Source of the DNA: Trypanosoma brucei
Taxonomy: Eukaryota
Reading direction: 5' to 3'
DNA: 64,000 nt
Assembly: GCA_000002445.1 (NCBI GenBank)
Contig: CP000071.1
Coordinates: forward strand, 1,856,001-1,920,000
Shown here: positions 1 to 64,000 of the stretch, piece after piece
How positions within the stretch are numbered: the first letter of the stretch is position 1
Layout of the letters: each line of letters opens with the position of its first letter
The notes under the pieces: model-generated
Seen by the model: the letters and a program-made list of their open reading frames with translations, nothing else
Told to the model about the DNA's origin: nothing
Databases searched by the model: none
Position numbers and translations under genes: made by a program

Positions 1-10733: not shown

Positions 10734-11099
10734 ATGTCCCACAACCTATTTACTGAGGAAGACAACAACAAGACCATCCGTATGGTCATTGGTGAAACCT
10801 TCACGATTGAACTTAAGAGCAACCCAACCACCGGCTACACGTGGCTTCGTTCAGGTCTCGCCGGTACCGAACTCAGCGATTGCACCTTCGCCATCCAAAG
10901 CAAATTTAACAACCGTGCGCCTCATGATAACCACAAGAATCACAGACGCCTATTGGTTGGTGCGGGTGGCACGATGGTACTCGAAGTGAAAGCCCTTAAA
11001 CCCGGGAAGCACACGCTTTCACTCGCTTACGGACGCCCATGGGTTGGATTCAATGCCGCAGCCAAACGTTACAACATTCACGTCGAGGCCACCGCATAA
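10734..11099 (+). CDS. ICP: Chagasin-family inhibitor of cysteine peptidases (ICP), 121 aa.
   Basis: The NPTTGYTW motif and the RPW/GxG loop pattern are characteristic of chagasin/ICP (Ig-like fold inhibitor of papain-family proteases). ATG with upstream polyY. Confidence 0.9.
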   Translation: MSHNLFTEEDNNKTIRMVIGETFTIELKSNPTTGYTWLRSGLAGTELSDCTFAIQSKFNNRAPHDNHKNHRRLLVGAGGTMVLEVKALKPGKHTLSLAYGRPWVGFNAAAKRYNIHVEATA

Positions 11100-12061
11100 A
11101 TAAGGCGGTATGTGGAAGTGGAGAAGGAAGGAAATAAATAAATATATATATATTTATTTATTTATATAGGATTCTGCTTTTTTGTTTGTTTGTTTGTTTT
11201 TGTACAGATGTATAATCGTTTAGTGTACGGGGGGGGGAGGAGAAGAAGAAAGAGGGAAGAGGAAGTAGTACATATGAAGGGTAAAATAATTCCCTGCCTG
11301 CCTTCACTTTTATGTTTTCTTTTAATCAGCGAGAGCAGAACAAATTGAAGCAAAGAAATGAAAGTGAAAAATTAACAGTTTACGTGATTGCTTCCTGAAA
11401 TAACATGAAAAGGAGGTTTTCCTTTTTTATCATTTTTCCTTTGACTTTTGTACGATGAAGAAGGAAAGGGCATATCCGTCAAAAGGAAAAATGAGGAAAA
11501 TCTAACTTCATCTGGAGGGGAAAGGGAAGGTGGAAAACTGAATACGCTACTTTGATGTCCTTTTTCCCCTTGTGTTCTTCCCTGTTTCTCCGTTTTTCTT
11601 TTTTTTTTTTTACCCCTTGTGTGGATGCTTCATATTATTATTTTTATTATTGCTATACCCTTGCTTCGCCTTAGGAAAAAGTTATACCAATGACATAGTG
11701 GAAACCAGAGGTGTTCAAAACAAAACGAGTAGGGAAAGGGGGTGATATGCTTTACTTTCTTCTGTTGTTATTTGCTGTTTCCGTGCTGCCGTTTGGGATG
11801 CCCGTTTTCCCTTCTTTTTCAAACTGCTTCAGTTTAATAACTTATGTTTACTCCATCCCGCCTTTTATTCTCGAATTTGAGCAGGCGTAACTTTCAGTTG
11901 CAAGGGTGACTGGAAGTGTCATTCAGTTGCACACAAGTCTTAACGCCCTAGCAATAGAAGAAATACCTACGTTTAACTCTAACCATAGCAAAGACAAAAG
12001 TAGAACAAGCGTCACGTTGGAAAAGCAAGTGAATTTGTTTGGAAACTTGGGGAGACGCGTA

Positions 12062-12601
12062 ATGGAACGAATTGGTGAGTTTACCGTCATGGCATTTCAT
12101 AATGTTCGCAATGCCGCTGCACTCCACGATCACTTCAAGAAGAAAAAGATTGACGCGGCGGTTATAGATGCAGCTTACATTGTGTCGCACCTTCACCTTT
12201 CCGTGGCTCTGCATCGCTTATCAACTGAGCCGCTTATCACAGAAAGCGGTGCCAAATCAGTCGCTTCTTCATCAACCGCTTGCGGCACATCTCTCGTACC
12301 AGAGCGGAAGGTTACCGCTCGCGATGTTTTTTCGTCGCTGTCGCACACTCGCAACCTCGACCGGGTGCTGGAGCGCCTTACTTGCGCAAGCACCACAACT
12401 GCAGTCGTCATTGTGTTGCATGCGCCATCGTCCCAACATGTGGAGGGCGTTGCGGCATTTGTTGAAGGTGAACCGCATCGCTTGTCAGATAACAACCGTT
12501 ACTGTAAAGAAGCGGCCGTCCGAGACTTTTATGGCGTCGGAGAAGCTGAGACGGGGCTTGAGGCGGCCGTCGTGAATCGGTTAGCCACAAGCGGTATTTG
12601 A
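12062..12601 (+). CDS. Hypothetical protein. Coding status uncertain. The track ORF starts at GTG 11906.
   Basis: Longest ORF in a 2-kb gap between ICP and the SET gene. It has no domain, and several overlapping ORFs in other frames on both strands occupy the same GC-richer segment. Confidence 0.25.
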   Translation: MERIGEFTVMAFHNVRNAAALHDHFKKKKIDAAVIDAAYIVSHLHLSVALHRLSTEPLITESGAKSVASSSTACGTSLVPERKVTARDVFSSLSHTRNLDRVLERLTCASTTTAVVIVLHAPSSQHVEGVAAFVEGEPHRLSDNNRYCKEAAVRDFYGVGEAETGLEAAVVNRLATSGI

Positions 12602-13081
12602 GAAGTTGTTGGGTTCTGTTGAAAAGTGCTAAAAGGTAGTGAGTGGCAGGGCGAAGCAATGGAAAGTGGGTCTAAAACCGAATTGTGGCGAGAAACGGTT
12701 CCATTGCGTGGCGGCAGAAAAGAAGGAATACAAAAAAAAAATGATTGTGGGCACCTGCGACGGCTACTGCAACTGCCATGGTCACTTTGATGCCTCTCGT
12801 CACTACAAGGCCGGTTGTCGAGTTGTGTTGTGCTGCCGGGTCAGGACAAACGGAAAACGAATCGAGGAAAAGTTTCCGACCCCCTGTGTTTTTTACTGCC
12901 TTATTTTCCCCCCTTTCTTTTATTTATTTGCAACTTGAACCCTTCATAGGTTCCCACACGCACAAATTTCCCCCTTTTTTTTTCTTCCTCACTCAACCCC
13001 GCGCGCAGTCGTTTCATTAGCAGGTGGGGTGGCGATTTCCCTCCCGTCCCTCATATATATATATATATATATGACCGGATA

Positions 13082-14719
13082 ATGCCTGGGTGTCTTGAGG
13101 TACGTTACATTGGTGAGAGTCATGGCGTGGGTTCCTATACACTGAAACCAGCCAAAGCGGGGGATGTCCTTCTGCAGGAGTACCCCGTCGCATTTGCCAA
13201 GGCCCAAAGACAAGACGCACTGGAACCTCATCGCATCTGTGGCGGTTGCGGTATGATCCTCACCAGTCTAAAGGAGGAGTGCCGGCGCTTAGCGCTGCTC
13301 GCACTTGAGGCAACCACCGGAGGGTCATCGCAACTTGATGAGCGAGTGCACGGCAGTAGTAATGCATGTGAAGAGCAAAAATATGAACATGAAGCAGTTG
13401 GTAATCGAGCGGGCGTCACGGAATGTGCTGTCGAAGCGCCGGAGCTGGCTGTTATAGTCTCACCTGACAAGTTATATGACACGTTCAAGGACCATGAAAT
13501 GTGGGAACACTTCCAGAAGGGGGTTGAAGCCAGTGACGATATACCAGAAGGCGGAGCCGATAGCGCGGAGGTTCGGTTTTGCAGTATGGAATGCAAGGAG
13601 CACTGCCTTGGGGGCCGGGGCGGGCGTTTCGTGCTTCCACTGTTGCGGGAACCGCCATGCAACGAACTGCAGCTCACCTCTGGCGTAATGGAGGCACAAG
13701 GCATTGAAGATGTTGACAAGCTACGCACACCATCCGCTGATACGATCATGTACCAGTCAACAACCTTGACGGCTGAAGTCGCGGTGGAAGTGTGGCCAAC
13801 CAAGGCCCATGCACTCGCTACGTTGGAGTTTCTTGCAGAGAAGTATAATGCACGATTGCGGCTTGTTCTGTTCATCCTTGCTCGCTTTCTCTCGGACATT
13901 CTTTCCACGGGCTCGGTGGCAGCTAACAAACAGTTTGAAGAGCGTCTTGGTGAAAGAGTGCAAGAATTTGTACAGCATTACGACGAGGGTGCGTCGCGAG
14001 GCCTATCACCCGAGCAGCGCTCGTTTCTTCGCTTCTCGTGGAAGTGCGTTTGCCGCTGGATAACTCTTTGCTGCGTGAATGAAGGAAAGGTAGCCACTGC
14101 AGTTGCAGGTAGCGAAGATAAATTTTGTGAAGGACTATGCAGTGCAGAGAGAGTGTGCTCTAGCACAGCTGAATGGTTCCCCCTCCAACTTTACCTACGT
14201 TGCTTTTGGGTAACAGATGCTAATGCACACATGTACGTTGTAGTTTCCCCGCTCTATAGCTTGTTATCCGAGAGGTTGCCAATACTGAGTGGCATATACC
14301 GTATCCAGAGCGAAACACATTTTGGCAAAGGCAGAGGTGAAAACGTTTGTGAGAACGAAGATTCCAACGTTGGTAGCGGGCGAGAGGTGGATCGTTTAAA
14401 CCGTCAAATGAAAATACTCCAATTTCTGTTCCAAACTGTGGACCCGAACAGAGCTCACTCCAGAGGTGTGGCTCTCTATGATGCGGCGGCGAAGATAAAC
14501 CATAGTTGCGCACCATCAGTCCGATTTGTGCCGACCCATGGCGGGGTCAAGGCCGTCGTTGTGGCGTTGCGAGATATTCCCAGCGGCGAGGAGGTGAGAA
14601 CGTCGTACATTGAAGTTGGGGCGTATCCCACAAACAAGGCACGAAGGGAGTTCCTGCTTAGCAGCTACGGGTTTAACTGCGATTGCCCACTATGCGTAAC
14701 TGAATGTGAACCAACATAA
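13082..14719 (+). CDS. SET-domain protein, probably a SMYD-like lysine methyltransferase, 545 aa.
   Basis: C-terminal NHSCAPS..GEEV..SY and a post-SET CxCxxC motif. The split-SET N-terminal half is near the start. Confidence 0.8.
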   Translation: MPGCLEVRYIGESHGVGSYTLKPAKAGDVLLQEYPVAFAKAQRQDALEPHRICGGCGMILTSLKEECRRLALLALEATTGGSSQLDERVHGSSNACEEQKYEHEAVGNRAGVTECAVEAPELAVIVSPDKLYDTFKDHEMWEHFQKGVEASDDIPEGGADSAEVRFCSMECKEHCLGGRGGRFVLPLLREPPCNELQLTSGVMEAQGIEDVDKLRTPSADTIMYQSTTLTAEVAVEVWPTKAHALATLEFLAEKYNARLRLVLFILARFLSDILSTGSVAANKQFEERLGERVQEFVQHYDEGASRGLSPEQRSFLRFSWKCVCRWITLCCVNEGKVATAVAGSEDKFCEGLCSAERVCSSTAEWFPLQLYLRCFWVTDANAHMYVVVSPLYSLLSERLPILSGIYRIQSETHFGKGRGENVCENEDSNVGSGREVDRLNRQMKILQFLFQTVDPNRAHSRGVALYDAAAKINHSCAPSVRFVPTHGGVKAVVVALRDIPSGEEVRTSYIEVGAYPTNKARREFLLSSYGFNCDCPLCVTECEPT

Positions 14720-15120
14720 GGTTTATTTATTAAACGTGCGTTTTGGTTGTTTGGATGGCGTGCTTCCTGTTCGCTCTCCGGTTCTCACGCGGACATACGT
14801 GGTGGGTTTATCGCGCGGCGAGAGGCGTTATTAGTTACATTAACTTACTTGATATTAACCGTAATAGTTACGCATGGTCGGGTAGGGCTCGTTGTGCTGC
14901 TTGTGCTAACGCTGCTCTCGATCGTCATTACAAATTTCCAAGGAAAAAAAAACGCATACATACACATATCTTATCATTTAAATGTACTACGTTTACCGTT
15001 GTTGGTAGTATGAGGAGCTCTGCGCGCGCGTCCAATCCTATCGTGTGAGCAACTGCAACAAAGAAACATAAAAAGGTCACGCAAGTTGTGAAGTTAGTTT
15101 CTATTCGGAGCGTTCCGCGT

Positions 15121-16140
15121 ATGGGGTTCAAGTGTCTCCTCTCATCACGCGCCCTTCTTCAGGTTACCGGGTCTGTTGCTCATGAATTCCTGCAGGGCCT
15201 CTTCACAAATGACTTGCGGCAACTCCAGCCCGGTGGCAGCCTGTGGGGATGTTTTCTTCACCACACGGGTCGCGTTATGTGCGATGCCTATCTTTACCAA
15301 TCGACTCGCACGCCCGAAGGACAGGTAACTATTATGATTGATGTGCATTGTGGCGTTGCGGACACCCTGTTGGAGCACCTGAAAGAGTACCGGATGCGCA
15401 AGAAGTTAGAAATACGGAGTGCAGCCGAAGAGTTGGTGGTGGTGGCTGCTGCAACGATTGGAAATTCGATCTCGTCCTGCGGAGACAATGCTGGAAGTTC
15501 CCCATCATCATCGTCGGCAACATACGGTGGGGACCAGGAACTTAGTGGCCCACAAGGTGTGGATTCATTCGATACCTTGGCGGAGACATTTACTGACCCA
15601 CGCAGCTTCGCTCTCCCAGCCACTCTTCGGAAGATGATTGTTCCTCGGAAAGGTGCCCCACCCACTCTGGACTCAGAGAAATTGTACAAGAAATTTCTGT
15701 ACGCAGCCGGCGTCGGTGAAGGACCCGAAGTGTTCAGGCCTTCGAAAACACTACCCTTTGAAGCAAACACTGACTTGTTACGAGGCGTCAGTTTTCACAA
15801 AGGCTGTTATATGGGACAAGAGCTCACTCACCGTACTCATGTAATGCTTGTCACACGCAAGCGCACAGTACCACTGTTCCTTCAGGGGGAGCTGTTTGAC
15901 GGGAAGGGAGGCGAAAAAACACCGCATGTTGAGGGGACGTTGGTGATCGGCAACCAGAAGGTTGGTGAGGTTCTCACTGCATGTGGTAACGTTGGGCTCG
16001 GGTTACTGCGTTTGAACCACGTGGACATCACGACGCGAAGCTTTCCGGGGTTGTCACTGAGCGATGGCACAACTGTCGATGCGAGAATCCCTGAGTGGTG
16101 GGACGAAAAGGAGCTACGCAAAGTCCTCACCAAATCATGA
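15121..16140 (+). CDS. IBA57: IBA57/CAF17/YgfZ-family folate-binding protein (aminomethyltransferase-like Fe-S cluster assembly factor).
   Basis: N-terminal LLQVTGSVAHEFLQGLFTND matches the GcvT/YgfZ folate-binding domain. The C-terminal barrel is present. The track start GTG 15088 was moved to ATG 15121. Confidence 0.7.
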   Translation: MGFKCLLSSRALLQVTGSVAHEFLQGLFTNDLRQLQPGGSLWGCFLHHTGRVMCDAYLYQSTRTPEGQVTIMIDVHCGVADTLLEHLKEYRMRKKLEIRSAAEELVVVAAATIGNSISSCGDNAGSSPSSSSATYGGDQELSGPQGVDSFDTLAETFTDPRSFALPATLRKMIVPRKGAPPTLDSEKLYKKFLYAAGVGEGPEVFRPSKTLPFEANTDLLRGVSFHKGCYMGQELTHRTHVMLVTRKRTVPLFLQGELFDGKGGEKTPHVEGTLVIGNQKVGEVLTACGNVGLGLLRLNHVDITTRSFPGLSLSDGTTVDARIPEWWDEKELRKVLTKS

Positions 16141-17113
16141 TGGTAGCTGAAAGACAGAACGGGGTTGGAGGAGGAATGGGTGGTGTTTTTTGATCCGTTC
16201 TACCAAATTTTACTCTCCTATACACAAATATACGAACATTTGAAATGGCGCGGAGAACGGGCGCTTTCGTGCCCGAGTAGCCGTGAGAAAATTTGGTCCT
16301 GTGGTGTTTTTCCCCAGCACCACCACGCCCATTGCCTTGTTTGTTCTTACTAAATCTATCGTCAGAGTGTATTTTTTCTCAGTGTTGTTATTATTGAATG
16401 AAGTGTATGGAGATGAAGAAAGTTGACATTGTCCTTGCTGCCGACTCTTTTTTAAACATTCCGTATTCTTTTTGTTGGCGTGGTCGTGTTGTTGCAACCA
16501 CCATGCAAATACGGGCGAGGGAGTATGCATTGGAGAATACCCCCAGAATAGCGACGTGGCGGATACACATCCTAAGGCAAATACATATATATATATACTT
16601 TTTTATAACTATATTTACGTGGGTGCTTGTGTTGACGTTTGTAGCGTGAAGTTCAGTGGGAGTAAATGCGAAGGTGATGGGTAGAGCCATACTCTAAGTA
16701 CCGTGTTACTCTCACATTATTCTTTCTCTTCCTTCTGTTTTGCTAACTTGTTAAACGCATTTTAAACACGCATTTTGCTTACCGAAGGTAAGAAGAACCA
16801 AGCAAAGGTGACGGTGGGTGGCCACACAGAAGTTAAGGATTTCGCTCCGGCGCGCGCACCTCGCTGAACAAGGACGCCACACATAACGGGCTAGCCAAAA
16901 AGGGGGAAAAGTGAGGCTGACGGAGGCACGCTTCCCTTCCATCGTTCTGGTTGGTTCTCTTGGTATCGCTCACTCTACCTGCATTCTCCTTCACCCCCTT
17001 ACCAGGCCATTCTACTAGAAAACAGAAGGGACTTGGCTTACTTACTTTTCCTTTATCTAAGAGCGCCGTGAAGGAGCCAAGGGAGTAAAACGACAGTGTG
17101 GTTAAAAAAAGTG

Positions 17114-20100
17114 ATGGGTTGTGGTGCCTCCAGCAGGGTTGTGGAATCCGATGACAGGGAACGGCATAAATCACCACATTCCGCAGCCGAATGTTCGCCT
17201 AAGCTGGGCGCCGCTGAGGTTTCCCCTAACGCCAAACTCAAGGAGGTTCCGTCTGTTTCAACAAGCGTCATCGAAGGCCTGAAAGGACACCAGGGGACCT
17301 TCGTCATGTCGAAGTTCTCCAATGATAGCATGACTACAAGCGCATCGTATCTCAATCAACCAAACACCAACGAGGCTTTACCTCCCATCCAAACCGCAGA
17401 AGCTTCCTTTGCTCCGTCGGACGCCGCTGACTCCACAAGGGGAAATGGGAGATCGCCCTTCGCGTCGAATTTTACCGACAGCAATGTGGCTACCAGTTTT
17501 CTTAGAATCCCGCATTTAAACAGTGAGGTTGATTCGGACGCGAGGTTTAGCAGCAACGCATTTGAAAGCAGATGTCGTTCCGGCTCTGTGGTGAGCACTG
17601 GCGTGTGCAACGTACCCATACTTCCAACATTTTCCCACTGCAATAGCAGGGATTCACGTTTTCAAAGCCCATGTGGAGTAAATAGGTGTGACTCTTACAG
17701 TCCAACGGCTCGTCCTCATGAATGTTCACGCCGCTGTGGTTGGGGGGAGTACGAAACGCTGAGACGACTCAGTATTAATAACAGCATGGACGGCACTAAC
17801 GGCACCATAGCAGACACAGCAACTACAGCCAGCAGCGTAGAACACTCCAATAATTATGCGGGGCATCGTTATAGTTTCATAGGGACGGACTGTGGGTGTA
17901 GCAGCCTCTTTTATGACCCATGTGAGAGGTGCAGCCGTTGTATACTCGACACGGAGGCGGTGTACCGATGCGATTTATGTATGCTGATCTTCTGCACTGA
18001 CTGCCATGCGGAAATTGGGGCGGCACTGCACAGACACAAGCTAACAAGCTTCAGGCGCGCCGTAAATAGCAATGTGACTGACTCATTCCTCATCAACAAG
18101 GGGAGAAATAGGGACGGGAACAAAGTAATCAATGAATATGTGGTGATAAAGGTGCTTGGAAGGGGGTCACACGCGAAAGTTAATCTCGTGCAGCACCACC
18201 AGGATCGTACGTTTTATGCAGTGAAAATATTGCGATGTGACCGTACCAAAAAAATACATCATGGGATCGTTTCGAAGTCCAGCACCGCCAGTGATGATGA
18301 CCTTCTGCGCGAAATCGCGGTTATGAAGTTTGTATCACATCCCAATCTCATAAAACTGAAAGAGGTGATAGATGACGTTGAATCGCATAAGGTGTACGTA
18401 ATCATGGAATACTGTGCCAAGGGACCAGTTCATGTTCACGGTGAGCCGCCGCTACCCCCAGAGAAGGTGAGAAAATACGGATGTGACATACTATCCGGCC
18501 TGTTGCAACTCCACGCACAGTATCTTTATCACTGGGATATTAAACCGGCCAATTGCCTTGTTGACGACAATGACGTCGCGAAGATAGCTGACTTTGGTGC
18601 TTGCGGTAGCTCGACGCGAACCTGCAAGGTTGGCGGCACTCCCGCATACAGCTGCCCCGAACAGTTTGCTGGAACGCATATTGGAGGCCATGTTGCAGAT
18701 AGTTGGGCTTTTGCCATGACGTTATATCAAATGTCACATGGCACCCTCGCGTATAGCACTACCTCCATTTCCAGCTTGAGGGACAGTATGCTAGATCCAA
18801 CACCGCTACCCATTCAAGAAGGAGTAGAGCCCGAGTTGAAGGACTTATTGCGCCGAATGTTAAATAAGGATATGTCGCAGCGAATGATGCTACACGATGC
18901 TATGAAGCACTCGTACTTCAGTGGATATGTGACGCAAAGTTATACAACAGTCGAGCCTTCCAATGAGTCAGCGGGGTGCATCACGGAAGACTTGTACGCC
19001 CGTGCACAGCAAGCAGTGCTTCGAGGGAAACGGGTCGGTGATTTCTTTCATGGCGTGCAGTTTGTGCGCAGAATACGCCGAATGATGGTTCGTCATATCA
19101 ACACGCACGACGTGGACGATGAAGATGATTTTTTCCCTGAACTCCCAGAGGCATCCTCATTGGAGAGTACCCAACGTTTAGTGACCAACGAAGCTGACAT
19201 ACACGAAGTGCATAAGATAGTCAGTAGTTTCGTCGGGGATGCTGTGAGAGGAGCGCTTCGAATTGACGGAATCCTCATGACTACACTTCATTCCTTCGTA
19301 GCGGAGGCGGCACCGTTGGTTTCGAAGCTGTGTTGCAGCAATAACAAGCTCACGTGTGTGGGAACAGTTGATTTCTCGAAGTTTCAACACCTTCGCGTGC
19401 TGCAGATTTGTGAAAACTCGCTCAGGCAATTTCCACTGGATGTTCTCCACGCCCCTAGGTTACAGTTCCTGGATTTATCTCACAATCATATCAAAGACAT
19501 ACCGCCCGCGCTCACCTGCGCCCGGGAACTTCAAACATTGTGCATGAACCACAACCAAGTGGCATACGTGGGTTGTAACGAGTGCGGTGCATCCGTCCTC
19601 TCAGGAGAATCTATGCAAAAGGTGGTGCTGACTGCCAACCCATTGCGCCATCTACCAGCTGAGATCACATCATGTTCCAAGTTGGAGTTAATTTTAGACG
19701 ATGCCCCATCGCTGTTGGAAGAGTGGTATGCATCAATTAATCAGTCGACAAGTGTGAGTATTACGTGGAACGACATTTATCCTTGTCGAGTATACCCCGA
19801 GGTGCCACTCTTCGTTGCTTCTAAAAGCATTAAACTATATAACTTGACTATACTAGAGGCACTCGGCACGCGTAATGTTGTGTTGACACAATTCGAGTCG
19901 TGGCTCCCCACAGGTGAAGTGAATTCTGCTGCAATGGAAGAGCACGTTCGACGCCGGCAGAAGGAGTCAGTGAGGGTTAATGGAAATGATAGCGAATGTG
20001 AAATTCGCTCGCCAGTCGTTAGAAAGACGGCAATGAATGTCGGGGATTGTCTTCCCATACCGAATATTCTCTCTAAATCAGTTTGTCGGTTCCTCCATAG

Positions 20101-20353
20101 TTACTTTATATTGGAAGAGAAAACCTCCTATACAGTATCTGCCTACGGAGCTCTCAAGAATTATCTCACAACATGTCTCGGTAGAAATGAAAGTGTTGTT
20201 GTATTTCTCGATGAGCGGAGGGATTCACAAAATACCCGTGATACAATTGTTGCAGTTTTGTGTGAAGTACTGATGGCTGCGAAAGGGGGTAAGAGAACAC
20301 TGAGTGGTTGCATCAGCGATGTAGTTGATGCGACGCGGGGGCTCTACGCGTGA
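17114..20353 (+). CDS. Protein kinase with N-terminal MGCG dual-acylation motif, a B-box-type zinc finger and C-terminal leucine-rich repeats, 1079 aa.
   Basis: Kinase motifs: GRGSHAKV, AVKIL, HWDIKPANCLVD, DFG and GTPAYSCPE. Cys/His cluster CSRC-x9-CDLC-x4-CTDC-H..H. LRR block LRVLQICENSL...LQFLDLSHNHIKDIP. MGCGAS at the N-terminus. The track start GTG 17096 was moved to ATG 17114. Confidence 0.85.
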   Translation: MGCGASSRVVESDDRERHKSPHSAAECSPKLGAAEVSPNAKLKEVPSVSTSVIEGLKGHQGTFVMSKFSNDSMTTSASYLNQPNTNEALPPIQTAEASFAPSDAADSTRGNGRSPFASNFTDSNVATSFLRIPHLNSEVDSDARFSSNAFESRCRSGSVVSTGVCNVPILPTFSHCNSRDSRFQSPCGVNRCDSYSPTARPHECSRRCGWGEYETLRRLSINNSMDGTNGTIADTATTASSVEHSNNYAGHRYSFIGTDCGCSSLFYDPCERCSRCILDTEAVYRCDLCMLIFCTDCHAEIGAALHRHKLTSFRRAVNSNVTDSFLINKGRNRDGNKVINEYVVIKVLGRGSHAKVNLVQHHQDRTFYAVKILRCDRTKKIHHGIVSKSSTASDDDLLREIAVMKFVSHPNLIKLKEVIDDVESHKVYVIMEYCAKGPVHVHGEPPLPPEKVRKYGCDILSGLLQLHAQYLYHWDIKPANCLVDDNDVAKIADFGACGSSTRTCKVGGTPAYSCPEQFAGTHIGGHVADSWAFAMTLYQMSHGTLAYSTTSISSLRDSMLDPTPLPIQEGVEPELKDLLRRMLNKDMSQRMMLHDAMKHSYFSGYVTQSYTTVEPSNESAGCITEDLYARAQQAVLRGKRVGDFFHGVQFVRRIRRMMVRHINTHDVDDEDDFFPELPEASSLESTQRLVTNEADIHEVHKIVSSFVGDAVRGALRIDGILMTTLHSFVAEAAPLVSKLCCSNNKLTCVGTVDFSKFQHLRVLQICENSLRQFPLDVLHAPRLQFLDLSHNHIKDIPPALTCARELQTLCMNHNQVAYVGCNECGASVLSGESMQKVVLTANPLRHLPAEITSCSKLELILDDAPSLLEEWYASINQSTSVSITWNDIYPCRVYPEVPLFVASKSIKLYNLTILEALGTRNVVLTQFESWLPTGEVNSAAMEEHVRRRQKESVRVNGNDSECEIRSPVVRKTAMNVGDCLPIPNILSKSVCRFLHSYFILEEKTSYTVSAYGALKNYLTTCLGRNESVVVFLDERRDSQNTRDTIVAVLCEVLMAAKGGKRTLSGCISDVVDATRGLYA

Positions 20354-23300
20354 TGGTCCGTATTCGTTTCGATAATATGCGGTGCCAAAGAGGGTAATGT
20401 AAAGAGAGAGAGGAGGGGAAACAAAAAAGCAACAAAGAGAAAAAATAATAATGATAATAACAATAAAAATGCGCGGTTTATTCAAGTGCAGTTTGCAAAA
20501 CGGTTGCGGTCGTATTGCTTTTCAGTTACCGTGGATGTGGAAGGGTTCCGCATCCGCATTCCCACTTTGTATGTGTATTTCTCAATGTGTATTTATGTGT
20601 TCATGTGTACGTTTATGTCTGTAGTCGCAGTTGATATGCAAGTTGGGAGCCATTTGGTTCTTGTGACTGCCGTTGGTCACCTTTATTTGTTTGTTTTTGC
20701 GTAATGTGCCTGTTGTTTTTTGTTTTGTTTTTGTTTTTGTTTTGTATCTTTTCCCTTCCACCTCCACCTGTCGCACGCCTCTCTTTTATTTATTTACCTA
20801 TTTTTGTTTGTATCGAGTGATTTGTGACGAAACGCTGTCCTTTATCGTGAGGGGTTCTTGTTTTGTTTTTTTTTTGCATTTACTATGGAGAAGTGAATCA
20901 AAAGGAAAATAAGAGCAAAGGTAAAGAAAAGTGTATCGAGGAACAAATACTGCATGTACACCTGTTGTATTTGTGTTTATTTTACTTATTATTTTTTTTT
21001 GGCATTTTATCATTTTAGTGCGGAGGGCACGGTGCGGTGTGGTGTGATGTGTCCCACGAGCCTGGGTAACATATATATATTTATATATATTATTGTCATT
21101 AAAAATACAACTATATGTTACACATGTATTCCAGAAAGAAATTGAAATGAAAGGAAAAAGAGGGGAAGAATAAGTGCATGTATTGCACAATACCACATCC
21201 ATTTATTTGTTTGGTTTATTTGCCTTGAGCGTCACGGAGAATAAATGTTTAAAGTGTTAGTGTGTGTGTGGGGGGGGGGGTATTGTTATTATTGTGTGAA
21301 GAGGACATATTTGTGTAATGACGTCTAGTGAGATGATGTAAGTCCTTTTATGTATTTAATTTAATTTAATTTATCTTCCCTTGAACCACGATGTGTTTCT
21401 CTCTGCTCTTCACTTCACGTTTACAATTGGCGAGTGCTTTCCTTTTTCTTTGCTCGTATGCGCTACTGTGTGCGTGTGCGTAATATGTATGTCCCCCGTT
21501 TTTTTCTTTCGTTAGTTTTATTTATTTGTTTTTCCCTTTGAGCGTTTACGAAAACAAAAGAAAATAAGTAAGTAATCGTGTCGGCGCGCACTTGGTTTCG
21601 ATCGGACGATGTTAAAAGAAAGTGAAAGGATTTTTTATTTGTTGCTCACGTCTGTGTTCGTGTGAATTCTAGACAATTTTTTTTTTATTTTTTTGCTTGA
21701 ATGAAAGAGAGAATAGTAGAGCGCGACAGGAACGAATCGAGATAAAGGGTTGTTGTTGTTGTTTTTTTCCAAGTGTGAGTTAATAAAATACAAACACGAC
21801 TCGTTACTTTATTATAATTTCCCTTCCCTCTTCATCCCTTCCTCCTCAGTGTTGATACACGTGTGTTTTATCATATTTTTTTTATTAATATTATATTTAT
21901 TTACTTCGATTACTTTAATTTTTTAAAGTCACGCATGCGTGACGCGGTGCACTACGACTTATTTGCATAATATATATATTATGTGTTATATCTTGATATG
22001 AATATTTATGTGCGCGTACGTTGAATTATTATTATTATACGAGTGTGACGAACATATAACGGAGTGAAGTGAAACAAGCCCGCATGTGTCAACCCAAATT
22101 GCAGCACTTTAACACGACTAATATAATGATAATAATAAATATTATTATCATTATTGTTATTAACGCCGGGGCTAACTGTTGCTGCAGCCCCGGATCCTAT
22201 CTTATCGTCGTATATGTTTATCTTTTTACTTTTCTTTTTTTTAAAAAAAAAGATAATAAAGCAGTATTTATATATAAGTTCTTCCCTCCAGATTATTTTT
22301 TGTTACCTTCTTTTTAATTATTATTATTATTATATATATTATCTCCTCTTTTCCCTTTCATTCAATCTCATTATCAACATCATTGCTGTTAACAACATTT
22401 CTTTTATGTGTTTATGTTTACTTCTTACGTATTCGTTTCGTGCTCACTTGAGTTTATGGGTGAATTAACCAGACTGGTGTTTTGTATTTGTTTATGTAAG
22501 TGTGTATAATTTAAAGAAGAAAATGGTTGAAATATGAATAAAGATATAAATATTTGAATGAATAAATAAATAAATATATGCGTGTGTATGTGTATGTGTA
22601 TGTGTCATCCATTACTTTTTGGTCTCCGCGTGGTGGTTGAGGAATGAGAGAAAAATTAAAAAATTAATAGAGAGAAAAGTGTACAGGTATCTGAGAGAAT
22701 GCATTGATTTGATCCTATGAGGTGCATTTTGTTATATAAACTCAATTGCGTATGTATGGGAACGGGAGGGAGTGAAAAGCCTGATTTCTTTCAATAAATA
22801 AATATATAATATGATATGAAAGTTATTTGTTTCTTTTTTTTTCTATTATTATTATTTTGCAATACTTACATCGTTTCGTTATATGTGTTTGATCCCTTCA
22901 CTATCCCTCTCATTCAAACTCCCACAACTTTTCTTCGGGCCATCAACCCTCCACTTAAATATGTCACTTCTTCGTTTTATTTTTGTTTTGCTCATAACCT
23001 GCTGCTGTTTTGGGGTTTTTATTCATTTTATCTGCTCAATTTATTCATATTCGCTTCTCTTCTATTCTATTTTTGTTTCTTTCTTTTCTTTTTTTTTTGT
23101 CGTTTGACATTTCTTTTTCGTTCTTATTGCTGTTAGGTACCCGCAATTGTTTTAGTTTGTATTTCACTCACCTCGCCAGAGCGGCATCTTCTTATTTTGT
23201 TTTATTAGTTCGCTCCCCCTCATTGTCTCTCCTTGGCTTTTCAGCTACTCCAAGAGACAAACAAGAAACAAAAAAAAAAGAACAGAACAGAACAGAAAAA

Positions 23301-24337
23301 AATATATTATTAAAAACAAAAACAAAAGCAAAAAAAGAAAGTAAAAGGGTCACTTTATCTTTTTGTAAACTTCTTCACTTTGATTTCCACTTGTAATTAA
23401 TTGACCTTTCTGTTTCATAGTTCCTGCTCCCTTGTACCTGTTTATTATTATCATTATTACTAGTAGTGTTTGTATTGTTGCGGCTTATTTGCCTTCACGC
23501 TAGTAACTTCGAACCGTTGACGCACGGATCTCATTGATTGATTGGGGAGATATATATATATATATATATATTCTTCCCTATCAAAAATTAAAAAAGAAGG
23601 AAGAGAAAAGAGTATATATTGTTATATAAAGGATTTTAACAACTAAAAGTAAACAAAAGGAGGAAGGGAACCCCGGCGTTTGTTATCAACATACGACGAC
23701 ACGTGAATTCAAGCAAACACCACATATATATTCCCTCCGTTTTTTTGTAAGTTTTTTTTTTTGCCTTTTGGTTTTGGTTTTTTTCTTAAAACAAATCAGA
23801 AGAAAAGGCAAGGAGGCTAATTGAAAAGAAAATACCAAATCGGAATAAATAGGTAAAGGGAGGGTCAAAAAAAAAAAAAAGAACAGGAGAACAAAAAAAA
23901 GGGAAATACCCTTAGTTTTTGGTGAAGTGAGAGAGCCCTGTAGTTTCATTTTTTTTTTTCAAATATATATCACGAAGCGGTACAGCGAAAGGGAAAGGAG
24001 AAGAAGAAGAAAGACTTTATCGAGTTTTTTTTTTCGTTTGCTTTATATCACTTTTGTCGTTGTTTTGTCCTGAGGTGCTTGGACGCGTAGTGCGAAAGAA
24101 ATTAATTTCAGAAGGGAAACCGAATCGACAGGTAGCAGATAAGCCCATTTGCTGTTGTTTTACATCTTTTTAATTCACTCCGTTACTTGTAGAAGCAGAG
24201 GGTCGTGGTTGACTTGTTTGTGGTTTTTTTTGTTTGTCTGTTTTCTTGTTATTGTGTGTGAGTGCATTTGTGCGTTGTAAACTGTTGGCGGGTGAACGAA
24301 AAAATAAATCAATAAATAAAGGAACGGATAGGGGTAG

Positions 24338-25957
24338 ATGAACTTCGAGTTGAGCATCAACACCCCTACGCGTCCCACGCGTTGGGTTTCCAACGAAACG
24401 CCATCACCTCCGGTGAACATTTCCTTCTCGACTCCGGACCGTTTCATTTCCGATCGGAATTCACAGGATAATTCCATATCACATTTCTTCCTCACAACAA
24501 AAGAGAATGTTGTGCCACTGCGTACCGCGTCAGGTCAGAGGGCCCATTCCTCAGTGATGGTGACGCCGCCAAATCGTGGCACGACGGGTGGTGGTGGTGG
24601 TGGGGCCTCTGCTCCACCCGTCTTTGGTGGTGGCGGCGGCAGTAGTGGTGGTGGAAGCCCCAGCAAATCTGCCAAACGCGCCGCTCAATGTAGTTACACA
24701 TGTGCACCAGAGCTCGGTACGGAACCATACACAAATAAACTTGCCCGTACACTTTTCCCGGGCACCCAGTCTACTGTTTTGGGGATTAACAGTCAGGTGC
24801 AACCGCGGCCCGCACCAGAAACAGAGCAGGAGCGGTACAGCAACTCGCTGGGTGTGGTATTCGAGGAAAATCGGGCAAGGAATTTTATGTCAAGAACGTT
24901 CCGGGTTATATCGCGAGCTCCAGAGCGTATTCTCGACGCGGTGGATATGATAGACGACTTTTACCTTCAGCTCATGGATTGGTCCGCAAAGGACGTCCTC
25001 GCTGTGGGGTTGCAAGGGTCTGTCTACCTGTGGTATGAGAAAACATCTAACATTGCGCAGCTCCCGTGCCAACGACCAGCCAACGGGATCATTTGCGGTG
25101 TTAGTTGGAGTGAGGATGGAAATCACTTGGCCCTGGGCGCTGACGACGGCTCAGTGGAGATTTGGGATGTAGAGGCGGAGCGCATTACACGCCGATTGCA
25201 TCACCACACGGATCGTGTGGGGGCTCTCTCATGGAATGGAAGCGTCCTTTCAAGCGGCAGCAAGGACACAACCATTCGTATTAATGATCTACGGGACCCT
25301 CTAGGCACATGGACGCTGCAGGCTCACCGGCAAAGTGTGTGTGGTTTGCGCTGGTCACCTGATGGATTGCGCCTGGCAAGTGGTGGAAACGACAATCAAC
25401 TTCTGCTCTGGGACATGCGCACTTTATCCATGAACTCAACACCCTCCATGTTACTCAATAAGCACACAGCAGCGGTAAAAGCAATTGCGTGGAATCCAGT
25501 GCAACACAATCTTCTGGTTAGTGGCGGCGGTTCTGATGACAAGATGTTGCGCTTCTGGAACACGTCGACCGGTGAGTGCATAAGCAACTTTAACGCAGAA
25601 AGCCAGGTGTGTGGCGTACTGTGGAACCATGGCGGTACAGAACTTGTAAGTTCCCATGGCTATTCCCACAATCGCCTTACAATTTGGAAGTACCCAACGA
25701 TGCGGCGCGTTGCGGACTTGGCAGGGCATACGTCACGTGTTCTGCACATGTGCATGTCAACTGATGGGGAGGTGGTGGTATCCGCAGCAGCTGATGAGAC
25801 AATTAGGTTTTGGCGTTGCTTCTCCCCATGCGAACAAACAAATTACTGCCGAACCCGACACGAGAGCCATCGTGACCCGAATTGCGTACCACCCGGACTG
25901 GGGGTAAATGCGCTTCAGTTGGACACAAGCCTGCGTGATGAGCTCCCCTTGCGCTGA
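24338..25957 (+). CDS. CDC20: CDC20/Fizzy-family APC/C co-activator with a WD40 propeller.
   Basis: N-terminal C-box DRFISDR. Seven WD40 repeats with an LWD/GG..D pattern. Low-complexity G-rich linker. Confidence 0.9.
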   Translation: MNFELSINTPTRPTRWVSNETPSPPVNISFSTPDRFISDRNSQDNSISHFFLTTKENVVPLRTASGQRAHSSVMVTPPNRGTTGGGGGGASAPPVFGGGGGSSGGGSPSKSAKRAAQCSYTCAPELGTEPYTNKLARTLFPGTQSTVLGINSQVQPRPAPETEQERYSNSLGVVFEENRARNFMSRTFRVISRAPERILDAVDMIDDFYLQLMDWSAKDVLAVGLQGSVYLWYEKTSNIAQLPCQRPANGIICGVSWSEDGNHLALGADDGSVEIWDVEAERITRRLHHHTDRVGALSWNGSVLSSGSKDTTIRINDLRDPLGTWTLQAHRQSVCGLRWSPDGLRLASGGNDNQLLLWDMRTLSMNSTPSMLLNKHTAAVKAIAWNPVQHNLLVSGGGSDDKMLRFWNTSTGECISNFNAESQVCGVLWNHGGTELVSSHGYSHNRLTIWKYPTMRRVADLAGHTSRVLHMCMSTDGEVVVSAAADETIRFWRCFSPCEQTNYCRTRHESHRDPNCVPPGLGVNALQLDTSLRDELPLR

Positions 25958-27489
25958 GGAAGCCCGAACGCGTCACGGCTCTGGATCGTCATCTGACGCT
26001 ATACGTATATGTTTTTAAATACATGACAAGGATATCAGGGCGTAAAATATTCATTAAAAGGAAGAGAAACGGTGACATCAGGAAATGGAGGTGAATTGCT
26101 TTAAAGTTTTGTACAGTAATGTTGGAGTGTTAGGCCACTTGGAAGGGGAGCGCGCGGAAAAGTGGTGAAAGCAACGAAAGAAGGAAGAGGAGGGGGTTTG
26201 TATCGTTGAATGGCGAGTGGGAAATTGGAAGGGCTGAGAGGAATGATTGCACGGCGAGGAGAAGGAGAACGGAGCGGAATCTGAACTTTCAGTGCCCCAC
26301 CCTTCCCTTCCCTTCCTGAACCGCATCCCCCAATTCCCACTCGCAAGGGAGCATGCAAAAGCGTACAATTGTATATATGTACATATAAATGACTGTATGG
26401 GCTGTATAGGTGATTGTAAAGATCAATGTCTATATATATATATATTTATATTTATATTGTCTATGACATTTGCGCGTATGTGGCTGAGTGTGTGGAATGC
26501 GGTCAATGTGCCAATGATTGTCGCCCGTTTTTAAAAACTCCCATTAACTCATCCCATGCATTCCACATTTTCTTACCACGCTCCCAAACGTTAGCTTTCT
26601 CTCTCATCATGTTTTCTGCTCATGTTGAACTTGTACCTGTACGTTTCTTTTTAAAATAAAAAAAATGTGGTACCTTACAGCTCAAATTGTATTGAAGAAA
26701 ATGGAGAAGGGAATTCGAAAGGAGGCAGAGCAATGAAACAAGAAGCAGACGGATGAGATGCAAAGGAAGGAGTGGAAGAGAAGCGGGAAGAGACGAGAAA
26801 CGACCATATACACACACACACACATATATATATGTGTGTCGGTGTGTGTTTGTATATGTATATGTATTTTTCCAAATGAGTGAAATAATCGTGGATAACG
26901 CGATGCGTTACGAGTGTTGTTGGGTGAAGAAGTATAGTATGTGACTCTGCGCGTGCGGACTTTTGAGGAACTACCTAATTTTTTCTTTTTTTTCAGGTAC
27001 TAAGACATGGAGATGTATCATCACCTTGTGGTCGTTATTGTCTTAGGTGCTTCTATTTTTGTTTAATTTCTTTGTGGATACCTCGTTCTCGTTCTTTGCT
27101 ACGTTAAAAAGTATTTCGGACCTTCATTCGCCCCTCCTTCCAAAAACGCGTATTCCTTTCGAACGCGAAAAGGAAGGAGGGGCCGCGGGTGGTAGTTCCC
27201 TCTTTCTATTTCCATCCCACCCTTCTGACTTTTTAAAAAAAAAAAGTTGGTATGCTTCAGAGCCATCAGAGTGGCACCATGAAAAATGGGCGTATCATTA
27301 CACACTCACTTCACGCGCTGGTGGGATCTCTCCCCTTTATCTTGTTTGTTCATTTATTAACCCTTTGCCGCATTGCATCACAAAGCGGCGTGTTGTTGGC
27401 AACGAGGGAAAGGTGAGAAGAGGGAAGTTGAGTGTAGGGGCATACATACGGGAGGAAAGAAAAGGGACGAAGGTAAAGGGGGGAAGCAA

Positions 27490-28086
27490 ATGCTCTCACG
27501 CATCAAGAGGCAGCAAGAGGAGGCGCAGGCGGCCACCAGGTCTGGTGGTGAAAGCGCAATAAATCAACCGGGGCAGAAAGAATCCATGGCTGTTTTACGC
27601 CTCAAAAATGATTTAGACAATTTAGACGGTATTTGCAGCAAGGTTGTGATTCCCGATCCAGATAACATGCTGCGGATGAAGGTCACCGTCCGTCCATCCC
27701 GGCCTTCCATTTGGCATGGAGGATTCTTCGATTTCCTTCTAGAGTTCCGTGAGGAATACCCGTACGAAGGCCCAAGAGTGCGGTACGTGGGGCCCAACCG
27801 AGTGTGGCATCCGAACATTGAGGGAAGTGAATTTGCTGAAAAGGAAGGTATGGAGAAGGCATCACGAAAGACGGAGTGGAGTGTTTGTCTAAGTTTCCAG
27901 ACGGATTGGAAACCAACTTTCAGTCTTCGTGATGTTATTATCATGATTGAACTCCTCTTCCAAGATCCCAACCCTGATGATCCGCTACACGGAACGTCAA
28001 AACAGGCGGCACAGATGATGAAAGACGACCCTGTGAGGTTTAGGACGAAGGCTCGTTACTGGATGAGTGGGCATTATATCGACTGA
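27490..28086 (+). CDS. Ubiquitin-like conjugating enzyme E2, UBC12-like (NEDD8-conjugating), with an insertion before the catalytic Cys.
   Basis: UBC fold motifs: the HPN triad (RVWHPNI), catalytic SVCLSF, and a W..P after the Cys. The N-terminal extension MLSRIKRQQEE resembles the UBC12 E1-docking helix. The track start TTG 27373 was moved to the first ATG. Confidence 0.75.
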   Translation: MLSRIKRQQEEAQAATRSGGESAINQPGQKESMAVLRLKNDLDNLDGICSKVVIPDPDNMLRMKVTVRPSRPSIWHGGFFDFLLEFREEYPYEGPRVRYVGPNRVWHPNIEGSEFAEKEGMEKASRKTEWSVCLSFQTDWKPTFSLRDVIIMIELLFQDPNPDDPLHGTSKQAAQMMKDDPVRFRTKARYWMSGHYID

Positions 28087-28467
28087 GTTGTAGCCGCCGA
28101 TTGGGGCTGCTTACTTGAAAATGCGACCACCGAGTGTGTTCTCCTCAAATAAAGGAGTTTGGTGGCGCATCAGGTGGCTCCACAGAAACGGTGTTGCGTG
28201 TAAAATAACTGAAAATTATTGGATATCTCAGGGCGCGTTCCCCTCTCCCCTTTCCGATAGCACACGGCACACGGGGTTGCATTTCGCACTCCGAACCACG
28301 TATATACATCCGTGTATATCGGATGGTGATCTTTGTTTATGTGCTTGCCTTCACTCGCTTTCTTCCCCCCCCCTCCTATTGTGTGTCCTTCTCCCCACAA
28401 AATATGTTAACACACATTTGTGCATTCGTGCGTGCACATTCAAAATGAAACGTGTCACTGTCCGTAC

Positions 28468-29772
28468 ATGTACCAAATGAATGACACGAAAGAACAGAAA
28501 CAAACTGCTACCATCAGTCTGTCAACGATGGAAGAAAAGATGACGAAGATTGACACTGTGATTGGGTCAGCCCTCTTCGGTGCCAACAGACCAAAGGAAA
28601 CGGGGACGCCGTACACAAGCGCGGGTGGGGGCGAGGTGTACTTCAATCCCTCCAACCTTCTTGGCTACGTGTGGAACTATGTTAAGGATGAACGTGCTCG
28701 TGGAGACTCCAGTGGAATGGGTGTGTCTGGACCGGACCTCCACATGCGACCTCCGCAGTGGATGGAAGACAAAAATGTTTCCATTGATGGTACGCCGCTG
28801 ACGGAGGAAGAACTCAGAGCACCCAACTTTTGGCAGACAAAGTACAAACGCGAGCTCGACATTGGGGAAGCTATTCAGGAGGTTAAGCGAACCCGACGGA
28901 CGGAGGCTACACACGATATTGTTGGCTCCATATCGTGGCTTGGGCGCAAACTGGGATGGTCGGAGCCACTGGACGAACAGTACGCTCGTAAAAAGGTGGA
29001 GGAGCGTTACCGACTTCTCGGAGGCCAAGATACCACAGGTTCGGTTGTGGATGAAGCGACGACGGGACAGAAAATAGGGGTAGCCACACCATGGAAGGTT
29101 TTGCTTGAGTCCGTAGAGACTGGAAGACCCGTTGCGAAAGTGGCGAATGAGCGTCGGCTGTGTGTCGACTTTTACGGTGTTGATCATTTTTTCGACGCAC
29201 GACTCCCACTTATCTGGTTCACCACAAAATGCGGCATCGCCGTGGGAATCATTCAGGGATCACTCAAGGCTATCCAAGCGGTGAACGTCGACGTGCAGTT
29301 TCTTAAAGCATCCGGCGTAGGGATCCTTTCCATTCTTAACATGTCAGTGTTTGCCAGTGTCGTAAAGTGGGGTGGAAATTGTGCTCTCTTCTCAACGGCG
29401 TTTTGCTTTGGGGATAGTCTTGCAACATCTTTGAAGTACTTTTTATTGCCTCCACATGATGCACGGCAGCGTAGCATCCTCAACTACTCTCTCGGGTTTG
29501 CCATGTCTGGCTCCACAGTCGGTATCTTACCGTGGTGGATCCTAAGTGACATGAGCTTGGCCTTTCGGCTCAGTGTTTCCGGTGCTTTCGTGGGTGGCAT
29601 ACTCGGCCTTGCAGTCGGAACTGTCATGCGCCGTCTGGTAATACTCAATACGACACGGCTGGAGGCAACAAATCGAGAGCTTCGACGTTATGAGGCCCTC
29701 ATGCGTCGCCAGCGTTGCTGGGTGGAAGAAGAACGGTTAAAGGCAACGAATCAGAGGCTTGTGTGGTGGTAA
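28468..29772 (+). CDS. Hypothetical membrane protein with a C-terminal glycine-zipper multi-TM region.
   Basis: The track ORF starts at GTG 28420. The first ATG lies after the polyY tract. The C-terminal 170 aa have 4 hydrophobic segments rich in GxxxG/A motifs. Confidence 0.5.
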   Translation: MYQMNDTKEQKQTATISLSTMEEKMTKIDTVIGSALFGANRPKETGTPYTSAGGGEVYFNPSNLLGYVWNYVKDERARGDSSGMGVSGPDLHMRPPQWMEDKNVSIDGTPLTEEELRAPNFWQTKYKRELDIGEAIQEVKRTRRTEATHDIVGSISWLGRKLGWSEPLDEQYARKKVEERYRLLGGQDTTGSVVDEATTGQKIGVATPWKVLLESVETGRPVAKVANERRLCVDFYGVDHFFDARLPLIWFTTKCGIAVGIIQGSLKAIQAVNVDVQFLKASGVGILSILNMSVFASVVKWGGNCALFSTAFCFGDSLATSLKYFLLPPHDARQRSILNYSLGFAMSGSTVGILPWWILSDMSLAFRLSVSGAFVGGILGLAVGTVMRRLVILNTTRLEATNRELRRYEALMRRQRCWVEEERLKATNQRLVWW

Positions 29773-30095
29773 GGTTGTGTACACACACACACATCGTTTT
29801 TAATTAGTTGTGCTTACCTGACTGGTCGCTCGTACTGAGGGGAAAGTGCTGCTCATTTCCTTCATGGAGAAAAGATTCTACCGCAACTGCTCACGTGATC
29901 CTTACCCAACTTGAGTTAGCCTGACTTTTAAAAAAAAAAACTGCGGCGCACATTGCTGACGACATCATCATATTCAATTTTTACACATGCCCATTAACAA
30001 GTATTCGTAACCACCTCCAGGGGGGAGTGCAGCAAATAAAAGGGAATAGCGCAAAGGCGGGGCTGGAGAAATTAAAAGGTGGAAAGGCGTAGCGA

Positions 30096-31214
30096 ATGAA
30101 CAGGGGGTCGGTGGCCGGCGCTATTGCTCTCAAACGGCGATGTCATCATGTAATTGACGCATTGGGTGCCAGGACTCCGCCAGAAGCGTTTCTTTTCCGC
30201 GGGAATGCTTACATGGCTTTGGGCCAGCCGTACTTTGCCTTAGCGGACTACAACACGGCGGCTCAAGTGTTGCAGCTATCGGGCCAGCATCAGCAGCGCT
30301 GTCAGGAAGCACTGCTGCGCTTCCCGCCGCACCAAGTAGGTGTCTACCCGGCCGACAACTCACACCTACACATTCATGTGCATCCATACCTCAACGAGGA
30401 ATGCGAAGTGAAACAAATTGATGCCGTGATCGGTCGTGGAATTGTGGCGAGGGAAAACCTCAAGAAGGGCACAGTTGTAATCCAGCGGGCCGAACCTTGG
30501 ATGCGGTACCCGGTTGCTGACGGCCTCTGCGCACTGTGCACCAAACCTCTGCCAGAGAGGTTCTTTACATGCACAAACCCCCGTTGCCACGAGGAATACT
30601 GCAGCCGCGATTGTAGAACAATAGCTCTTTCTCGTTATCACTCTCGTACTTGTCGCATAGAGGGTTTGCAAGCTATCGAACTTGACTTATTCTCACAAAT
30701 GAAATCATCTGAAGCAGCTACAGACAAAAACTCAGCGGCCGCCCAACTGCTGATGCTGCGTGTTTTAGCTGCATCGCTGCAGCAGCAAATTGTTCCTTCA
30801 GCGCTGAGTGAAGTGCGTATTCTAAGCGGTAGGTTGCTCTTCTCCCCAGCAGCCCTCGCAGGAAAGTTTCTGGAAATCTACGAACGTTTCACCAGGGCAT
30901 GTTCCACCTCCACCTCCATTCCCTACGAGGAAATGATTGGAGTTTTGGCGCGTGTGACAACCAACTGTTTCCACCGGGAGAATTGTGTAGAGCTGAGCCT
31001 TCCCCGCTCTCTCCTGAACCATTCGTGTGACGCAAACGTAGCGGAGGATGCTGAAACGGGGGAGATGAGAACGACGCAGGATGTCGCACGGGGTACAGAA
31101 CTCACCATTAATTACTATCCACAACTGAAGGAACTGAATTATAAAAGCCGCTCGAGAGAGCTCGAGCGGCGTGGCTTCGTTTGCTGTTGTTCCCGATGCA
31201 GGAGGGAGAGGTAA
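30096..31214 (+). CDS. SET-domain protein with a MYND-type zinc finger and N-terminal TPR-like region (SMYD-like), 372 aa.
   Basis: MYND finger CALCTKPL...CTNPRCHEEYCSRDCRTIALSRYHSRTC. SET motifs NHSCDANV and ELTINY. C-terminal CCCSRC post-SET. Confidence 0.8.
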   Translation: MNRGSVAGAIALKRRCHHVIDALGARTPPEAFLFRGNAYMALGQPYFALADYNTAAQVLQLSGQHQQRCQEALLRFPPHQVGVYPADNSHLHIHVHPYLNEECEVKQIDAVIGRGIVARENLKKGTVVIQRAEPWMRYPVADGLCALCTKPLPERFFTCTNPRCHEEYCSRDCRTIALSRYHSRTCRIEGLQAIELDLFSQMKSSEAATDKNSAAAQLLMLRVLAASLQQQIVPSALSEVRILSGRLLFSPAALAGKFLEIYERFTRACSTSTSIPYEEMIGVLARVTTNCFHRENCVELSLPRSLLNHSCDANVAEDAETGEMRTTQDVARGTELTINYYPQLKELNYKSRSRELERRGFVCCCSRCRRER

Positions 31215-31579
31215 CCTTACCGCACAGGCTTTGTTGTGAAACCACCGGCTGTGTGGTTGAGAAGGTGCGCGGTATCCTTGTCTGTTTATGGTGCGTGAGT
31301 GGTGGAAAAGTTTCCGATGTCCGAATCTCGTGACCCTTCGGCAACCGTGTAATGAGCAACCCACAAAGCGCTCGCGCATCCGAAAAAAAGTTGAGTTTCC
31401 TTGCGCGAGGGCCCCCTAAATGTGTGATTCCCCGAGGTTTATTTTTTTTATTATTATCCCCTTTCTTTGTGGATGACTTTGCAATTTCTTTCCCAGTGCG
31501 TGTATGGCTGTAGTGAAGCATAATAGCACATAGGAAAAAGCGTGTAGGGTTTTATTATATTACAACCGGCTTCATAACG

Positions 31580-39329: not shown

Positions 39330-42300
39330 AACGAATAACAAAAATCAAAACAAAAGGATTGCTAATTGACATCTTTTGGAGAGTCTGGGGTGGGGGCTTC
39401 TCGTCCCATCTGCTGTATTCCGTTTAACTGCGGAGCTACGACAAAAAATTATAGATGATAGGGATGGATTGAAAAAGGAAAATCCAAAACACCCACCAGT
39501 AACAGTACAGTCGAGGCGCTTGCGGTGGTGGCAATAATGGCTGTGGCATTGTGGGGAAACCGTTGCAAACGCCTGAGGAGAGCTTCAAATTAAACATCGA
39601 CCACGCCAATCCAATATCACTTCCTGTCCTGACGATTTTTGTTCATTCCCCCTGTTTCTAGTTACACCTTCAAACGGATACACACAACAAACTTACATTT
39701 ACTTGATCACATCAGGAAGGACATATATTGCTCCTCCCCCCTTTTTTACAATCTAGTGACTCCTTCGCTTTTATTCCCTGTACGAGACGTTGCAGATTCT
39801 TTATGCGTAAAATCGTTCTTCTCTTCGTATGTGAAAACAAGTTTATTTCATTCATCCATCGTTATTCTCATTAGTCGATTGAGGTCCCTGCAGGTTATCC
39901 TTGTTATCATTTTGTTATTGTTTACATCTACTGCGACATCATGATTGCTTGAAGAAGTCACTCGCATTGGTGAGCTACGGTGGCATTATATTCAGGAAGG
40001 ATATATTATTCGGAGTGGTTACTAAGGAAAGCCTCTGCAGTTTTTAACTTCTAAGCCTTAGATGAAAATAGACACGTTATGAAAACATATGTGTATTTCT
40101 GCATGGCTTCGTGCGTACATCACAGTACCAAAATGTATTTTTCCTTTTATTGATTCTCCCCCCAGCCGGTAGTTCCCCTCCAGAAAGCATCCGATGCCAC
40201 ATTGACAAACGTGCTATATTATCCCCAAACACGAAGACACGTAAGTAGCATTATCTCGGACTGGTGGGATACTGTTCGGGCTGCGAAACTAATTCTCGTG
40301 ATCTGTTTCCTATCGAAATGAGAATAATACTCACGCAACGGCAATCACAAGCAATCCGCTTCACAGTTTCTGTGGAACGAAATGAATTTTCCCCCTTCCT
40401 ATTTCTTTATATGCTACGCTAATGTAATGTTTGAATGAGCGGCCCATACTCACAGTACCCATCACACTAATTCCCCATACACTCACTAAGCAATTCACAT
40501 AATTATACACTATCGCCCACTGGTTGACACCAAACCGCTGAACCGTATTGAGATGTGTTGACGCGGTGGCCTAAGCATACGGAAGCACTCCCCTTTTTCT
40601 ACAGATCCTCAAGGTCAATCCTTGCAGAAACTGCTCGATCTTGGTGTTATCGGAATTTTAGAGAGATAAATTGTGATTACTCTATGGTAACATATCCGTT
40701 GTGCTTAATTTTTTTTCGGAATGTTTTCTACCCTCACTAATTCTTCCTGGCCGGTTTTCCACCACTGGAGAATCAATGTATTATATTTCTTTATTTTTCT
40801 TTTTGTAGGTGTACGTGGGCCAACTATGCTTGACCACAGGGAAAATGGCATGGCTAAGGAAAAGGACTAAAAACCTGTGCTTACATCTTGGGTCTGCTTT
40901 CTATTATTCAGATTCTTTGGAACACTGTGAACGGGAATGTGTTTTATAGTTATTTTGCTTTGTTTTTTTTATATTTAAACTTTTTTGTAATGGGCTGAAT
41001 ATTTTTTTGTGCTGTCGAGGATTGTTATTTGCTGGTGGTAGTGGCTCATTTTATTTTATTTTGGCGTGTGTAGAATGAGAATGTTAGGGTTGCAGGTGTG
41101 TCGCTGCGACGCCCGAAATAATTTTGTGGAAAATTGCTTTACCACTCGAGGTGTCATAATTGAAGAAATGATTCTCTTTTTCTACACTTAAAAACTTCCC
41201 GCTTTTGTTTTTTGTCGTTGTTTATTTATTTGTTTATTTAATTTGTCCCACCCCTTCTGGAGCCGATGAGGTAATTTCTGCATCTGTTTTTTTTTTTTGC
41301 AGATCGCACATCATTATTCCAATGAGTCAAATGTACTTTCCGTCCCGCATTCTCCATTTTCTATGCTTCCCATGTATTCAAAACTATGCCATCATTTATT
41401 TCAGACAGCACGTGTGTCTTTAACCTTAACAGTAGTCATTTGATGGTCATGTTTTTTAGCATATCTGTGAGTATTTAATGCACATTTCCTCTCACTTTTC
41501 CAATGCATTTTTAATTGCAGCTAAACATACGTGACAACATGTGGTAATGTTAAAGGGATAAAGAGGGAAAACAATTAAAAGAAAAGAAAAGAAAGAAACG
41601 AGGGAAAGAGGAAGTAAGAAAAATAAGCATGTGAAACAGAAGGGTGAAAAAATAAAATAAAAATAAATAAATGACAATAAGAAGCACCATAAAGGGGGCG
41701 CAAGCAAGAGAAGGGAAATGGATCCGCGAAAGGTTTTCACGCGTACCCAGTGAGAGTAAAACAAGAAAAATAACAACGGTACAAAAAATAATAAAAAGAA
41801 GAAGGCATACGCACCTCAACGGGGGAAAAAAGAATGGAAGGAAGAAAGGGAAAACTCCATCAACCCCTCGTTTCGTTTTCACGTATTCTTCTTCAAAGCG
41901 TATAAACAAATAAATTAGAAGTTATATATATATAAATATATATTATTTATTAATAGAAATTCAGAAAATCACACTTCATCTGTTCGACTTCTTTTAATTA
42001 AACGCACCGTACGAATGGCAGCCCGGCGGGTCATTTCATTTCCTCTTCAGAACCAACTTTGGTGTGTGGGATGACGGTTCCGGCAACAGTAACAAAAAAA
42101 AAAACAAAATTTTTTTAGCGGCGAATACAACGAAGCCGCACCACCATCATACGTTTCTTTTTCTTTTTTCCCCTCTCATATGGACACGCGCACACATGTG
42201 CATTTTTTAAATTTTTCTTTCGTTTTAAGGGACGGGGTCTCACATCACACGGTGGCTTCCGAATGTAAATGAGAGAAAACGAGAAAAATTGCAGAGGGGA

Positions 42301-42758
42301 GTTTAAATAAAACAATGAAGGAATTTGTGCTTTTGCTTTCGACCCTTCTTTCCGCCTTTGGAACTATCAGTCAGTTGCTTTTATATACAGCTGCATGTCA
42401 TCACAACAGTCGCCATACTGAAGCATAAGCGGAGAACCAATAATACGAGAAATAAATAAATAAATACAAATCAATAAATATATTTATATTTATATATCAA
42501 TGAAGGAAAAGAAAAAAAAAAGAGCAAAAATTTAGAAAATCAAAAAATAGAAACAAAAAGGGAAAGGGAAAGGGTCGGTAAGAGTAATACAAATAGACGA
42601 AATAACAACTAGAATTTGAAACTCCCAAACGTATACACTAACATACTAGAATAATAATAATAATAATGATAATAATAAACGCATATTATATATGAACTAA
42701 AGTGAAGAGAAGGGGAGGGAAGCACACGTGCGTGTGCGTATACAAAATGCAGAACATT
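39330..42758. other. Convergent strand-switch region. ORF-free and AT-rich. Plus-strand genes end upstream; minus-strand genes begin downstream.
   Basis: Gene orientation flips here. No ORF over 110 aa. Polypurine tracts on the plus strand (polyY on minus) appear from 41.5 kb onward. Confidence 0.6.
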
Positions 42759-43433
42759 TTAGCTGGAAATGATGGCAGTAATGGCGCCTACAAATGAGAA
42801 ACTGGATGAGGCCACAAGAAACATCCATCCATATCCCAATTGCCAACCATCTTCTTCTAAGCAACTGAGGCACGGTTGTGAGTCACACCATTCATTTTTG
42901 TACCAATCCAAAAGGAGACCAAACACCACACCACTGCAGCACGCCGCCAACAGAAAATACGTCACGAGCGGTACCCTCAGGAAACTATGCGTACCGAAGA
43001 AGAAAATACACATGAAAAAGTTCATAAAGTTAAGCGAAGCAGCCACAATACTCAGGCCCTCCACTACCTGAATGTGGAAACGGCCATAGTTGCATGTAAA
43101 GTAATCCTCATAGAGAATGATGTCATCCGTATCGCCCGCTTCGTTTTCATGTGGCTGATCCTTCTTTCTTTTACCAACGCTATCATCAGCCTTAGTGGCA
43201 CGACTCGTGCCGTTTTTATTAATGCTGTTACTAATATTTATGTTTTTCTCTTCACCTCCATCAGCGCTTTCGCTTATATCTTCCATATCATACTTCCATA
43301 ATGTAATGATGCCGGGCCTCTCGCCTTGTGCTTCGAATATTGGTGTTAAAAACGTCAACCCCGTCAAGGCGAGGGAAAAGATGGAAAATATGAGAGCAAG
43401 AAGGCGACACTTACGCACCACAAAACTTCCCAT
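42759..43433 (-). CDS. Hypothetical tetra-spanning membrane protein. Signal-anchor, large first loop, and 3 further TM segments.
   Basis: ATG at 43433 after a GTG at 43469. Hydrophobic segments: LLALIFSIFSLALTGLTFL, IVAASLNFMNFFMCIFFFG, LVTYFLLAACCSGVVFGLLL and WMFLVASSSFSFVGAITAII. PolyY on the minus strand upstream. Confidence 0.5.
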   Translation of the reverse strand: MGSFVVRKCRLLALIFSIFSLALTGLTFLTPIFEAQGERPGIITLWKYDMEDISESADGGEEKNINISNSINKNGTSRATKADDSVGKRKKDQPHENEAGDTDDIILYEDYFTCNYGRFHIQVVEGLSIVAASLNFMNFFMCIFFFGTHSFLRVPLVTYFLLAACCSGVVFGLLLDWYKNEWCDSQPCLSCLEEDGWQLGYGWMFLVASSSFSFVGAITAIISS

Positions 43434-43517
43434 TCCTAAACTGTTAAATAATGCGAGGCCGCCCTTCACTCTACTTCCGCTCTGGTCACCACCAATGGTA
43501 GCAATAATTTTTTTTTT

Positions 43518-43520
<3 letters not shown>

Positions 43521-43559
<39 letters not shown>
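43521..43559. repeat. (AT)19 microsatellite preceded by T10.
   Basis: The longest TA dinucleotide run in the window. Confidence 0.9.
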
Positions 43560-43562
<3 letters not shown>

Positions 43563-46207
43563 ATAATAGTAATAGTAACAATGATAATGCTTTTGTTGTT
43601 GCTGTTGTTCAGCAGGTCTCTATTCACTCGGCGAAAGTCTTCGTACACACACGCACACACTCAGCTTTTTCCTATTTTTGTATATGTGAAGAAACGAATA
43701 GATAAAGTCACGAACTCAAATTAAATTAAATTAAATTAAACTAATATATATATATATATATATATAGAAATATATTAATATCTAAATATTTTTTTTTATG
43801 CGCGTATGTATTTTATTTACACTTCCCCGTTTACCCACTGTGCTGGAGTGAAATGAGAATTGTTGTTGTTCTTTTCTTTTTTCTTTTTTTGTCTTTCCCT
43901 TTTGTCCTTCGGCAGGTGGCGGACTTCCCCCGTCCCCTCCTTCAATTTGTGGCTAAATGTTAAAAAACTAACAGTAACAACAACAACAGGAAAGAAGAAA
44001 AAAAAAAGAGAGAGAAAACGAAGCAAAATAATTAAAAAAATAATAATAATTAAAGGAAAAAAACGAAACAAATATGCACAAATATAAACATTAATATATA
44101 ATAAAAACCGTGTGAACAAAAAAATTTTTAAAAATGTGACTTGCAGGTGATAAAATCGGTTTAAACTTCACATACCCCCGTCTTTTATTTTATTTTTTTT
44201 ACTTTCGTCTTTTTTCCGTCTTTGTTTCTCCCTGTTTTTCTTTCTTTTCTTTTTTTTTCGTTTCGTTTGTTAACCGTCTTGCGCATCTAAAATGCACACA
44301 TGTGCCAAAAGTATCAAGCCGTTTAAATATAAATATAAACATATTTATATTTACTTTTTTAAACAAAGAAAAAAAAAGAAAAAAAAACGTAAAAGAACAA
44401 CAACGACCAAAAAAAAAAAATAATACAAAAATACAGAAAGAAAAAAAAACATTGAAGTAATCCTCCCTTTTTTTTTCCCCCCCTCGGATACACGGGCATA
44501 TGGACACACACACACAAAAAATAATAATAATAAATAAATAAATAATAGAGCAGCACCAAATGAAAGAAAAAAACAAAAAAAAAGGGTAATGAAGAAGTAA
44601 AACAGTAAACTTGTAAATGGGGGAGGACAAATAAATGAAACACTGAAAACTAAACGCCTGCATGAACTTTCTCATTTCTTTTTTTTTATTTTATTTTTCT
44701 TTTCTTTTCGCTTTGTTTCTTGGGGTGCTTTTCCTTTCCTCCTTTTCATACCTCTCTTCTCTTCTTTTTATTTTTCTTTTTTTTTTTTGGTTGCTTGATG
44801 TTATACATTTAGTTATTTTATTTCGGTTGTCGGATCCTTTTTTTTTTTTTCTTCCTCCTCCCCTCAAAAAAAAAAAAAAATCGGTGTTGGGCACCATGTG
44901 CTGGCGATGGATCGGGTGTGCGTAAAACATGAATCAGAAAGTTAAATAAAGCCCAAATTCTCGTGGACTTGGTCCAAAAAATTTTTTTTTTTAAAGTTTG
45001 CCATTTCAAATGTTTTGTTCCTTCCTTATTTCCTTCACATGAAATAACTCCGGTGGTGGGCTATTCTCTTTCACTCCCCTTCATTTAAATTAAATTAAGT
45101 TTTCTTCACCCACAGCCAATCATACGCCAAGCCACTACTGCCGTTAATACCCTCGAACATAGAGACCTAAGGGACGAGAAATGAATATTACCAAACAAAC
45201 AAACACATATGTATGAATGTATGTTGTGAACATCAAATAGACACTGAAATAAATATTAAAACAAAAACAAAAACAAAAACAAAAACAAGAAGAGAAGAGA
45301 AGAGAGAAGAAAAAAAAGGTTTCGAGGAGCACGAAGCAAAGCCAATGGAGTATCGGTAAAATACATAATTCTGTTTTCTTCTTTATTTCGTTTCGTCTTC
45401 CTCTTCCCCCTCCCCCCCCCTCCCATTTCGCTTTCGCCCCGCCTAAATCCTTTTCTTTTTCTTCTTTCTACTCCCTCACTGGATCCTTTATTATTGTATT
45501 TCATTCGACCCCAATGATATGCATGAATTCCATTGAGTAGGACCCGTCCCGTGGCATAACTTCATCCCTTGCCACTCGTGTGCCCTCCACACCTTAATAA
45601 TAACAACAACAACATCAACTTGTTTCAGTCACTTCATTACTTTTTGGAACATTACACTTGAATATTAGTAAACATCCCCTTTTCTCTTTTCTCTTTTCCC
45701 TTTCCCTACTACCGTTTTTGTTGCTTGTTTGTAATTTGGTTGGCTTCAAACCTCACTAGTGGAAACATGAGGTATTTTCAACACATGCTTCACGAGCTTC
45801 CCTCACACTTGACTTGAAGTCACCCCGTTGGCATCCGCATTGTTACCCCCCACACACGAACATGAACCAGTCGTTGTCCTTTCAGCCCACCACAATGTAA
45901 CTACGGGGCGCAAATTTGAAAGGAGGAGAAACAAAACAAAACAAAACAAAACACGTCGTGTCATACCACTGGTGCGTAACTTTCTTTCCTCCTCCATCAT
46001 ACGTTTATACCTTGCCTAGATTCTTCTAACATTCGCTACTCTCTACTGGTTCATCTGTATCCTCCTTATTGGCTCGGCCACAGTATGTCTGCCCTGACAT
46101 GAAATGTAACTATGAAATATTCGTACGCTTCTTCCTTATTAACGCACATCCGCACATCTCTCACTAAATGCCGCCGTCAACAAAAAGAAAAATAAAAAAT
46201 AACTTTC

Positions 46208-48037
46208 CTAGTAGACGCGCTTCGCTGGCGGAATGCTATCTAATTCACTTGTCAACATCTCACTGTGCACACGGCGGTAAGCCAGTTTCGCTTTACCCTC
46301 CTTATCATTAATGTACGCAAGCGTGTGCTTCATCCAGTTGTGGTCATCCCGCTCCGGGTAGTCGTCACGCGCATGGGCCCCACGGGACTCCCGCCGCGCT
46401 GCCGCACTAGCGATTGTCATGAGTGCGTTGTAAAGTAAATTCCGTAACTCAAGTGCCTCAATGAGGTTGCTGTTCCATACTGGAGACTTGTCGTGGACGA
46501 AAACATGTGAGTAATCCCTGTAGCATTCCTCGATGATTGCTTGGCCCTTAAGCATGCTCTCCTCCGTCCGGAACACGGCAGCGTAGAGAGCCATTGTTTC
46601 CTTCATGCGCTCACGAATGCGGGCAACGGGGATATCACCCTTATTATGAAGGATTTTGTCAAGATCAGCAATGGAACTCTCACCTGCATCTGATCGCAAC
46701 TCGGGTTGCGCCCGTCCCTCTTTCGTTAGGTTAAAAATGACGGTGTTGGCGCACGACTTACCAAACACCACAATGTCCAGCAGCGAGTTGGCGCCCAGCC
46801 GATTAGCGCCATGAACGCTCGCGCAAGCGCACTCCCCTGCCGCAAGGAGACCCGGTACAATCGCATCGTCATCACCATTGCGTGGGTTTACGACCTCACC
46901 CGTCCAAAGCGTGGGGACGCCACCCATGGAGTAGTGAACGGTGGGCACAATGGGAATGGATTCTTTCGTTACATCCACACCAGCAAATATGTGAGCGCTC
47001 TCAGAGATACCCGGAAGCTTTTGGCGAAGCTGCTCTGGTGGGAGGTGATGTAACTGAAGAAGAACATGATCCTTCTTTGGCCCACAACCACGACCGGCGA
47101 GCAGTTCGAGAGTGATGGCACGCGACACCACATCGCGAGATGCCAGATCCTTCGCTTTCGGAGCATACCGCTCCATGAAACGCTCCCCCTCGCTGTTAAT
47201 AAGGTAACCTCCCTCACCTCGTGACCCCTCAGTAATTAAAACTCCTGGTCCATAAATACCCGTCGGATGGAACTGCACAAACTCCATATCCTCTGCGGCC
47301 AAACCGGCACGAGCCACCATCGCTGTTCCATCACCCGTGCATGACTTAGCACTGGTGGTTGTGAACCAGCACCGACCATACCCACCCGTTGCAAGGATGG
47401 TATACTTTGAGCGGAAACGGTGGATAGTACCATCGTCTATGCTCATCGCAACAATGCCACGACAACAGCCGTCCTCCACCATCAAGTCCAGACAATAATA
47501 TTCGTTAAAGAAATTCACTCCGTACTGGAAGGACTGGCCATACAGTGTGTGCAACATCGCATGCCCCGTGCGATCGGATGCCGCACATGTCCGCCTTGCC
47601 TGCTTCCCACCATAGTGAATAGACTGTCCACCGAATGCTCGCTGGTAGATGAAGCCATCCTTTGTACGGAGAAATGGAAGACCCATGCTCTCCAATTCCG
47701 ACACCACGCAAGGTGCTTCCTGACACATGTACTGAATTGCATCCTGGTCACCTAACCAATCACTTCCCTTCACTGTATCATACACATGCCAACGCCAGTC
47801 ATCCTCCTCGCAATTTCCGAGAGCAGCGTTGATACCTCCCTGAGCCGCAATTGTGTGGGAACGGGAGGGATATAACTTGGAGACGCATGCCACATTATAA
47901 CCCGAGGCGGCAACACCCATTGCGGCACGAAGCCCAGAGCCCCCTGCACCGACTACCACGCAGTCAAACGTATGATCGATCACGGGGTACGCCTTGCTGA
48001 GGTGTGAGGCGAGACGGTTAAAAGAACGCCGTAGCAT
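46208..48037 (-). CDS. SDHA: Succinate dehydrogenase flavoprotein subunit, 609 aa.
   Basis: N-terminal FAD-binding [22 protein letters not shown] with the His for covalent FAD. Fumarate reductase/SDH C-terminal domain. Conserved over its full length. Confidence 0.95.
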
Positions 48038-49877
48038 CGTATCCTAAGTGATGCTCTTTCTTTTTCTTTTCTTTCCTGTGGTATGTAATCCCTTTTATTA
48101 CTTCACTCCTCCCCACCTATCCTTAAAACGGGCAAAACACGATAAATGTGGCCCTTGGAATGCTCCCTGACTTTATCTTACTACCACTTCCGCTCCTCAC
48201 TAAGTGTTCTGATGTGTCTGCTTTCCTTCGCTAAGTATATTTAATTATTTAAATTGAAATTCAGTTGAGAGAGTGACTGAGCAAAATACGTAGTCTTTCC
48301 CAGCAGTTGTTAGAGAACAGTAAAAAGTTTAACTGATACAAACCACTGCGATAGTAAAAGCAGACGGCATGGCAGTGTGAACACAACGTGAAAGAAATGG
48401 TAGAGAATTAGGGAAGGAAGGCCACGGATAGAGGCGGTGGAAAGGGGGGGGGAACAAATAGTGGGGCTCGGAAAAAGTTTTGCCTTCAGGAGCGCCAGAA
48501 CATATGATGTCACCCAACAACAAACAACAACAACAACAACAAAAGCAATACAGGAAGGCGGGAAGAGAAACGAAATCCATTCAACTGCGTGAAGAGACTT
48601 AAAATGGTCCGTTTATATTTCTCGCTTCCCTCACCGCTTTGTATTTTTGCTCCCCATACCTGTTTTTTTTTTTAAACTATCTCTTCCGCAGCCTGTGCAG
48701 CGAAGAAAAGAAGAAACGATTGCTTCCTGATTGCGATCTCCTATACCAGTAAACACTACTGATGAAAAAGTGGAAGGGAAAAGGAAGAGAATACGTCTTT
48801 TATTTATTTATTTATTTACTTACGAAAGGTTCCGACAGCTGAAATTGTAAAGAAAAACAAAATGCGCAAATACTGCCATCCTTTCTTCTCTGTGGGACGA
48901 TGTGGAGCGGGACATAAAAGGGTTTGACAACACACACACACAAAAAAAAAAAAGGGCAAACACAAGTAAACAACCCGTAGATTGCCTCAAAAAAAAAAAA
49001 ATCCGCACGTCAAACATTAACAAATAGCAGTCAAAGATTATGTTCCGCGTGCACATACAAAACAATTACTACAACGGAAGCTCCATCGCAAGTATAAGCG
49101 CCGACCTTCAAACATGCGGCGGAAACGCATCCACGTATAGACAAAGACGTGATTTTCTTCCGTCACCTCAGAGTTTATCAGATGGCTTAAAAGGGGAGCG
49201 GCGAAGCGGGGCGGAGGGATGGAAGGAGAAGGAGGGATAAAGTGTGTGCTTAAAGAAATAGTTGGGAAATAAAATACATTCCGCACACGCAACGATGCTC
49301 AGCTCAAGTAGACAAGTCATATGAATGAGCGAAAGTAATGTGACGTAATCATTTTTCAAAACACCCAACAATGTCAGTAGTTGTATATATATATATATAT
49401 ATATTAAAGGTGGGGATCTGTCTCCTACGCATGGGTACCGTCAAGGACATGTTTGCACCCATTGGTTTAGCAACTGAGGTGCCGCTAAGGGAGACAAATG
49501 TATAAAACTTAACGCAACCAGCGCGAAGGGAGAGGCGGGAGAAAAGTGGGGAAGAGGGAAGGTACCTGTACGCAATCGTAAAGTCACGGCTGCATCGTTA
49601 AGATGCATGTGGTAACTCCGCCTCACGCCGGAAAAAGCAAAAAAAAACAAGAGGGATGAAAAGGGAAACACAGCCATTGTGTCGATAGCAGCTCCATAAC
49701 GCAAAAACTACAAATACTACACCCACTCCCGCAATACATTGCGCCGGTGCCTCAAGTTGGATTATTACAAAATGTTTAGCTCACTCCTACACAAAAAATC
49801 GCTTTCCCCTTCCCATCCCCCACACATTCTCTCTCTCTCCCAATGCAAACACACAAACATGTACACCTCTCCAAAAC

Positions 49878-50792
49878 TTATGACACACAAGAGCCCCGGG
49901 TTGATAGTTTTTCCTCCCCACAACACAAATGCTCCAAATCACGAAAAGCCACATTTGTCATTCGGTTCACATATTCTCTCAGCAGTAAACTCCGAGCTGC
50001 AAAGGCGAAGGGTTCACTAACAAATTTGGCTTCCTTCATTCTCACAATAGGCAACAAAGCCGCATACACCACGCAATCATACGACGTCGGACGGTCACCA
50101 AAGAGAAATGGTTTGTCTCCGATAAGGGTTTCCACAGCTTCCAAGTCCATCAAATAACTGGAATCATATCGCTCACGCAAGACGTTCAGTTGCGCCAACT
50201 TGGAAGTGCCCAATACATGTCTTCTAAACCAAAGTAAAAAGCAGGCAATTGACGCTGCGGAAAACTTCCAGCAGCGTAGAGCACACGGCGCTGTGTAAAG
50301 CACAGCTTGATGCGCAAGCGTATGATGCAGGGCGAAGCGTGCCTCATACAACAACATGTTGCGAAGAGCCGTCCCGACAGCATGCTGCATACTTTCAAGC
50401 CCATCATCCATTTTCAACTTGAAAGTGTCCATAAGATATTGAATAATTACAGTACAACCCGCCACGCACTTGCCTTCGTGTATAATATATGGCAAAGTGC
50501 GTGTGGGTGAAGGAAAAACATCATACGTGGCTTGAACTTTGTAGGGAACATTCGCTAGTCGTAGAAATGTCTCAACAGCGACGCACGGCAACGAAATACT
50601 GGGGCCCAAGTGCCAACGAGGGTAAATAAATAAACGAATGATATTATCGCCCGTCTGCAACACTTCCTTTACATTCCCAGTATGGTTCCAGCGCTTGTGA
50701 GTGGGTCGCATCAAACACACATAAACCGAAGCGACTACGGCCACTCCCACAGCAATAACACATGTGACATCAACACCAGCGCTAACATCCAT
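49878..50792 (-). CDS. FAXC/metaxin-like GST-fold protein with an N-terminal TM anchor, paralogue 1.
   Basis: Thioredoxin-like N-domain (LFIYPRW...PYIIHEG) and a GST-C-like domain (TSYDCVVYAAL). ATG at 50792; the track start is GTG 50807. Confidence 0.65.
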   Translation of the reverse strand: MDVSAGVDVTCVIAVGVAVVASVYVCLMRPTHKRWNHTGNVKEVLQTGDNIIRLFIYPRWHLGPSISLPCVAVETFLRLANVPYKVQATYDVFPSPTRTLPYIIHEGKCVAGCTVIIQYLMDTFKLKMDDGLESMQHAVGTALRNMLLYEARFALHHTLAHQAVLYTAPCALRCWKFSAASIACFLLWFRRHVLGTSKLAQLNVLRERYDSSYLMDLEAVETLIGDKPFLFGDRPTSYDCVVYAALLPIVRMKEAKFVSEPFAFAARSLLLREYVNRMTNVAFRDLEHLCCGEEKLSTRGSCVS

Positions 50793-52676
50793 AGAAAATT
50801 TGCCCACCCTCGTTTAGTCGGGCCACTACTACTAAATATGGCAAATAAATAAACATTTTTTTTTTTTAAAAAGAAAGGCAGATGACTAACAGTTCGGATG
50901 GCATCAACAAACAGTAAACTAAAGAACAACCAAACTATTACACAAACAAATGTACATTTATATATAAGGGAGGGATAAAACGTCGTCGCGCAAACGAATC
51001 GCTAGAAACTGTTGAAATGAAACGAAAGTAAATGGGGAACGGAATGTACGAACATATATGTATGTATATATATATATATAATTTTTTTTTACATTTATTT
51101 AATCGTGTTCGAATGATGGGGAAGCTCAGTTAAGGGGAGTTCAAACTAATGCGCTGTTAGGTGGGCAGAAAAGCGTGTGCGGCCCATGCGTCGCAAAAAC
51201 AAAACAGCGGTATGCGTGTCTACGTGTGGGAAAAGGAGGTAGACGGAGGAAAATGAAAAGAAATAAAATAAAACCAAAATACGAAAGTCAAAAAGAAAAA
51301 AGAAAGTCAAATTCTGGAACTGGAATATATATATATATATATATGAACACGCGTGCGAGCACACGTAACTTATGCAGTGCATTGTTAATTTTACTATATT
51401 GCCATTTCACCTCACTCTTTTTTTTTTCCTTTCTTTCTGTTCCTCTTTTCTCTCACGCTTTCACGATGACAAAACTCCTTTTGGTTTTACCGTCCCTCCT
51501 CCCTTCCCCTTATGCAAACCCAATTCATCTTTTGCCAACATTTGAGCCGGTCAGTTCATTTGCTGCACCGCGACGTTTGGTAAGTTCAACAAATGTATAT
51601 ATATATATATATATATATTGAAGGGGAAACACAACTCTAAAGGAGAACAAAACACACGAAGGGAAAAGAATAACAAAGTTGAAGAGAAAAAAAAGAGAAA
51701 ACAAAAAAAAAAATAGCACGACACCGCACGAAATCAAATCGTCAGAAACGTTCAAAAATAAACAAGAAGAAACTTTCTTTGAAAATACCTCCTGGTACAC
51801 ACGAGTGGACGTAGGCAGAAAAATAAGAGGACGGTAGAATCACTAAGAGCATGCAGGTAACGAAACAGCAAAAAAAAAAAGGCAAAAGCAAATGAACAAA
51901 TAAAAAAAAAAAAGAAATGTTATACATCTCCTTCCTCCCCTCTCTGCACTTGCCAAACTGAGCACCATTCACCACTCGCTCAATTTTTCTTCTTTTTTCC
52001 CCCCTTCTTGTGTTTATACTCCTTTTTATTTTTATTTTTATTTTTTGGTAGTTGCAAACGGTGCATATGACCGATACGTTGGGTCACAGCACAAAAACCG
52101 CAGGGGAGAGATTTATTTAAAAAAAAAAACAGCACCTCAATAATCATAAATGAAAGTGTGTGTCATGTCTTTTTCTCTTTGTATTTCCCCCTTTTGAGTG
52201 TTTTTTTTATTTATTTTAAATCCTCCCAAATTCCCATCCCCAACAACGCGATAAACGAAATATATGACCCTTTTCAATCACTCACCGACCCCCGTTAAAT
52301 ATGGTAAGAATAAGAATAAGAAACAGAACACAAAAAAAAACAGAAAAAGAAAGAAGTAACGCTCCACCACGCGCACAGAGTTCCTCGGTTGTTTTCCTTT
52401 CCTTTTTTTTTAAAAAAATCCTCTTACACTATCAGCGATCACTGCTACAGTGACTTCAGCATTGCGTGTAGAGACAGAAAGCAAACCACACACCATACCA
52501 CATTCCTCTCTCTTCCTTCCATATAAATTACACACATACACAAAAAAAAAGAAAAAAAAAACAACGAACACAAATATAAACTATCGTCAAAGGAGTTCAG
52601 AAAATGTAAATACGGTTCAAGGATAGATCCAAACGCCGTGTAACCAACCTTCAAAAGTTGCCACACTCGAATCCCA

Positions 52677-52681
<5 letters not shown>

Positions 52682-52709
<28 letters not shown>
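52682..52709. repeat. (AT)14 microsatellite.
   Basis: atatatatatatatatatatatatatat. Confidence 0.9.
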
Positions 52710-52787
52710 CATATGCCATGATAATTTATACGTTTGCGTGTACATGTGCACACCCTCACATAATCACACAAAATGAATGTCAAAACC

Positions 52788-53735
52788 TCAAGAACAGCCT
52801 TGTCTACACGTGTGTGGGGTAAACCTATGCGATTGATTGCATCCGCTGATGGACTTCATATCTGGAAAAGCTGCACTCGTCATGCGGGCTACGTAACTGG
52901 CAAACGGTTCACTTACAGCTAAAGCCGGGATGAGTTCCTCATGTCCTTCCATTAATGTCTTCGCCACATGCAACCACGCATACACCACAGCGTCATAACT
53001 TGTAGGAGTGTCTCCAAGTAAAAACGCACTCTTCTGCAGAAGCACATCCAAACACTTCACCTCTTGAAGAAATTGGCGTGTGTACTCCAGCGGCGGCAGT
53101 CGGTAATCTCCAGTGGTCTCAAGAACCTCCACAAGCGTGCGCCGCATGCCTTCCACTTTTTTGTGGGTGGACTCCTCATCCCGTGTGAATTCCTCCTCTA
53201 ACACACCTTCCAATAACTCGGGGTGATCAATCAACACTACTCGCTGTAAACCATAGTTGAGTGATGTTTCAACCATCCTTGTAACGACGCGACCAACAGC
53301 ATGGGATTCAGCGGATAGTTGATTATCCAAATCTACATCAAACTCGTTCATCAAGTAATGAATGATAACTTCACTATCACCCACTGCTACACCATCGTAC
53401 AAGATGAATGGCAACTTCCCGTTAGGAGATACAGTGGGGTCGTCGATGAAGTGCACAATGTATGAAATCTTCGCCAGTCGAAGAAAGGTTTCCACCTTAA
53501 AGCAATGCAAGAAACAATTAGGGCCGTGTGGCCAGCGGGGATGAATGAACAAATGTACAATGCCGTGCTCAAGACTATTAAGCATCACTTGCGTCATCAC
53601 ACGCTTCCTAAGTGCCTGAAGGAGTTTTGTGCAACGATACATGGCATAACCACACGCAGCAGCTGCAAATGCCGCACAACACAAAGGGTGCTCCCTATAC
53701 ATGCCTTGTAGCGCTCTGCTAGAACCTTCATTCAT
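52788..53735 (-). CDS. FAXC/metaxin-like GST-fold protein, paralogue 2.
   Basis: LFIHPRW...LPFILYDG and TSYDAVVYAWL align with 49878..50792. ATG at 53735; the track start is GTG 53795. Confidence 0.65.
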   Translation of the reverse strand: MNEGSSRALQGMYREHPLCCAAFAAAACGYAMYRCTKLLQALRKRVMTQVMLNSLEHGIVHLFIHPRWPHGPNCFLHCFKVETFLRLAKISYIVHFIDDPTVSPNGKLPFILYDGVAVGDSEVIIHYLMNEFDVDLDNQLSAESHAVGRVVTRMVETSLNYGLQRVVLIDHPELLEGVLEEEFTRDEESTHKKVEGMRRTLVEVLETTGDYRLPPLEYTRQFLQEVKCLDVLLQKSAFLLGDTPTSYDAVVYAWLHVAKTLMEGHEELIPALAVSEPFASYVARMTSAAFPDMKSISGCNQSHRFTPHTCRQGCS

Positions 53736-54362
53736 ATCTTTTTTTTTTGTTGTTGTTAAACGTGTGTTTGACAGATTCGTGGATTTTGAACACACTCTAA
53801 CTGTTTTTCCTGTTGTCTTCTTTTTTTTTTTCCTTCCTCTCTTTTTTCTTCTGCTGCTCCCGCTCTCTTGTATGTACCTGCAACGGAAATACGACTAAAC
53901 TAGTGAAGTATGGGGTCGACAGCAACGAAAAACAAAAGAAAGATCCAGCCGATGTATCTTTCTTTATTTCTTCCTTTTTATCTCCTTCTGACCTTCCGAT
54001 CGCCCACCTGACACCCTTCACACGTTACAGAAAAAAACAATGAGACGTAAAAAATGAAAAATAGCTCGTGAAGAAGGGAGTAAATAAATACACACGTAAA
54101 TATATGAATATCCCTAACTGGAACCAGTAAGGGTTGGATAAGTTCCTGCTTAATACACGTTGGAAGGGTTTGCAGTTACTCTGGTGCAAATCTAAAAATA
54201 CGAAACGCAAATAAAAAACATAATAAATCACGACTCGCAACCATCAGGGGCACAAACAATAATGAGGCAACCTGAAATGTAAAAAATATATACATATACC
54301 AAGAATGAAGAAAATAAAGAAAACAGGGTTATTAGGAGAGGGGGAAATACATAAATAAATAA

Positions 54363-54393
<31 letters not shown>

Positions 54394-54440
54394 CCCACGG
54401 GGTCTCATCATATTAGAAGCAAGACAAACACACACCTTTG

Positions 54441-55478
54441 CTACACCCCGTCGACCGCCTCAAAGAGAAGCGCCTCCTGTTCGGCCATGACCGACACAAG
54501 TTGGCGCCATTTCCTGAAGAGAATTACCTCCGCCTCATCAAGTAGCATTTTAGCGCGCTCTAAATTGGAACCGGTAAAATTAGTTGTGGCATTCGTTCGT
54601 ACTTCCGCGATGGTCCCATCACTTTTGCAATAATCGCCCACATCAACCGCCTCACCGCTGTTGTTTCCCCCTCTCATTTCCCTCCCATAAACGCCATGTG
54701 AGTCACTTCTCCGTTCCGCAGTCCCCACTGTTGACTTACAACCACCAAATAAAGGAGTGATATGGCCAGTAGTTGTGTCGTGCCGGTTGTCTAACCATTT
54801 AATTGCTTCGCCACTGTTCCCATGCATCGGTCCATTTGCATTACGGCGGGTGTTATCCGCGCACGGGGGAACTAACATCAAGTCAAACTTCACAGTAGCA
54901 GCCGTTCCTGACACTCCGGCTACAATTTGTGTCAAGGTCACACCACCAATGGGAGTACAAATGCGGAGGAACGCATCCCACAACTTCCCTTCCATATCAC
55001 ACAAAATACTCGCACCCCGCTCCGCATAGAATGCAGTTAATTCCGCTGCATTCCACCGTCCAATGAGTTCTAGCGCTGCCAAAAGCACTCCCTGATTGAG
55101 CATTAAACGCAGCAGTGCTCGCACACGCACATCTGCAGCGCTTTGCATGAAGGAAGACTTCACAACATACACGAGTTGTCCAGAGAACTTTAGACGATAC
55201 ATCGCCTTTCTCAGTGGACTTTTTGAACTTTCGTGTCGCGCAATCTTGCCGCACACGACCCTAAGAGTCTCGAGAACAGACCACAGATCAATTCCTTCGC
55301 ATAGGCCACGAGAAAGTACATTAATTAACTCCGTGATGAGCAGTTCCGCCACCTCCGCCATATATACGAGTTCGCCTTCGCGGCCACTAGAACGAGGAGC
55401 CGAAATATCACCATAATTTTTTACCGTGCGAGGGGAAAAAAGCAAAACGCTCTTCACCGCCGACTGCAGTGAATCCAT
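54441..55478 (-). CDS. Hypothetical protein with a possible RUN-like helical domain.
   Basis: Ordered helical N-terminal half (ELLITELINVLSRGLCEGIDLWSVL) and a low-complexity C-terminal half. The track start TTG 55550 was moved to ATG 55478. Confidence 0.45.
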   Translation of the reverse strand: MDSLQSAVKSVLLFSPRTVKNYGDISAPRSSGREGELVYMAEVAELLITELINVLSRGLCEGIDLWSVLETLRVVCGKIARHESSKSPLRKAMYRLKFSGQLVYVVKSSFMQSAADVRVRALLRLMLNQGVLLAALELIGRWNAAELTAFYAERGASILCDMEGKLWDAFLRICTPIGGVTLTQIVAGVSGTAATVKFDLMLVPPCADNTRRNANGPMHGNSGEAIKWLDNRHDTTTGHITPLFGGCKSTVGTAERRSDSHGVYGREMRGGNNSGEAVDVGDYCKSDGTIAEVRTNATTNFTGSNLERAKMLLDEAEVILFRKWRQLVSVMAEQEALLFEAVDGV

Positions 55479-55910
55479 GACGTCGCGGCAACAGGGATGA
55501 ATACAATGCAGTGCACTACACTTATATTTCCTCGTAGTTGAAAGCTCCAAAGAAGGAACTTAAGGTATCAAGGCATAACTCGGCAGATAGGGTCGTCTCG
55601 TTGGACTAGCAGAACATGGAATGACGGGATAAGTTGGGAAGAAAAAAAAAAAGAAACGCACAAAGGATGGAAAAGCAGTGCTGACAATACCACTTCCTCC
55701 CCACTTAGTATCGCAAGAATGCCAAAGTGCACAAACATGTACACATGCACTTAGATAGAAATTACTGAGGATATTCCAAGGCAACTTCGGTATTTTACCT
55801 TCACAGAAGTAGGGTAGAGTGGAAGCCGCACGACAGCAAAATCAACGGCTTCCACGTCAGGTGCTGCCGTCGCATTAAAATCTACACCCACAACATCCTG
55901 ATAATTGCCT

Positions 55911-57026
55911 CTAGGCACCAACAAGCACATTTACAGCAACATCTACCTGTCCACCGGCCGCTGACAAAGCATGTCGAATGTCTTCAGCACTAAATCCCAT
56001 TCCCAATTCCATTATCTGAGCGACACGTTCATCCACTTCAACGTCACCAACGCGACCGCCGACGGGCCGATGGGTGGTCTGTTGATTACCTGTGGGATTT
56101 TGCCCCTCCCGCTGCGGCATGGGCCTCGCGTTGCGTCGGTGTCGAGCACCCCCTGATGACCACAACCCGAATGCTTCATCGTCATTCATATAACCTCCTT
56201 CAACCAAATTATCCACGGTGTAGCGGCCGTCTGTTGCCGCCCTTACATTTCCCGCCCGTTTGAGTGGCTTTAATTCCACTGTGGGACTCTGACCACCGAC
56301 TATGTTGAGAATTGGTTTCAGTAACCGCATGACAGGACGACACACACGCCGGCTGAACAAACCTAAGAACCATGCCAATGGCCCCTGCCGTCCCGAGGCG
56401 AGACCGAAAACAACTCCCAGAAGGGTAAGCACCAGGCGAGTGTAGAGGCCCGCATCCGCACGAATTACGCTCCCGCGAAGGCGTGACGTCCGCATCGGGA
56501 GTTCCGTTTCAGGGCACACAATTAGTTTCAACATCGACAATGTCAGCAGCGGCTTCGAAATTATTGCTAGAGGGAACGAAAAAGACTCCCACGCGTCGAG
56601 CGATGGCACCTCCATGATGAAACGCGTCACAAGTGAGGCTAGCGGCATGAGTGACCCGGCTGCGGATAGGACTTGAAGCTGTTCGAATGGCAACGACAAG
56701 GAAGATCCCCTAACAACACAGACGTTGATAATAAATGAACTTATCATTGCAGTTGTCACAACGAAGGCGAGAAAAGACGCTGATCCCCATCGTCGTTCCA
56801 GTTTACGCATCTGTATAATTATGAACAACGCACAACCAAGATCAAAAATGGAGATCCCCAATGTCCCCAGTGGAAATGTGAGTATTGGGAAGCGCTTGAT
56901 GGTGGCTGTCCAGCCCAGTACAGTGCGAGAAGATTGCGAAACCACGTGACCACGAATCGCAGCACTTGAGTAATACACGGAAATGCCTATCAGAAACCCC
57001 GTGATGGGGGCGTGTGCTAATGCCAT
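55911..57026 (-). CDS. Rhomboid-like polytopic membrane protein with a C-terminal UBA domain (UBAC2/Dsc2-like).
   Basis: Six or more hydrophobic segments. C-terminal VDERVAQIMELGMGFSAEDIRHALSAAGGQVDVAVNVLVG is a canonical UBA (MGF/L..L motif). Confidence 0.6.
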   Translation of the reverse strand: MALAHAPITGFLIGISVYYSSAAIRGHVVSQSSRTVLGWTATIKRFPILTFPLGTLGISIFDLGCALFIIIQMRKLERRWGSASFLAFVVTTAMISSFIINVCVVRGSSLSLPFEQLQVLSAAGSLMPLASLVTRFIMEVPSLDAWESFSFPLAIISKPLLTLSMLKLIVCPETELPMRTSRLRGSVIRADAGLYTRLVLTLLGVVFGLASGRQGPLAWFLGLFSRRVCRPVMRLLKPILNIVGGQSPTVELKPLKRAGNVRAATDGRYTVDNLVEGGYMNDDEAFGLWSSGGARHRRNARPMPQREGQNPTGNQQTTHRPVGGRVGDVEVDERVAQIMELGMGFSAEDIRHALSAAGGQVDVAVNVLVGA

Positions 57027-57765
57027 CACTCAATCTTTCTTTGCACCTATGCTTGTATGTGCGCGGGGTCAATAAAAATTTTAAAATATATATATATATA
57101 TATATATATACGTTTTAATATTTGTGGGCGTATTTCCCTTTTCTGTTGGTATTATTTCCCTCCACCCGTCGATTGCTCTCGTCGTACGAGGAAACCTGTG
57201 GGACAAAAATAAGAACAGATGTTAGAATAGGGGAAGTAGCGCATGTGTGTGTATGTGTATGTATGTATTTGGCGGGACAATGTTGGTTGCATTTAGAGGA
57301 ATAAGCAAAATAACAGAAAAAGTAAGACACAGTGAGAATTCAGATGCACAATGAAAGCGATATGCTTAAAAGCACTTGTAAAATAGATTCGACGAGGTTG
57401 CATCAGTAAGTAGTGGAAAATGAGGAAGATGGGCACCCGTGCTCGCGGTTTATGTGCATTTATATATATGTACATAATTGCATGCGAAAGCACAAAAAAA
57501 ACAAAAAGAGTTAAAAAGATATGAAAGGAATTATTAGAGGCTGTAAAGGAAGAAAAATAACTACGGAATATGTAAAACTTTCCCTTTTTCTCCGCTAAAT
57601 AACTTTCACTGCGCCTGCTAGGCGGTGACATTACACTAATGATTCCCTTCCTTCAAATAAAAAACCTCTCTGCACTTACTCTCCCTCTGTCCATTTCAAA
57701 CGGACGACCAAAAAAAAAAGAAAAGAAACTGAAAGAGGACAGATGGTGGCATTATAATCAAAAAA

Positions 57766-57768
<3 letters not shown>

Positions 57769-57797
<29 letters not shown>
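57769..57797. repeat. (AT)14 microsatellite.
   Basis: TA dinucleotide run. Confidence 0.9.
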
Positions 57798-57800
<3 letters not shown>

Positions 57801-59538
57801 TATATATTACATATATGTTGAGGCTACACCAATTCAGTTAAAGTACTTCAGAAAGGAAACAACTAGTCACATCACAAAAGAAAAAAAAACACAAAGAGGG
57901 ATGCGCTCGTTGTGACGGTGTACCGCAGAGTCACGAAGAAAAACAAAGAGGGGGAAAAAGGGAAGGCAGTGGAAATAAGTAAGTAAGTGAAACAAAAATT
58001 AAAAAAAAACAAAAAAGAAAAGGAAAGAAAAGAAAAGAAAAGAAAAAAACAAAAAAGGCAAAAAAGAAAAGGAAGATGCACAGACGGAGCCGAAGAGGTG
58101 TTTCTCTTTAACACGTGTCTCCCTTGCCCCATAACCGTCCTAAAAGTAGGAAAACAAAAAGCAAAAAAAAAAAAACAGCAGCAGATTGGTTACAACAACA
58201 ATAACTACAGTAACAACTGTAGCTATCATAACAATAGCAGTAAGGAAAGTAAAAAAAATTAAAATTAAAATTAAAAAAGTAAGGTTAATAAGGTTTAAAA
58301 GATCAGTAACATTAATGCGAATGTTAATGATGATACAAAAAAAGAGGGGGGAAGAACAAGGAAGTGAGAAAAGAAAAGAAAAGAAAAGAAAAAAAGACAA
58401 AAGGGTAGCAGAGGCAATCGTTTATCTATTTTGAAGTATGTGCCTTATTTCCCCGTTCCGATGATATTCTCCGCTTCAACATTAATCAAAATATTTTAAA
58501 TATAAATACATCGGTTCTTCTAAATTATATATATGTATATTATTATTATTATTATAAATTTAGTTACTTGCTTATCCTCGTTTCACTTTCATTCTTTTAA
58601 CGGCATCAAAAAAAAAAAATTGAGCCTCCCGAGAGCCGCTAAACTCATCACTACATTTTAAACTACCATAATCAGAAGAAAAAAAAAGGAAACTAATGCA
58701 ACTCAACTACGCATACACTTCCATATATTTGTACCTATTTGTGTTTAGTTTTGTCTTTTCATAGTCTCGTTTGGTTCCGGAAAAGTACCAGATTAGGTGA
58801 AGTTAACGTTAAAGTTTCTTTGAGGGACACCAAATAATAGGAAAATGACAAAAACAAAACAAAGAACCGGAGATGAAGGGGGGGGCAAAAAAAAAAAAAA
58901 AACGCAACCTGAACCAAAAGAAAGAGGGGAAAACGGGAGGAATACGAAAGAGTGAAAGGCGCGTGCGTTCCAAGAGGAAAAAAAAAAGGGGCCACAATAT
59001 AAAATAAACGGAGACACGGTAATTCTAAGGAGCGTACGGTACAATTTCCGTTTAGAAAGTTCTTGAGAATTTACTCTTTTTCTTTTTAATTTTCATAATA
59101 ATACTTTGTAATATCGGGAACACATGCACATATATACACACATACATGCATGCGTATTGAATTGGTTCTCTTCCTTTAATCCAATAATTCTCCCCGCAGT
59201 CACACCAAAAATCATACGGGACTTCAAACATCATTTTCTTTTCTTTTCTCTTTCTTTTTTACTTTACTTTTTGTTTTGCTTTGTTTTGTTTTCTCCCCTT
59301 CTCTTTTTCTTCCTTTCACTCAATCTCCATATCCTAGAACCGTATCTCCCTTCTGTTTCACGATTACCACAAATTGGAAAATAAAGTACTTGTAAATGTT
59401 TCTCCTTTCTTTCTTTTCTCTCACTCTCTCACTCTTTTATTTTTTTTCCCCCCTTAGTCTGCTTCTTTCTTTTTTTCTCCTTTTTGTGTGTATGCGTAGA
59501 CATATATATATATATGTATATCATCCCCGAACATTTAT

Positions 59539-60177
59539 TTATGACAAATGCTTTCCAGGCGTATGCTGATGAATCAGTTGACCCATTTGTCTCCTCTGTT
59601 CCTCCATTACATGCTGATGAAACTCTTGTGATGTGCTGCAGGAGCCACGGCGTGCGGGTTCCCCCACGTAAAAGTTTGGAAGCGGTAACTTTCCAGTTGT
59701 CGTTGCCGTTGGTATTTCAGTTGTTCGTGGCACATCAGCCGGTGTTCCATCTTGCATAAATCCCCAATTCTCCCGAAATATCGACTGAGAGACTCCCTTC
59801 GGTGTCATGAATTGTGGGGAAGATGAGCTCCAAGATGCGCCACAAGGGAGGTGTTGAGGGTTACGTGTGATACCGCTGCAACTTGGGCCCGTTGCTCCGG
59901 GGAGATGAGCAAACCATGTCCCATCTGAGCTGGAAAGAACATAAAAGGGTTGGCGGTGACTTGTTGAACTGTTTCTGGAAGCGTTGGCAGCTCCTTTCGC
60001 TGTTGCCGTTGCCGTTGCCGGGCCACTACCGCTGCTGCTGATATCATGTGCACAATTGTGCCTACTATTGGATACGTCTTCGCATGGGTTCATTTGCAAC
60101 AATATATCCACTGTGGAGAGCCGTCTTGGGGAGGCACCTCCAGCTCCATTTGAATTCACGTGAATATTCCGAGACAT
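59539..60177 (-). CDS. Hypothetical S/T/G-rich, probably disordered protein. Coding status uncertain.
   Basis: ATG ORF with polyY on the minus strand immediately upstream (60255-60300). Low complexity and no domain. Confidence 0.3.
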   Translation of the reverse strand: MSRNIHVNSNGAGGASPRRLSTVDILLQMNPCEDVSNSRHNCAHDISSSGSGPATATATAKGAANASRNSSTSHRQPFYVLSSSDGTWFAHLPGATGPSCSGITRNPQHLPCGASWSSSSPQFMTPKGVSQSIFRENWGFMQDGTPADVPRTTEIPTATTTGKLPLPNFYVGEPARRGSCSTSQEFHQHVMEEQRRQMGQLIHQHTPGKHLS

Positions 60178-61870
60178 TCTTATCAACCCCAGCAGTTTCT
60201 CAGGATATGTATAATAAAGGTGATTTGAACATTTAGAAGGGGTGTGAGACAAAATAGAGAAAAAAAAAAAGAGGAAGAAGAAGAGAGATGGAAATTAAAT
60301 GTGGTAAAATATCGTGCAAAGTAAACAACAGTATATATCATAAGAATAAAAACCATAACAGTAATAACAAAAATAATGACAAACAAGCAGTTAAATCACA
60401 AACCAAATCAGCAGAGGAGATGAAAGAAGCGCCGGATGATGGTGGACGAATGGGCAACGTCAGACGCTTTTGCTTGACGCGATAACTTCTATATGCATCT
60501 GTTATGTTTATTCCGTGACCCTCCCCTTCCCCTCCTCTCTCTTTTTCCCCCCTCAATACGTCACCCCAACCAACAGCACCAACTAAGTTTTTAAATACGT
60601 ATATATATATATATACAACAAGGAGGAAATATTGTGAAAGAATGCCTTGGTACGGTGATATTACCTCAAACCACGTGGGGTGCTGCCACACCAAAAAATT
60701 ATTTCAGCCCCTCCCCCCCCCTCGGCCGCCCGGTCAGCCGCCTGTAAGTCAAAGCTTCTTCGAAGCAAACCGAAGGACCTCATGCAGCAGTAAAACAACA
60801 AAGAGACTAAATGAAAAGAGGGAGAGGAAAAAAGAAAAAAAACACAGTCCCCTTCTGCGCTGTGCAGCGGGAGCACTTCTGAAAGCATTACTGCATCTGC
60901 ACCGTCATTTATTCCTCAAACATCGGACCACGGGTCCCCACTTGGTGCTATGGAGAACTATCAAATTGACTACCCAGTTTAACACACAAATACAAACACA
61001 TGCATCTTCCCACTAATGGTTCAGTGAAAGTCTTCCGACCCAAACACACACACACACACACAACCACACACACAACTTAATGCACTTTTCATTCTTCCCA
61101 CATATATACGGAAGAACAACAAGTACGAATTGTGTGTGTGGTTGTGTCTTCTTCCTATTTTACCTTATATTCAGTTTTGTCATTTTCATCAACATCCCGT
61201 CCCCTGCACTTCTCCCCCCTTCTCCCCTTCTCCTCCTCTCCTTTTCTTTCTTTTTTCGTCATGAAAAAATCTACGTTTATCTTAACTATCACCTTTTGGT
61301 CATTATCTCTTCATCCTGACACAGTTAGCTGTTATTGTTTTCTTTTCTGCTTGATGAAAGAATTCCTTCATCATATCAGTGATTTGAGCAGAAGCTACTT
61401 CTTTTAAATTCCCTCCCCCCTTTTTTAATAATGATCATAATAATTAAAATAAAATAAAACCGTTCGCCCTGAAGAGGAGAAAAGAAAGGGAGAAGGGTCC
61501 AGAGAGGGGGAAAAAAAAAGAGAACGTTGGGGAGGGAAGGGGGAAACAAACATTGAGCACGATGTCAACCTGATCCACGAAACCGAAATGACGAAGGCGG
61601 TATAAGACGCGGCAGGGAATTTTTTATAAAAAAAAAAGAAATCAGACCGGGAATTTTATAACTAATACACCAAAAAACAAATAGAGGGTGGAACACACAA
61701 GAAGAAACGGATACGGTAGGGTCCGTATGTTAGACCCGACAAACCTAACCAGATGAAAGACCTGTATGCATGTATATGTATATATATATATATATGTTTA
61801 TGTAAATTTGTAAATGTGTACCACCTTCACCCATCTATTTTATTTATTCCGATTTCGTACATAAACTAAA

Positions 61871-63685
61871 TCAAAGGGACGAGGCCCTCCTGAACAGCTC
61901 CGCAGCAGTTTCCGGCTGTTCAGGCTCCTCGAAACTTCCCGTGTCCCTCACAATATGTTTCAGCAGGCCGTACGAGTACCAGTGGCAATATGACCACCAG
62001 TTAATTAAGTACGGGTCGTAGTAAAATGCAGAACGGGACCGCTCACTAAGACCCTCGTCAAGTGACATGGTATTCGTCGCGGCAAAAACCCATTCAGTAC
62101 ATGTAAAGGCAACAAACTGCCGGTTAAGGTCCTTTGCACGAAAAAGGGCTCGCTTCAGTTTCTTCACATTTTCCCGCTTGCTTTTGGACCCGATTGGCTC
62201 CGGAAGGTCGGCCAGGAATGCGAGGGCATGAGAAGGAACCTCGCGGCAGAGAAAAAATTTCATGGCGTAGAGAAGACGGGACTCCATAAATTGCACACTG
62301 ACGGGTCCGAGGGCTTTGGGATGGCGCTTTTTCGCACTCCAGTACTCTATCGATGCGTCAGACATCCTACGCCATGTAATATGGTTGTGTGAATGCGAAG
62401 TGGATGCCTGGTAAATAAATGGTACACTAGTTCCATACACATCCGAACCTGCCATGGCCACGACAGGACCACCGGTGTCACGCTGTTGCTGTTGTTGCTG
62501 TCCTTGGTCATTATCATTATTGATGTGGCCACCGCCGTTGTTACTGGCATGATTTTGTTGTTGTTGTTGCTGCTGAAAAATGGAAGCCGGATTGCCTTCG
62601 TAAACTCCTTTAAGGGCACCTTTGCCGGTGCCATTTAACTGTTTCGCTGCTGTCAAGGGGTTAAGCAGGCCTTGGGCGGTACTTGCAGCAGTGGATCTCT
62701 CCCTTGCGTGCTCATCAACATTCACAACTTTGGGTGTGTTGCCCTTGAAGTGTGTTTTTGCCTGGAAGAGGGCCTTTAAGATGACGTTAACGACAAAATC
62801 AACTGGCACAATATCTGCAATGGCCCCCTGGCGGCAAACGAGCTCCCGTACCAAACCCAACCCACAAGTTAAAATGAGACCACCAGCGGCCGTCAGGGCA
62901 TCAACCCATCCTGGAAATGGTTCTTTAAGGCTACATCCCACAATGGATGGCCGCACAATTACCAAAGGACAGTTTCCCTTATTTTCATTCAAAAGCTGCT
63001 CTCCTATGAATTTAGTGAAGGTATATGTGTTGGGAAATCCATACTTCTTGAGCAGATCACGGCCCACGGTGTCTATTTCCTTATCGTTGAGCGCTAAAAT
63101 GTGTTTGCACATCCCCTGGGGGTCGAACGGAGGCGAGTAGAGACATTCCTCGACGGGTCTCCCTTGTACGCTATAATTAACATAACACGTCGAAACATGA
63201 ACCATTGCCTCAAGATTTTTGCACTCTTTAGCCAAGGTGAGCACACGAAGAGAGCCCAGCGTATTGGTTTCCACCGCTATATTAAGTCTCTCATCAAAGT
63301 TGACGGTTGCCGCCATGTGTACAATAAAATGCGTGTGGTTGATGAGCGTCTGGCGATCCTTGTCACTGAGACCAATACGATTATCAACAATGTTTCCTTC
63401 AATGGCCACTACACGCGAACCCAATGCGTTGAAGGCAGCCTCCCCCATACTTTTCCGAAGTGGGTCAAAACACGGTGAGCTGAGCACCTCCAACTTTACT
63501 CGCTCCTGAGGGTTGAGATATCGCTTCAACCTTCTCGAATTCTTTCCTCGTGCGAGAACATAAATATAACCAACGTCCGGAAACTCTTTCATGATTTTGT
63601 AAATGAGTACTTTCCCCATGAACCCCGTTCCTCCAGTGAGAAAGAAGTTTTTGCGTGAAAACGCTTCATGGACGTCGAGTGGCAT
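61871..63685 (-). CDS. Fatty acyl-CoA reductase (male-sterility/FAR family) with a poly-Q/N low-complexity insert.
   Basis: NAD(P)-binding FLTGGTGFMGKVL. The YxxxK region. FAR_C (sterile) domain at the C-terminus. Insert QQQQQQNHASNNGGGHINNDNDQGQQQQQQR. ATG at 63685; the track start is GTG 63748. Confidence 0.85.
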   Translation of the reverse strand: MPLDVHEAFSRKNFFLTGGTGFMGKVLIYKIMKEFPDVGYIYVLARGKNSRRLKRYLNPQERVKLEVLSSPCFDPLRKSMGEAAFNALGSRVVAIEGNIVDNRIGLSDKDRQTLINHTHFIVHMAATVNFDERLNIAVETNTLGSLRVLTLAKECKNLEAMVHVSTCYVNYSVQGRPVEECLYSPPFDPQGMCKHILALNDKEIDTVGRDLLKKYGFPNTYTFTKFIGEQLLNENKGNCPLVIVRPSIVGCSLKEPFPGWVDALTAAGGLILTCGLGLVRELVCRQGAIADIVPVDFVVNVILKALFQAKTHFKGNTPKVVNVDEHARERSTAASTAQGLLNPLTAAKQLNGTGKGALKGVYEGNPASIFQQQQQQQNHASNNGGGHINNDNDQGQQQQQQRDTGGPVVAMAGSDVYGTSVPFIYQASTSHSHNHITWRRMSDASIEYWSAKKRHPKALGPVSVQFMESRLLYAMKFFLCREVPSHALAFLADLPEPIGSKSKRENVKKLKRALFRAKDLNRQFVAFTCTEWVFAATNTMSLDEGLSERSRSAFYYDPYLINWWSYCHWYSYGLLKHIVRDTGSFEEPEQPETAAELFRRASSL

Positions 63686-63743
63686 TGTTCCTTTAGCCAA
63701 GGTACTTTCCAAAAGCCATGCAATTGCGGCACACGTGTAATTA

Positions 63744-63777
63744 CACACACATATATATATATATATATGTGTGTGTG
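63744..63777. repeat. Compound (CA)3(AT)9(GT)5 microsatellite.
   Basis: acacacatatatatatatatatatgtgtgtgtg lies immediately upstream of the FAR gene start. Confidence 0.9.
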
Positions 63778-64000
63778 GATAAAAACGATTGAGGGAAAGA
63801 GATGAGGGAAATTCGATTATGTTGATAATGATTATGATGACAGTAACGAATATAAGAAGAGGTTTGCATCCACCGGAAACGGTAACACGAATATTTGGAA
63901 CATACCAAAAAAACCACCAAAGGGAAGGAAGCTAAAATATGTAGGAAGACAAGAAACAAACAAAAAAAATCGAATAAATAAAAACAAAAAATCAAAGAAT

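What the first reader, a model, noticed from the sequence alone, without database searches (positions are those of the whole stretch)
17114..20353. Unusual architecture: N-acylated (MGCGAS) B-box zinc finger, non-RD protein kinase and LRR
The N-terminus MGCGAS fits a myristoylation (Gly2) plus palmitoylation (Cys3) dual-acylation signal, which in trypanosomes often targets flagellar or pellicular membranes. A B-box1-like finger (CSRC-x9-CDLC-x4-CTDC-H-x8-H) precedes the kinase domain. The catalytic loop is HWD rather than HRD, and the APE motif is SCPE, so regulation or activity may be atypical. C-terminal leucine-rich repeats follow. An LRR-kinase with a B-box is an uncommon combination.
Basis: partly seen in the sequence, partly recalled or inferred. 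Interest (0 to 1): 0.5.

Follow-up and report, generated by a model that had tools for sequence, protein, structure and literature searches.

The report
Membrane-anchored CaMKK-like kinase with dead phosphatase
This is the already annotated Trypanosoma brucei kinase Tb927.8.6490; its zinc finger is a ZZ type rather than a B-box, its kinase looks active, and after the leucine-rich repeats it has an unnoticed C-terminal domain shaped like a phosphatase but lacking the catalytic cysteine.

Summary
The ORF at 17114-20353 (+) is real. It is 100% identical to T. b. brucei TREU927 XP_847479.1, inferred to be Tb927.8.6490, kinome class Other/CAMKK. MGCGAS, HWD, SCPE and the LRRs are all present.

- The conserved zinc ligands are C270/C273/C286/C289/C294/C297/H306/H308, not CSRC. 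The finger is ZZ-type, not a B-box. Its best fold matches are ZZ domains, and orthologues have a second, upstream finger that matches the dystrobrevin ZZ (E=2.6e-7). T. brucei has lost that upstream finger.
- All catalytic kinase residues are intact. SCPE is typical of the family. HWD occurs only in T. brucei and T. congolense, together with loss of an acidic activation-loop residue that most HRD orthologues keep.

The kinase-LRR pairing has been in the literature since 2005. The domain order mirrors the trypanosomatid "kinatase" (pseudokinase-LRR-active DSP) with live and dead domains swapped.

Verdict: moderate interest; a new variant of a known kind.

The parts
16936..17061 (+). Two polypyrimidine tracts, each ending in AG; probable trans-splice acceptor region and start of the 5' UTR
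   Evidence: Read directly from the sequence. No ATG lies between them and 17114.
17114..20353 (+). Complete CDS, 1079 aa plus stop; identical to T. b. brucei TREU927 XP_847479.1 (inferred Tb927.8.6490)
   Evidence: 0 differences to P0053. It is the only chromosome-8 Other/CAMKK in Jones 2014 Table S1.
17114..17134 (+). MGCGASS: predicted N-myristoylation (Gly2) plus S-palmitoylation (Cys3) signal
   Evidence: Matches PS00008 and is conserved in orthologues. Predictors are positive for the L. donovani orthologue.
17135..17665 (+). Ser-rich, poorly conserved linker of variable length (aa 8-184), probably disordered
   Evidence: Alignment A1 is mostly gaps and unconserved here. Ser makes up 16.5% of aa 8-255.
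17666..17818 (+). Degenerate remnant of the ancestral first ZZ finger (aa 185-235); most zinc ligands lost
   Evidence: Orthologues have ECxxC-x7-CxxC-x5-CxxC...HDPTH here. That profile hits the dystrobrevin ZZ at E=2.6e-7. The window protein has no CxxC pairs and no His pair in this region.
17909..18052 (+). ZZ-type (ZZ/UBR-like) binuclear zinc finger, aa 266-313; ligands C270, C273, C286, C289, C294, C297, H306, H308; invariant acidic D279 and E281
   Evidence: invariant ligands; UBR box E=1.4e-5; ZZ folds rank top; related to finger 1.
18137..18919 (+). CaMKK-like Ser/Thr protein kinase domain, aa 342-602; catalytic residues intact
   Evidence: Pfam E=1e-44. Best PDB match is CaMKK2 at E=5e-38, against MARK2 at 9e-29 and LKB1 at 5e-28. 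Invariant K371, E400, H473, D475, K477, N480, D493-G495, E516, D529, R590.
18530..18538 (+). HWD catalytic-loop motif; W474 (TGG) replaces the Arg of HRD
   Evidence: Shared with T. congolense. All 22 other orthologues have HRD.
18632..18634 (+). G507, the activation-loop residue just before the GT of GTPAY; it is D/E in 20 of 22 HRD orthologues
18983..19093 (+). Conserved basic segment after the kinase domain (aa 624-660: ELY..RGK..FHGV..RRIRR); candidate regulatory or autoinhibitory element
   Evidence: Near-invariant L627, Y628, R637, G638, F645, H646, G647, R652, R656. The function is inferred only from its position, which matches CaMKK's regulatory segment.
19298..19708 (+). Leucine-rich repeats, about 5-6 units beginning at aa 736, 760, 783, 806, 834 and 857
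   Evidence: Pfam LRR_8 and LRR_4 above gathering threshold. Repeat cores listed.
19709..20350 (+). Dual-specificity-phosphatase-fold domain without a catalytic motif (pseudophosphatase), aa 866-1079. The P-loop-equivalent stretch, aa 1028-1045 (VVVFLDERRDSQNTRDTI), contains no Cys.
20990..22301 (+). Four plus-strand UAUUUUUU motifs (20990, 21686, 21874, 22294) in the AT-rich ~4 kb stretch downstream; probable 3' UTR elements bound by RBP10
   Evidence: 27 motifs in the window against 8 expected. RBP10 is reported to bind and repress the Tb927.8.6490 mRNA.

Best explanation
The gene encodes the trypanosomatid-wide, membrane-tethered member of the CaMKK-like kinase family (T. brucei Tb927.8.6490).

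Domain order: dual-acylation signal, disordered Ser-rich linker, decayed ZZ finger 1, intact ZZ-type finger 2, catalytically competent CaMKK-like kinase, conserved basic tail, about 5-6 LRRs, then a DSP-fold pseudophosphatase.

Proposed mechanism:
- Shown: the architecture, the conservation, the intact kinase catalytic residues, and the absence of the phosphatase CX5R motif.
- Inferred: myristate on Gly2 and palmitate on Cys3 hold the protein on the inner face of the pellicular or flagellar membrane.
- Inferred: the kinase domain is the only catalytic module. By analogy with CaMKK/LKB1, it phosphorylates downstream kinases or other membrane-proximal substrates.
- Inferred: the ZZ finger, the LRRs and the dead phosphatase domain are recruitment modules. 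The ZZ finger may read a peptide terminus. The pseudophosphatase may dock phosphoproteins without hydrolysing them, as STYX does.
- Inferred: in African salivarian trypanosomes the HRD arginine became Trp and its likely acidic partner in the activation loop became Gly. This would be a paired change that keeps the kinase independent of activation-loop phosphorylation rather than killing it.
- From the literature: expression is procyclic-biased through RBP10 repression of the mRNA.
For: - Identity and annotation.
- Kinase: Pfam E=1e-44 and best PDB match CaMKK2 at E=5e-38. All catalytic residues are invariant in 19-24 orthologues.
- Acylation motif: conservation and predictor calls.
- LRR.
- No Cys in the P-loop-equivalent stretch. 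Where orthologues keep a Cys, the spacing to the Arg is C-x10/11-R and the loop is acidic.
- HWD plus Gly co-occurrence.
- Procyclic-specific, RBP10-bound mRNA, with UA(U)6 motifs downstream.
- No loss of fitness in bloodstream-form RNAi screens.
- TrypTag terms 'cytoplasm' and 'flagellum'.
Against: - There is no experimental evidence for acylation. The Leishmania orthologue was not detected in the myristoylome.
- TrypTag lists 'cytoplasm' as well as 'flagellum', and the tagged terminus is unknown.
- The DSP assignment rests on a predicted structure only. hhalign against a canonical DSP found nothing, and so did profile searches.
- By sequence, finger 2 scores better against the UBR box and Pfam C1_2 than against ZZ.
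- HWD and Gly arose together in a single lineage, so the co-variation is one event, and the structural contact between the two positions is not verified.
- Substrates and CaM regulation are pure analogy.
Confidence: 0.7

Rival explanations
1. One reading: an acylated B-box-kinase-LRR protein whose kinase may be a pseudokinase or atypically regulated because of HWD and SCPE.
Against: No B-box model reaches Pfam's threshold. ZZ domains outrank B-boxes in fold, and for finger 1 also in sequence. PML and TIF1-beta B-boxes score E=0.6 and 3.3 against the finger profile. SCPE is the family norm, and every catalytic residue is invariant. The model leaves out the C-terminal domain.
Confidence: 0.08
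2. HWD marks loss of kinase activity in African trypanosomes, so the protein is a pseudokinase scaffold there while remaining active in other trypanosomatids.
For: Only T. brucei and T. congolense have HWD. The same lineage also lost ZZ finger 1 (at least in T. brucei) and the acidic activation-loop residue, which could indicate relaxed constraint. RNAi gives no fitness loss in bloodstream forms.
Against: The catalytic Lys, the alphaC Glu, D475, N480, DFG and the PE motif are all retained in both species. The HRD Arg is regulatory rather than catalytic (established knowledge of RD versus non-RD kinases). The kinase domain is about as conserved between T. brucei and T. congolense as the rest of the protein.
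Confidence: 0.12
3. The C-terminal domain is not related to phosphatases. It is a generic alpha/beta (Rossmann-like) domain or an LRR cap that resembles the DSP fold by convergence or through model bias.
Confidence: 0.12
4. The C-terminal domain is an active, non-canonical phosphatase, making the protein a bifunctional kinase-phosphatase (a true kinatase).
For: DSP fold. Some orthologues keep a Cys at the end of the strand before the loop: T. cruzi FLCFDEKK, P0061 VLCMNKEE, P0062 MLCIDES. A conserved Arg follows.
Against: The window protein has no Cys in aa 1028-1045. Leishmania has Val or Ser at that position. Where a Cys exists, the spacing is C-x10/11-R, not C-x5-R, and the loop is acidic, which is unfavourable for phosphate binding. 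There is no DSPc Pfam hit, whereas the real kinatase has one.
Confidence: 0.04

Closest known systems
Mammalian CaMKK1/CaMKK2 (and the wider LKB1/CaMKK group of upstream kinases)
   Same: The kinase domain is most similar to CaMKK2 (E=5e-38). There is an insert between beta3 and alphaC at the position of CaMKK's RP insert. A conserved basic segment follows the kinase domain where CaMKK has its autoinhibitory/CaM-binding segment. Published T. brucei kinomes class it as Other/CAMKK.
   Different: The insert is short and not Arg/Pro-rich. HWD replaces HRD, and SCPE replaces APE. CaM binding is untested. CaMKKs have no acylation signal, ZZ finger, LRR or phosphatase-fold domain.
Trypanosomatid 'kinatase' (LmjF.34.2190 / LINF_340027100; Brenchley et al. 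2007)
   Same: Same organisms and the same order of modules: CaMKK-like kinase fold, LRRs, then a C-terminal DSP fold. For both, the nearest non-kinetoplastid LRR matches are bacterial LRR/small-GTPase proteins.
   Different: Kinatase kinase domains lack the catalytic Asp and other essential residues, and its DSP is canonical and detected by Pfam. Here the kinase is intact and the DSP is dead and invisible to Pfam. It is a different gene (Leishmania chr 34 versus chr 24; T. brucei chr 8). Common ancestry was not tested.
STYX-type pseudophosphatases
   Different: STYX keeps a recognisable DSP sequence with a single Cys-to-Gly change. Here the whole P-loop is remodelled (longer and acidic) and no sequence similarity remains.
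ZZ-type zinc fingers (dystrobrevin/dystrophin, p62, Nbr1, HERC2, KCMF1, CBP/p300, BIG, PRT1) and the related UBR box
   Same: C4-C2H2 cross-brace binding two zinc ions. Beta-hairpin, helix, beta topology. Top fold matches. Finger 1 of the orthologues is a ZZ by sequence. Finger 2 shares the CGRV..E..Y.C..C...C..C...H.H pattern with the UBR1/2 boxes (E=1e-5).
   Different: The first inter-knuckle spacer is long (12 residues). No Pfam ZZ hit passes threshold for the window protein. Only the first ~45 residues of the ~70-residue UBR box are matched. A ZZ finger next to a protein kinase domain is not an arrangement I know from elsewhere (own knowledge, not tested).
B-box zinc fingers (TRIM/BBX proteins)
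   Same: The same superfold and the same number of ligands.
   Different: Below threshold in every sequence test and outranked by ZZ domains in fold. There is no RING or coiled-coil context.
LRRK/ROCO kinases
   Same: LRRs and a kinase in one polypeptide.
   Different: No Roc or COR domains were detected. The order is kinase then LRR, and the kinase belongs to the CaMKK group, not TKL.
SH4-type dually acylated proteins (Lck/Fyn; T. brucei calflagins; Leishmania SMP-1/HASPB). Comparison from own knowledge.
   Same: MGC N-terminus with a small residue at position 6.
   Different: Acylation and membrane or flagellar targeting have not been demonstrated for this protein.

Membership tests
Eukaryotic protein kinase, catalytically competent | Gly-rich loop, VAIK Lys, alphaC Glu, HxD Asp, catalytic-loop Asn, DFG, APE Glu | tested here: met
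   GRGSHA 349-354, K371, E400, D475, N480, D493-F-G495 and E516 are all invariant in the orthologue alignment. Pfam Pkinase matches its full length 1-263.
RD kinases | Arg immediately before the catalytic Asp (HRD) | tested here: not met
   HWD in the window protein and in T. congolense; HRD in all 22 other orthologues.
CaMKK family | Kinase domain closest to CaMKK rather than to other CAMK-like or other kinases | tested here: met
   CaMKK2 E=5e-38 and CaMKK1 E=5e-33, against MARK2 at 9e-29 and LKB1 at 5e-28. Listed as Other/CAMKK.
CaMKK family | Arg/Pro-rich insert between subdomains II and III | tested here: inconclusive
   An insert of ~15-20 aa lies at the same position (aa 376-394, alignment), but it is Ser/Lys/His-rich, not RP-rich.
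CaMKK family | Autoinhibitory and calmodulin-binding segment C-terminal to the kinase domain | not testable with these tools
   A conserved basic segment at aa 624-660 is in the right place. CaM binding needs an experiment.
B-box zinc finger (PF00643) | Match to the B-box profile at or above Pfam's threshold | tested here: not met
   No hit for the window protein at E<=1. For the finger alone, only ANCHR-like_BBOX at E=0.28. The best orthologue finger scores zf-B_box E=1.4e-3, below the gathering score of 24.1.
B-box zinc finger (PF00643) | B-box domains are the nearest structural neighbours | tested here: not met
ZZ-type zinc finger (PF00569) | CxxC...CxxC...CxxC...H..H cross-brace ligand set, conserved | tested here: met
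   C270, C273, C286, C289, C294, C297, H306 and H308 are invariant.
ZZ-type zinc finger (PF00569) | Sequence-profile match to ZZ | tested here: inconclusive
   Finger 2: Pfam ZZ hits 5 of 13 members, best E=2.8e-3 and sub-threshold; UBR and C1_2 score better. Finger 1 of the orthologues: dystrobrevin ZZ E=2.6e-7, and Pfam ZZ 23.2 bits against a gathering score of 21.4 in P0010. Finger 1 and finger 2 profiles are related, E=7e-5.
ZZ-type zinc finger (PF00569) | ZZ domains are the nearest structural neighbours | tested here: met
Leucine-rich repeat | Tandem LxxLxLxxNxL units recognised by LRR profiles | tested here: met
   LRR_8 E=1e-12 and LRR_4 E=9e-12, both above gathering score. Repeat cores at aa 736, 760, 783, 806 and 834.
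Cys-based dual-specificity phosphatase (PTP superfamily) | PTP/DSP alpha/beta fold | tested here: met
Cys-based dual-specificity phosphatase (PTP superfamily) | HCX5R catalytic signature (nucleophilic Cys and P-loop Arg) | tested here: not met
   aa 1028-1045, VVVFLDERRDSQNTRDTI, has no Cys. Orthologues that keep a Cys have C-x10/11-R and an acidic loop.
Cys-based dual-specificity phosphatase (PTP superfamily) | Sequence-profile match (Pfam DSPc or PDB DSP sequences) | tested here: not met
   No Pfam hit. No DSP in the PDB profile search. Only orthologues among 1.84e9 proteins.
Kinatase (Brenchley 2007) | Pseudokinase domain(s) lacking the catalytic Asp and other essential residues | tested here: not met
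   There is a single kinase domain and all catalytic residues are present. Definition taken.
Kinatase (Brenchley 2007) | LRRs between the kinase-like and phosphatase domains | tested here: met
Kinatase (Brenchley 2007) | Active, Pfam-detectable DSP catalytic domain | tested here: not met
   compare.
Kinatase (Brenchley 2007) | Common ancestry with LmjF.34.2190 and its orthologues | not tested
   No kinatase sequence could be retrieved with the tools. The LRR plus C-terminal profile search was saturated by generic LRR proteins, and AFDB50 was unavailable.
N-myristoylated / palmitoylated (SH4-like) proteins | Met-Gly start, permissive residues at positions 3-7 (PS00008), Cys3 | tested here: met
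   MGCGASS matches. 13 of 22 orthologue models match the pattern and 12 have MGC. Predictors score the L. donovani orthologue 'high / reliable'.
N-myristoylated / palmitoylated (SH4-like) proteins | Acyl groups demonstrated on the protein | not testable with these tools
   Not detected in the L. donovani myristoylome; all experimental columns are NaN.
ROCO/LRRK kinases | Roc GTPase and COR domains | tested here: not met
   No such Pfam domains in the protein.

The most novel reading that the evidence does not exclude
This protein and the trypanosomatid kinatase are paralogues descended from one bifunctional kinase-LRR-DSP ancestor, and they underwent reciprocal inactivation. Here the kinase is alive and the phosphatase dead. 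In the kinatase the kinase is dead and the phosphatase alive. The two would form an opposing writer/eraser pair. Each would use its dead domain to dock the same substrates, and this copy would additionally be targeted to membranes by acylation and by ZZ fingers.
Probability: 0.2. Interest if true: 0.65.

Novelty: new variant of a known kind. Interest (0 to 1): 0.4.

Why it matters
Trypanosomatids have few recognisable signalling receptors or upstream kinases. The kinases that activate their AMPK/CAMK-like regulators of differentiation are largely unknown.

A conserved, probably membrane-anchored CaMKK-like kinase that carries three recruitment modules is a plausible entry point into such a cascade. 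It is developmentally regulated: procyclic-specific, RBP10-repressed, and among the transcripts that change as monomorphism evolves.

Recognising the C-terminal domain as a dead phosphatase links this kinase to the kinatase/LRR-DSP group. It suggests a testable idea about reciprocal pseudo-enzyme evolution.

The salivarian-specific HRD-to-HWD change, together with loss of the acidic loop residue, is a natural experiment in how RD-pocket regulation can be dispensed with.

None of this overturns current understanding. It refines the annotation of a known gene.

Tried and rejected
- Pfam on the whole protein and on the isolated finger found no B-box.
- A profile of the C-terminal domain against PDB sequences gave only chance hits: Cas-lambda and COMMD3, E>0.05.
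- An exhaustive HMM search of 1.84e9 proteins with the C-terminal profile found only orthologues, so there is no sequence bridge to real DSPs.
- The LRR plus C-terminal profile in the word-indexed database was saturated by generic LRR proteins. It missed even known orthologues and no DSPc-bearing protein appeared, so it is uninformative about kinatase paralogy.
- The finger profile in the same database gave 127 candidates, none significant, so it is uninformative.
- The T. congolense contig, wanted to recover the N-terminus of the truncated model P0002, is not on record.
- The Leishmania kinome-deletion paper and its supplements have no entry under LmxM.24.1800, and there are no papers under the Leishmania gene IDs I guessed.
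- 'Kinatase' membership was considered and rejected because two defining features fail.
- LRRK/ROCO was considered and rejected because there is no Roc-COR.
- A UBR box proper was considered and rejected because only the first ~45 of ~70 residues match, and the second half (third zinc site) is absent.


Full report
**1. The observation**

The window holds an uninterrupted ORF on the + strand from the ATG at 17114 to the stop at 20351-20353 (1079 aa). The slightly longer ORF that the ORF listing reports from a GTG at 17096 is an artefact of the bacterial code. The same artefact appears in the Logan gene calls (P0001, 1084 aa, starting MWLKKV).

ATG 17114 is the first in-frame ATG. It is preceded by two polypyrimidine tracts ending in AG, with no intervening ATG, as expected for a trypanosome trans-splice acceptor.

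The translated protein is 100% identical to T. b. brucei TREU927 XP_847479.1 and differs at two residues from the T. equiperdum protein. The TREU927 gene lies on a 2.48 Mb chromosome and the T. congolense orthologue is TCIL3000_8_6320. The only chromosome-8 member of 'Other/CAMKK' in the published kinome is Tb927.8.6490. I therefore infer that this is Tb927.8.6490.

MGCGAS (aa 1-6), HWD (473-475, Trp codon TGG at 18533-18535), SCPE (513-516), a full-length Pfam kinase domain (342-602, E=1e-44) and LRR_8/LRR_4 hits above threshold (742-815) are all present.

**2. Conservation**

Orthologues with the same layout occur in T. congolense, T. cruzi, T. rangeli, T. conorhini, T. grayi, T. theileri, T. 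melophagium, Strigomonas, Angomonas, Leptomonas, Porcisia and Leishmania. More distant kinetoplastid-like sequences from environmental assemblies also have it (P0014, P0059, P0061, P0062).

**3. N-terminus**

MGC followed by a small residue at position 6 is kept in 12 of 22 orthologue models. MG plus the PS00008 pattern is kept in 13. The exceptions are mostly truncated or doubtful gene models.

In the L. donovani myristoylome study the orthologue LdBPK_241800.1 (MGCSTS...) is flagged '+ / high / reliable' by the two predictors used. All of its experimental columns are empty. Dual acylation is therefore well predicted but not demonstrated.

TrypTag source data list Tb927.8.6490 under both 'cytoplasm' and 'flagellum'. 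The tagged terminus is not given there, and an N-terminal tag would destroy the signal.

**4. The zinc finger**

The invariant ligands are C270, C273, C286, C289, C294, C297, H306 and H308. The conserved pattern is CxxC-x12-CxxC-x4-CxxC-x8-HxH.

No B-box model reaches significance. The window protein gives only ANCHR-like_BBOX at E=0.28 and C1_4 at E=0.15.

Scanning all 13 orthologue fingers gives weak hits to many cross-brace families: C1_2 (best 1e-7), zf-UBR (1.6e-5), FYVE, ANCHR-like_BBOX (3e-4), zf-B_box (1.4e-3) and ZZ (2.8e-3).

A profile of the finger against PDB sequences matches the first ~45 residues of the UBR1/UBR2 UBR boxes (E=1.4e-5 to 1e-3). PML and TIF1-beta B-boxes score E=0.6 and 3.3.

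The orthologues carry a second, upstream finger (ECxxC-x7-CxxC-x5-CxxC...HDPTH). Its profile hits the dystrobrevin ZZ domain at E=2.6e-7, followed by the Nbr1, BIG, HERC2, KCMF1 and p62 ZZ domains. One member passes Pfam's ZZ threshold. The two finger profiles are related to each other (hhalign E=7e-5).

I conclude that the ancestral protein had tandem ZZ-type fingers and that the surviving finger of the window protein is the divergent second one. In T. brucei the first finger has decayed: aa 185-235 has no CxxC pairs and no His pair.

D279 and E281 are invariant and lie between the first two knuckles. In ZZ and UBR domains, acidic residues bind the free amino terminus of a ligand peptide (established knowledge). 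A similar role here is only a suggestion.

**5. The kinase**

The best solved relatives are CaMKK2 (E=5e-38) and CaMKK1 (5e-33), well ahead of MARK, LKB1 and AMPK. This agrees with the published classification.

K371, E400, H473, D475, K477, N480, D493-F-G495, T509, P515-E516, D529 and R590 are invariant. There is therefore no sequence reason to call it a pseudokinase. [ST]CPE is the family norm.

HWD is different. All 22 non-salivarian orthologues have HRD, and only the T. brucei group and T. congolense have HWD. The change is real, fixed and at least as old as the brucei-congolense split. It is one nucleotide from an Arg codon.

In 20 of 22 HRD orthologues the residue immediately before the activation-loop GT is Asp or Glu. 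The other two have a loop one residue shorter, with an Asp three positions earlier. Both HWD species have Gly at this position.

My inference runs as follows. In the ancestral protein a built-in acidic residue satisfied the RD arginine, so no activating phosphorylation was needed. In Salivaria both partners were replaced together. This is a single evolutionary event and the contact is unverified, so it is a hypothesis, not a result.

A conserved basic segment (aa 624-660; near-invariant L627, Y628, R637, G638, F645-H-G647, R652, R656) follows the kinase domain, where CaMKKs carry their autoinhibitory/CaM-binding segment. Its function is untested.

**6. LRRs**

Five to six repeats (cores at aa 736, 760, 783, 806, 834, then a capping strand at 857) are supported by Pfam.

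The combination of LRR with a CAMKK-family kinase, one per TriTryp species, was already tabulated by Parsons et al. 2005. It is therefore not new.

**7. The overlooked C-terminal domain**

After the LRRs comes a ~215-aa region that is conserved across the family. Invariant residues include W871, W885, D887, P890, G934, S996, F998 and R1042. It has no Pfam hit, no PDB sequence hit and no relatives outside the orthologue set among 1.84 billion representative proteins.

The strand-loop-helix element that would be the P-loop (aa 1028-1045, VVVFLDERRDSQNTRDTI) has no cysteine.

Some orthologues keep a Cys at the end of the strand: the T. cruzi clade, P0014, P0061 and P0062. In these the spacing to the conserved Arg is C-x10/11-R, not C-x5-R, and the loop is acidic.

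The domain is best described as a highly diverged pseudophosphatase.

**8. Relation to the kinatase**

Brenchley et al. 2007 defined trypanosomatid 'kinatases' as pseudokinase(s) plus LRRs plus an active DSP. They noted that the kinase-like domains are closest to CaMKKs and that the LRRs resemble those of bacterial LRR/small-GTPase proteins.

The L. infantum kinatase (LINF_340027100 = LmjF.34.2190) has Pfam Pkinase, LRR_8 and DSPc.

The present protein has the same module order with the opposite pattern of live and dead domains. Its best non-kinetoplastid LRR match is also a bacterial LRR-Roc/Ras protein (P0065).

It fails two defining features of the kinatase, so it is not a member. Whether the two are paralogues could not be tested.

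**9. Expression and phenotype from the literature**

Tb927.8.6490 mRNA is described as procyclic-specific and as bound and repressed by RBP10. It is among 23 transcripts commonly changed as monomorphism develops.

Consistent with this, the ~4 kb AT-rich region downstream of the stop codon carries four plus-strand UAUUUUUU motifs.

RNAi gave no loss of fitness in bloodstream forms. That is expected for a gene expressed in procyclic forms.

**10. Verdict**

Its interpretation is partly right on acylation, the non-RD kinase and the LRRs. It is wrong on the finger family, it overstates the oddity of SCPE and of the LRR-kinase pairing, and it misses the phosphatase-fold domain.

The gene is known and annotated. 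What this analysis adds is:
- the ZZ assignment and the loss of ZZ1 in T. brucei;
- the lineage-specific HWD/Gly pair;
- the cryptic pseudophosphatase, which gives a kinatase-like architecture with inverted activity.

This is a moderately interesting refinement and a new variant of a known kind. It is not a categorically new system.

Noticed in passing
window 35988-36674: Cluster of five tRNA genes in a near-palindromic arrangement: Ile(aat)+, Leu(taa)-, Gln(ctg)-, Gln(ctg)+, Ile(aat)+. It lies just after the last + strand gene, at the convergent strand-switch region.
   Followed up: partly
window 35224-46207: Convergent strand switch. Large ORFs are on the + strand up to ~35.2 kb and on the - strand from 46.2 kb. 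The 40-46 kb stretch is AT-rich (GC 0.34-0.37) with strongly negative GC skew and has no large ORF.
   Followed up: no
window 20354-24337: About 4 kb of AT-rich sequence (GC 0.31-0.37) lies between the kinase stop codon and the next gene (CDC20/Fizzy-like, 24338-25957). It is probably an unusually long 3' UTR and carries 4 plus-strand UAUUUUUU (RBP10-type) motifs. The motif is over-represented window-wide: 27 found against 8 expected.
   Followed up: partly
window 17666-17818 (aa 185-235): Relic of a first ZZ finger. Orthologues have a canonical ZZ here (dystrobrevin ZZ E=2.6e-7). T. brucei keeps only scattered Cys residues and lacks the CxxC pairs and the His pair. The state in T. congolense is unknown because its gene model is N-terminally truncated.
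   Followed up: partly
window 18530-18538 and 18632-18634: HRD-to-HWD co-occurs with D/E-to-G at the residue before the activation-loop GT. Both changes are found only in T. brucei and T. congolense. This is a single lineage event, and the structural contact is not verified.
   Followed up: partly
window 17096-17113: Logan-derived protein models of this gene (P0001 and P0054-P0057, 1084 aa) start at an upstream GTG (MWLKKV...). This is an artefact of prokaryote-style gene calling on a eukaryotic assembly.
   Followed up: yes
window 13082-16140 and 30096-31214: The neighbours are ordinary housekeeping genes: two SET-domain proteins (13082-14719, 30096-31214), a CAF17/IBA57-like folate-binding protein (15088-16140), an SDR (4404-5900) and, on the - strand, a succinate dehydrogenase/fumarate reductase flavoprotein (46208-48037).
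   Followed up: partly
P0065 (hit): The best non-kinetoplastid match to the LRR region is a bacterial LRR protein carrying Roc/Arf/Ras GTPase domains (E=6e-21). Brenchley et al. reported the same kind of match for the kinatase and LRR-DSP LRRs.
   Followed up: no
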